Shown: piece after piece, positions 1 through 64,000 of the stretch | How positions within the stretch are numbered: position 1 is the stretch's first letter | How the letters are laid out: every line of letters begins with the position of its first letter | DNA from: Hemiscyllium ocellatum | Lineage: Eukaryota | Direction: 5' to 3' | Assembly: GCF_020745735.1 (NCBI RefSeq) | Contig: NC_083440.1 | Span: forward strand, 31,978,468-32,042,467 | Length of the DNA: 64,000 nt | Notes under the pieces: generated by a model | What the model saw: the letters and a program-made list of their open reading frames with translations, nothing else | Told to the model about the DNA's origin: nothing | Database searches by the model: none | Position numbers and translations under genes: made by a program

Positions 1-3000
1 ATTCAATGAATCACACCATATTCCTTGTTTCAATCGAACAAACATTTGTTGATTCAAATTTTTAGTAAATCCTACTGCACTCGTTCTTTCCATGAAACAG
101 ACTGCACATGTAGAGGTACTCTCGTTGGATCAATGCCTCAAACTTAACGCATTGATTCAATCAAACATATTGAACAAATTTAGCCCATGAAGCAAACATT
201 GAATGAAAAAGAAAAGTTCTACTCATTGAACGAACACGTCCAGTTTCCTCCGTGGAGCAAATGTTTGCAGTTGCTTTGAATGAATCAATGCGTTAGGCTT
301 GTGTCATTAAACGAATGAGAGAACCTTTACTGATTTCACTCTGTTCCATTGAATGAACAAGTGCAGGAGGATTCACTGAATAAGTCAGTTACGTTTGTTC
401 CATTGAAACAAGGATTGTGGTTTGGTTCGTTGAATGAATGATTGCATTTGATTCAATTATTCAATGAATGCAGTTTGTTTCATTCAATGAAAACGGTGAG
501 CTTGACATATTGAATGAATCAGAGAAGCTCTTCTATTTGAATTAAGGCGGCCAGTTTGGTTCATGGAGTGAAGGTGCGCAGTTTGACAGAGACAACGCGT
601 GAAACCTATGGCTTGGAATGAATGAGAGTAGCTCATTGACAAGTGCAGCTTCTTTCATTGAATGAATGGGTGCAGTGTGCATTGAATGAACGCGACATTG
701 AATGAGTGAGAGTATCTGTATTCATTGAATTGACAAGTGTTGTTTGCTTCATGGGCTAAATTTGTTCAATATGTTTGATTGAATCAATGCGCTAACTTTG
801 AGGCATTGATCCAACGAGAGTACCTCTACATGTGCAGTCTGTTTCATTGAAAGAACGAGTGCAGTAGACTCACTAAAAATTTGAATCAACAAATGTTTGT
901 TCGATTGAAACAAGGAATATGGTGTGATTCATTGAATCAATTCAATGATTTAATGAATGCAGTTTGTATAATTGAATGAAAGCGTTGTGCTTGACACTTT
1001 AAATGAATGAGAGAAGCTCTATACTGAACAGGTGCAGTTTGGTTCATGGATTGAATGTGTGCTGCATTCTTTGAATCTTTGCATCAAACTACAATCACTG
1101 ATTCAATGAATCAAATCTTATTTCTTGTTTCAATGGAACAAACCTAACTCACACAGTTAGTGATTCAAACTGCACACTTTCATTCAATGAAATAGGCTGC
1201 ACTTGTCAATTCAATGAGTAGAGTTATTCTCATTCGTTCAATGTCACAGGCTTCACACATTGTCTCAATCAAACTGCACACATTCAATCCATGAACTAAA
1301 CTGCACCTGTTAATTTAATGAGTATAGAGCTTCTCTCATTCATTCAAAGTGACAAGCACAACGCTTTCATTCAATTATACAAACTGCATTCATTAAATCA
1401 TGAATTGATTCAACGAATCAAACCTCTTTCCTTGTTTCAATCGAACAAACGTAATTGACTTATTGAGTGAATCCTCCTGCACTCGGTCATTCAATGCAAC
1501 AGACTGCAATCAGTAAAGGTTCACTCATTCGTTTAATGACACAAGCCTAACGCATTGATTCAATCAAAGAAACGGCAAACATTTCCTCCATGGAGGAAAC
1601 TGCACGTGTTCGTTCAATGAGTAGAACTTTTCTTTTTCATTCAATACCTCGAGCTTAACGCTTTAATTCTATGAATCAAGCTGCATTCATTCTTTGATTC
1701 ATATTTCAATCATTGATTCAAAGAATCAAATGGAATTCATTGATTTAAGTGTACTAACATCACTTTATTTGAGGAGTGAATTCAACTGCGTTCATTCTAT
1801 TAATGAATCAAACTGCAAACATTCATTCGATGAGAAACATGGCAAGTCCTGTTCCAATGAATCTAGCTTTTGCCATTCATTCAATGAAGGAAACTGCACG
1901 CGTTCATTGAATGATACAAACTGCATGCGTTCATTAAATGAAACAGACTTCACTTGTTCATTTAATATAAACAGCTTTTCTCGTTGACTCAAGCTTTACA
2001 CTTTCATTCAATGAAAGCAACTGCATTCATTCAATCATTGATTCAAACTGCCATCCTTCAGTCAATGAATCAATCAGTATCAATCGACACAATAAAATAA
2101 ATCACGTTTCCTTCGTGAACAAAACAGAAAACCTGTATTCAATGAAATACACTGCACGTCTTAATTCAATGAGTGGAGCACCGGCCATTCATTCAATACC
2201 ACGTGCAAAACGCATTCATTCAATGAAACGAACCGCACGCATTCAATACAGACTGCAGGTCTAAATTCAATTTTTAGATCTTCGTTCATTAATTCAATGG
2301 ATCAAGCTTATCGCTTTCACTCAATGAAACAAGCTGCATTCATTGAATCATGGCATCAACCTACATTCACTGATTCAATGAATCAAACCTTATTTCTTGT
2401 TTCAATGGAACAAACCTAACTCACACAGTTAGTGATTCAAACTGCACACTTTCATTCAATGAAATAGGCTGCAATTGTCAATCCAATGAGTTGAGTTACT
2501 CTCATTCGTTCAATGTCACAAGCTTCACACATTGTCTCAATCAAATTGCACACATTCAATCCATAAACCAAACTGCACCTGTTAATTCAATGAGTATGGA
2601 GCTCCTCTCATTCATTCAAAGTGTCAAGCACAATGCTTTCATTCAATTATACAAACTGCATTCATTAAATCATTGAATTGATTCAATGAATCACACCATA
2701 TTCCTTGTTTCAATCGAACAAACATTTGTTGATTCAAATTTTTAGTAAGTCCTACTGCACTCGTTCTTTCAATGAAACAGACTGCACATGTAGAGGTACT
2801 CTCGTTGGATCAATGCCTCAAACTTAACGCATTGATTCAATCAAACATATTGAACAAATTTAGCCCATGAAGCAAACATTGAATGAAAAAGAAAAGTTCT
2901 ACTCATTGAACGACCACGTCCAGTTTCCTCCGTGGAGCAAATGTTTTGCAGTTTCTTTGAATGAATCAATGCGTTAGGCTTGTGTCATTAAACGAATGAG

Positions 3001-6000
3001 AGAACCTTTACTGATTTCACTCTGTTCCATTGAATGAACAAGTGCAGGAGGATTCACTGAATAAGTCAGTTACGTTTGTTCCATTGAAACAAGGATTGTG
3101 GTTTGGTTCGTTGAATGAATGATTGCATTTTGATTCAATTATTCAATGAATGCAGTTTGTTTCATTCAATGAAAATGGTGAGCTTGACATATTGAATGAA
3201 TCAGAGAAGCTCTTCTATTTGAATTAAGGCGGCCAGTTTGGTTCATGGAGTGAAGGTGCGCAGTTTGACAGAGACAACGCGTGAAACCTGTGGCTTGGAA
3301 TGAATGAGAGTAGCTCATTGACAAGTGCAGCTTCTTTCATTGAATGAATGGGTGCAGTGTGCATTGAATGAACGCGACATTGAATGAGTGAGAGTATCTG
3401 TATTCATTGAATTGACAAGTGTTGTTTGCTTCATGGGCTAAATTTGTTCAATATGTTTGATTGAATCAATGCGTTAAGTTTGAGGCATTGATCCAACGAG
3501 AGTACCTCTACATGTGCAGTCTGTTTCATTGAAAGAACGAGTGCAGTAGACTCACTAAAAATTTGAATCAACAAATGTTGGTTCGATTGAAACAAGGAAT
3601 ATGGTGTGATTCATTGAATCAATTCAATGATTTAATGAATGCAGTTTGTATAATTGAATGAAAGCGTTGTGCTTGACACTTTAAATGAATGAGAGAAGCT
3701 CTATACTTAACAGGTGCAGTTTGGTTCATGGATTGAATGTGTGCTGCATTCATTGAATCTTTGCATCAAACTACAATCACTGATTCCATGAATCAAATCT
3801 TATTTCTTGTTTCAATGGAACAAACCTAACTCACACAGTTAGTGATTCAAACTGCACACTTTCATTCAATGAAATAGGCTGCACTTGTCAATTCAATGAG
3901 TAGAGTTATTCTCATTCGTTCAATGTCACAGGCTTCACACATTGTCTCAATCAAACTGCACACATTCAATCCATGAACTAAACTGCACCTGTTAATTTAA
4001 TGAGTATAGAGCTTCTCTCATTCATTCAAAGTGACAAGCACAACGCTTTCATTCAATTATACAAACTGCATTCATTAAATCATGAATTGATTCAACGAAT
4101 CAAACTTCTTTCCTTGTTTCAAACAAACAAACGTAATTGACTTATTGAGTGAATCCTCCTGCACTCGGTCATTCAATGCAGCAGACTGCAATCAGTAAAG
4201 GTTCACTCATTCGTTTAATGACACAAGCCTAACGCATTGATTCAATCAAAGAAACGGCAAACATTTCCTCCATGGAGGAAACTGCACGTGTTCGTTCAAT
4301 GAGTAGAACTTTTCTTTTTCATTCAATACCTCGAGCTTAACGCTTTAATTCTATGAATCAAGCTGCATTCATTCTTTGATTCATATTTCAATCATTGATT
4401 CAAAGAATCAAATGGAATTCATTGATTTAAGTGTACTAACATCACTTTATTTATGAAGTGAATTTAACTGCGTTCATTCTATTAATGAATCAAACTGCAA
4501 ACATTCATTCGATGAGAAACATGGCAAGTCCTGTTCCAATGAATCTAGCTTTTGCCATTCATTCAATGAAGGAAACTGCACGCGTTCATTGAATGATACA
4601 AACTGCATGCGTTCATTAAATGAAACAGACTTCACTTGTTCATTTAATATAAACAGCTTTTCTCGTTGACTCAAGCTTTACACTTTCATTCAATGAAAGC
4701 AACTGCATTCATTCAATCATTGATTCAAACTGCCATCCTTTAGTCAATGAATCAATCAGTATCAATCGACACAATAGAATAAATCACGTTTCCTTCGTGA
4801 ACAAAACAGAAAACCTGTATTCAATGAAATACACTGCACGTCTTAATTCAATGAGTGGTGCACCGGCCATTCATTCAATACCACGAGCAAAACGCATTCA
4901 TTCAATGAAACGAACTGCACGCATTCAATACAGACTGCAGGTCTAAATTCAATTTTTAGATCTTCATTCATTCATTCAATGGGTCAAGCTTATCGCTTAC
5001 ACTCAATGAAACAAGCCATGAATTCATTGAATCATGGCATCAAACTACAATCACTGATTCAATGAATCAAACCTTATTTCTTGTTTCAATGGAACAAACC
5101 TAACTCACACAGTTAGTGATTCAAACTGCACACTTTCATTCAATGAAATAGGCTGCAATTGTCAATCCAATGAGTTGAGTTACTCTCATTCGTTCAATGT
5201 CACAAGCTTCACACATTGTCTCAATCAAATTGCACACATTCAATCCATAAACCAAACTGCACCTGTTAATTCAATGAGTATGGAGCTCCTCTCATTCATT
5301 CAAAGTGTCAAGCACAATGCTTTCATTCAATTATACAAACTGCATTCATTAAATCATTGAATTGATTCAATGAATCACACCATATTCCTTGTTTCAATCG
5401 AACAAACATTTGTTGATTCAAATTTTTAGTAAGTCCTACTGCACTCGTTCTTTCAATGAAACAGACTGCACATGTAGAGGTACTCTCGTTGGATCAATGC
5501 CTCAAACTTAACGCATTGATTCAATCAAACATATTGAACAAATTTAGCCCATGAAGCAAACATTGAATGAAAAAGAAAAGTTCTACTCATTGAACGAACA
5601 CGTCCAGTTTCCTCCGTGGAGCAAATGTTTGCAGTTTCTTTGAATGAATCAATGCGTTAGGCTTGTGTCATTAAACGAATGAGAGAACCTTTACTGATTT
5701 CACTCTGTTCCATTGAATGAACAAGTGCAGGAGGATTCACTGAATAAGTCAGTTACGTTTGTTCCATTGAAACAAGGATTGTGGTTTGGTTCGTTGAATG
5801 AATGATTGCATTTTGATTCAATTATTCAATGAATGCAGTTTGTTTCATTCAATGAAAACGGTGAGCTTGACATATTGAATGAATCAGAGAAGCTCTTCTA
5901 TTTGAATTAAGGCGGCCAGTTTGGTTCATGGAGTGAAGGTGCGCAGTTTGACAGAGACAACGCGTGAAACCTATGGCTTGGAATGAATGAGAGTAGCTCA

Positions 6001-9000
6001 TTGACAAGTGCAGCTTCTTTCATTGAATGAATGGGTGCAGTGTGCATTGAATGAACGCGACATTGAATGAGTGAGAGTATCTGTATTCATTGAATTGACA
6101 AGTGTTGTTTGCTTCATGGGCTAAATTTGTTCAATGTTTGATTGAATCAATGCGTTAAGTTTGAGGCATTGATCCAACGAGAGTACCTCTACATGTGCAG
6201 TCTGTTTCATTGAAAGAACGAGTGCAGTAGACTCACTAAAAATTTGAATCAACAAATGTTTGTTCGATTGAAACAAGGAATATGGTGTGATTCATTGAAT
6301 CAATTCAATGATTTAATGAATGCAGTTTGTATAATTGAATGAAAGCGTTGTGCTTGACACTTTAAATGAATGAGAGAAGCTCTATACTTAACAGGTGCAG
6401 TTTGGTTCATGGATTGAATGTGTGCTGCATTCATTGAATCTTTGCATCAAACTACAATCACTGATTCAATGAATCAAATCTTATTTCTTGTTTCAATGGA
6501 ACAAACCTAACTCACACAGTTAGTGATTCAAACTGCACACTTTCATTCAATGAAATAGGCTGCACTTGTCAATTCAATGAGTAGAGTTATTCTCATTCGT
6601 TCAATGTCACAGGCTTCACACATTGTCTCAATCAAACTGCACACATTCAATCCATGAACTAAACTGCACCTGTTAATTTAATGAGTATAGAGCTTCTCTC
6701 ATTCATTCAAAGTGACAAGCACAACGCTTTCATTCAATTATACAAACTGCATTCATTAAATCATGAATTGATTCAACGAATCAAACCTCTTTCCTTGTTT
6801 CAATCGAACAAACGTAATTGACTTATTGAGTGAATCCTCCTGCACTCGGTCATTCAATGCAACAGACTGCAATCAGTAAAGGTTCACTCATTCGTTTAAT
6901 GACACAAGCCTAACGCATTGATTCAATCAAAGAAACGGCAGACCATGGAGGAAACTGCACGTGTTCGTTCAATGAGTAGAACTTTTCTTTTTCATTCAAT
7001 ACCTCGAGCTTAACGCTTTAATTCTATGAATCAAGCTGCATTCATTCTTTGATTCATATTTCAATCATTGATTCAAAGAATCAAATGGAATTCATTGATT
7101 TAACTGTACTAACATCACTTTATTTATGGAGTGAATTTAACTGCGTTCATTCTATTAATGAATCAAACTGCAAACATTCATTCGATGAGAAACATGGCAA
7201 GTCCTGTTCCAATGAATCTAGCTTTTGCCATTCATTCAATGAAGGAAACTGCACGCGTTCATTGAATGATACAAACTGCATGCGTTCATTAAATGAAACA
7301 GACTTCACTTGTTCATTTAATATAAACAGCTTTTCTCGTTGACTCAAGCTTTACACTTTCATTCAATGAAAGCAACTGCATTCATTCAATCATTGATTCA
7401 AACTGCCATCCTTTAGTCAATGAATCAATCAGTATCAATCGACACAATAAAATAAATCACGTTTCCTTCGTGAACAAAACAGAAAACCTGTATTCAATGA
7501 AATACACTGCACGTCTTAATTCAATGAGTGGAGCACCGGCCATTCATTCAATACCACGAGCAAAACGCATTCATTCAATGAAACGAACTGCACGCATTCA
7601 ATACAGACTGCAGGTCTAAATTCAATTTTTAGATCTTCATTCATTCATTCAATGGGTCAAGCTTATCGCTTTCACTCAATGAAACAAGCTGCATTCATTG
7701 AATCATGGCATCAAACTACAATCACTGATTCAATGAATCAAACCTTATTTCTTGTTTCAATGGAACAAACCTAACTCACACAGTTAGTGATTCAAACTGC
7801 ACACTTTCATTCAATGAAATAGGCTGCAATTGTCAATCCAATGAGTTGAGTTACTCTCATTCGTTCAATGTCACAAGCTTCACACATTGTCTCAATCAAA
7901 TTGCACACATTCAATCCATAAACCAAACTGCACCTGTTAATTCAATGAGTATGGAGCTCCTCTCATTCATTCAAAGTGTCAAGCACAATGCTTTCATTCA
8001 ATTATACAAACTGCATTCATTAAATCATTGAATTGATTCAATGAATCACACCATATTCCTTGTTTCAATCGAACAAACATTTGTTGATTCAAATTTTTAG
8101 TAAGTCCTACTGCACTCGTTCTTTCAATGAAACAGACTGCACATGTACTCTCGTTGGATCAATGCCTCAAACTTAACGCATTGATTCAATCAAACATATT
8201 GAACAAATTTAGCCCATGAAGCAAACATTGAATGAAAAAGAAAAGTTCTACTCATTGAACGAACACGTCCAGTTTCCTCCGTGGAGCAAATGTTTTGCAG
8301 TTTCTTTGAATGAATCAATGCGTTAGGCTTGTGTCATTAAACGAATGAGAGAACCTTTACTGATTTCACTCTGTTCCATTGAATGAACAAGTGCAGGAGG
8401 ATTCACTGAATAAGTCAGTTACGTTTGTTCCATTGAAACAAGGATTGTGGTTTGGTTCGTTGAATGAATGATTGCATTTTGATTCAATTATTCAATGAAT
8501 GCAGTTTGTTTCATTCAATGAAAACGGTGAGCTTGACATATTGAATGAATCAGAGAAGCTCTTCTATTTGAATTAAGGCGGCCAGTTTGGTTCATGGAGT
8601 GAAGGTGCGCAGTTTGACAGAGACAACGCGTGAAACCTATGGCTTGGAATGAATGAGAGTAGCTCATTGACAAGTGCAGCTTCTTTCATTGAATGAAAGG
8701 GTGCAGTGTGCATTGAATGAACGCGACATTGAATGAGTGAGAGTATCTGTATTCATTGAATTGACAAGTGTTGTTTGCTTCATGGGCTAAATTTGTTCAA
8801 TATGTTTGATTGAATCAATGCGTTAAGTTTGAGGCATTGATCCAACGAGGTACCTCTACATGTGCAGTCTGTTTCATTGAAAGAACGAGTGCAGTAGACT
8901 CACTAAAAATTTGAATCAACAAATGTTTGTTCGATTGAAACAAGGAATATGGTGTGATTCATTGAATCAATTCAATGATTTAATGAATGCAGTTTGTATA

Positions 9001-12000
9001 TTTGAATGAAAGCGTTGTGCTTGACACTTTAAATGAATGAGAGAAGCTCTATACTTAACAGGTGCAGTTTGGTTCATGGATTGAATGTGTGCTGCATTCA
9101 TTGAATCTTTGCATCAAACTACAATCACTGATTCAATGAATCAAATCTTATTTCTTGTTTCAATGGAACAAACCTAACTCACACAGTTAGTGATTCAAAC
9201 TGCACACTTTCATACAATGAAATAGGCTGCACTTGTCAATTCAATGAGTAGAGTTATTCTCATTCGTTCAATGTCACAGGCTTCACACATTGTCTCAATC
9301 AAACTGCACACATTCAATCCATGAACTAAACTGCACCTGTTAATTTAATGAGTATAGAGCTTCTCTCATTCATTCAAAGTGACAAGCACAACGCTTTCAT
9401 TCAATTATACAAACTGCATTCATTAAATCATGAATTGATTCAACGAATCAAACCTCTTTCCTTGTTTCAATCGAACAAACGTAATTGACTTATTGAGTGA
9501 ATCCTCCTGCACTCGGTCATTCAATGCAACAGACTGCAATCAGTAAAGGTTCACTCATTCGTTTAATGACACAAGCCTAACGCATTGATTCAATCAAAGA
9601 AACGGCAAACATTTCCTCCATGGAGGAAACTGCACGTGTTCGTTCAATGAGTAGAACTTTTCTTTTTCATTCAATACCTCGAGCTTCAATTCTATGAATC
9701 AAGCTGCATTCATTCTTTGATTCATATTTCAATCATTGATTCAAAGAATCAAATGGAATTCATTGATTTAAGTGTACTAACATCACTTTATTTATGGAGT
9801 GAATTTAACTGCGTTCATTCTATTAATGAATCAAACTGCAAACATTCATTCGATGAGAAACATGGCAAGTCCTGTTCCAATGAATCTAGCTTTTGCCCTT
9901 CATTCAATGAAGGAAACTGCACGCGTTCATTGAATGATACAAACTGCATGCGTTCATTAAATGAAACAGACTTCACTTGTTCATTTAATATAAACAGCTT
10001 TTCTCGTTGACTCAAGCTTTACACTTTCATGCATTCATTCAATCATTGATTCAAACTGCCATCCTTTAGTCAATGAATCAATCAGTATCAATCGACACAA
10101 TAAAATAAATCACGTTTCCTTCGTGAACAAAACAGAAAACCTGTATTCAATGAAATACACTGCACGTCTTAATTCAATGAGTGGAGCACCGGCCATTCAT
10201 TCAATACCACGAGCAAAACGCATTCATTCAATGAAACGAACTGCACGCATTCAATACAGACTGCAGGTCTAAATTCAATTTTTAGATCTTCATTCATTCA
10301 TTCAATGGGTCAAGCTTATCGCTTTCACTCAATGAAACAAGCTGCATTCATTGAATCATGGCATCAAACTACAATCACTGATTCAATGAATCAAACCTTA
10401 TTTCTTGTTTCAATGGAACAAACCTAACTCACACAGTTAGTGATTCAAACTGCACACTTTCATTCAATGAAATAGGCTGCAATTGTCAATCCAATGAGTT
10501 GAGTTACTCTCATTCGTTCAATGTCACAAGCTTCACACATTGTCTCAATCAAATTGCACACATTCAATCCATAAACCAAACTGCACCTGTTAATTCAATG
10601 AGTATGGCGCTCCTCTCATTCATTCAAAGTGTCAAGCACAATGCTTTCATTCAATTATACAAACTGCATTCATTAAATCATTGAATTGATTCAATGAATC
10701 ACACCATATTCCTTGTTTCAATCGAACAAACATTTGTTGATTCAAATTTTTAGTAAGTCCTACTGCACTCGTTCTTTCAATGAAACAGACTGCACATGTA
10801 GAGGTACTCTCGTTGGATCAATGCCTCAAACTTAACGCATTGATTCAATCAAACATATTGAACAAATTTAGCCCATGAAGCAAACATTGAATGAAAAAGA
10901 AAAGTTCTACTCATTGAACGAACACGTCCAGTTTCCTCCGTGGAGCAACTGTTTTGCTGTTTCTTTGAATGAATCAATGCGTTAGGCTTGTGTCATTAAA
11001 CGAATGAGAGAACCTTTACTGATTTCACTCTGTTCCATTGAATGAACAAGTGCAGGAGGATTCACTGAATAAGTCAGTTACGTTTGTTCCATTGAAACAA
11101 GGATTGTGGTTTGGTTCGTTGAATGAATGATTGCATTTTGATTCAATTATTCAATGAATGCAGTTTGTTTCATTCAATGAAAACGGTGAGCTTGACATAT
11201 TGAATGAATCAGAGAAGCTCTTCTATTTGAATTTAGGCGGCCAGTTTGGTTCATGGAGTGAAGGTGCGCAGTTTGACAGAGACAACGCGTGAAACCTATG
11301 GCTTGGAATGAATGAGAGTAGCTCATTGACAAGTGCAGCTTCTTTCATTGAATGAATGGGTGCAGTGTGCATTGAATGAACGCGACATTGAATGAGTGAG
11401 AGTATCTGTATTCATTGAATTGACAAGTGTTGTTTGCTTCATGGGCTAAATTTGTTCAATATGTTTGATTGAATCAATGCGTTAAGTTTGAGGCATTGAT
11501 CCAACGAGAGTACCTCTACATGTGCAGTCTGTTTCATTGAAAGAACGAGTGCAGTAGACTCACTAAAAATTTGAATCAACAAATGTTTGTTCGATTGAAA
11601 CAAGGAATATGGTGTGATTCATTGAATCAATTCAATGATTTAATGAATGCAGTTTGTATAATTGAATGAAAGCGTTGTGCTTGACACTTTAAATGAATGA
11701 GAGAAGCTCTATACTTAACAGGTGCAGTTTGGTTCATGGATTGAATGTGTGCTGCATTCATTGAATCTTTGCATCAAACTACAATCACTGATTCAATGAA
11801 TCAAATCTTATTTCTTGTTTCAATGGAACAAACCTAACTCACACAGTTAGTGATTCAAACTGCACACTTTCATTCAATGAAATAGGCTGCACTTGTCAAT
11901 TCAATGAGTAGAGTTATTCTCATTCGTTCAATGTCACAGGCTTCACACATTGCCTCAATCAAACTGCACACATTCAATCCATGAACTAAACTGCACCTGT

Positions 12001-15000
12001 TAATTTAATGAGTATAGAGCTTCTCTCATTCATTCAAAGTGACAAGCACAACGCTTTCATTCAATTATACAAACTGCATTCATTAAATCATGAATTGATT
12101 CAACGAATCAAACCTCTTTCCTTGTTTCAATCGAACAAACGTAATTGACTTATTGAGTGAATCCTCCTGCACTCGGTCATTCAATGCAATAGACTGCAAT
12201 CAGTAAAGGTTCACTCATTCGTTTAATGACACAAGCCTAACGCATTGATTCAATCAAAGAAACGGCAAACATTTCCTCCATGGAGGAAACTGCACGTGTT
12301 CGTTCAATGAGTAGAACTTTTCTTTTTCATTCAATACCTCGAGCTTAACGCTTTAATTCTATGAATCAAGCTGCATTCATTCTTTGATTCATATTTCAAT
12401 CATTGATTCAAAGAATCAAATGGAATTCATTGATTTAAGTGTACTAACATCACTTTATTTATGGAGTGAATTTAACTGCGTTCATTCTATTAATGAATCA
12501 AACTGCAAACATTCATTCGATGAGAAACATGGCAAGTCCTGTTCCAATGAATCTAGCTATTGCCATTCATTCAATGAAGGAAACTGCACGCGTTCATTGA
12601 ATGATACAAACTGCATGCGTTCATTAAATGAAACAGACTTCACTTGTTCATTTAATATAAACAGCTTTTCTCGTTGACTCAAGCTTTACACTTTCATTCA
12701 ATGAAAGCAACTGCATTCATTCAATCATTGATTCAAACTGCCATCCTTTAGTCAATGAATCAATCAGTATCAATCGATACAATAAAATAAATCACGTTTC
12801 CTTCGTGAACCAAACAGAAAACCTGTATTCAATGAAATACACTGCACGTCTAAATTCAATGAGTGGAGCACCGGCCATTCATTCAATACCACGAGCAAAA
12901 CGCATTCATTCAATGAAACGAACTGCACGCATTCAATACAGACTGCAGGTCTAAATTCAATTTTTAGATCTTCGTTCATTCATTCAATGGTCAAGCTTAT
13001 CGCTTTCACTCAATGAAACAAGCTGCATTCATTGAATCATGGCATCAAACTACAATCACTGATTCAATGAATCAAACCTTATTTCTTGTTTCAATGGAAC
13101 AAACCTAACTCACACAGTTAGTGATTCAAACTGCACACTTTCATTCAATGAAATAGGCTGCACTTGTCAATTCAATGAGGAGAGTTATTCTCATTCGTTC
13201 AATGTCACAGGCTTCACACATTGTCTCAATCAAACTGCACACATTCAATCCATGAACTAAACTGCACCTGTTAATTTAATGAGTATAGAGCTTCTCTCAT
13301 TCATTCAAAGTGACAAGCACAACGCTTTCATTCAATTATACAAACTGCATTCATTAAATCATGAATTGATTCAACGAATCAAACCTCTTTCCTTGTTTCA
13401 ATCGAACAAACGTAATTGACTTATTGAGTGAATCCTCCTGCACTCGGTCATTCAATGCAACAGACTGCAATCAGTAAAGGTTCACTCATTCGTTTAATGA
13501 CACAAGCCTAACGCATTGATTCAATCAAAGAAACGGCAAACATTTCCTCCATGGAGGAAACTGCACGTGTTCGTTCAATGAGTAGAACTTTTCTTTTTCA
13601 TTCAATACCTCGAGCATAACGCTTGAATTCTATGAATCAAGCTGCATTCATTCTTTGATTCATATTTCAATCATTGATTCAAAGAATCAAATGGAATTCA
13701 TTGATTTAAGTGTACTAACATCACTTTATTTATGGAGTGAATTTAACTGCGTTCATTCTATTAATGAATCAAACTGCAAACATTCATTCGATGAGAAACA
13801 TGGCAAGTCCTGTTCCAATGAATCTAGCTATTGCCATTCATTCAATGAAGGAAACTGCACGCGTTCATTGAATGATACAAACTGCATGCGTTCATTAAAT
13901 GAAACAGACTTCACTTGTTCATTTAATATAAACAGCTTTTCTCGTTGACTCAAGCTTTACACTTTCATTCAATGAAAGCAACTGCATTCATTCAATCATT
14001 GATTCAAACTGCCATCCTTTAGTCAATGAATCAATCAGTATCAATCGACACATTAAAATAAATCACGTTTCCTTCGTGAACAAAACAGAAAACCTGTATT
14101 CAATGAAATACACTGCACGTCTTAATTCAATGAGTGGAGCACCGGCCATTCATTCAATACCACGAGCAAAACGCATTCATTCAATGAAACGAACTGCACG
14201 CATTCAACACAGACTGCAGGTCTAAATTCAATTTTTAGATCTTCGTTCATTCATTCAATGTGTCAAGCTTATCGCTTTCACTCAATGAAACAAGCTGCAT
14301 TCATTGAATCATGGCATCAAACTACAATCACTGATTCAATGAATCAAACCTTATTTCTTGTTTCAATGGAACAAACCTAACTCACACAGTTAGTGATTCA
14401 AACTGCACACTTTCATTCAATGAAATAGGCTGCAATTGTCAATCCAATGAGTTGAGTTACTCTCATTCGTTCAATGTCACAAGCTTCACACATTGTCTCA
14501 ATCAAATTGCACACATTCAATCCATAAACCAAACTGCACCTGTTAATTCAATGAGTATGGAGCTCCTCTCATTCATTCAAAGTGTCAAGCACAATGCTTT
14601 CATTCAATTATACAAACTGCATTCATTAAATCATTGAATTGATTCAATGAATCACACCATATTCCTTGTTTCAATCGAACAAACATTTGTTGATTCAAAT
14701 TTTTAGTAAGTCCTACTGCACTCGTTCTTTCAATGAAACAGACTGCACATGTAGAGGTATTCTCGTTGGATCAATGCCTCAAACTTAACGCATTGATTCA
14801 ATCAAACATATTGAACAAATTTAGCCCATGAAGCAAACATTGAATGAAAAAGAAAAGTTCTACTCATTGAACGAACACGTCCAGTTTCCTCCGTGGAGCA
14901 AATGTTTTGCTGTTTCTATGAATGAATCAATGCGTTAGGCTTGTGTCATTAAACGAATGAGAGAACCTTTACTGATTTCACTCTGTTCCATTGAATGAAC

Positions 15001-16918
15001 AAGTGCAGGAGGATTCACTGAATAAGTCAGTTACGTTTGTTCCATTGAAACAAGGATTGTGGTTTGGTTCGTTGAATGAATGATTGCATTTTGATTCAAT
15101 TATTCAATGAATGCAGTTTGTTTCATTCAATGAAAACGGTGAGCTTGACATATTGAATGAATCAGAGAAGCTCTTCTATTTGAATTAAGGCGGCCAGTTT
15201 GGTTCATGGAGTGAAGGTGCGCAGTTTGACAGAGACAACGCGTGAAACCTATGGCTTGGAATGAATGAGAGTAGCTCATTGACAAGTGCAGCTTCTTTCA
15301 TTGAATGAATGGGTGCAGTGTGCATTGAATGAACGCGACATTGAATGAGTGAGAGTATCTGTATTCATTGAATTGACAAGTGTTGTTTGCTTCATGGGCT
15401 AAATTTGTTCAATATGTTTGATTGAATCAATGCGTTAAGTTTGAGGCATTGATCCAACGAGAGTACCTCTACATGTGCAGTCTGTTTCATTGAAAGAACG
15501 AGTGCAGTAGACTCACTAAAAATTTGAATCAACAAATGTTTGTTCGATTGAAACAAGGAATATGGTGTGATTCATTGAATCAATTCAATGATTTAATGAA
15601 TGCAGTTTGTATATTTGAATGAAAGCGTTGTGCTTGACACTTTAAATGAATGAGAGAAGCTCTATACTTAACAGGTGCAGTTTGGTTCATGGATTGAATG
15701 TGTGCTGCATTCATTGAATCTTTGCATCAAACTACAATCACTGATTCCATGAATCAAATCTTATTTCTTGTTTCAATGGAACAAACCTAACTCACACAGT
15801 TAGTGATTCAAACTGCACACTTTCATTCAATGAAATAGGCTGCACTTGTCAATTCAATGAGTAGAGTTATTCTCATTCGTTCAATGTCACAGGCTTCACA
15901 CATTGCCTCAATCAAACTGCACACATTCAATCCATGAACTAAACTGCACCTGTTAATTTAATGAGTATAGAGCTTCTCTCATTCATTCAAAGTGACAAGC
16001 ACAACGCTTTCATTCAATTATACAAACTGCATTCATTAAATCATGAATTGATTCAACGAATCAAACCTCTTTCCTTGTTTCAATCGAACAAACGTAATTG
16101 ACTTATTGAGTGAATCCTCCTGCACTCGGTCATTCAATGCAATAGACTGCAATCAGTAAAGGTTCACTCATTCGTTTAATGACACAAGCCTAACGCATTG
16201 ATTCAATCAAAGAAACGGCAAACATTTCCTCCATGGAGGAAACTGCACGTGTTCGTTCAATGAGTAGAACTTTTCTTTTTCATTCAATACCTCGAGCTTA
16301 ACGCTTTAATTCTATGAATCAAGCTGCATTCATTCTTTGATTCATATTTCAATCATTGATTCAAAGAATCAAATGGAATTCATTGATTTAAGTGTACTAA
16401 CATCACTTTATTTATGGAGTGAATTTAACTGCGTTCATTCTATTAATGAATCAAACTGCAAACATTCATTCGATGAGAAATATGGCAAGTCCTGTTCCAA
16501 TGAATCTAGCTTTTGCCATTCATTCAATGAAGGAAACTGCACGCGTTCATTGAATGATACAAACTGCATGCGTTCATTAAATGAAACAGACTTCACTTGT
16601 TCAATTAATATAAACAGCTTTTCTCGTTGACTCAAGCTTTACACTTTCATTCAATGAAAGCAACTGCATTCATTCAATCATTGATTCAAACTGCCATCCT
16701 TTAGTCAATGAATCAATCAGTATCAATCGATACAATAAAATAAATCACGTTTCCTTCGTGAACCAAACAGAAAACCTGTATTCAATGAAATACACTGCAC
16801 GTCTAAATTCAATGAGTGGTGCACCGGCCATTCATTCAATACCACGAGCAAAACGCATTCATTCAATGAAACGAACTGCACGCATTCAATACAGACTGCA
16901 GGTCTAAATTCAATTTTT
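1..16918. repeat. Tandem satellite array with a ~2.67-kb higher-order unit. Units start at 1, 2681, 5365, 8036, 10689 and 14642; the fifth interval is 3953 bp; the last unit is cut by the gap.
   Basis: The marker ATTCAATGAATCACACCAT recurs at those positions. The same spurious 97-aa, 66-aa and 61-aa ORFs recur at matching offsets. The unit is made of short CATT/TTCATTCAATGAA/AACTGCA subrepeats. Confidence 0.97.
198..1062 (-). repeat. Inverted ~865-bp block inside the satellite unit, present in every full unit (e.g. 2878-3744)
   Basis: Motif polarity flips (TTGAATGAA/GTGCAGTT instead of TTCATTCAA/AACTGCAC). 198-435 is the reverse complement of ~1407-1645, and 741-1062 is the reverse complement of 2548-2878. 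Confidence 0.92.
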
Positions 16919-17418
16919 NNNNNNNNNNNNNNNNNNNNNNNNNNNNNNNNNNNNNNNNNNNNNNNNNNNNNNNNNNNNNNNNNNNNNNNNNNNNNNNNNN
17001 NNNNNNNNNNNNNNNNNNNNNNNNNNNNNNNNNNNNNNNNNNNNNNNNNNNNNNNNNNNNNNNNNNNNNNNNNNNNNNNNNNNNNNNNNNNNNNNNNNNN
17101 NNNNNNNNNNNNNNNNNNNNNNNNNNNNNNNNNNNNNNNNNNNNNNNNNNNNNNNNNNNNNNNNNNNNNNNNNNNNNNNNNNNNNNNNNNNNNNNNNNNN
17201 NNNNNNNNNNNNNNNNNNNNNNNNNNNNNNNNNNNNNNNNNNNNNNNNNNNNNNNNNNNNNNNNNNNNNNNNNNNNNNNNNNNNNNNNNNNNNNNNNNNN
17301 NNNNNNNNNNNNNNNNNNNNNNNNNNNNNNNNNNNNNNNNNNNNNNNNNNNNNNNNNNNNNNNNNNNNNNNNNNNNNNNNNNNNNNNNNNNNNNNNNNNN
17401 NNNNNNNNNNNNNNNNNN
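16919..17418. other. Assembly gap (500 N)
   Basis: Run of exactly 500 N; a round number typical of a scaffolding placeholder. Confidence 0.99.
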
Positions 17419-18555
17419 AAAAGAAGTTCTAGCTTGTTCAGCCTCTCCTTTTAACACTGAGTGCGAGCAACCATCCTTACATATTTTTCTGCACCGTTCC
17501 TGTTAATAACATCCTTCTCGAGGGCAAGGTGACTAAACAGAACACATGCTCCAACTGCAGCCTCACCCACCTCCTGTATAACTGTCGGTTTTTGTGAAGA
17601 CAGAATCTAAAGGCATGGATACAATTGCTCAGCTGTTCGTTGTCCTTTGTTATACATGTTCCCAATTGCCATCTGGATGGGGGACCTACCATTTGTCTTC
17701 ATCAATCTCTTTCTCTTATGCACTGTAGAACCTTGTAGCGTCAGTCTTCATGCTCCCTGCAAGCTTACTTTCTTTTGTACGTGTTTTCCCCATCTTAATC
17801 AAATCCCTTGGTCCTTCTTTGCTGATTCAAGACTGCTCTCAAACATCAGACCTATATTTTTCTTGGCCATTTCTATGCTATTTCCTTCAATTGGATGCTA
17901 TTAATTTCCTTAAGTAAGCCATGGATCGGCCCTCCTGTTACCCAATTTTGCTTTTGTACCAGACAGGAATAAATAGTTGTTGCAGATCCCCATGTTTCCT
18001 TGAATATTTGCAATGCCTATCTACTGTCACACCTTTAAGCAACTTTCACTGATCTATCAACGCCAACTCATGCCTTATATATCTTCATAGTTTCCTTTAT
18101 TAAAATTCAGCACCCTAGTCTCCAAATCAGCTGGCTCGCTCTCCATCTTGATAAAAAAGTTGTATCATGTCATGGTCACTCATCCCCAAGGAGTCTCACG
18201 CAGCTAGATTGGCAATGATTCCCTTCTCATTACACAGTCCCAGTCTAAGATGGCCTGCTCTCTAGTTGGTTCATCCACATATTGGTTAAGAAAACCATCC
18301 CGCATGTACTCCAGGAATTTTTCCTCTAAGACATTGTGGCTAATTTGATTTGTCCAATCTAGATGCAGATTAAAATCACCCATGATCACAGATGTCTCCA
18401 TATCACATGCTTGGCTAATTTCCTGTTGAATACTATTCCGATATGACCACTGCAGTCTGGGGGGTCTGTGTATGACACCCACTAATGTTTTTTTGTCCCT
18501 TGGTATTTCACAGCTCCACCCATACAGTCTCCACATTGTCAAAGCTAATGTCCTA
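17419..18555 (-). mobile_element. Degraded CR1-type LINE fragment (APE endonuclease/linker plus a 3' piece)
   Basis: The minus-strand ORF 18204-18578 has VGVIHRPP...VIMGDFNLHLDW...FLNQYVDEPTREQAILD, typical of CR1 ORF2 endonuclease. Confidence 0.75.
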
Positions 18556-18889
18556 AAAAGAGATGAACAAAAATACATGACCAGGAATTGAGATATTTCT
18601 GCTCAAATATTGATCTTGGTTTGATGCTAATTAGCCTTGTCGACTTTCAATGAATTGCTTCATAAAATCTGGGACCACCAGCAGAAGGTGATGAGCTAGA
18701 ACATTTGTGGAATTGCTTTCTCAGTAAATGAACATAGATACATTTTGTTGAGTTTTTCACAGTAGATGACAGTGCTTCTCCAGCTGGTGGAAGTGAGTGA
18801 CGCTGATAGTAGATCCTTCAACCAACACCTTCACTCATAAAAAGTTAAGGCACACAAAAGGTTGACTGAGGCTACTTAGTTTAACATCA

Positions 18890-19600
18890 TTTATTGAAAA
18901 AAATGGTGGAGTCTTTAAAAAAGAATGTTACAGCAGAAAACTGAGAATGGCTTTACAAAATGGAAATCTTGCCTGATAAATGTATTGCAATTCTTGGAGA
19001 AAGTGGAGGAAACCGTGATTGTAATATGTTTTGATTTTCTGAAGGTGTTTGACAGCACCCTTGCATAAGATTACTGAATGAGAAAGGAGCCTTGGCTTTG
19101 GAGGGACTGTATTAACGTGGAGAGAGGATTTTTGAAATCCCAATCAGAAAAGTTTGATGAAGTGTTTTATTTTACAGGATGTCAATCTGTGGAGTACCAC
19201 ATAAATCTGTTCTGGGGAGAAAAAAATTTACAAAGTATTTTGATGACTTAGATGAGGAAAGTGAATATATTGTAGGCAAGTTTGCGAATGACACAAAAAT
19301 TGGAGCGGAGACAAGTGGTGAGTATGACACAAAAAGAAGTTTGTGGAGCGATACAGATAGGACGAGAGTGAACAAGGAGCTTTGCACATTAATGTAATGT
19401 GGATTAAATAAATGAGAACAGACATAAACAGTGAACTTGTGCATTTTAACAGGCAAGATAGAGATTGAATTCAGAAATCTACAGGAAGTCTGCATCTCCA
19501 AACAACAAAAAGTTAGCTTTTAATTTCAACTGTCAATAAAGATGGCAAATGTCATGTTGGGGTTTGTTTAAAAACTAATGGAATATTGAGATTAGGAACA
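18890..19600 (+). mobile_element. Degraded CR1-type LINE RT fragment
   Basis: ORF 19179-19397 has GVPHKSVLG...DDLDEESEYIVGKFANDTKIG, a decayed form of GVPQGSVLG...KFADDTKIG. Confidence 0.65.
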
Positions 19601-19689
19601 GTCAGATAGAGCAGCGAATGTGTAGCTGAGGAGCTGCTGCAGGGGTTAGGATTCCCATTTTTCAATCATTGGGATCTCTTCAGGAATAG

Positions 19690-21358
19690 AAATGACCTAT
19701 ATAAGAGAGACCTGAATTGGAAGGGGACCGATATTCTTGTGGGGAAATTTGCTAGCAGTATGCTGAAGGTTTTAAATTAGTAAGGGGGATGGTGGGAACC
19801 AACAAGATAGTGAGAAAAGAGAAATGTTTGAGGTGAGATGTGGTGAGCAATTCTAGGGGTCAAGGCAGACAACAGTTTGGCAAGAGCAAGGTAAGACTGG
19901 TAAACTGCATTTACTTCGATGCAAGAGATCTGACATGTGAGACAGATGAACATAGGGCATAGATGGGAATGTGGGACAAGGATAACATTCCCATTACAGA
20001 AATGTGGCTCAGGGATGAACAGGACTGGCAACTTAATGTTCCAGGATACAGATGTTATAGAATGTATAGACAGAGGAGCAAGAGAGGAGATGGAGTGGTG
20101 TTTTTGGTTAGAAAGAACATTACAGCTGGATGTAGAGAGGATATTTCTTGGAGACTGCCCAGTGAAGTTATATGGATGAAACCTAAAAATAAGAAAGAGG
20201 TGATGACCTTGCTGGGATTGTAAAATAATAGTCAGTGGGAAATTTACAAGCGATTATGCTATCTGTAAGAAAAGAGGATAATGGTAGGGAATTTTAACTT
20301 TCCAAACAGAATTTGGGGGAATGTTAAGATCTTGGAATGTGGAGAAATTGGTTAAGTGTGTACAAGAAAACGTTGTTATTCAATATGTGGATGCACCTAC
20401 TGGACAGTTTGCAATACTTGACCTTCTGTTGAGAATCAAGGCAGGACAAGTGACTGAGGTGTCTGTAGGGACACTCTTCAGGGAAAGTGATCATAATTCT
20501 ATTGGTTTAATAATAATGATGAGAAAGGACAGAATTGATTTAAAAATGAAAGTTTAAATTGGAATGTGGCCAGTTTCGATGGTAGAAGACTTTGAGAAGT
20601 TGGTTGAGGGAGATTATTCTCAGGTAAAGGGACGGCTGACAAGTGGGAGGCCTTTAAGAATGAGACAATGAGAGTTCAGTGATGGTATGTTTCTGTTTGT
20701 GTGAAGGGCAAGGCATGGAAAAGCTCAATGATGAGGGAAATTGCAACTCCTGTCCAGAAAACGAAGGGGGCATTCATCAGATATAGACAGCTGGGATTGA
20801 GTGAATCCTGAGAAGGGGATAAGGGCAGTCGGAGTATCCTTAACCAGGAAATCATGAGGGAAAAAAGGGGCATGAAATTGCTTTGGCAAATAGAATTAAG
20901 GAGAATCCGAAAAGATTCTAAAATTATTTTAAGGTTAAAAGAATAACTAAGGAGAGAATACAGCCCTTAAAGATCAACATGGCTTTCCATACATGGAACC
21001 ACAGGAGATGGCTGAGACACTAAGCAAATATTTTGTATCAATATTTACAGTAGACAGGAGCATAGAAGCTAAGGAACTTGGGAAATAAATAATGTGATCT
21101 TAAAATGAGTTCATCTTACAGAAGAGGAGGTGTTGGAGGTCTTACAGTAGAAAAATGGGAATAAATCCTGGAGACCTGGTTAGGTTTTCTCAGAACTTTG
21201 TGGGAAACTAGGGAAGAGATTCGTGGACCCCTTGCTGAGATATTTGTATCGTTGATAATCATAGATGAGATGCCAGAAGACTGGAGAGTGACTAATGTGG
21301 CAGCATTATTGAAGAAAGTTGTATGGAAAAGCCAGGGAACCATAAACTGGTGAGCCTT
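19690..21358 (+). mobile_element. Degraded CR1-type LINE, endonuclease to linker region
   Basis: Fragmented ORFs ITEMWL...LNVPGYRCYR, GDGVVFLVRKNI, QYVDAPTG...ILDLLL, ESDHNSI match the CR1 APE domain. Confidence 0.75.
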
Positions 21359-21363
21359 TCACA

Positions 21364-21452
21364 CCAGAGATGCTGCCAGACCTTCTGAACATTTCCAGCA
21401 GTTTCCGTTTTTGTTTCTGATACACAGCATCCACAGTTCTTTCAGTTTTTAC
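21364..21452 (+). mobile_element. Short Penelope-type terminal remnant (GATGCTGCCAGACC...CCAGCA)
   Basis: Shares the GATGCTGCC-GACCTGCTG...TCCAGCA core with the palindromic elements at 26470, 28261 and 44127. Confidence 0.45.
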
Positions 21453-21498
21453 TTAGTAGTCAGAGAGCATTACGTTTTGGATGGGAGGCCTGTTAGAA

Positions 21499-22735
21499 CA
21501 TAACAACGTCCAAACATTAGAAATACGATCAGGAGTAGGCCATCTGACCCCATGAGTCTGCTCTGCCTTTCAATAACATCATGGATCATCTTTCAATGGA
21601 CTAAGATTCCACTTACCCACCCGCTCACTATAACCCTCCATTCCTTTACTGTTAAAAAAATCTATTTTCACCTTTAAAACATTCAACTGGTTGGCCTCAG
21701 CTGCTTCACTAGGCAGGGGATTCCACAGCTTCACAACCCTTTGGGTGAAGATGTTGATCCTCAACTCAGTCCTAAAGCTGTTGCCCTTATTTTAATGTTA
21801 TGCCCCGTCATTCTAATTTCACCCACCAGTGGAAATAGCCTCCCTGCTTCTGTCTTATCTATTCCATTTATAATTTTACAACCCCCCTCCCACATTCTTC
21901 TGAATTCCAATGAGTATACTCCCAGTCTGCTCAATCTCTCCTCACAAGCCACCCCCCTCATTTCCAGAATCAACGTAATCAACCTCCTCAGCAAACCCCA
22001 CCCCAGTGCCATCTCATGTAAGGCGATGAAAAGTATACAGAATACTTCAGGCATGGTCACACCAGCGCCCTATACAGCTGCAACAGAAAGTCCTAATTTT
22101 AAACTCTATCCACAGCCAATGAAGGACATTATTCCATTTATCTTCCTAATTAGCTATTGTACCTGCAAACCATGCTTTTGTGTTTCATGCACAAGAACAG
22201 CCAAGTCCCCCTGCACAGCAGCATTCTGTTTGTTATTATTCCTACCAAAATGGATGACCTCACGTTTACTAACATTGTACTCCATCTGCCAGACTCTTGC
22301 CCACTTACTTAACCTACCTATATCCTCCTGCACACTTTGCTCTATCACTCTTTTAAGTGCCTTCTGCGAACTATAACACACTACACTTGGATCTCTAACT
22401 CGAAGCAATCTACCTGAATTGTAAACAATTGCAGTCCCAACACTCATCCCTGAGACACACCACTCGCCACTGATTGCCAACCAGAAAAACACCCATTTAT
22501 CCCCACGTTTTGCATTCTGTTAGTTAACCAGTTTTCTGTCCATGCTAATGCATTGCTCATAACACTGTGCATCTTTATCTTATGCAGCAGCCTTTTGTGC
22601 AGCACCTTGCTGAATGCCTTTTGGAAATCCAGATACACCACGTTCACCAGTTCCCCATTGTCTACCACGCTCATTATGACCTCAAAGAATTCCAGTTAAT
22701 CAGTTAAACATGACCTGCCTTTCATGAACCCAAGC
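21499..22735 (-). mobile_element. CR1-type LINE RT and 3' end, degraded
   Basis: Minus-strand ORFs VVYLDFQKAFSKVLHKRLLHKI, SGVSQG, WQMEYNVSKREVIHFG, EERLSRLGVYSLEFRR, FTQRVVKLWN. Confidence 0.82.
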
Positions 22736-22741
22736 TTTATT

Positions 22742-23520
22742 AAATAAATGTGAGGTGCTGCATTTTTGTAAGGCAAACCAGGGCAAGACTTATACAATTA
22801 ATGGCTGGGCCTTGGGGAGTGTTGCTGAGCAAAGAAACCAAAGGGTGCAGATGCATCATTCCTTGAAAGTGGAGTTGCAGGTAGACAGGGTGGGGAAGAA
22901 AGTGTTTGGCACGCTTTCCTTCATTGGTCATAACATTAAGTGTAGGAGTCGCGATGCCATGTCTCAGTTGTACAGGACATTTGTGAGGCCACTTTTAGAA
23001 TTATTACAGACAAATCTGGCTGACCATTTCGATGAAGGATTTTATGAAACTTGAGGGGATGTAGAAAAGATTTCCAAGAATGATGCTGGAACTGGAGTGT
23101 TTAAGGTATAAGGTGAAGCTGAATAGACTGGGGCTTTTCTTTTCTCTACAGTGAGAGGAAAGGAGGCTGAGGAGTGGCCTGAACAAGACCCTATAAAACC
23201 ATGCAGGGCATTGATATGGTGAATAGCCAAGGCCTTTTTCCTCGAGTGGGAGAGTCCAAAACGAGAGGACAGCAGATTAAGGTGAGAGGAGAAACGTTTG
23301 AAAAGAACCTGAGGGGTAACCTTTTCACGTGTATGTATGGAAACAGCTGCCAGTGGTAGTGGTGGAGGTGGGTTCAATTACTGCATTTAAAAGGCACCTG
23401 GATGGGTGTATGAACAGGTAACATTTAGAGAAAGATAGGCCAAATGTCTGGCAAATGGTACTCAGTCAGGTTGGGATATCTGGTCAGTGCAGTTGGACCG
23501 AAGGGTTGTTTCTGTGCCTG
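22742..23520 (+). mobile_element. CR1-type LINE RT C-terminus and 3' tail, degraded
   Basis: ORF 22755-23054 LHFCKANQGKTYTINGWALGSV...QLYRTFVRPLLE, followed by a CR1-like 3' UTR. Confidence 0.75.
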
Positions 23521-23559
23521 ATATCTGTATGACTATAATGTTTGTTTAAACTGAAAAGG

Positions 23560-24120
23560 ACCTGTATTTTTACCACAGCTGGAATACTGTGGACTGTTCT
23601 TGGGACTCATATCACAAAGAAAAGGTACACTGGACTGTGAGACAATCCACACGAGGTTTAGCCGACTGATCCTGAGGATGGAGGGTCTGTCTTGAGAGTA
23701 GAGACTGAGTCATTTGGGCCTATACTCATTAGAACATCGAAGATTCAGTGGTGACATTCTGAAACATCTATTATTTTCAGGAAACTTGATGGTGTAAATG
23801 CAGAAATGTTGTTCCCCTTGTGGGAGAGGTTCGGACCAGTGAGTAGAATCTCTGAATAAGAGGTCACAAATATCAGGCAAACAGAATTTTGTCTCCCAGA
23901 ATGTAGTGAATCTGTGGAATTTGTTTCCATAGAACACTGTCGAGGCTGGGTCAGTCAGTATTTTGAAGGCTGAAATGGGCAGGTTTTGATTTGGGAATTG
24001 AATCAATGCTTACAGTTAAACGCTGAAAAGTGGAGGTGAGGATTATCAGCTCAGCTATGATGTCATTGTTTGGAAGCTCAAACCCCATTGGCTGAACAGA
24101 CTGCTTCTGGTTCCCTCTCA
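23560..24120 (+). mobile_element. Older CR1-type 3' remnant
   Basis: Nucleotide similarity to the other CR1 3' ends in the window (AGAATGTAGTGAATCTGTGGAATT; GAAGGCTGAAAT). Confidence 0.55.
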
Positions 24121-26469
24121 TTGACTTTTGCTCGAAGTTAGTCTTTTCAGAATTATATAGGTCTCATCGAAATTACCCTCCATTTCATGTTTGAAGCCCA
24201 GCTGCTTCAATCCCTCCTCATCATGAAAAAAGACAGGCATCATCTTTCTCACTGTTTGATGGCATTGCATTCTGCCTCTAATGCAGTGACTACATTTATA
24301 GTCCTCCAGTTCTGTTGAATATTTGTCAAACACAACCACGGCTGTCACAGAAAAGGTTAAAGATAGATCAAAACTACATTTAAACTACCATATCAAGCAC
24401 ACTGTTGGCATGTGTTGCATGGAATACACACACATTGCATATTAAAGCTCTCTCAGTATTCATCATTAAACACTGCAAGGGTTGTTCAGAGATGATTTGC
24501 TTATGTGTGTGTGTATGTCTGTGCCTGTAGATGATAATCTACTTGTATAACAAAGTTTCGATGCATAGTGTTGTTCCCTTTTATTCTGGTATCAAGCATT
24601 TCAAAATCAGAAAGACAGTGGGTAGGAGTTCAAGCCCCTTTACACAGCTACATCAAATGTTTTCCGTGATTGTACAGCTCATGTAATGTGCTGGGTAAAT
24701 CTCCCTCTATATTGTGTTGTCCAATGCAATCATGTCAAATATATTTTAGTTTAGACACAGAGTGAAGCTGCATCCAGGATTCCCTAAAAAAAAATCCTCC
24801 CAGAGTCGATACAGAATAAATCGACCTCTACAATATTAAACCTTCCATGAGATGTGCAGTGTAAGGTTAATTATAGACTAAATATGCATGACACTGAACC
24901 ATTAAACATTCCTCAGACAAGAATAATAGTGCTGAGATACAATGAAAACACTAACACAGTAAAGGCCTGCAGCCTCATTCCTATCAAGCATTTCCAGATC
25001 ACTCAATACTCAGACAGATTTTTGAGAAAATCTTGCTGTCCTGACTCAAATCTCTCGAAAGAAATGGATGAATTTGGCTGAGAGGCAATGTTGGTGAGGT
25101 GTTGGCTTCATGTTATTGAGGAAAACATTGTCCGATTGTGGAGAGGCAAAACAAGGCATCAGAGATAAAGAAAAAAGGGGGAAGGCAGGAGGGGAAGAGA
25201 GAAAAAGAGACACAGAAATATTAGCTGTGCCAATGTATCTCTTAATTATAGTTTTTTGACTAAACATGACAATTGATACCTCTGTCATTCAACAATCATA
25301 CAACTTATGTATTAAAAAGTCCTAACATCAATTAGTATTGGAATCCATTGAGTTATTTGCATTTTTCCACAATTCGTGTGATGTGCTTGTGGGGAAATAT
25401 AAATTAGGGTTTTGTGGTTCTGTAATCTATTCTGAGAATTCTATTTCTGTGTTTATTTACATAAATGCTTAATTGGCTTCAAGGAAGTGATGATGGCAGC
25501 AAAGCCAGGTGAATGAAGTGATTTGGTGGTAAGTTTCAAATCGAAACAAGTTTATTTTAAGAATGTTGACCATTTGCAGAAGTGAATAAAAATTTATGAA
25601 GCCGAATTGCAACAGATTTTATTTATTTCTGAAAGATAAATAATTTAAAACTTTTATTTAGGTTAACAATTCAGTGCTGAAAATTCTGCAAATTTAGAAT
25701 ATTCACGTGAAATACAGGAACTGCCGCAACAATTACATTTAATTGATATAGTTGTTACAAGGTTTCGTTACATGTATTACTTAATGGTAAGGGTCAGCAA
25801 TGAGTCCCTATCCCCAACTGCCCATTGAATAGCTTGCTAAAGCCACTTCAGAACACAGTCAATTACTTCCCAGTGGGTCTGAATCTCATGTCGGCCAGAC
25901 CATGTAAAGGTGACAGATGCCTTGTCATTCGTGAACCAGCTGTTTTTGTATTTTTCCATTGACTCGGGTTACATGGTCACCATTTGCCTTCCTTTCTGAT
26001 TCCAGGATTTCTTTAAATTCACATTTCACCCTGGGCAAACGATGATATTCCAAACCCTGGCCATCCAACATCAAACTGGAGTTCAAGAATACTGGTCTCA
26101 TGATATCATCACTGTGATCCGAATGTTGGCAATGTACAGAAAGCACAGAAATGCAATAAATCTGACACTTTACATCATGAACAAATATTGGAGTGAAATA
26201 CTGGCAAGAACTCTCTTGCTGTTCACAGCAACATCACAGGAGACTTTGCATCCACTCACCAATCTAAAATCTGTATCGGACTCTGTCTGAAGAGCCTGAC
26301 TCACCGTAATTAGCATTTGTTGAATTCTTCACTGAATTATGAAAACGTTAGTCACATATCCCAAGAAGGTGGCCATCAGCTCCCTTTTTGAAGGCCTGCC
26401 GTCTTGTTCGGCTAATTATGGTTGATCTTTCTTAAGAAACTTTATTACAACCAAATGGCTTCTCAGTCG

Positions 26470-26686
26470 AGACTGTAGTGCTGGAAAAGTACAGCAGGTC
26501 AGGCAGCATCCGAGGAGCAGGAGAATCGACGTTTTGGGCATAAGGCCTTCATTAAGATACCTGATGTAGTTGTTATGGCTGGAACATTGATTCTCCTGCT
26601 CCTTGGATGCTGCCTGACCTGCTGTGCTTTTCCAGCACTACACTCTCAGCTCAGATCTCCAGCACCTGCAGTCCTCACTTTCTCCT
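26470..26686. mobile_element. Palindromic Penelope-derived element, family 1, with decayed hammerhead motifs
   Basis: Inverted arms GCTGGAAAAG...GCAGGTCAGGCAGCATCC.AGGAGCAGGAGAATC / GATTCTCCTGCTCCTTGGATGCTGCCTGACCTGC. An imperfect TSD lies at 26455-26468 and 26688-26702. Confidence 0.75.
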
Positions 26687-26989
26687 GATGGGTTTCTTAG
26701 TCAGGTTCGGCACAGGAAAGGAACCATCGCCTTTTTGTTGAACAGGTTGGGCAGGCCAGGTAGGAAGGTCACACATCCTCCTCTGAAGGACAATACTGAA
26801 ACATGTAACATGCTTCAAAACTTTGGTAGGTCTGTGATTATCATTCATTACTTCAGCAGTTTCATTTCATACTCTTTCATTAATTGCAGCTACTATGGTA
26901 GAGATTGATTCTGGAACTTTACTCCAAACCTTTCGATTGCTTATTACATACTCATAATGCCTCCTTAACCACTTTCTCAAACTGTCATA

Positions 26990-28255
26990 TTAGCTTCAAT
27001 GATTGTTTTATTGACTCATGGAACACGGTGGTTGCTTTTAGTTGTCGGTAGGTGTCCTTCAGAAGATGGCAGAAAGCTGCCTTTCTGAAATAACATCTTC
27101 CAAAATGACCTGAGGAAGGGAATTCCAGATTTTGACCCAGTTACAGTGAAAGATCGATGATATATTTCCATGTCAGGATGCCGAGTAGTTTAGAGAGGAG
27201 CTTACAGTGGGGCTGTTCCCATGTATCTGCTGTTCTTATCCATCGAGATGCAAGTGGGAGTGGGAAGGTACTGTGTAAGGAAGTGGCTAAGTTACTGCAG
27301 TGCAGTATTTTAGACAGTGCATATGGCAGGTTTGCCTGAAGAAGGGCTTATGACCGAAACATCGATTCTCCTGCTCCTTGGATGCTGCCTGACCTGCTGC
27401 GCTTTTTGAGCAAAGCATTTTTCAGCATATGGCAGGTACTAAGCATCAGATTTGGAGGCAATGGACGCTTGTGGATGTGCTGCTGATCAAGTGGGATGCT
27501 TTGCCCTGGACAATGCCTAGCTTCTTGCGTGCAGTTAAAGGTGCTCCTGTCCAGTCAAAAGGCGAGCTGTGCTATTACCCTCCTGACTTCTGTCTCTTAG
27601 ACAGTTAATTGGCTTTGCAAGTCAGGAGGGTGAGTTACTTGCTGCAGTATTCCTAGCCTCTGGCCTGCTCTTACAACCATTGTATTTATATGGAGTGTCC
27701 AGCTCAATTTCTAATGAACAATAAAACCCAGGATGTCGATGGTGAGGGATTCCGTGATGGTAACACTATTGAATGTCAAGGGGTTTTGGTTAGATTGTCT
27801 CTTATTGTCAATGGTCATTGTCTCGCAGGTTTGTGGTGTGAATGCTATTGGCCACTTGTCAGCTCAAGTCTGGAAATTGTCCAGATTTTGTTGCGTTCGA
27901 ATGTGGACTGAGCAGTCACAAAAAAAGTGCTAGATCAATGCAGATTTCACTTCTGACCTTCTGAGGGAGGGAAAGGCATTGCTGAAGCAGCTGAACATGA
28001 TTGGGCCAAGGACCCTTTCTTTAGGAACTCCAACAGAGATTTTCTTTGGCTGAGACGACTGCCCTCTAACAAGCAGAGCCACCTTCCAATGTGTGAGGTC
28101 TGACTGCAGGCAGCAGGGAGGTTGTCACCTGATACCCATTGAATCCAGTTTTGCTAGGACTCCATAATGTCACACTCTGTCGAATGTGACCTTAATGTGA
28201 AGAGCTGTCACTCTTCCCTCATTTCTGGAATTCAGTTCTTTGTCCATGTTTAAAT
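26990..28255 (-). mobile_element. Old non-LTR retrotransposon RT remnant (L2/Jockey-like), interrupted at 27335-27426
   Basis: The minus strand near 28170-28205 reads ALHIKVTFDRV*, a decayed ALDIKAAFDRVW RT motif. Confidence 0.5.
27335..27426 (+). mobile_element. Half copy of the family-1 Penelope-derived element with a hammerhead-like core
   Basis: CCTGAAGAAGGGCTTATGACCGAAACATCGATTCTCCTGCTCCTTGGATGCTGCC. Confidence 0.75.
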
Positions 28256-28260
28256 CAACT

Positions 28261-28488
28261 AGGAGAAAGTGAGGACCGCAGATGCTGGAGATCAGAGCTT
28301 AAAAATGTGTTGCTGGAAAAGCGCAGCAGGTCAGGCAGCATCAAAGGAGCAGGAGAATCAACGTTTCGGGCATAAGCCCTTCTTCAGGAATCAGCCTTCA
28401 GAAGGGCTTATGCCCAAAACGTCGATTCTCCTGTTCCTTGGATGCTGCCTGACCTGCTGCGCTTTAACCAACAACACATTTTCAGCTC
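28261..28488. mobile_element. Palindromic Penelope-derived element, family 1; minus-strand hammerhead core at 28352-28392
   Basis: Head-to-head inverted arms. The minus strand reads CTGAAGA-A-GGGC-TTAT-GCCC-GAAAC-GTT-GATTC. Confidence 0.8.
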
Positions 28489-29755
28489 CGGAAAACAGAA
28501 TCAACCACTTCCGAGATGATATCACTTCCACCAAAGCCCTGCTGAATTTTATTGCTTAAACCTTACAATTCCAACTTTTAATGAATGCTGCCTCTTAGAT
28601 TTATTTATTAACTTCCCTCAAGCTTTCTACTTTTAAACATAGGTTTATGAGCGAAACTACATATTGTCATTTCGCTCCTTTCACCCGGTGATAACTCTTT
28701 CTTATCTCTCTGACAGATAATTTACTCTAGCTGAAATAATCTTGTGTCTCTTCTGTTTCATTCTGGAAAATGGGAATGGAATTGAATACAATGTTGAGAC
28801 CAACAGCAAACTGTCTGTTTGTTCTTGACACTGTCAGTGTGTTCACCCTCAGAGGTAGGAAGACTGTTTGTGCTGATAATACGGAAAGTAGCGCCTGATG
28901 TATCATTCTCAGCTGGCGCGCAACTTCCTGTTTCTATGTGCCAGCAGCAAGCCACACATCTCACTTCTGATCAGAAAATAAACCCAGGGGATACAGTCTG
29001 GCAGAACCACCTGCCAATGTGGCCTATATCAGGACACAGAGTGTGAAGTGATCACATTGAAGTGACATTTGCAAATTGACCTTTCGATCTCTATTTCACG
29101 GTCTGATTCCAGGATGTCGTTGGACGAGTCTCTCGACTATCTAACACGCTCATTCGATTCACTAATGTCTGGAACACATTGACATGCACCTTTTCATGTG
29201 TTTGATCGTGTACTACTTGTTACTGTCTCTTCAGATTTAATGTTCCCAGCTTTTGATTCTATCTTCTGTATCCATCACCTTCCCAGCCGAATACATTCTG
29301 TTTGATCTATTTCCTAAATTTTGATCAACTAAACAAATAATACAGTTTAGTACAGACAGGTCTGTTGGTGTGTCCGATTAACAACATCAATATATGGAGA
29401 GATCACCTTGGCTGTATCTAACTCTGACCGACATTGAATTCAAATAAACCACAGCACTGTGTGGTTTCAAATTTTGCAAATCCTCTCTCTTTGATAGAGC
29501 TTGTTCTAACGGTTAATTCTTTTCTTGATTGTTTCAGAAACTATAACTAAAAATCCCTATTTTTAATCAAGTTTCAAATATTATTAAAAGTTGCAGCACT
29601 GGCATTTCCTACAGTGAGCTTTGTGGTGTTTAAATGTTCTGGTCAAAATTTGCTTCAAGCAGAAGACTGAACCATTGGTTTCTCTGAGTTCCCAGCCATT
29701 GCCCTTGCAGTTCCATAATAACTGCAAGCTATTGATAAGCCCCAGAATGAACAGA

Positions 29756-30536
29756 ATGTCCAGGCCCTGTACACATCCAAACGCCATGATGGAGGCCTCG
29801 AAGCCCTCCGTTTCTTCCTGACACGCCAACCCAAGCAGTACATGCTCAACCTCAACTACATTTCCTTTCAATCCTCCCACTCCCTCCAAACCAAATGCCA
29901 TCCTTTATTCTCAATTCCTCTGACTCCACCGCATCTGCTCCCAGGAGGACCAGTTCCACCATAAAACATCCCAGATCCTTTATCAAAGACTGCAATTTCC
30001 CCTCCCACGTTGTTGATGATGCCCTTGAACCCCATCCCTCCAATCGCAACAGGGAGCCCTCCTGGTCCTCACCTTCCACCGCACCAACCTTGCATACGTT
30101 ATATCATCCTCTGCTGCTTCCACCACCGTAAACAGACCCCATCACTCGGGTATATTTCCCTCCCTACACCTATCGGCATTCCGGAGACACCATTCCCTCC
30201 ACGACTCCCTCGTCAGGTCCATGCCCCCACCAGCCCACTCCCCACCCCTGTCACCTTCCCCTGTCACCACAGGAAGTGCAAAACCTGCGCCCACACTTCC
30301 CCCCTCACCTCCGACAAGGCCCCAAATGATCCTTCCACATCCCATCGAAACTTATCTATACTTCCACAAATGTCATCCACTGTGTCTGTTCCACCTGATG
30401 TGGTCTCCTCTGCATCAGGGAGACAGGACACTAACTTGCGGATCATTTCAGAGAACGTCTCTGGGACACCCGTACCAACCAACCCCACAGCCCCGTGGCT
30501 GAACACTTTAACTCCCCCTCCCACTCCACCAAGAAC
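29756..30536 (+). mobile_element. Penelope-like element remnant (RT, Cys linker and GIY-YIG endonuclease), internally deleted and frameshifted
   Basis: Reads VQALYTSKRHDGGLEALRFFL (RT), a YSQFL..RICSQEDQF-like thumb, FPCHHRKCKTCAHT, a decayed CGLLYIGETG-like motif, and FREHLWDTRTNQPH.PVAEHFNSPSHS. Confidence 0.85.
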
Positions 30537-31069
30537 AGCCGGTCATATTCCTGTTTAATTCCAATGAATAAATACAAAATAACCGAGTCTGAATTTGGGA
30601 TGATATTAATAGGATTTATTTCGATCGAAGCATGAACAGATTATTTTGACTGAACAGGTGAAGAGATTCACTTCCTGAAAAAGCAGCTCAAGTGATATAA
30701 GCTGGCACCAAACCGAGGTTGGTCAATACTGAGGCAAAACTACAGCATCCAGTCTTGAGTGAAATAAATAAAGAAACTATCTTAACCCCGGAACAAGATA
30801 GAGTGTATTAAATATGAACAAAGACACGAGTATTTTAGGATATAATAGAAAAGTAATTTATAGTATATTGAAATGCAAACAGAGATGTGAGGTCTCTACA
30901 TTCTTCCTAGCTAAATTAATCATTTCAGAAATGCCTTTGTTAATTTTCATGTATCACTCGTCGGTCCATTCCATGAACCTTGCTAGGTCCTTGTTAAATT
31001 CTGAACCATCAGGCGATGGTTCTCAGTGGTTGCGAGTTTCATGTTACAGCAAATTGTGATGTTGTCCAC

Positions 31070-31632
31070 TGTATGCCAATGTCCTAGTTAAAAACTTAAA
31101 GCAATCCCAGCTCCAAACATTTACAAAATATCACTATGGATCTTCCTTGAGTCCAAAAAAAATGTCCCTTTGATCAATGATTTCTAAAATTTGTTCCCAT
31201 AACTTGAAGTGCAAATGGTTCACATCAGTCGGAATACAGTAACATTTCATGTGTTACCCCACACAAAAACAATCAAGCAATTTTGTTGTCACGAGTTGTT
31301 CTAAGCAAGTCTAGGATGGACTGTTTTATCAAACAAAATCATTTCCAATGTTGTGAGGGCTCGTCTATCTTCTGTGCAATGATCTGAATTTTGTATCTGA
31401 ATGCAGATGTAACTGGCTGCTTTGGGTAAAAGTACAGTTTGTGCCTTTCACATTGTTCATGTATATTGCTGACTTTAGTTGAATAAAGTGATGTTGTCCC
31501 AGGCATCGTCTGGCACCATTAATTAGACCATTAATTTCCACATCACTAGCCGGACGGTCAGGTGGAGTTTATTGATATCATTGAACTGAAGGCTTGGAAT
31601 ATTTCCAGTATGAATCATGTGAATTAGAGCCT
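31070..31632 (+). repeat. Left arm of a ~560-bp inverted repeat
   Basis: Reverse complement of ~33588-34189, e.g. CCAGCTCCAAACATTTACAAAATATCACTATGGATCTTCCTTGAGTCC vs GGACTCAAGGAAGATCCATAGTGATATTTTGTAAATGTTTGGAGCTGG. Confidence 0.9.
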
Positions 31633-32489
31633 CTGAACGAGACAAAGTAGGAAAAATGAATTGAGGAAAGATGAAGTTTTCACGACAGAGAGAGATCACT
31701 TCGCCCATCACACCTGTATCACGTGAAAACAGAACCTTCCAGCCAACACCCACTTTATAGCATGTTGTCCATAACCCTGCAGGTGATAGCACTTGAAGTA
31801 AACATTCGGGAACATTGTATAGGGTCTAATCCATTATCAACATAGATATGATCTCCCATGCTGTAAATCCTGGCTTATGGGGAAAAAAGTAGGGGCAGAA
31901 CGCCCATTTCTAAATGTTGTTTCTCAGGACATTTAGACAATTCTTGACTTAATATCATTGTAAACTGACATGAAAACAATGCAGACATGTTCCCCAGAAA
32001 TGCTGACAGCAACATACCTTTACTCAGCCAAGATCAGCAACATGAATTAAGAAAGTTTTAAAAAATCTTCCTTTTAACTGATTATTGACAACACGGATTT
32101 CACAAAGTGAAAAGTACAGAAGGGAAGAGGGGAGGGCTGGGTGTGGACGATGTTCACTTGTGAGAAACAAAGCTCACACACTTCAATAATTTCAGTCCGA
32201 GACAAAATCTGAATCAGTGGTGCCCTTTATTTGACTCTTGCAAGATGGTGTGATGTCCATGTCGACAAGGCAGGGACCCACACACTGAATTCAACTCATA
32301 CACGATATTGATGTAATTTGGTTTCTATTTTTTTATTTCATTGCTCCTCCCCTGTTTACATCTTCCACTTCCCTAAGACCAGCGCCCATTACTCCTGTTT
32401 ATCTCTTGCCTTATCCAGCCTTATCTGTGACAAAATGCTTATTTCTGGCCTCACAAGGCCGTTTGACCTCATCCCGCTGTGGGTCATTG

Positions 32490-32797
32490 TTAGATTAGAC
32501 TTACAGTGTGGAAACAGGCCCTTCGGCCCAACAAGTCCACACCGACCTGCCGAAGCGAAACCCACCCATACCCCTACATTTACCCCTTACCTAACACTAT
32601 GGGCAATTTAGCATGGCCAATTCACCTGACCTGCACATCTTTGGACTGTGGGAGGAAACCGGAGCACCCGGAGGAAACCCACGCTGACACGGGAGAACGT
32701 GCAAACTCCACACAGTCAGTCGCCTGAGTCGGGAATTGAACCCGGGTCTCAGGCGCTGAGAGACAGCAGTGCTAACCACTGTGCCACCGTGCCGCCC
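32490..32797 (-). mobile_element. HE1-type V-SINE, young full-length copy
   Basis: tRNA-derived head (GGCACGGTGGCACAGTGGTTAG...GGGTTCAATTCCC), V-domain GTGTGGAGTTTGCAC...GGTTTCCTCCCAC, CR1-like tail ending in (TCTAA)n. Confidence 0.9.
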
Positions 32798-33587
32798 AAA
32801 AGGCATATCCTTTCTTCACCATTATCTACTCCCTCCATCTGTGCCTTCCCCTACCATACTGATCCTTATGACCCTTTTAATTGGGGTTTGTTCCTGTGTT
32901 TCAGTAAAAGTGGGAAACAGATGTTTATACCTATTGTTTGTACAGGCGTATCTAGCTTAACTCCCTCCCCTCACAGCATCTTATCTATTCGTCTGTAATA
33001 TCTACCATTGTTTTGCAGTCACGTTTCATTCTTGCATACAATTTTAGCTAATACAAAGACAATTATGTATTTCCTCCACATAGTTTCCATTCTTGTTGAC
33101 TCAGCTCTTGGCTGAAACAATTACACACTAGTGTGAGTTCATTTAATTTGTATAAGTAATTATAATTGCAGAAGTAATACTACTTTACCTCTGTCCCACA
33201 CACTGTTCCCTGATGTCTGGTTGCATTTGTGAGCAACAGGTGAACCTGCGAACCAGATTCAGGATGGTACTGCAGGTATTTCAGCAGATACTGTGTAAAC
33301 GGAATTCTCCCATAAATCAGCAATGACATGAACATTTATTTTTTATGGTGTTTGAAACCAAATAAAATTGAACAATATGGTGGGACAAGTTCCTTTCATT
33401 TCTTTGAACTAGTATCAAGGGACACTCTCTGTGGGCCTGGGGTGGCAGGAGGATCTTTAACAGCAGAATGTGAGGGAACAAAGTTACCGTTGGAAATCCA
33501 GATAGACTGGAACTTGTTTCACTGGAGGGTGAGAGTTCGGGGGGTGACCTCATATAAGTTTATAAAGCCATGAGTGGAAAGGTGAAT

Positions 33588-34189
33588 GGCTCTAATTTAC
33601 ATGATTCATCCTGGAAATGTACGAAGCTTTCGTTTCAAAAATATCACATATCAATAAACTCCACCTTACCCTCTGGCTAGTGGTGTGGAAATTAATGGTC
33701 TAATTAACGGTGCCAGACGATGCCTGGGGCAACATCCCTTTATTCAACTAAAGTCAGCAATATACATTAACAATGTGAAAGGCACAAACTGTACTTTTAC
33801 CCAGAGCAGCCGGTTTCATCTGCAGTCAGACACAACTTAAAATTCAGACCATTGCACAGAAGATAGACGAGCCCTCACAACACTGGAAATGATTTTGTTT
33901 GATAAAAGAATTCATCGTAGACTTCCTCAGAGCAACTCATGTCAACAAACTTGTTTTTTTTGTGTGTGTGGGGTCACACACGAAATGTCACTTTAATACG
34001 ATTGATGTGAGCCACTTGCATTTCAGAAGTTATTTGAAAACATCCATCGCATTACATACGCAAATAAATTTTACAAATCATTGATCAAAGGGGACAATCT
34101 TTTTTGGACTCAAGGAAGATCCATAGTGATATTTTGTAAATGTTTGGAGCTGGAATTGTTTTCAGTTTTTGACCCAGACATGGCGTATT
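33588..34189 (-). repeat. Right arm of the ~560-bp inverted repeat
   Basis: Reverse complement of ~31070-31632 with scattered substitutions and indels. Confidence 0.9.
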
Positions 34190-34192
34190 TCC

Positions 34193-34490
34193 CCTATGGT
34201 GGGGGATTTCAACAATAGGGAACATGTTTTTACAATGAGAGGAGAAAATTTTTTAAAAGATATCAGAGACCACTTTTTACACAGAGAATGGTTTGTGTGT
34301 GGGATGATCTGGTGGTGGATACTTACAACCTATAGAAGACATTTGGATAAGTAAATGAATATCAAATGTTTGGAAGGATATGGGCCAAGTACACACAGGT
34401 GGGATTAGTTTAGTTTGGGATTATGACTGGCATGGACTGGTTGGACTGAAGTGTCTGTTTCCATGCTGTCTCACTCCATGACTCTATGAC
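34193..34490 (+). mobile_element. CR1/HER1-type LINE 3' end
   Basis: Typical 3' UTR ending in TGTTTCCATGCTGT...ATGACTCTATGAC. Confidence 0.7.
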
Positions 34491-36362
34491 TATTTATCAA
34501 TGTTTCTCAATATTAAACAGTGCTGTAGTGATCCTCGAATGAACTGTTGATGTTTAGGTTGTGTCTGAGACTCTGCGAATATTTCCTTCAATGAGAGGAG
34601 TGACTAGTTCTCCAAGTTTCACAACTGAAAAATAAACTTTTCTCCAGTATTGTTGCTGAGTAGATGTGTTCCTGCAGAGGCAGTGGTTATGGTTTGCAGT
34701 TTGCTTTCCACCAACTGGTCAACAGTGAGACAAAATATCTTTGATCCACTGCAGAAACTCCACCTGCTTCCAGTAAATGAACCTGGGAACTCAAGGACCT
34801 TTTCTGCAGTCAGCTTAATTGCTGCCAACTATTGTATCTGGCCGATTAAAGGGAAAATGAATCAACTAAAGTAAAATCCTACCAAACAAACTATATTTTC
34901 CCATTTACTCACAATGGATACATTTCACTTGGCATTTCTTCTTTAAAAAGGAAAGTCACAGAATACAGCATTCACTGTATGACTATCAGAAACAGGACAT
35001 TGAATGCAGTGACATTCTGGTTAGTTCAGTCTGTTTATTGAGTATCTTTAAAGCTCCTGAATATGAAGTTAATGGATCCAAAATCCCACATTGCAGTAAC
35101 ATTTGTTATCATCTCAAAGTAAATTAACAAACTTGAATTGGTTCAAACTCACATCACTTGTTGCATCATTCTCTGATTCATGTATCTCATTAAAACTGAG
35201 TGGGCCCTTTATACATGGTGAACACTGGTGTCGTGTAACAGTGAATTTTTGCTTATTTTTATGAGTTAACTGCCCCTGTCAGAGCTATCAGTGAGCAGAG
35301 AAATGTACTGTTTATAACCTACATTCGTGGTAATGATTATTGTAATACTCTCTAATTTAACCAAACACTCCTGATGTCCCCAGACAGTTACCTGCAATGG
35401 TTTAGATGTTGAGGATTTTTTAAAAAAAACGTATGGACTGTCCTGTTCTGGTTCATTAGATGCTCTTTCAAAAGTTTACCTAGGCGTTATATATCACTGC
35501 CAACTCACTTTTTGTTTCTCAGGCACACAGCTTTCCTTTACTATGCATTTTAGGGTCGGAGCAATTTGAAAAAAAAGATGCAAGGAGAGACATTCTGCAA
35601 TGTAAGGAGGTGCTTCTAATCTCCGGGTCCATCCACTCACATTCCGAACATAATCACTTTAGACCTGCTCCATATTAGGTTGCCTAAATGGAATTTAGAA
35701 ACGCAGATTAGAAATGGGATGTTATTTTGTAAAGTGAGAGAGACTTTGAGTGACAGCAAAAATAAAGTCACTCATTTTGTTGGTTAATAATATGATTGAA
35801 GTTCTTTTTAGCTTTATCTGCTTGTGGTGGAATGTAGAATTAAAGGGAGTTAACTTCTAATTGAATATTCTGAATATAATCACTTTGGACACGCTCTGTA
35901 TTCAGTTGCCTAAATTGAATTTTGAAATGTTTAGTATGAATTTCATGTTATTTTGTAGTGGGACAGAGACTGGCAGTGTCCTGGGAAATAAAAGCTCAAT
36001 TGTTTTACTAGCTAGGAATACGTTTGAACTTTGATTTTAGTTTTATCTGCTTGTGAATGAATGTAGAAATAAAGGGAGCTAACTTTCGAATGAATTTTTT
36101 AAAAACAAAATACTTGCAACTATCATGTGAAACAGACCTGAAGCTACTCAATTTTACTTCCACCATTTAAAAAAAACACTCCCAAAGAAGCTATTCAGCA
36201 AAATAAATATCCCAAGATGTGTATATATCCATGTTTAAGCGTAACCTGGTAAATACATGAGCCCATGTGTTGGGGCTGTGCAAGCTGAGACCAGGATCCA
36301 GTCTCAGCCTCCAGCAGGAAACCAACAGGCGGAAGCTGTAAGCCTGCCCTTTCCGATGGCCA

Positions 36363-36368
36363 TATAAA
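36363..36368 (+). promoter_or_regulatory. Probable TATA box of the VH promoter
   Basis: TATAAA ~90 bp upstream of the leader ATG at 36456. Confidence 0.65.
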
Positions 36369-36455
36369 TCCTAGGCACTGGACCGTAATTCAACACTCCG
36401 GGATCGGCTTTGTTTAGAAAGATCTTGACAGAACCGCTTCCCAGAAGTTATCAGA

Positions 36456-36504
36456 ATGATTGTGTCGACAATTTTTCTCAGTTTATTACTGACTTTCTTA
36501 TCAT
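36456..36504 (+). CDS. IGHV: IgM heavy-chain leader exon (MIVSTIFLSLLLTFLS)
   Basis: ATG, a hydrophobic 16-aa signal peptide, and a phase-1 donor GTGAGT at 36505 that is in frame with the V exon. Confidence 0.93.
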
Positions 36505-36633
36505 GTGAGTGTTTTTTTGTTTAAGTCTGTCTTTGTTACTGTCTCAATGTTAGTCCACCTCAGGAATGTAAAAGACTCAGGCATCATTTCATCTGCATTA
36601 ATGCTCATGGTTTATTTCTTGGCTTTTTTAAAG

Positions 36634-36935
36634 GTGTCCAGTCAGAGGTTGTTTTGACCCAGCCAGAGGCAGAGACTGGCCGTCCCGAAGGCAGCCTGAA
36701 ACTGACCTGTAAAACCAGCGGGTTCGATCTCAGCAGCTACTGGATGTACTGGGTCCGCCAGGTTCCCGGCCAGGGTCTGGAGTGGCTGCTTGAGTACAAG
36801 AATCCATCCAGCAATAACTATGCACCAGCGATTAAGGGTCGATTTACTGCGTCCAAAGACACTTCAAACATTTTCTCGTTGGACATGACTAACCTGAAGA
36901 TCGAAGACACCGCCATCTATTACTGTGCAAGATAC
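36634..36935 (+). CDS. IGHV: VH exon ([52 protein letters not shown]...[10 protein letters not shown]), germline and unrearranged
   Basis: AG acceptor at 36632-36633, conserved Cys, WVRQ and YYC, followed directly by an RSS. Shark VH-like sequence. Confidence 0.98.
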
Positions 36936-36974
36936 CACAGCGAGAGGAACCAGGGCTGGACCCATTCAAAAACA
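36936..36974 (+). other. V 23-RSS: CACAGCG, 23 nt, TCAAAAACA
   Basis: Heptamer 36936-36942, spacer 36943-36965, nonamer 36966-36974. Confidence 0.92.
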
Positions 36975-37322
36975 GCTCGAGGGAACATTTTGTCAATTCC
37001 ATCATAAACTGATGGTCAGTTTGAGTTTTAAATGCAATTATACCAACTGCGATCTGAAGCAGACCTCAGGCTGCCTCTTACAAAGCTATCAAAGAGGAAA
37101 TGTACCATTTAAACTAGCAAACTGGTGACACAATGGGACAATGTTTTAGACATGTCATATGTACTGCTAACACTTCCATCAATTAAATGCTCGGACAAAA
37201 TATATCTGACAGCTCAGGAAATCACTGCTAATTGTTATGTCAACTATGGCATTCATTCTAAACATAATCAGTACTAAATGGCTCTTTCAAATGATAATTG
37301 AGACCTAGAGTAAAGAACAGAG

Positions 37323-37402
37323 AATGAGTGTACTGGTCTACATCATTGTGATACTACAGTGGGTCACAGTGCTGTTCACAGCGACATCCTCATACAATAA
37401 CC
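37323..37402 (+). other. IGHD: D1 segment ATACTACAGTGGGT (37351-37364) with a 5' 12-RSS (nonamer degenerate) and a 3' 22-RSS
   Basis: 5' CATTGTG 37344-37350; 3' CACAGTG 37365-37371, 22-nt spacer, ACAATAACC 37394-37402. All three frames are open (ILQW / YYSG / TTVG). Confidence 0.92.
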
Positions 37403-37705
37403 ACTGACAAGGATTTATCTCAAATTGGTGATTTCTACCGTGGCAGGAGCGTGAAATAATGTGAGATGCAATTTAAACACAATCCAGTCGGGCTAGTTTG
37501 TACAAATGTATAATTATTTTCTACCTTCTTCGTGTTGATTGTCAAGTTAAATGCAGACCAAACCTGGAAAAGTATTCCAAGCTTTCAAAATGCAATGAAT
37601 AGTAAAAGCTGAAATAACACACCAAATCATTTTTAGAGGAGTCTGAATCACTGCTTTCTAGGAAGTGAAGAAATTATTTGCATTTTACAGTTTACAGTCT
37701 GTCAT

Positions 37706-37776
37706 AGTATTTGACACAACGTGTCTCACAGTGATATAGCTGGAGTGACACTGCAATTATGATCAATACAAAAACC
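37706..37776 (+). other. IGHD: D2 segment ATATAGCTGGAGTGA (37734-37748) with 12/12 RSSs
   Basis: 5' AGTATTTGA, 12 nt, CACAGTG (37727-37733); 3' CACTGCA (37749-37755), 12 nt, ACAAAAACC (37768-37776). Confidence 0.88.
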
Positions 37777-38103
37777 TATTCAGCCTCCATTGTTTGAAAC
37801 TAGTCAGTGATTACTTCTACAAACCGTCTTAACTTGCAGTGCAGTATTAGTTCTGTGGGGTTTTATGCCAGTATCACTATTTAATTTGTAAAAGGGTTGG
37901 GTAATTATTGATACACCAGTTGGGGATTTTGAGAATCAGCTCATGTGTTACTCTGTGAAGTATAAAACAGTATTAAAATTTATCAAGAATGATCAGAATT
38001 CACTAGCGCAATTATGTGATGAAGATTTATCGTGACTTTGTTTTGCCTGTGGTTCTGAAAATTTAAAATGATGGTAGATTTTTGAATTGTTTTATGCAGA
38101 GCT

Positions 38104-38142
38104 AGTTATTGTGCGACCCAGTCCAGAGAATGTAACACTGTG
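38104..38142 (+). other. J 23-RSS: AGTTATTGT, 23 nt, CACTGTG
   Basis: Nonamer 38104-38112, heptamer 38136-38142. Confidence 0.93.
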
Positions 38143-38190
38143 ACTATCTTGATTACTGGGGCCAAGGGACCATGGTGACAGTGACTTCAG
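38143..38190 (+). CDS. IGHJ: JH segment (YLDYWGQGTMVTVTS)
   Basis: WGQG motif and a phase-1 donor GTAAGA at 38191. Confidence 0.97.
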
Positions 38191-38699
38191 GTAAGAACTT
38201 TGAACTTTCTTAGTGGCTTTTTAAAAACTTTCTATTCATGTGACTAATTTCTGAATTAAATGAAGCTCAGATTCTGTGCTGAGTTTGGTTTGGTTCGGAT
38301 TGATTTTTGTTCAGACTGATTATAGACTTCAGTTAATGCTTAGCAAATAGTTAAAATGGTGATGATGGAGTCAGTTGCTCGGTGTATCTCTTTTTTTTGA
38401 TCAGATGGGCATTCTATGTGGCTGGGTTACTTGAAACACCTAATGTCTCTTAATCAGTCAGCTATAAATAATGTTTAATGCCAGTGACACCCTGACTGTG
38501 AGTTTTATTATCAACAACAAACGCTAAGAATTCAAAGATGTTCAAGATATTACCAAACATGACTAAAATATGCTAAAATATCATTATTCATTTCCTGAAT
38601 ATATGCTCTTACCATGATTACATTTTCTCATTTATTTTGTGAATTTTGTTGATGACAAGCCGGTTAGAAACTGTCATAAAAGTTTCTTGCAGTGCTATA

Positions 38700-38950
38700 T
38701 TGCATTCTGTTGATTAGATTCTGAGTTTGTTTTACTTGATTCTGTTGAATTGAGTTGATTGGATTTTGGCTTTGTTTTTACTTGATTTTGTTGAATTGTG
38801 TTGATTGGCTTTTGGAATTGTTTTATTTGATTCTGTTGAACTGAATTGGTTGGATTCTGATGAAGTTTCATTCAAATCTTTTGTTTTGAGTTGATTGGAT
38901 TCTGATTTTATTTTCCTGGATTCTGTTGAATTGAGTTGATTGGATTCTTA
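38700..38950 (+). repeat. Degenerate ~45-bp G+T-rich minisatellite (~5 copies)
   Basis: GATTCTGTTGAATTGAGTTGATTGGATT-like motif at ~38738, 38784, 38829 and 38919. Confidence 0.75.
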
Positions 38951-40561
38951 TTCAGTTTGTGAAATTGATCTGCGTTTTCATGCTTTCTGAATTGGTGTTT
39001 TCTTTCTGGTGAGGAGATTGACTCTCTGGAATACTTTTCATTACCAATATTTGTGAAGTTCTTTTGTTTTTCATGAATCATTTCTGCATTTGTTAAACTT
39101 ATATGACACATTTTTCTCTGCTTGATTGAAAACATTACATCTATTTGTAACGGTCTGAAAAACAACTTAAGGCAGAAACCCGGAAGTGTGAGAAATGAAA
39201 AAAAACGAGTTTTTAATGCGTTGACTTTTTTAAAAAACTCCGTTCTAATTGTAAACGAACTGAATTTTGTTTTGAGTAGCCTCATTCAAAATAAAATTTG
39301 GGACTAAAATCTGAAACTGCAGAATTGATCAGATTACGTAATTGAAACTAACTTAAAATTATAATGTGGTAATATTTGTCCATTCAGTAATTTTGCTTTG
39401 ACCCTGAAGTGATTAATCAATATATGCCTTCAACCCCACTCTACTGTGCACTGCACAAGATTGTCATGATCAGGAAGGGTGTGCAGGTTGGAAATAAATT
39501 GAACTATTGCCAGAAACGTTACAGTTTTAAGTGTTAAGTCCCCTCACCAACAAGGTTGCTGTTATGACTTTTTATTTCTATTCAATTTAATCATTAGTTT
39601 GCTTGATTCTGAGCAGCTTTGTTAGACTTCAATTTGTTTTTTTTGTGAGGTTACATCATGTTCTTGGTTCTGTTGAAAATGTTTGCAGAGCTAGTTCTGC
39701 TGCAAACACACCGTGTTGTGATCTGGTGATCGTTGATCTGTTGAGGAGGGACTGTGCTTGGGGAACATTAAATGTGTTATATTTGGGAAACTGTTTCTGG
39801 TTTCTACATTGTTTTTGCAATGTTAACACGGTTGGTGACAGTGAACTGCTCTTTCCTCATTCAATACAGTCAGCATGCAAGTTAAAATTTCATAAAGCCT
39901 ATTATTAAGTGAAAGGCAAATCGCAAAGGTTTTAGAAATGAAGGGAAAACAGATACCTTCAGGCGCTATTTTTACTTAAAATAAATAATTAAGGATTAAT
40001 CTAATCCATGCTTTACAATCCAAATTCAAAACTCAACTATCTAGTTCAATCACAACGTCTGTCTTTAAACAGTTTACAAGTCATAGAGAAATATAAATAG
40101 AATTTCAAAAGTCTAATGTTCTAATAGTTCTTGCTCTTGAGCAAAAATGCCATGACTGTGCTATAATTGATCAAGAAACACCTTTCAATTCCGCTGTACA
40201 CGACATACATATTTTTCTGGCTGGAAAAGATCATTGGCAAAGACCATTTGGAAATTCTGCTCAAATCTATGAAGAACAGATCAGGTTCACTGCTTTGATC
40301 AGTTTCACACATAACTTGAGTTAATTAATTGTTATGTCCCTGATTAAAATGGATTTGCAGGATAAAAATAAAACATTAACTGAATTATTTAACCTGCACA
40401 GTACTTTAGGTGTTCCCAATCTGTGCATTTTAAATAAATAATTACATTTTACAACAAAATATCAACTGAAGAGTCATTCTTTCGGAAACAACTGCTATAG
40501 TGAGTTATGTGACCAAGGCCAAATTTCGAATTAATTAAAGTAATCCACTCATGAACTCGCA

Positions 40562-40900
40562 GGGCAGCATGGTGGCTCAGTGATTGGCATTGCTGCCTCA
40601 CAGCACCAGGGTCCCAAATTTGATTCCACCCTCGGGTGACTGCCTGTGTGGAGTTTGCACATCCTCCCTGTGTCTGCGTGGGTTTCCTTCGGGCGCTCTG
40701 GTTTCCTACCACAGTCTAAAAGAAGTGCAGGTCAGGTGATTGTGTAATTGAGCACAGCCATAGTGTTCAGGGATGTGTATGTTAGGGTGCATTAGTCAGG
40801 GGCAAATATAAATTAGGGGGAATGGGTCTGGGTGGGCTAATTACTGAACAGAGGGTCAGTGTGGAATTGTTGGGCCAAATGGCCTGTTTCCATACTGTAG
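40562..40900 (+). mobile_element. HE1-type V-SINE, older copy
   Basis: GGGCAGCATGGTGGCTCAGTG head, V-domain, and GGCCTGTTTCCATACTGTAG tail. Confidence 0.85.
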
Positions 40901-41144
40901 GAACTCTCCTCTTAAACCATGGGGGAACTTGCTGCAAACGCAGAGAATTCATTTTACATTGATGTGTTCAGGCGGATGCAGAGTTCACAAATTTGCAGAA
41001 GACATGAACTAGAGGATAACAGAGCACATTGTTTATTCAGACACTGAAAATAGAGTACTATTTATTTTAATTAATATACTTGACCAATTTATTGCAATGT
41101 AGCGATCGGAAGGAATCTACTCACATCAGTTCAGTGTGACAATC

Positions 41145-41437
41145 ATTTAGATTAGATTTCCTGCAGTATGTATCGGGCCATTTGGCCCAACAAGTCCACA
41201 CTGACCCTCTGAAGAGTAACCCACCCAGACCCATTCCCCTACCCTATATTTACCCCTGACTAATGCACCTAACACTATAGACAATATAGCATGACCAGTT
41301 CACCTGACTTGCACAACTTTGGATTGTGGGAGGAAATCCACACAGACACAGGGGAGATTGTATAAACTCCACATAGGCAGTCACCCGAGGCTGGAACCGA
41401 GCCTGGGTACCTGGATCTGTGAGGCAGCAGTGCCACA
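41145..41437 (-). mobile_element. HE1-type V-SINE, older copy
   Basis: Reverse-complement similarity to the other V-SINE copies, with a TTAGATTAGA tail. Confidence 0.8.
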
Positions 41438-42329
41438 TTTACTTAGACATCCGTTAAAGTGGGCAACTCCAGACAGAAGCATGTTTTCAATTCACACCTT
41501 TTTAAACATTTTAGTTCATTAAAAGTAGTTAACAAGAAAATAACCTTGCCCTAACTCCTTCAACAGAAATGCTTTCCACACTGGAATGCAGTATTGTTTA
41601 TGCAGTGCATGCAAAATCTCCACAGTTTGAGGAATATTTTAAGAATATGTAAAAATAATTTAGAGAATAACCCATTTCCTCCAGATCTGTGCTTTAATTG
41701 GCGATATTTCCCACCTCAATAATTTTGTTAAATGCAATGACTTATTAAGTTTATTAACTCAGTGGTTATTTATGTTCATTGTGAACACATTCTCATTCAC
41801 ATTAATCCACTGGTTAGTTCTTCTGATGAATATTCAATTACAGTGAATATATTTGACGTGAGGAGTTGAGCAATGTATCCTCTAGGATTAAGTCTGTTGT
41901 ACAGTTTGTTTCAGTGCTATCTCTGACTAACTTGTCAACGGTCCTGACCATTTGTAAATTGTCCAGTTGGGATACCTGAATCTCAGACAGTTCAGTTTCA
42001 TCTCGTGCTTCAAAACCACTTTGATCTGCCAGAAATACAATAGGTGCCTCAGAATTGAGAGCCCTGACTAAGTTGTTCCAATCAGAACAAACGTTTCAGG
42101 AACAAAAGGCAGATAGCAAGAGTTTTGAAATTGGTTGTTGGCAACAAGAGATATTTGATTGAGCGAGGCAGAGGGAAATATGCTGCATATTTTCTTTGTG
42201 CCTCAGTTATGCAGGAGATGTTTCGTGGCACAATGTAGAATCAGAATTTTTTTTGCATCTTATTATTTGAAAACCTATTATCAGATTTTAATGTCACTGG
42301 CAATGGTCATATTACACTTCAAAACATTT

Positions 42330-43280
42330 TAATCTTTTTCAAACTCAGTAGACCATCTGGTGCAGCAACAACCACAGGGGAAAGAGGAAGGGAGTTCGAA
42401 GTTGAAATCTAGTGACAGTGAATTGATGGCAATGCAATTCCTAGTTTTATTCCTCTGTAGTTCCCATAGAGTTTGAACAATTTGGAGCTGCTGTCAAAGT
42501 ATTCTTGGATAAATGTTGAAATGTTACTTTCATTGTACAAACATTCTGGAACAATCCCTGGTTGTTGGAAGGTGTTAATAACTAACATGTCAAACAGGTG
42601 GGCTATGTTCTCCGTGATAGTGTCGAGCTCATTGTGTTCAGGTCTGTTGTGAAGTTATAGTAGGGTCCCTGATTCTGTGCCAGGTGGCCTGTGTTCACTT
42701 ACAACCTGTTAGAGAGGTATGTAACACCATCTCTTATCAGGTTACTTCAATGCAAGAAAGCAGATTGAGATGTTTGGGTGTTTGTTGGAATTCCACTCAC
42801 AGAGGCCAGTGAAATCTATTCAGTCGCTGTTCTTACTTGTGTCTCTTAGATATTAAACAGAATTTTGGTGGTTAGCAGCTTTTTCCAGATCAATATTTGT
42901 TCACAAGCTTTTGGGCATCGCTAGATGGGGTTAATGGAGTAAGTGCTCAAAGAAATCCCAGCTTTTGACTTGCTGTTCTAACAATATCATTTATAACTAA
43001 TCCAGAATGAATCATTTCAAAGCATATTTGATGAGATTATGCTGAGACTGTTTTACTTTATATTAAACCAGTGCTGTAGCTGAATTTGATAGTTCAGTAC
43101 GGTGAGTGTTCTGCTGAATCCAACACTTGCAGCAGATGGTGATAGCTTTTCAGTTGGTCTTCCATTGCTATCTCAGACCATCCAGTATCTCTGCTAAGAA
43201 TTCTGTTTCCAACAGGAGTCAAGCCAACGTAATCACTGTTTATCTCAACAGATGTGAGCTCTTGTGTCAAAAACATGAAA
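42330..43280 (-). mobile_element. Very old LINE remnant (endonuclease-like region)
   Basis: Nucleotide resemblance only to the decayed LINE at 26990-28255; no intact motif recovered. Confidence 0.35.
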
Positions 43281-43288
43281 ACAATTTG

Positions 43289-43410
43289 GTGAAGAGGGGG
43301 TCTTTGGATGCGAAAGGTTAACCTTGCCTTCTCTCCACAGGAGCTGCTAGACCTGCTGAGTTTCTTCAGAAGTTTCTGTCTTTATTTTGGTTTTCTAGCA
43401 TTTAAAGTTT
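43289..43410 (+). mobile_element. Penelope-type terminal remnant with a decayed hammerhead-like core
   Basis: GTGAAGAGGGGGTCTTTGGATGCGAAAGGTTAACC...GCTGCTAGACCTGCTGAGTTTC. Confidence 0.5.
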
Positions 43411-44126
43411 GTTGTTTCATCGAAAAAAGTTCTGTTCGATTGAACAAGTTCTTCAGAGAAAAGATGCATTTGAACAAATTGCGAATGTTCAGAGATATTA
43501 TTGAATTTGAGTGCCCCGATCTCGAGCTGTAGTTTCACAAGAAACTATTATGAAGTAACAACACACTGCAGAGTGCAGTGGCTGCTGTAATTGGGTGGAA
43601 GTTATTTTGATCACTCAAATAGAGAATGTCAATGATCCCGTTCCAAATAATCAACAGAAGTTTTTTTAAAAGCATGTGTGAAACAATTAATTTGTTGAAA
43701 TATTTTAATGAGAAGTATTCACAGCCAGTGCAAGCTTAATGAATGACACAATGATAGGAAGGTAGGAACAAGAGGAGGGCACTCAGCCCCTCGAGCTGTT
43801 CCACCACTTACTTAGATCATGGTGCATCTGTGAGCTCAATCCCCAGGTCTCCCTTTGGCTAAAACTCTTTAACACCTTTGTTTAACAAGCAAAAACTATC
43901 CCAGATTTACTGATTCGACTGCCCATAACAAAGGGAGACACCATTTCTGAAAGACATTCCTGTGAGTACTGTGACACAATGAGGCTGGAATTAATTGCTC
44001 ATGAAAGTAAGCTTTAAATCTCTGACAATTTCCAATGGAAACATCCCAATCATCATATTTCATTAATTTAACACTATACTTCCCTGGAATCAAGAAATAT
44101 AATGTGTGATTGCCTTGCTAAAAATG

Positions 44127-44319
44127 AGGAGAAAGTGAGGACTGGAGATCAGAGCTGAAAATGTGTTGCTGGAAACGCGCAGCAGGTCAGGCAGCATCCA
44201 AGGAGCAGGAGAATCGATGTTTCGGGCATGAGCCCTTCTTCAGGAAGGGCTCCTTGGATGCTGCCTGCTCCTTGGATGCTGCCTGACCTGCTGCGCTTTT
44301 CCAGCAACACATTTTCAGC
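44127..44319. mobile_element. Palindromic Penelope-derived element, family 1, with a 15-bp TSD
   Basis: Inverted arms; TTGCTAAAAATGAGG at 44115-44129 and 44322-44336; minus-strand core CTGAAGAAGGGCTCATGCCCGAAACATC at ~44208-44245. Confidence 0.85.
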
Positions 44320-44421
44320 AGTTGCTAAAAATGAGGGAAGCTTCATTCCTATTATATGATTAAGCAATACCTCTGTTCATTTAGTGAAAACACAGTCAAA
44401 TCACACAAAAAGAAAACCATG

Positions 44422-44625
44422 ATTTGGAGATGCCGGTGTTGGACTGGGGTGTACAAAGTTAAAAATCACACAACACCAGGTTATAGTCCAACAGGTTTAA
44501 TTGGAAGCACACTAGCTTTCGGAGCGACGCTCCTTTGTCAGGTGATATTGGAGTGTCGCTCCGAAAGGTAGTTTGCTTCCAATTAAACCTGTTGGACTAT
44601 AACCTGGTGTAGTGTGATTTTTAAC
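44422..44625. mobile_element. Palindromic Penelope-derived element, family 2, with an imperfect TSD and a hammerhead-like core
   Basis: Arms AAAAATCACACAACACCAGGTTATAGTCCAACAGGTTTAATTGGAAGC / GCTTCCAATTAAACCTGTTGGACTATAACCTGGTGTAGTGTGATTTTT. The minus strand reads CAC-CTGACAA-A-GGAGC-GTC-GCTCC-GAAAG-CTA-GTG. Confidence 0.82.
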
Positions 44626-45189
44626 AAAGGAAACCATGTCATCTTGTGTAGACACACAAGTGCCTCAAATAATTTTCAATTCGTCCAGTGGTTGTTTGAA
44701 TCTCGAGACAGGTGTGGAAGTGTCAGACTTTTTATATCGCCTTGAGAAACCAGTTGTCATCAGTCTATTTGAATTGCTGAAGTTTGTGTGGTATTAGCAC
44801 ATTCACAGCGCTGTTAGGAAGTGAGTCCCATGGCTGTGATTGAGGAAGAGGAAATGGACAGGAAAATAGTTTAGAGTCATTTTGAAGTCTGATTTGGAGG
44901 AAAGCTTTACATGCATGTGTGCCCTTATCCTCAAGGATCACAATTTTGGAACATGCTGCCGAAGGGACATGTCAGCATGCAAAATGGAAGCTGAAGAAGG
45001 CATCTCGGCCTCTCTAGAAGGCTATTCCATTCATGGGATCATCATTAATCTTGCTGCTCACCAGTCTTCCCAACACTCGATAACATTGAACCTGACTGTT
45101 TCCTGTTCAACAAAAGAATGGTGAATTCTTTTGGAATTCTCCACCACAGAAATTCATAGATTCAAGACTCATCGATTCTTGAAAGCGTT

Positions 45190-45500
45190 GTCTCAAGTAC
45201 CTAGTGTGTTGAAGGTGTTTGGCACATGTACCTTCATTGGTCAGAGCACTGAGTGCAGGAGTTAGGGCTTCATGTTGTAACTGTCCAAAACATTGGAATG
45301 AACTGCCAGAGGAAGCGGTAAGTGCAGAGATCGGTCCCACATTGAGAAGACATTTGAACAGCTACAGGAACTGGATCGGTCTGGATGGATATGGGCCAAA
45401 GGCAGGCAAGTGGAATGAGTTTAATTTGGGAACTCTGGTCAGCATGGATGGGCTGGACCAAAGGAACTGTTTCTGTGCTGTACGACTTTATGACTCACTG
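45190..45500 (+). mobile_element. CR1-type LINE 3' end
   Basis: ORF fragment HWNELPEEAVSAEIGPTLRRHLNSYRNWIGLDGYGPKAGKW followed by a typical tail. Confidence 0.72.
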
Positions 45501-46124
45501 ACTTTATGGTGGAGGAGGCTTAAAGTTGGAAGGTGGTGAGCAAGTGAGGGGCTAGATTGGGCATGTGGGAGAGTTTGGGCTGGGAGGCTGGTTGGCTGGC
45601 TGCTGGGTAAGCTTGCGTGCACTCTGTCTGGCAAAAGGTGGCATCAAGGTAAATGGTAATGGTCACAGGATAATTTAGTCGAATTGTGCTTGGTAGGTGA
45701 GGGGTAGTTTGAGCTGAAATGCAGGAGGTCTGTCTTTGCCAGGCTGGTTTATGGAGAGGTGGGCAGTATGCCAGGCTGGTTAGTGTAGAGGTGGGCAGAG
45801 TGCCAGGATGTTTCGGGGGTGGAAGGTCACTGGAATGAAGTGACAGGTGGACATGTTGTCAAAATGCAAAGCTCGGAGTCTGGCAAAATGGTAGGTTGTA
45901 AAGCACAGATGCCAGCGGAGCTAGGATGCAATGTGCACAGGTTGTCTTGGGTAAGATGAGAGGTCAGTGATCAAGGGCTGAGGTCATGTCTTGGGTAGTG
46001 GGCTTTTGTCAGAGGTTGTGAAAATGATGGTGCCAGGTCCAGTCAGGGCCAGATTCGCCATGGGCCAGGTGCAGGGTGGCAGGAGTGTAAATGACTGAAA
46101 GGAATTGAGATCATATGTCCATCT

Positions 46125-46795
46125 GGAATATAGAATATAGAACATTACAGTGCAGTACAGGCCCTTCAAGCCCTCAATGTTGCGCTGACCTGTGGAACCA
46201 ATCTGAAGCCTATCTATCCTACACTATTCCATTTTCATCCATATGTTTATCCAATGATCTTTTAAATGCCCTTAAAGTTGGCGAGTGTACTATTGTTGCA
46301 GGCAGTGTGTTCCATGGCCCTACTACTCTCTGAGTAAAGAAACAACCTCTGACATCTATGCCCTCTCCTGCTAGCCATCACTATTCAAGGAAAAAGACTT
46401 TCACTGACCACCCTCTGTTTATCTTTTATGTCTCAATTAAGTCACCTCTCAACCTTCTTCTCTCAAACAAAAACAGCTTCAAGACCCTCATCCTTTCCTC
46501 ATTAAACCTTCCCGCCATACCAAACAACATCCTGGAAAACCTCCTCTGAACTCTTCCAAAGCTTCCACATTCTCTCTATAATGTGGTGACCAGAACAGTA
46601 CACAATACTCCAAGTGCAGCCACACCAGAGTTTTGTACAGCTGCAACCTAACCTCATGGTTCTGAAACTCAGTCCCTCTATCGATGAAAGCCAGCACAAA
46701 GTATGCCTTCTTAACAACTCTATCAAACTGGCTGGCAACTTTTAGGGATCTATGTACATGGGCACCGAGATCTCTCTACTCAGCTACACTACCAA
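46125..46795 (-). mobile_element. CR1-type LINE 3' part
   Basis: Minus-strand ORF LAFIDRGTEFQNHEVRLQLYKTLVWLHLEYCVLFWSPHYRENVEALE and an (ATAGA)n tail. Confidence 0.8.
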
Positions 46796-47269
46796 TATGG
46801 ATTGCCTTGGATGTGTTTTGTGTGATAGGGCTTGTGTGTTCTGGGCATGAATGGGTGTATAGCAGGGTAGGGTTTGCCAATGTGAGTGGAAATTTAGGTC
46901 TAGGCAGAGTAAGTGCAGTGGTTAGTCTGAGAGATGAGGTTTGGTGGTGAACTGCGTATCAATTTGATAGTTATTAAAGTTAAAGATTACTTGTTCATTT
47001 CTCAAATCATATTTACGTAAATACTCAGCTGTAACAGTCCAAAGTGTCTGAACCTTAATGGTTCTCCATTTTTCAGAGGCCTCCAGAATTCAGATCATTG
47101 TAAATGAGATGTTTCAACTTCCAGCCAATTGGCCTGAGTTCAGCCGTGACAGCCATCCTCCCCGTCCCAGTGCTCAGCTCCTGCCTGTGCTGCTGCTGCT
47201 GCAGTGACCTTCCTCCCAGAGAGAACATTCTGCCTTGCAGTGATAAGTGAGGAAGGCTCACTGGACCTG

Positions 47270-48740
47270 ATTTCCAAGTATGGGGACGGCAAACACGAGG
47301 GGACACAACTTTAAAGTGAGGGGAGATAGGTATAAGACAGATGGCAGAGGTAGTTTCTTTACTGATTGTGTAGTAAGGGTATGGAATGCTTTGCCTGCAA
47401 CGGTAGTAGATTTGCCAAGTTTAAGTACATTTAAGTTGTCATTACATAGAACATAGAAGGATACAGCGCAGTACAGATGTTGCGCCGACCGAATCCTACC
47501 TAACCTATACTAGCCCAATAACTTCCAAATGCCTATCAATGCCCGCTTAAATGACCATAAGAAGGAGAGTTCACCACTGATACGGGCAGGGCATTCCATG
47601 AACTCACAACCCGCTGTGTGAAGAATCTACCCCTAACCTCTGTCCTATACCTACCACCCCTTAATTTAAAGCTATGTCCCCTAGTAACACCTGACTCCAT
47701 TAGCGGTAAAAGGTTCTTAGTATCTACCCTATCTAAACCCCTAATCATCTTATACACTTCTATCAGATCTCCCCTAAACCTTCTCTTCTCCAATGAGAAC
47801 AGCCCCAAGTGCCTCAGCCTTTCCTCATAAGATTTTCCTACCATTCCAGGCAACATCCTGGTAAACCTCCTCTGCACTCGTTCTAAAGCTTCCACATCCT
47901 TCCTATAGTATGGCGACCAAAACTGCACACAATACTCCAGATGAGCCGCACCAGAGTCTTATACAACTGCAACATGACCTCAGGACTCCGGAACTCAATT
48001 CCTCTGCCAATAAAGCCCAGTACACCATATGCCTTCCTCACAGCACTATTTACCTGGGTGGCAACTTTCAGAGATCTGTGTACATGGACACCAAGATCCC
48101 TCTGCTCATCCACACTACCAAGTAGCCTACCATTAGCCCAGTAATCCATCATCTTGTTATTCCTACCAAAGTGAACGACTTCGCACTTAGCTACATTGAA
48201 TTCCATTTGCCACATTTCCGCCCAGCTCTGCAACTTATCTATATCCCGCTGTAACCTACCACTTCCTTCCTCACTATCCACAACTCCACCGACTTTTGTG
48301 TCATCCGCAAACTTGCTTACCCAGCTTTCAAGTCCTTCCTCTAGATCATTTATAAAGATAACAAAAAGCAATGGTCCCAAAACAGATCCTTGTGGTACAC
48401 CGCTAGTAACTGCGCTCCAAGATGAACATAATCCATCAACTACTACCCTCTGTCTCCTTCCAGCCAGCCAATTCCTAATCCAAACCTCTAATGTATCCTC
48501 AATGCCATACCTCCGAAGTTTTAGCATTAGCCTACCATGGGGAACCTTATCGAACGCCTTACTAAAATCCATATACACAACATCTACTGCTTTACCCTCA
48601 TCCACTTGCCTGTCATTGGACAGGCATAAGGATGTACATGGAATAGTGTAGGTGGGATGGGCTTCATATTAGTATGTCAGAGCAGCGCAACATGGAGGGT
48701 CAAAAGGCCTGTACTGCGCTGTACTGTTCTATGTTCTATG
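47270..48740 (+). mobile_element. CR1 3' end (47270-47443 plus 48611-48740) split by a younger insertion
   Basis: The plus-strand 3' UTR resumes after the nested element and ends in CTGTTCTATGTTCTATG. Confidence 0.75.
47444..48610 (-). mobile_element. Young 5'-truncated CR1-type LINE with a near-intact RT (one frameshift near 47945) and a 7-bp TSD
   Basis: ORF 47883-48605 (VVYMDFSKAFDKVPH, GVPQGSVLGP, KFADDTK) continues in ORF 47536-47928. TGTCATT occurs at 47437-47443 and 48611-48617. Confidence 0.93.
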
Positions 48741-48810
48741 ATTCACTCTGATTTCTCTCCGGGGGTACTGCCAGCTGTTGGGTATTTCCAGCAGCAGGGT
48801 ACCTAGTAGT

Positions 48811-49120
48811 GCAGCACGCTGGTTCCGTGGTTAGCGCTGCTGCCTCACAGTGCTAGGGACTCGGGTTCCATTCCAGGCTCGGGTGACTGTCTGTGTGGAG
48901 TTGGCACTTCCTCCCCATATCTGTCTGCATTTTCTTCCACAGTCCAAAGATGTACAAGCTGGGGGAATTGCAAATATTGTGTTCAGTGATTGGGAGGTTA
49001 GGTGCATTAGTCAGAGTTAACTGTAGCATAATAGGGTAGGGGAATGGGTCTGGATGTGTTTCTTTTCAGAGGGTGGGTGTGGACTTGTTGGGCCAAATGG
49101 CCTGTTTGCACACACTGTAG
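48811..49120 (+). mobile_element. HE1-type V-SINE, older copy
   Basis: Head GCAGCACGCTGG..GTGGTTAGC, V-domain, and GGCCTGTTTGCACAC tail. Confidence 0.8.
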
Positions 49121-49470
49121 AATTTCGATGAATCTGCATTTCCTTGGTTTGTATTTTGTGAAACTTCTCTGCTCTTCACAGCAATCCAATGAAAGTGTCA
49201 GTTGGTGAGATCTTCAAACAGTTCCTGGGGTGGGATCAGGATGTTCTTCTTCCTAAATGATATGGCAATGGTCAAGGTCAAGGGCATGTTTCTAAAGAGG
49301 GAACCAATGATCATGATCAGCAACTGGTAGGAAACAACAATAAACTCCAGTTATGCTGTAGACTTCAGCGGGAGCATACTGGCAAACGTTTCCAGCTGAG
49401 GATACATTTGAGTAACTGATAAGGTCAAATTAACAGAAACTAACATGCTCAATTGGTCATTCTATTGTAG

Positions 49471-49779
49471 AGACACCATCTCCCCCCACGCTATATGGCC
49501 TGGTCTCCTCCTGTGAGGAGCACAACACCGATTCGACAATCTTTGGCTGTTTGGTGATGGACTATTCTCCTGACGTCACCAAGGTAACCTGGAAGAAAGG
49601 TGGGGAGCTAATCACAGATGGATTGAAGACTTACCCATCAGTGAGAAACAAGAAGGGAACCTACACCCTGAGCAGCCAGTTAACCCTGCCTGGGTCAGCG
49701 GTAGATTGCCCCAGCAAAATCTACTGTGAGGTTGACCACAGCGGGTCACACTCACACAAGAGCAAAGAAATGCCATGTG
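49471..49779 (+). CDS. IGHM: IgM Cmu1 exon ([18 protein letters not shown]...[10 protein letters not shown]...VTWKK...IYCEVDH...EMPC)
   Basis: TTCTATTGTAG acceptor, C1-set Cys-Trp-Cys, phase-1 donor GTACGT at 49780; 309 nt. Confidence 0.96.
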
Positions 49780-49849
49780 GTACGTATTGTGGGAACTGAG
49801 ATAAACAGAGCATCTGGGATTAATATGAATAAGGCATTATTTATAACCA

Positions 49850-51450
49850 TTTTCACAGAATCACCTTATACAGCACAGGAAAAAGGCCCTTTGATCCATC
49901 CAGTTTACGCCTATCAATAATAGCCACCTAACTATTCCAGTCTCATGTGCCAGCACATGATCCATTGCCTTGTGTGACTTGCCCTTGCAAGGATGTATCT
50001 CAATACTTCATACTTATTATGAGGGGCTCAGTTTCTACATGACTTATAGGTGCTGAGCTCCAGGCTAACACCACCCTCTGTTTGATTTTGTTTTCCCCTG
50101 AGATCCACTTGGAACCTCCTGGCCTTACCTTCACCCTGTGCCCCTGAGGCATTGATCTCTCCATCAAGGGGAAAGGTTTCATCCAGTTTACCCAGTCTAT
50201 GCCTAAAATAATTCTAGACATCATGATAATCTTCTCCCTAATTCTCCTCTGCTCCATGGAAAACCCCTGTCTATCTCATCTAGTTTCATAACTAAAACCC
50301 TCCAACCCAGGCAAGATCCTGGCAAATCTAATCAATACTGCCTTCAGTGTAATCACATTCCTTCGATAACATGCACACAACGCTTCAGTATGGCCTAACC
50401 AGTGTTCTATTAAGTTCCAGTATCATCTCCCTATTCTTCATTGTCAATGTCTAGGCTAATAAAAGCAAATATCCTCCCACCTTCTTAGTCTCTTTATCCA
50501 GACGACACAGTACTATAGGGGATCGGTGGGTACATGCACCAAAGATCCTCAGGCCTTTCTAGGGTTCCACCATTCAAAATGTCATACCTCACAGATTCTT
50601 CTGCCGAATTCCATCACCTTACATTTATCCAGAATAATTTCCATTTGCAACTTCTCTTCACATACAACCAACCCTTTTATATCCTCCTGCAATCTAAAGC
50701 CATAATGCTCATGACTTACCAACATGACAGTTTTCATTTCATCTGTGAATTCACTGGTTAATCCTCCTAAATTTGAGTCTCAATCATTGGTATGTAAGAG
50801 AAATAGCAAGGAAATCAACACCAATCCCTACAGAACACCAGGAGACATAGATTTCCAGTCACGCAGACACCCGATGACTATTATCCCCTGCTCCCATCAC
50901 TCAGCCAGTTCGAGATCCAATCTGTCAAAATAACTCGGATCCCATTGGCTCTGATTATTGCTATCATCTGGACATCGAGTTATCTCTCTGAAAACTACTA
51001 TCAAATTGTTACACATGACTTTCTCTCAACAAAACCGTGCTGAAAATTGTTGATTTATCTTCCAAATGAAGACTAATTTCACTTTTCAATAGTTTCCCTA
51101 CCACTGAGACTAGCTTGACAGATCTGTGTTTTCATTATTTATCCCTTCCTTTGTCCTGCGTAACAGTGCAACATTGGCTGATCTACACTCACTTGGCACA
51201 ACTGCTGTGGCCAGACAGTAATTCTAAATTATTGTCAGCGACCCAACTATTTCATCCTTTGCATCACTCAACCGCTTGGTATACTCTTCATCTGCCCTGG
51301 AAATATAACCACTTTTCATTCAGCAAGACAACACAGAACATCACGTCATGTGTCCTAATTTCTGAAAGTACATCACAACACCCCTCCATGATTTCTGTCC
51401 CCACATTGTCCGTCTTACTAGTGAACACCGAAGCAACACATTCGTTTTGA
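49850..51450 (-). mobile_element. Degraded CR1-type LINE fragments in the Cmu1-Cmu2 intron
   Basis: Minus-strand remnants such as CVASVFTSK and QRVVLAWS, plus CR1-like nucleotide motifs. Confidence 0.55.
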
Positions 51451-51467
51451 CCACAACCTAAATTTGT

Positions 51468-51788
51468 GGGCGGCATGGTGGCACAGTGGTTAGCACTGCT
51501 GCCTCACAGCGCCTGAGACCCGGGTTCAATTCCCGACTCAGGCGACTGACTGTGTGGAGTTTGCACGTTCTCGCCGTGTCTGCGTGGGTTTCCTCCGGGT
51601 TCTCCGGTTTCCTCCCACTGTCCAAAGATGTGCGGGTCAGGTGAATTGGCCATGCTAAATTGCCCGTAGTGTTAGGTAAGGGGTAAATGTAGGGGTATGG
51701 GTGGGTTGCGCTTTGGCGGGTCGGTGTGGACTTGTTGGGCCGAAGGGCCTGTTTCCACACTGTAAGTCTAATCTAATCTAATCTAATC
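51468..51788 (+). mobile_element. HE1-type V-SINE, young full-length copy
   Basis: Intact tRNA head with A and B boxes, V-domain and (TCTAA)n tail. About 12 differences by eye from the copy at 32490-32797. Confidence 0.92.
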
Positions 51789-51989
51789 CTCCGACTCCAC
51801 TCCAATAATAACACTTAATGGGCATTACTGTTTCCCAAATCATTCTTTTATTATGAATGAACCTGTAACTTTTAAAAATATTTTCCTTTATTTTGACTGC
51901 TATTATTTTCTCATGGTCCCATTTGCTCTTCTAATTCCTTTGTCTTTCAAACTCCCCCTTGCATGTTCTGTACTCCATACTAATTTCTA

Positions 51990-52900
51990 TTGTTCTGAGA
52001 TTTCAGTATAGACCGGAAGCCTCCCTTGTTTCTCTTTATCTCACCCTCCATGCCCTTTGGTGTCCAGAGCCCGCTACATTCTTGGTCCTATTCAGTGGCT
52101 TCCTGGGAAATGTCGTCCCTGTGATTTTCCTCTTTCTTAAATGTGTCACACTGCTCTGACTCAGATTTACCAATAAGTGTCAGCTTCCAGTCCACTCTGG
52201 TTAAGTCATTACCTGATCTTACTAAAATTGTCCTTCCCCTTTTCATAACTTTGGGCCAATTTCTATTCCTTTGCAGTACAATCTGAAATCCAACTGATTT
52301 ACGATCACTGTCTGCAAAGTGCACCACCATTGATGTTTTACCCACTGGGTCGACTTCATTTCCAAAAGTTAAGTCCAGGTTCACCCCTTTTTTGCAAGGT
52401 CTGGATTAAAATTCTCTGTATTAACACATACTTTGTTAAAATATTCTCCTGGGGGCATTTTCAGAATTGTGCTCCCTCTCAACTTTTGACACAATGAATA
52501 TCCAAGCCTATTCTGAGGAAGTCAAAAACCTCTTTTCTCAATCCCCTATTTAATTTACATTTCTCTGAAATTTGCCCATGTCTTTGCCCTTGGTCTTTTG
52601 GACCTATAGTAAGGTCTCTCGTGCTCTCCCAGTAGTTATGTTTGCTGTATTTTGGTTTTGAAGTACTGTCCATTTGCCTTTGTTCGAGGAGGTATCCATG
52701 ATTTCATTTCTCTTTACAGCCTAAAATACTCTTGTCAGAATTGCGACAGAAGCAACATTCTGTGCCGCAAACCCCCGCCTCCATCCTTTTCCATCTTTCC
52801 CTGTCTCGCCTGAAGGCACTAAATCCTGGAATATTGAATAGCCACTCCTGCCCCACTCTCAATATGTCTCCATGATAGCAACCGCATCATTTCCTCATTT
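51990..52900 (-). mobile_element. Degraded CR1 endonuclease-region fragment
   Basis: Minus-strand ORF 52088-52384 LDLTFGNEV...HFADSDRKSVGFQI, related to CR1 LDLVL...HLGNSDH. Confidence 0.55.
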
Positions 52901-53206
52901 ATGGCGGTATTTCATCTGCCTTGTTCATCAGACTCTGTCATTAAAACGATTACCATCCAACATTGCTATCTCCCTTCTGATGTTACCGGCCTATCGTTTC
53001 TATGCCTCCTTGACTCCCTTGCTGTGCCCTATAATTTTAGCCTTTCACATTGTCCTGCGGATCTTTCTGTGTGGATCCCAGCTTCTCCAGCACTCTGCAC
53101 AATTATGATTCTTGTATCCATTAACCACAAGAAACCTTGATATATGAGAACTGATTGTATTTGTTATGAAATTGATCAGATAATTTATGCGATGTGTTTC
53201 CTAAAG

Positions 53207-53518
53207 GTACAGGTCCTCTCCCACCAACTCTTCTCCTAACTGTGAGCTCCAGTGAAGAAATCGCAAGCAGCAAGTTTGCAACCATTGTCTGTTCAATCAT
53301 CGATTTCCATCCGAAGTCAATCTCCGTGAGTTGGTTGAAAAATGGCCGACTCTTGGATTCTGGCTTCTTCACGTCTCCCGTGTGTGAGGCGAACGGGAAC
53401 TTCTCGGTGACGAGTCGGCTGATGGTCCCTTATGGTGAATGGTACAACAGCGTAGTCTATACCTGCCAGGTCACTCATGAAGACAACATTCAAAGTAAAA
53501 ACATCACCGCACTCCAGG
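53207..53518 (+). CDS. IGHM: IgM Cmu2 exon ([29 protein letters not shown]...VSWLKNG...YTCQVTH...TALQ)
   Basis: Acceptor AAAG at 53203-53206 (an alternative in-frame AG gives a start at 53213), C1-set motifs, donor GTAAG at 53519. Confidence 0.95.
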
Positions 53519-53769
53519 GTAAGAGACACATACTGAGAGAGCTACAAATCACTCTGAACTCTGATGTGAATCAAACACACTAATTTATCAGGCGTAGTAA
53601 ACAGCAAGGTACAGCTTCTCGTTTCCCAACATGTCACGTATCTCATTTCAGTTTGATTGTTACATTAGCATTGCTCATAATTCAACATTTTGGCAAGTCA
53701 GAAAAGCATGTTTCCTCTCTGTTGAAGATAGATATATAGACAGTGAGCTTTGTTAAATAGTTTGTTGCC

Positions 53770-54140
53770 TGACCTTGCTGGGAGAGGCATTCAGAGTGCT
53801 GAATCCTTGCCTGGTAGTGGCTTCAAGGATAAGTTTGGGGGTGGAGGGGGGATATTGGAGAGATATCTAATTGAAACATAAAAAATACTGAGAGACTGAG
53901 GTCGAGTGAACGTGGAATAGATGTTTTGACTGGGAGGCGAGACTAGGACCCAAGGGCACAGTCTCAGGGTCAAAGGGGCACCGTTTAGAACTGAGATGGG
54001 GAGGAATTTCTTCAGCCAGAGGGTGATGAATCTGTGGAACTTGTTGCTGCAGAGGGCTGTGGAGACCAGGCCATTGTGTATATTCAAGCCAGAGATAGTT
54101 CGGCTCTTGGTTAGTGTGGGGAGAAGACAGTAGAATGGCT
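53770..54140. mobile_element. CR1 3' fragments in both orientations
   Basis: Contains a CR1 3'-end segment GAGGGTGATGAATCTGTGGAAC. Confidence 0.55.
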
Positions 54141-54143
54141 TTA

Positions 54144-54215
54144 GCCCGAAACGTCGATTTTCCTGCTCGTTGGATGCTGCCTGACCTGCTGTGCTTTTCC
54201 AGCATCATTCTGATC
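54144..54215 (+). mobile_element. Truncated family-1 Penelope-derived arm
   Basis: GCCCGAAACGTCGATTTTCCTGCTCGTTGGATGCTGCCTGACCTGCTG. Confidence 0.75.
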
Positions 54216-55216
54216 TCACTGAGCTTCTTTAAGATGCTCTCTGTAAGTAGTGGATGAGTGAGGAGAATAAATTCTGGTAAGAATGCTACAATAGGGATGA
54301 ATGAACGAGGAACTCGAGACAGGCTGATTTAGCCTGGTTTGGGGTGGTGATGTTTACACAGTGGGTAGTGGATGTCTTTAAAATTAGTGTACATTTCCAT
54401 CGCGTTTGTAGATTAATTTAAGATGCTTTTGTTTGTTTTTTTTCTCCCCTGCTCTATGAAGAAATTTTAAAAATGCAGCTTGGTAAATAAAGTGAAAGTA
54501 CAGACCAGTCATGAACGAACTGAATGGAGGGAACGACTTAAGGAGATGGGTGTCCTTCTCGATATCCAATGCTGTACTCAGTGTCTTGTTTTCAGATCTA
54601 CTCCAAACTCAGCCCACGAGGAACAATGACATAAATTAGAGAATGACATCACACCAATAACGCAAAGTATTTTTGATCACGTTAAATATAATGAACAGAA
54701 TTTCCATGGATATTCACCGCTCCTGTAACACTTTAGAACTCTGCAAAGAGAATAATTATTATTTATTATAATTTGTCCGAAATTTGGGCTGTGATTTGGC
54801 AGTCAGCGTGACCAGCAGCACTTGCACCTAAGGGTTATGAACACGGAATTGAGCTCATTATATTCTGATTACTCTTGTCACAAGTATCAAGAGATGGTCT
54901 TAAGTGAGAGACAAACTCTGAAAGAAAGGTAATTCCATGGGTTACATAATGGTACCTTCGATGATTTTACTTTTTTCACAGGTGTCACTTGTTACAAAGC
55001 CAGTGTTCTTTAGGAATAATGACACAAGGTATGTCATAGGTAATCACAAATGCTTTCACAAATCAAAATACATCAACAATAGTAAGCATCGTTTCAGCAA
55101 TGGTTGGAGTTGCCATTTTGAAGGTGGTGTCTTCACCCTGTGAAGAAGTAATCTGAAGATTGGGTGTTTGTATTATAAAGGGGCATTTTTCATTGACTTT
55201 GATTTTTGTTTCATAG

Positions 55217-55525
55217 AAGATACCGAGTGCCACCCTAACACCGTTAAAATCCTCCCACCGCCAGTAGAACAAGTCTTACTGGAGGCGACGGTGACGTTAA
55301 CCTGCGTTGTGTCGAATCTTCCTTCTGGAGTCAACGTGACCTGGAAACAAGAAAAGAAGTCTCTGAAATCCGAGATTGCTGACCAGCCTGGACAGAATCC
55401 CGACAGCGTGATCAGCAAATTAGACATTTCTACTGAAGCCTGGCTGAGTGGCGTTACTTTTGAATGTGTGGTGTACCATCAGAATCTACCGACTCCGCTG
55501 AGAGACTCCATCCACAAGGAGAAAG
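55217..55525 (+). CDS. IGHM: IgM Cmu3 exon ([30 protein letters not shown]...VTWKQE...[22 protein letters not shown])
   Basis: CATAG acceptor, C1-set motifs, donor GTGAG at 55526; 309 nt, phase consistent. Confidence 0.96.
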
Positions 55526-55980
55526 GTGAGCGGTGAGATTAAAACACAAAGCATCCCATGTGGAATCCAGATCCAGTTACATCAATGGCAGGCTTTGATT
55601 GGTATTGAACAAACACCGTTGGGAGCATTAATGATGCATCTGAAGGCAGGATAGCTAAGTAGCTGATTAAGAAAAAGATGGACCAAAGGATATTGTATTC
55701 TGATTAAGTCAGATAAGGTGGGAAGAAACCTGGGTTGTGATGTCACCATCAGCAATGACAGTTGGACAGAATGCCCTTGTTGTGGGCTGGAAACATGGAG
55801 GCAACTTTCACATTAAACTTTACTTTTTTTACTGAACAGAATGTGTACCATACTGCTCCTTTAGAAAAGGAAAGTGAATAAATCCCAAATTAAAAATGGC
55901 ATATTTTAATATTTAGTGAAATTGTGATATTGGTTCAGGATGTTTTTGGTTGATTTATATTTGTCTCAAATATTCTGCAG

Positions 55981-56372
55981 TGATTAATCCGCTGGAGCCA
56001 TCAGTGTCGGTCCTCCTGCCACCAACAGAAGAAATCTCCGCTCAGAGATTTCTCTCCCTCACCTGTTTAGTGAGAGGTTTCTCCCCCCGAGAGATCTTCG
56101 TCAAGTGGACAAACAATGACAAGCAGGTGAATCCCAGTAACTACAAGAACACCGAGGTGATGGCGGAGAGTGACAACACCTCCTTCTTCATCTACAGCCT
56201 GTTATCCATTACAGCGGAGGAGTGGGCCAGCGGTGCTTCTTACTCCTGTGTGGTGGGACATGAAGCGATTCCATTGAAGATCATCAACAGAACAGTCGAT
56301 AAATCCAGCGGTAAACCGAGTTTCGTAAACATTTCACTTGCACTGATGGACACTGTTAATTCATGTCAATAA
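55981..56372 (+). CDS. IGHM: IgM Cmu4 plus secretory tailpiece (..[24 protein letters not shown]). The membrane form uses the internal donor after 56310.
   Basis: TTCTGCAG acceptor; tailpiece with an NIS glycosylation site and penultimate Cys; internal G|GTAAAC donor at 56311. Confidence 0.97.
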
Positions 56373-56414
56373 AAATCTCAAAGTTGCATTTAATAATTCA
56401 ACAGAAGTAATAAA
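56368..56414 (+). terminator. Secretory-form polyadenylation signals (AATAAA at 56368-56373 and 56409-56414)
   Basis: Two hexamers; the second is followed by a T-rich tract. Confidence 0.7.
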
Positions 56415-57330
56415 GTTTCTTTTCCCTCCAGTTGTGAGGTAAATACTGAATTAGTTGTTTCTCACTCTGACTTACATTACATCGGTGTAGTTAAAGTGGA
56501 TTATTAACAGGTCTAGGACAAGTGTCTTGTGCAGTTAATGTTCTCTGCTCAGATACACCCTGGGTCAGAGACAGTGTAAAGCTCACTCATTGCAGGATTC
56601 GGCCAAGTCCATTATCCATCCTATATCCCTCTGTGACAAAATCTGACACTGTCCATTTTATGTCAAGGATAGAGCACGAGGTTTGAACTTGGTGTTCTTG
56701 ATTCCCCTGATTGGGCATTCTTACAAAATTCATGTCAGTTTTCAACTGCCACATTGCACCAAGTGGAAATGTAAATTTAAGACACTTTAAAATTAAATTT
56801 GATTGGAGCATACCAATCGTAAAGAGTGCAGAACAGTTTGAATGTAACCTTTGTTTCTGGGGAACTGCCAGGGATCTTGCGCCAGCGCATGAGTTGACAG
56901 AATGTATCTTCACTTTCACACCAAAGAGAATCGACAGATAAGTTGTCGTGGAGCAGAGGGGAGGGGAACGATGAATGGTCTGTCCTCTTGCTCCCTGTGC
57001 AGAGTTTTCATGGTCGATGTCCTCTGTAATGTAACCCAGTTACTAACAGGAACAGTCAACTTCTTGCTTACTGTCCAAAGATTGAACATTTCCATGTAAA
57101 ATAATACCTTTGGAACATGTTGGACACGCTTGGCTCTGTTAACAAATGATTAAATTCGATTCCCATAATCCAAAACTGGTGTTTGCATCGTCCCGGCTTG
57201 AATTCCATAGTTTTGTCTCAGTTTTCTGGAGCACATGGGATCAATTCTGGTATTCGAATACCTGATATCATTTTGTTTCACATGCAGAACACAAGTAGAC
57301 ATTTTCTAATAAACACATTCAGAAATGTTA

Positions 57331-57397
57331 TCTCTGGGGCAGTGGGGATTTGAACTCACGCCTTTTCTCTCAGAGACAGAAATTCTATCACTGCAAC
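57331..57397 (-). mobile_element. tRNA-derived SINE head fragment (Deu/SacSINE-like)
   Basis: The minus strand has a B-box GAGTTCAAATCCC but no complete cloverleaf. Confidence 0.4.
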
Positions 57398-57589
57398 AGA
57401 AGAGTTGCTCATAAAACGCTTATCTCTCCACGATGATGGGAAATGTTTCCTACAACACCAAGGTCAAATCTAATTATGGGCAATCCATTAAAATTAGAAC
57501 AATAAATTAGAATAATAAAAATTGCAGTCTGGTATAAGAACAGATACAGAGAGATGATCGCAAATTCACACGTAATGACACATATATGG

Positions 57590-58700
57590 GCTCTCACCTA
57601 AAGACACATATTTATGTGCACACTCAAATGTGCATATAGATAAGATGTCACACACGCATACTCGCACAGAGCCACACATGCAAGTGGTACTTGAACACTC
57701 ACCTAAGCTCATACAAAAACTCACATACACAGAAAGAAAATTATTTGCACAAATGAACAGGGGTACTCACACATAACCATGAGAAATATAGACACACGGT
57801 AACACACAAATGGGCATGAATACATATACATTCATACAGCACAATGCGTACAGACATACACGCATGAACACACAGATACAAATTCCGAAAAATGTCCTCC
57901 CACATGTCAACTCATACAGGCACGTAAGTGCACAGAGATAAATATTAATATCATTATTTTCCCATTTTCAGAATCACAAACATACGATGACAGAGGCAGC
58001 TTAATTAGTTATTTTTAAATCACATTGATCAGCATGTATACAATGTCACACGTACACACAAATTCAGAGTCTCACATGCAGACACACAAGTGCATAGATC
58101 AACAAATAGAGGGGCGTTTATTAAATAAGGAGAATGGGCACAAGCATCAGCAAGCATCCACACACAGTAACACAAACAAGCTTCTCAGGAGATGGTTTGG
58201 GAAAGATTGCCACACAAGCAAACATCATCATATAAATATAAACATCCATCAAAACATAACATTGCATGCTAACATTTATTAAGCATAAACATGAAAATAA
58301 CCTAGTTTAGGTAGGACCTGAAACAGACACATAAGTGCACATTTTAGATAGCACTAATGAAAAGTGAACACTCACAAAGACATTACAAGATAAGCATAGG
58401 CAGCAACAAAATGGCATATTAGCATGATGATGCTTACACAATGTGAAAAGACCAAAATTTCGGTGCCCAAACACACAAGCACCCCAGCAGTAAAGGAACA
58501 GGAATATGTTTATTCATGCACAGACTCCAACATGGGCAAGAGTGAAGTAAGAGACTCTCATAACCACATACACAAACATTAAAGGGAAACCAAACACACC
58601 AAGCAGTAGGTCAAATAAATTAAGGGACACATGTACAAAAACTTATTCCTAAATATACAGATCCTACAAACAAAAATGTGAAGCAATGTCCTGACTGTGA
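57590..58700 (+). repeat. CA/AC-rich low-complexity tract
   Basis: Dense degenerate CACACA/ACATA runs. Confidence 0.6.
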
Positions 58701-59143
58701 TGTCACTTATATTCACGATTTGCCAAGCAATTGGTCACCAATACATAAAGGTGAGAATTACATTTGAACTTTTATTCAGTGATGGCCACAATTTTCAACT
58801 AAAGTGCTGTCACAGCCTATATTTAAAATATAATGATATAATTAAAATAATAATTCGTAATAAGCATTCCTCAAATAATAATATCCTTAAATAATAGATT
58901 AAAAGAAAAATAATTTAAAACGTTCTGACATGGACAATGACGAAAGAACATGTGCAGTTAGTATTTGTAATTTCTTGCTGAGAGTCAATAATGCACTGAT
59001 GGATACAGATAAGAGTCACACTTGAGAAATACCTGATTGCTTTATGAAGATGTAATGGTCTCTAATTACATGACTTGGATGCACATAGATCGATCTGGAT
59101 CAATAAACGATCTAAATGCATTCTCTCGGCTTTATATTCATAG

Positions 59144-59271
59144 ATTCAATAGATCGCACTTGGATTGAAGACTATGAGGATGATAACAGCAACATCTGGA
59201 CAACTGCTTCCACGTTCATCACCTTGTTCTTCCTGAGTATTTTCTATAGCGCTGCCGTCACTCTGGTGAAG
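59144..59271 (+). CDS. IGHM: IgM TM1 exon (DSIDRTWIEDYEDDNSNIWTTASTFITLFFLSIFYSAAVTLVK)
   Basis: CATAG acceptor in phase with the Cmu4 internal donor, conserved CART-type transmembrane motif, donor GTGAGA at 59272. Confidence 0.96.
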
Positions 59272-59410
59272 GTGAGAATAATCACATCTTTCTCACGCCA
59301 AGCAGCCCAATCTGTTTTGTGAAATCTCTAAGTGTGCCATTGAATAAACATTAAATCTGAAAGTCCCTGATCATAAATATCTGCGTCATTGCTTTATCTC
59401 TCTTTTCCAG

Positions 59411-59419
59411 GTTAAGTGA
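59411..59419 (+). CDS. IGHM: IgM TM2 exon (VK*), completing the KVK cytoplasmic tail
   Basis: TCTTTTCCAG|GTTAAGTGA. Confidence 0.93.
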   Translation, partial: VK

Positions 59420-59848
59420 ATGAATTGTGGACTCCTTTGATTTTCCTGATCTGCTTATCAAGGTCTCTGAATTCCCAATCTACAATCTGTCCTGTTGCTG
59501 ACTCTAACAGTGAGATCACTGCAGTTTATCAGTGTGTAACTGAGACAATTATTGATGGATTTTTGTTTTTACTTTGATATCTTTGAGATGGTTGTGGTTG
59601 GAAGAATTTGTAGCTTCCCTGTTGTTTGAAGCCCATTTGTTATGTTTTTATTTGTTCCTTACTCAGAATGGTTGCCTACCCTTTCTGATCAGCCTTTGTA
59701 TTCCCTTTCTTGTGACTGTAACTGATGTACAGAAAATTCCCACCTCACAGCGCATGTGTTCTCGTCTCAATGTGGCAACCAGCCATTATATTCACTTCTG
59801 TTAGCTTTTACATCAACTTTTTGGATAAAAATGCTTTCTGAAATGGTT

Positions 59849-59854
59849 AATAAA
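59849..59854 (+). terminator. Probable membrane-form polyadenylation signal
   Basis: AATAAA 430 nt after the TM2 stop, with a T-rich tract ~25-45 nt downstream. Confidence 0.55.
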
Positions 59855-61639
59855 TCTCGAATGAATATGCACTAACCTTGAGTTTGCTTCATTCTTTCTT
59901 CAAGGCCAGTCAGTAATCATACATTTTCCCACATCCTACTCCTTTCCCAGCCAAATACTTTCACTTGTTCTGTTTGGTTGTGTTTCATCCAGTCATTTAG
60001 TTTAATGTTGCGCTGCCATGCCGCCCACTAATGTAAATACATCTTTCACACGATATGCCTGATGGAACACTCCAGAGGCAGAATGATTAGAGAACATTTC
60101 CTCTTATGCACCAAGGGTCACGGCCTCGGGTCACGTAATGATACAAATTAGGAGCTTTGCTCCACCAGAAGCCTATAAAAGGCAGGCAAAGGAGTTTGAA
60201 AGTTTACTCTACACCGTCTAAACTACATGTACTCCCAATGTCCGGACAGCCTGGTTAGTAATGCATAACTCACCACCTAAAACGCCCAACGAAACATTCA
60301 TCAGCCAAAAATGTCAACGTTCAGTCAGGTAGTCAGACAGCAACACGTGCACACTCCAAGGGCGGATTCTCAGAAGTGGAGATTTTCTCACACATAAATC
60401 TCATGGAGCACAATTCCTGGGATCTATTTGACACACCACACCTGTCAAATCCCAGGAAATGAGACTGGGATCTATCTGATACAGGGATATTACTGAACAG
60501 CAACCCTCAAAAATAATAAATCAGAGTTCGATGTTGATCAGACAAGGCAGAGCTCATGAGTCCCTGAAATATTCAGCCATTGGGATCTATATGACGCAAG
60601 ATGGAATTGAGAACAAATCATAGCAACTGTTCACAGAGTCTGGGAACTATCAGCAGAGGAGAATATTCTCAATTTCTCAGAGTTGGTGAGGTGTATCATC
60701 CCGGGAATAGTGTTGTGAATCAGTCACGCACCCAATCTCATAACTTCGCATTTTGTCAAAAATGTGGCACCTGCAATATTCCAGGTGAGACAAGAGACTG
60801 TTTGATTTCAGTGTAACATAATTGCTTTGTGTTTGTTCTCTACAGTGTTATTGATGAAGTAGGGTTTATTTGCTCTTCTGTCCACGTGTCATGGTCCATT
60901 CCCTGATTTGTGCACATACACACGGAGGATCCTCTGCTCCTTCACCCCCTTTGGGTTTACTCCCTTAGTATTGTATGTTCCCCTGAGTTCATCACAAAAC
61001 AAAGGAGCACGTCACCCCTCCCTGAGACGGAGATCTATCTGACACACCGATATTAATGAATAACAATCCTCAAAAATGATCAATCACAGGTTGATTTCGA
61101 TCAGGGAAGGCAGAGATCAGAAGTTCTGGAAACTCTGCTGCTTTCCACGTCCTTTCCCACAACCCCTCTGTCAAACTTGATGCTCTATGCTGTTCTTCCA
61201 ATATCCTAACATTTTACCTTAAATTGCTATTAATATTTTTCTGTAATTTTGCATTAGAGACCAAAACACAGGTTGGAACAACAAGGACCCAAACACTGAA
61301 CTCTGAGAACATACACAATAAGGCAACCTACATTCTGAAACAGCAAACACCCGTTAACAAATGGTTGACAAGTACAAAACAGCGGGTGAGATTAACTTGA
61401 ACTCATCAAAATAAGTTGAAAGTACTCTGGAGGTACAGCGGTGTAGGGAAGACCTGGGCAGACAGAGTGGAGTTCGTTTTTTAAAATTCTTGATTCTATC
61501 CAGAATTTTCCTTCCACACAATGTAACCTTTTATTTCCCATCACCCAAGGTCCCCATAGTATCTTTATTTTCAGCTACTAACTATCACCAGTAAATTGAA
61601 TCATTTATGTTCAAAGCCCCTTCCACCATCAAAGGTACG

Positions 61640-62558
61640 GCAGAAGTAGGAAGAGCTGGAAGGAGATTGGAGTCAATTTTTCTTGTGGTGAAACATTACT
61701 GCTGTTCTACCACAAGGTATTTCTGAGGGATGGTCCAGTGAAGCTATGTGGATGGAACTCAGAAATAAGAAGGGCATGTTTACTTTGATGCAATTGTAAT
61801 AGTCCCCCCAGTAGTCAGAGTGAAATTGAGTAACAAATATGTGGAGAGATCTTATTTATACGTAAGAATAATAGGATTGTAATAATCACAAATTTTAACC
61901 TTCCAAACATAAAGTGGGACAGCCATGGTCTTAAGAGCTTGGATGGTGAGGAATTTGGTAAGTGCTAAAGTCAATTTTCTTCATTAATATACAGATGTAA
62001 CTCTCACAGAAGGAGCAATCCTGACCTACTCTTGTGATATAAGGCAGGGCAAGTGACTGAATGGTTAGTAGGGGAGCTTTTTGGGGCCGGGGTCATAATT
62101 CGATTAGTTTAAAACATCTATGGAAAGGATTGGCATTATATATAAGTTAAAGTTCTTAATTGAACTAGGGCAAATTTTGATAGTATGAGACAAAATCTTT
62201 CAAGAGTTGATTGGAGTAGACTGTTTGCAGCTCAAGGGACGGCCGGCAAGAGTGAAGCTTTCAGAAGTGAGATAACGAGAGTTTGGAGGTGTGATGTTCC
62301 TGTTAGTGTGAAGGTAAGGCTGGTAAGAAGAGGGAACACTGGAGGAATAAAGATATTGAGGCTCTGGTTCAGAGTAAGAATGAATCATATATTAGATATA
62401 GATAAATGAGATCAAGTGAATCTCGAAGAGTACAAGAGGTGCAGGGACATTCTAAAGAGGGAAATGAGGAGGGCAAGAAAGGAAAATGAGATAGCCTTGG
62501 GAGATAATGTTAAAGATAATCCAAAGAGATTCGACTAGTACATTAAGCGCAAAGGGGT
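61640..62558 (+). mobile_element. Degraded CR1-type LINE, endonuclease/linker region
   Basis: Similar to 19690-21358; ORF MRQNLSRVDWSRLFAAQGTAGKSEAFRSEI. Confidence 0.65.
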
Positions 62559-62559
62559 A

Positions 62560-63015
62560 GATCATAGAGTCATAGAGATGTACAACTTGGAAACAGATCT
62601 TTCAGTCTCACTTGCCCATGATGACCAGATATCCTAAACTAATCTAGTCCCATTTGCCAGTACTTGGCCCATATCCCTCTAAACCCTTCCTATTCTTATA
62701 CACACTCAGATGCCTTTTAAATGTTGAAATTGCACCAGCCTCCACCGCTTCTTCTGGCAGTTCATTCCATACACTTCCTGTTCATTCCATACACACCATC
62801 CTCTGGATGAAAAAGTTACTCCTTCGGTACTTTCAACTTTTTCCCCTCTCACTCTAAACCTATACTCACGGTTTAGATGAGACTCCACCCACCTCAGGGA
62901 AAAGACCTTGTCTATTCACCGTATCCATGCCTCTGATGATTTTATAAACCTTTATAAAGTCACCCCTCAGCCTCCAACTCTCCAGAGGAATCTGCCCCAG
63001 CCTATTCAGCTTCTC
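62560..63015 (-). mobile_element. CR1-type LINE 3' end
   Basis: ATAGAGTCATAGAG tail and a typical 3' RT/UTR on the minus strand. Confidence 0.7.
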
Positions 63016-63499
63016 CCTATATAGCTCTACATGGCTGTGAATATGTATAAGCCTAGAGGATTGGCTTCATAAATCATGTTGCATTTAACATAAATGCTGT
63101 TTTTTTTATTGTCATTTAGTTTAAAATGGAGGATGGGTGCCTTTTCAATTTTAAATCAGTAGCACAGAAAGACCTGGGGAAATAAACTGCAACAAAAAAA
63201 TGGACAAAAAGTTATTGCACTACGGATCATCTCACCATGTCATTCATGTAAAAAATAATTCGCTGTTTTGACCGTGAATTAATAGAGTCTATTAATTAGT
63301 CCTGTGTTTGTAATAATTTTCATCTATCTGTCATTCTACATTTAGTTGTTATAGTTAACGTGTGGATTACTGCACCTCTCTAAAACTTCAAAACAAAATA
63401 AAGTAAAACTGCAAATTAAATATTGCATCTAATTACGACAAAAAAGTTAGCAATTCAATGACACCAAATTGGAAAGGAATGTTGAAATGTAGCCAATTC

Positions 63500-64000
63500 T
63501 GAGGATTCCAAGAAGTTGCAAGAGATCATTAATTAATTTACGGTATATTCAAATAATTAGCAAATGAAGATCCACACAGATAAACATAAGGTGTTACATC
63601 TTGGTAGGAATAATGTGCAGGTCACTTATTCAAAGATGCACGTCTAAGTGAGGGAGTCAAAGGGATTTCAGACAATTACATCAGTCACTAACAATTTCAC
63701 CACAGGTTCCAAAGGCCATAAAAATGCAAACAAAGCTCTAAGTTGTATCTCTAAAGGGATAGATTTGAAAGTAGGGTCACTATAAAAATTTGGTTGACTA
63801 TAATTAAGAGTATTGCCTGCAGTTCGAGTTGACATATTATAGAATGTATGAGAGAGAGTGAAGAGATGATTTATGAGAATGCTACACGAGTTTCTGGCTG
63901 TGCATATCAACGAAGAATTGTGCTGTTCACTTCTCTCTTGAAAAGAAGGCTGACAGTTCTAAAATTATGAAAGGTTTTGAAAAGTGAAGGTACAGAGAAA
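63500..64000 (+). mobile_element. Old CR1-type RT C-terminal remnant
   Basis: Decayed segments corresponding to KCKVLHLGR...YKLV...LEYC. Confidence 0.5.

What the first reader, a model, noticed from the sequence alone, without database searches (positions are those of the whole stretch)
1..16918. Homogeneous 2.67-kb macrosatellite with a fixed internal inversion
Seen: five complete intervals plus a partial unit of near-identical sequence. Each unit has three levels: CATT-based motifs, diverged 0.3-0.5-kb submonomers and a 2.67-kb higher-order unit, and it always contains the same ~865-bp block in reverse orientation. Inference: the inversion arose once and was then amplified and homogenised by concerted evolution. 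A satellite whose repeating unit switches strand internally is unusual and is a candidate centromeric or pericentromeric family for this shark.
Basis: partly seen in the sequence, partly recalled or inferred. Interest (0 to 1): 0.7.

Follow-up and report, generated by a model that had tools for sequence, protein, structure and literature searches.

The report
Shark satellite with built-in flipped block
A non-coding tandem repeat in a shark genome has a 2.68-kb unit built from 27-base motifs, and about a third of each unit points the other way; the structure is real, but repeats of this kind are already known from flour beetles, and nothing here shows a centromere role.

Summary
Window 1-16918 is a tandem array of about 2.68-kb units that agree at 99.0-99.7% of aligned bases. 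It starts at the window edge and ends at a 500-N assembly gap, so its true length is unknown.

- **Base repeat:** a 27-bp monomer (AAACTGCAC..TTCATTCAATGA..), not a CATT motif. About 83 monomers tile each unit.
- **Inverted block:** all 26 monomers inside an 864-867-bp block lie on the minus strand, and 56 of 57 outside it lie on the plus strand. The block occurs six times. The left-junction 41-mer is identical in all six copies and the right-junction 41-mer in five (one mismatch).
- **Origin:** the block looks like an inverted copy of neighbouring satellite sequence, not a segment flipped in place. Its outer 322 bp forms an inverted repeat (95%; inner 198 bp 98.5%) with the 331 bp upstream. 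The two arms differ at sites that are the same in every unit, so the inverted copy predates amplification of the unit.
- **Irregular unit:** one unit is 3,953 bp long. It carries a hybrid internal segment, the signature of unequal crossing-over.
- **Other species:** public contigs under four coded species labels hold block sequence that is nearly identical.
- **Negative results:** no RNA family, long ORF or CENP-B box was found.
- **Context:** an IgM gene cluster lies beyond the gap.

The single origin followed by amplification is supported. The claim of rarity and the centromere idea are not: beetle satellites have the same design. This is a new member of a known kind.

The parts
1..16918 (+). 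Tandem array of the 2.68-kb higher-order unit: a 198-bp partial unit, five full units (2680, 2684, 2665, 2659 and 3953 bp) and a 2079-bp partial unit. It is cut off by the window start and by the gap.
   Evidence: Self-BLAST; unit alignment at 98.9-99.7% identity.
198..1062 (-). Inverted block, copy 1 (27-bp monomers on the minus strand).
   Evidence: Junction 41-mers; GC skew.
2878..3744 (-). Inverted block, copy 2, used as the reference copy. It has three parts: b' at 2878-3364, the reverse complement of 3845-4327 at 82%; c' at 3365-3422; and a' at 3423-3744, the reverse complement of 2548-2878 at 95%.
5562..6425 (-). Inverted block, copy 3.
8227..9092 (-). Inverted block, copy 4.
10886..11752 (-). 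Inverted block, copy 5.
14839..15705 (-). Inverted block, copy 6.
2548..2878 (+). Forward arm 'a' of the inverted repeat (the 3' part of submonomer P1). Its partner is 3423-3744, and 544 bp separate the two.
   Evidence: BLAST at 95.2% over 331 bp, with the inner 198 bp at 98.5%. The differences between the arms are the same in every unit. As single-stranded DNA the region folds into a stem of about 320 bp at -444 kcal/mol.
3745..4327 (+). Forward submonomer P2.
   Evidence: 88% identical to P1 over 515 bp, with the first 346 bp at 94.5%.
4328..5018 (+). Segment Q: forward 27-bp monomers that are more diverged and have no close paralogue inside the unit.
   Evidence: Monomer map; BLAST.
5019..5562 (+). 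Forward submonomer P1, which ends at the left junction of the next inverted block.
13022..14292 (+). Extra 1271 bp in unit 5 (a P segment plus a Q segment, without an inverted block). Its P segment is a hybrid, P1-type at the first 3 diagnostic sites and P2-type at 114 of the other 115. The crossover lies at about 13080-13170.
16919..17418 (.). 500-N assembly gap that ends the array. No satellite sequence lies beyond it.

Best explanation
This is a non-coding, hierarchically built satellite DNA. A 27-bp monomer (consensus about AAACTGCAC-N4-TTCATTCAATGA-N3) diverged into submonomers of about 0.4-0.55 kb, called P-type here.

In an ancestral array, a stretch of about 0.87 kb holding roughly 1.7 P-type submonomers was copied in reverse orientation next to its source. 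A fold-back inverted duplication is the most likely route, followed by loss of the forward partner of the inner part. An equally possible route is a flip of the spacer by recombination between the two arms. Either way the result was an inverted repeat with 322-331-bp arms and a 544-bp spacer.

After the arms had drifted about 2-5% apart, one 2.68-kb segment (inverted block, P2, Q, P1) became the unit of amplification. Unequal crossing-over spread and homogenised it to about 99% identity.

Shown here: the anatomy, the single origin of both junctions, the order of events (inverted copy first, amplification second) and one unequal-crossover product. Inferred: the fold-back mechanism. No sequence-specific function is indicated. 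The DNA most likely behaves as ordinary heterochromatic tandem repeat.
For: - 27-bp periodicity and a clean monomer-by-monomer strand map: 26/26 minus inside the block, 56/57 plus outside, about 1 site expected by chance.
- The left-junction 41-mer is identical in all six copies and the right-junction 41-mer in five, with one mismatch.
- Arm a' is 95% identical to the reverse complement of arm a (98.5% over the inner 198 bp). Part b' is only 82% identical to its nearest forward relative.
- The differences between a and a' are the same in every unit. At several of these sites a' keeps the state seen in the forward paralogue P2. The forward arm therefore changed after the inverted copy was made and before amplification.
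- Units are 98.9-99.7% identical, whereas the internal paralogues are 72-95% identical.
- Unit 5 carries a hybrid segment with a P1 head and a P2 tail plus 1271 extra bases.
- The interior of the block is present nearly unchanged (0-2 mismatches per 200-400 bp) in contigs of runs under four coded species labels. The right junction is bridged with no mismatch by a contig of run X1.
- No ORF of 120 aa or more in the array and no Rfam family.
Against: - The left junction at 2878 is not bridged by any contig listed. Contigs stop exactly there, which is what a de Bruijn graph does at the end of a repeated arm. Independent support for that junction is therefore missing.
- The fold-back-plus-deletion history is one of at least two routes that give the same layout.
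- The array is cut off at both ends and its genome-wide copy number is unknown. Whether it is a large satellite or a local macrosatellite stays open.
- None of these tools can exclude a function.
Confidence: 0.8

Rival explanations
1. The 1.2-kb arm-spacer-arm piece (2548-3744) is a fold-back or MITE-like transposon whose inverted ends are made of short tandem repeats. It landed in, or gave rise to, the satellite and was then amplified together with it.
For: The arms are 322-331 bp long, 95-98.5% alike and built of 27-bp repeats. This resembles fold-back elements and the 1093-bp TCAST transposon-like element with inverted termini of about 290 bp described in Tribolium (PMC12581902).
Against: - The homology between forward paralogues P1 and P2 runs straight through the outer end of the forward arm at 2548. 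Only the inverted copy stops there, so that point is not an element terminus.
- The sequences flanking 2548 and 3744 share no target-site duplication.
- No dispersed copy lies in the other 46.6 kb of the window.
- The spacer is itself made of the same monomers.
Confidence: 0.07
2. The inversion-bearing unit is an assembly artefact: a collapsed or misjoined repeat.
For: The array ends in an assembly gap, so the assembler did fail here. The left junction is not bridged by the short-read contigs listed.
Against: - The six copies carry private substitutions and small indels, so they are not one sequence written out several times.
- The right junction is bridged with no mismatch by a contig of run X1.
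- Sequence specific to the block occurs in runs from 4 species labels and 4 studies.
- It is unknown whether X1 comes from the animal that was assembled.
Confidence: 0.03
3. The array is a functional centromeric or pericentromeric satellite. Its dyad symmetry, recurring every 2.68 kb, would favour non-B DNA and loading of centromeric chromatin. This reading can hold together with the structural explanation.
For: - A long stem forms if the DNA becomes single-stranded.
- Dyad symmetry is a recurrent feature of centromeric satellites in Tribolium and is discussed as a possible requirement there (PMC12581902). Inverted elements also organise the putative cichlid centromeres (PMC13652916).
- The family persists across several species labels.
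Against: - There are no data on chromosomal position, CENP-A or methylation.
- No CENP-B-box-like site lies in the array.
- Contig depths for unit-specific pieces are modest (80-190 in run X1, 3-10 in the others) and cannot be calibrated.
- No other window of this genome noted so far holds the family, though such a blank is not informative.
- The scaffolded neighbour is an IgM gene cluster.
Confidence: 0.1

Closest known systems
Complex satellites of Tribolium flour beetles with inversely oriented subunits: the T. brevicornis 1061-bp major satellite (two inverted subunits of about 470 bp), T. audax TAUD2 (inverted subrepeats of about 700 bp) and T. madens MAD2 (704 bp). All are as cited in PMC12581902; see also PMC13081366.
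   Same: The tandemly repeated unit itself holds related subunits in opposite orientation, so a dyad recurs once per unit. The unit is homogenised as a whole.
   Different: - This one is in a vertebrate (a shark).
- The unit is larger (2.68 kb) and asymmetric: 0.87 kb inverted against 1.8 kb forward.
- It is built on a 27-bp monomer.
- There is no evidence that it is a major or centromeric genome component.
- No sequence similarity was tested, and none is expected.
Higher-order repeats of primate alpha satellite (PMC4131833).
   Same: Monomers diverge, and a multi-monomer block then becomes the unit of amplification. Copies of that unit are far more alike than the monomers inside it.
   Different: Alpha-satellite higher-order repeats are head-to-tail throughout, with 171-bp monomers. 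This unit has 27-bp monomers and a strand switch inside it.
Orientation switches and fold-back junctions inside satellite arrays: TfSat01 subarrays in T. freemani (PMC12581902), and a 9.6-kb head-to-head duplication in a 552-bp satellite of this same genome
   Same: Head-to-head and tail-to-tail junctions between blocks of the same repeat, most simply explained by fold-back rearrangement.
   Different: In those cases the switch is a one-off or irregular event in a long array. Here the switch was captured inside the amplified unit and recurs with a fixed period.
Fold-back transposons with tandem repeats in their inverted ends (Tetris, Rehavkus; PMC12581902).
   Same: Long inverted arms made of short tandem repeats.
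   Different: No target-site duplication was found, the arm boundary is not an element end, and no dispersed copies were seen.

Membership tests
Satellite DNA with higher-order repeat organisation | Head-to-tail tandem array of a multi-monomer unit. | tested here: met
   Offsets of about 2680 bp and its multiples at 97-98% identity. About 83 monomer sites of 27 bp tile each unit.
Satellite DNA with higher-order repeat organisation | Copies of the large unit are much more alike than the monomers or submonomers inside it. | tested here: met
   Units are 98.9-99.7% identical. P-type paralogues are 72-95% identical. The 27-bp autocorrelation is only 0.49.
Satellite DNA with higher-order repeat organisation | Long arrays, or high copy number in the genome. 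| tested here: inconclusive
   At least 16.9 kb is present, cut off by the window start and by an N gap. Contig depths could not be calibrated.
Complex satellite unit with inversely oriented subunits (Tribolium brevicornis / audax / madens type) | The repeating unit contains related subunits in opposite orientation. | tested here: met
   The 864-867-bp minus-strand block appears in each of six copies. Arm a' is 95% identical to the reverse complement of arm a.
Complex satellite unit with inversely oriented subunits (Tribolium brevicornis / audax / madens type) | Major satellite spanning the centromeric regions of all chromosomes. | not testable with these tools
   No chromosome coordinates, whole-assembly search or cytology is available here.
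Centromeric satellite | Association with CENP-A chromatin or the primary constriction. | not testable with these tools
   This needs CUT&Tag or ChIP, a methylation dip, or FISH.
Centromeric satellite | CENP-B-box-like motif (a feature of some families only, not a universal one). | tested here: not met
   The pattern TTCGNNNNANNCGGG with up to 1 mismatch gives 3 hits in the window, none in 1-16918, against 2.5 expected by chance.
Fold-back / MITE-like DNA transposon | Long terminal inverted repeats. | tested here: met
   Arms of 322-331 bp at 95% identity, with a 544-bp spacer.
Fold-back / MITE-like DNA transposon | Target-site duplication, and arm ends that are element ends. | tested here: not met
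   The flanks differ (ATCAAATT on one side, TGCATTCA on the other). P1/P2 homology continues across 2548.
Fold-back / MITE-like DNA transposon | Dispersed copies elsewhere in the genome. | tested here: inconclusive
   None was found in window 17419-64000. The rest of the genome cannot be searched here.
Macrosatellite of the DXZ4 / D4Z4 type | Kilobase-scale unit that is GC-rich and carries an ORF or a transcribed element. | tested here: not met
   The unit is 2.68 kb but only 35-36% GC. It has no ORF of 120 aa or more and no RNA family. No RNA run holds it.

The most novel reading that the evidence does not exclude
The dyad that recurs every 2.68 kb (arms of about 0.33 kb) is kept by selection because it gives the array a regular series of hairpin- or cruciform-prone sites. 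That would make this a chromosome-specific centromeric or pericentromeric satellite of orectolobiform sharks, and a vertebrate counterpart of the dyad-symmetric centromeric satellites of Tribolium.
Probability: 0.07. Interest if true: 0.65.

Novelty: new member of a known kind. Interest (0 to 1): 0.27.

Why it matters
Shark satellites are almost undescribed. The papers found on shark genomes mention satellite DNA only in bulk, and no paper in the held library contains the core motif in a relevant context.

This array shows the full life history of a complex satellite in readable form: monomer, then submonomer, then an inverted duplication, then capture into a higher-order unit, then an unequal-crossover product. 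The fixed differences between the arms put those events in order.

The array also offers two exact junction sequences. These can serve as markers to date the inverted copy across related sharks and to check repeat assembly. Beyond that it is an ordinary example of a known design. Its value would rise only if it mapped to centromeres.

Tried and rejected
- **Rfam.** A scan of two units at E<=1, and of the whole window at gathering scores, gave only chance-level miRNA matches (E 0.6-1). No hammerhead or other family was found in the array.
- **CENP-B box.** None in the array.
- **Coding capacity.** No ORF of 120 aa or more in the array apart from one that runs into the N gap. I did not scan shorter ORFs against Pfam.
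- **Satellite sequence past the gap.** No BLAST hit, and none of the core 10-12-mers.
- **Organism-C contig.** This contig (run X10) joins the reverse complement of 4405..4206 to 3001..3148. At first it looked like a longer inverted block in another species. The switch sits exactly at the end of a 39-bp run shared by both places (2962-3000 equals the reverse complement of 4206-4244). It is best read as a chimeric de Bruijn path, so I set it aside.
- **Organism-D contig.** This contig (run X11) joins 2878 to 3881 and could be a form without the inverted block. But the same a|c junction also exists inside the inverted block, and the contig has only 48 letters with 4 mismatches on one side. It shows a direct submonomer-to-submonomer junction, not an inversion-free unit.
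- **Very permissive self-alignment** matched everything to everything on both strands, because the core CATTCAATGAATG is itself nearly palindromic. I rejected it as evidence and replaced it with strand-specific motifs and the monomer matrix.
- **Literature.** Searches for a described shark satellite of this kind found none.
- **Earlier notes of the scan.** Look-ups by sequence and by relatives were blank.
- **Copy number.** It could not be derived from contig depths.
Full report
**1. What is there**

Window 1-16918 is one tandem array. A self-BLAST gives direct matches at offsets of about 2680 bp and its multiples, at 97-98% identity counting gaps. I cut the array at a fixed landmark and aligned the pieces. 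The units are 2680, 2684, 2665, 2659 and 3953 bp long, with a 198-bp partial unit before them and a 2079-bp partial unit after. They agree at 98.9-99.7% of aligned positions.

The array begins at the first base of the window and stops at a run of 500 N at 16919-17418. Beyond the gap there is no trace of it: no BLAST hit, and none of its core 10-12-mers. The true length is therefore unknown, and its link to the rest of the window rests on scaffolding alone.

**2. The levels of repetition**

The strongest short period is 27 bp. Autocorrelation is 0.49 in the forward part and 0.42 in the inverted part, against a background of 0.27-0.28 with sd 0.03. There is a secondary 4-bp rhythm from CATTCATTCAATGAATG. 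I built a position weight matrix from the monomers (consensus about AAACTGCAC..TTCATTCAATGA..). It finds 83 non-overlapping sites in one unit, most of them exactly 27 bp apart. About one site is expected in a shuffled unit.

Tandem Repeats Finder sees a 104-bp period in part of each unit.

Above that level lie paralogous segments of 0.4-0.55 kb. I call the two forward ones P1 (5019-5562 in the reference unit) and P2 (3745-4327). They are 94-95% identical over their first 300 or so bases and 72-75% identical further on. A 691-bp stretch, Q (4328-5018), holds more diverged monomers.

The one correction is that the base unit is a 27-mer, not a CATT motif.

**3. The strand switch is real and fixed**

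- GC skew flips from C-rich to G-rich in six blocks.
- The strand-specific word ACTGCA[CAT] occurs 17 times in the reference unit, always outside 2878-3744. Its reverse complement occurs 7 times, always inside.
- In the monomer map, all 26 sites from 2900 to 3749 are on the minus strand. Of the 57 sites from 3768 to 5530, 56 are on the plus strand. The exception is a 7.9-bit site, close to the 6-bit cut-off.
- A 41-mer across the left junction recurs six times without a mismatch. A 41-mer across the right junction recurs six times with one mismatch in one copy. The block lengths are 864-867 bp.

Very permissive alignment was useless for this question, because the core motif is nearly palindromic and everything matched everything.

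**4. Anatomy of the inverted block**

Read on the minus strand, the block consists of three parts:
- a', at 3744 down to 3423. It is 95.2% identical to the forward 331 bp just upstream of the block (a, 2548-2878). The inner 198 bp are 98.5% identical.
- A 58-bp piece, c.
- b', at 3364 down to 2878. Its best forward relative is 3845-4327 in P2, at only 82%.

Each unit therefore holds an inverted repeat with 322-331-bp arms and a 544-bp spacer. As single-stranded DNA it folds into a stem of about 320 bp, at -444 kcal/mol.

Homology between the arms ends at exactly the base where the strand switches. The forward arm is simply the 3' part of P1. P1/P2 homology runs on across its outer end, and the flanks show no target-site duplication. 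This is why I read the block as an inverted copy of satellite sequence and not as an inserted fold-back element.

**5. Order of events**

I aligned all forward arms, all inverted arms and the P2 paralogues. The a and a' arms differ by several substitutions and an 8-bp indel, and these differences are the same in every unit. At several of these sites a' agrees with P2, so the forward arm changed after the inverted copy was made. Private changes in single arms are not mirrored in the partner arm of the same unit, so the arms are not being homogenised against each other.

The inverted copy therefore came first. The arms then drifted apart. After that the 2.68-kb segment was amplified.

Two histories give the observed layout, and I cannot separate them:
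- A fold-back inverted duplication of a-c-b, followed by loss of the forward c-b next to the palindrome centre. This would explain why a' has a near-identical partner and b' has none.
- A flip of the spacer by recombination between arms that already existed.

The first is my preferred inference.

**6. Unequal crossing-over caught in the act**

Unit 5 is 1271 bp too long (11751-13529 matches 13022-14806 at 96%). The extra P segment at 13022 carries P1 states at the first 3 of 118 diagnostic sites and P2 states at 114 of the remaining 115, with one ambiguous. It is therefore a recombinant between P1 of one unit and P2 of another, misaligned by the P2-to-P1 distance. The extra piece has no inverted block.

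**7. Independent sequence data**

One unit was searched against public runs. Runs from two samples of the top organism hold 63-70% of its sampled 31-mers. Five other coded organisms hold 52%, 32%, 18%, 12% and 6%. No RNA run holds it. All the runs are stored as short assembled contigs.

I laid four of them on 2401-5400:
- The interior of the inverted block is present in all four, with 0-2 mismatches per 200-400 bp.
- The right junction is bridged with no mismatch in run X1 (contig 3654-3825). It is nearly bridged in run X11, with 29 letters on one side.
- The left junction is not bridged in the rows shown. Contigs stop or start exactly at 2878, as expected where a repeated arm ends in a de Bruijn graph.
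- A contig from organism C that seemed to extend the inverted block switches at the end of a 39-bp exact shared run. It is probably a chimeric path.
- A contig from organism D joins 2878 directly to 3881. This is a direct submonomer-to-submonomer junction of the same type as the a|c junction inside the block, and it does not prove an inversion-free unit.
- Depths are 80-190 in X1 and 3-10 in the others. They cannot be turned into copy numbers.

The family is thus shared by several related species. An assembly artefact is unlikely, also because the six copies carry private differences.

**8. What it is not**

- No Rfam family reaches its threshold, and nothing better than E 0.6 appears in the array.
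- No ORF of 120 aa or more lies in the array.
- No CENP-B-box-like site lies in the array.

**9. Surroundings**

Past the gap lie retroelement remains:
- an endonuclease fragment at 18204-18578;
- a CR1-type reverse transcriptase at 47883-48605 on the minus strand.

An immunoglobulin M heavy-chain cluster lies on the plus strand:
- a VH exon ending in YYCAR at about 36654-36930;
- four constant-domain exons between 49551 and 56372. The last carries a mu-type secretory tail and matches solved IgM Fc chains at E 1e-51.

This says nothing in favour of a pericentromeric position.

**10. Comparison with what is known**

Satellites whose repeating unit contains inversely oriented subunits are described in flour beetles: the T. 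brevicornis 1061-bp satellite with two inverted subunits of about 470 bp, T. audax TAUD2 and T. madens MAD2. Frequent orientation switches occur in T. freemani arrays (PMC12581902; PMC13081366). [quoted passage not shown]

I did not check it. Another note calls the genome the epaulette shark (s1-228441). I did not verify the species.

I found no description of this family in shark papers. The held library lacks most subscription journals and repeat databases, so "not catalogued" is not shown.

**11. Verdict**

The single origin followed by amplification is supported and refined. The claims of rarity and of centromeric candidacy are not supported. This is a new member of a known kind of satellite. 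Its interest is mainly as a clean worked example and as a source of junction markers.

Noticed in passing
window 36654-36930 (+) and 49551-56372 (+): A shark-type IgM heavy-chain cluster. The VH exon reads ...[18 protein letters not shown]...DTAIYYCAR. Four C1-set constant exons follow, at about 49551-49799, 53194-53583, 55168-55536 and 55950-56372. The last ends in a mu-like secretory tail and matches IgM Fc structures at E 1e-51. I did not map the D and J segments or the recombination signals.
   Followed up: partly
window 47883-48605 (-), 47536-47928 (-), 18204-18578 (-): Remains of a CR1/L2-type non-LTR retrotransposon. The reverse-transcriptase domain (RVT_1, E 2e-22) contains the motif PQGSVLGP. 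A weak endonuclease fragment lies right after the gap.
   Followed up: partly
window 38709-38952: A short minisatellite: 5.4 copies of a 45-bp T/G-rich unit at 76% match. It lies between the VH exon and the constant exons.
   Followed up: no
window 28352-28392: Another first-stage note (s1-207296) reports a minimal hammerhead ribozyme in a Penelope-derived palindromic element here. My Rfam scan of the whole window at gathering thresholds returned nothing.
   Followed up: partly
window 16919-17418: A 500-N scaffold gap directly abuts the satellite. That the array neighbours the IgM cluster therefore depends on scaffolding, not on contiguous sequence.
   Followed up: yes
window 2878-2913 and 4292-4327; 2962-3000 and 4206-4244: Two exact reverse-complement runs of 36 and 39 bp link the diverged inner part of the inverted block (82% overall) to forward P2. 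Islands of identity like these could reflect short gene-conversion tracts, and they cause chimeric paths in short-read graphs.
   Followed up: partly
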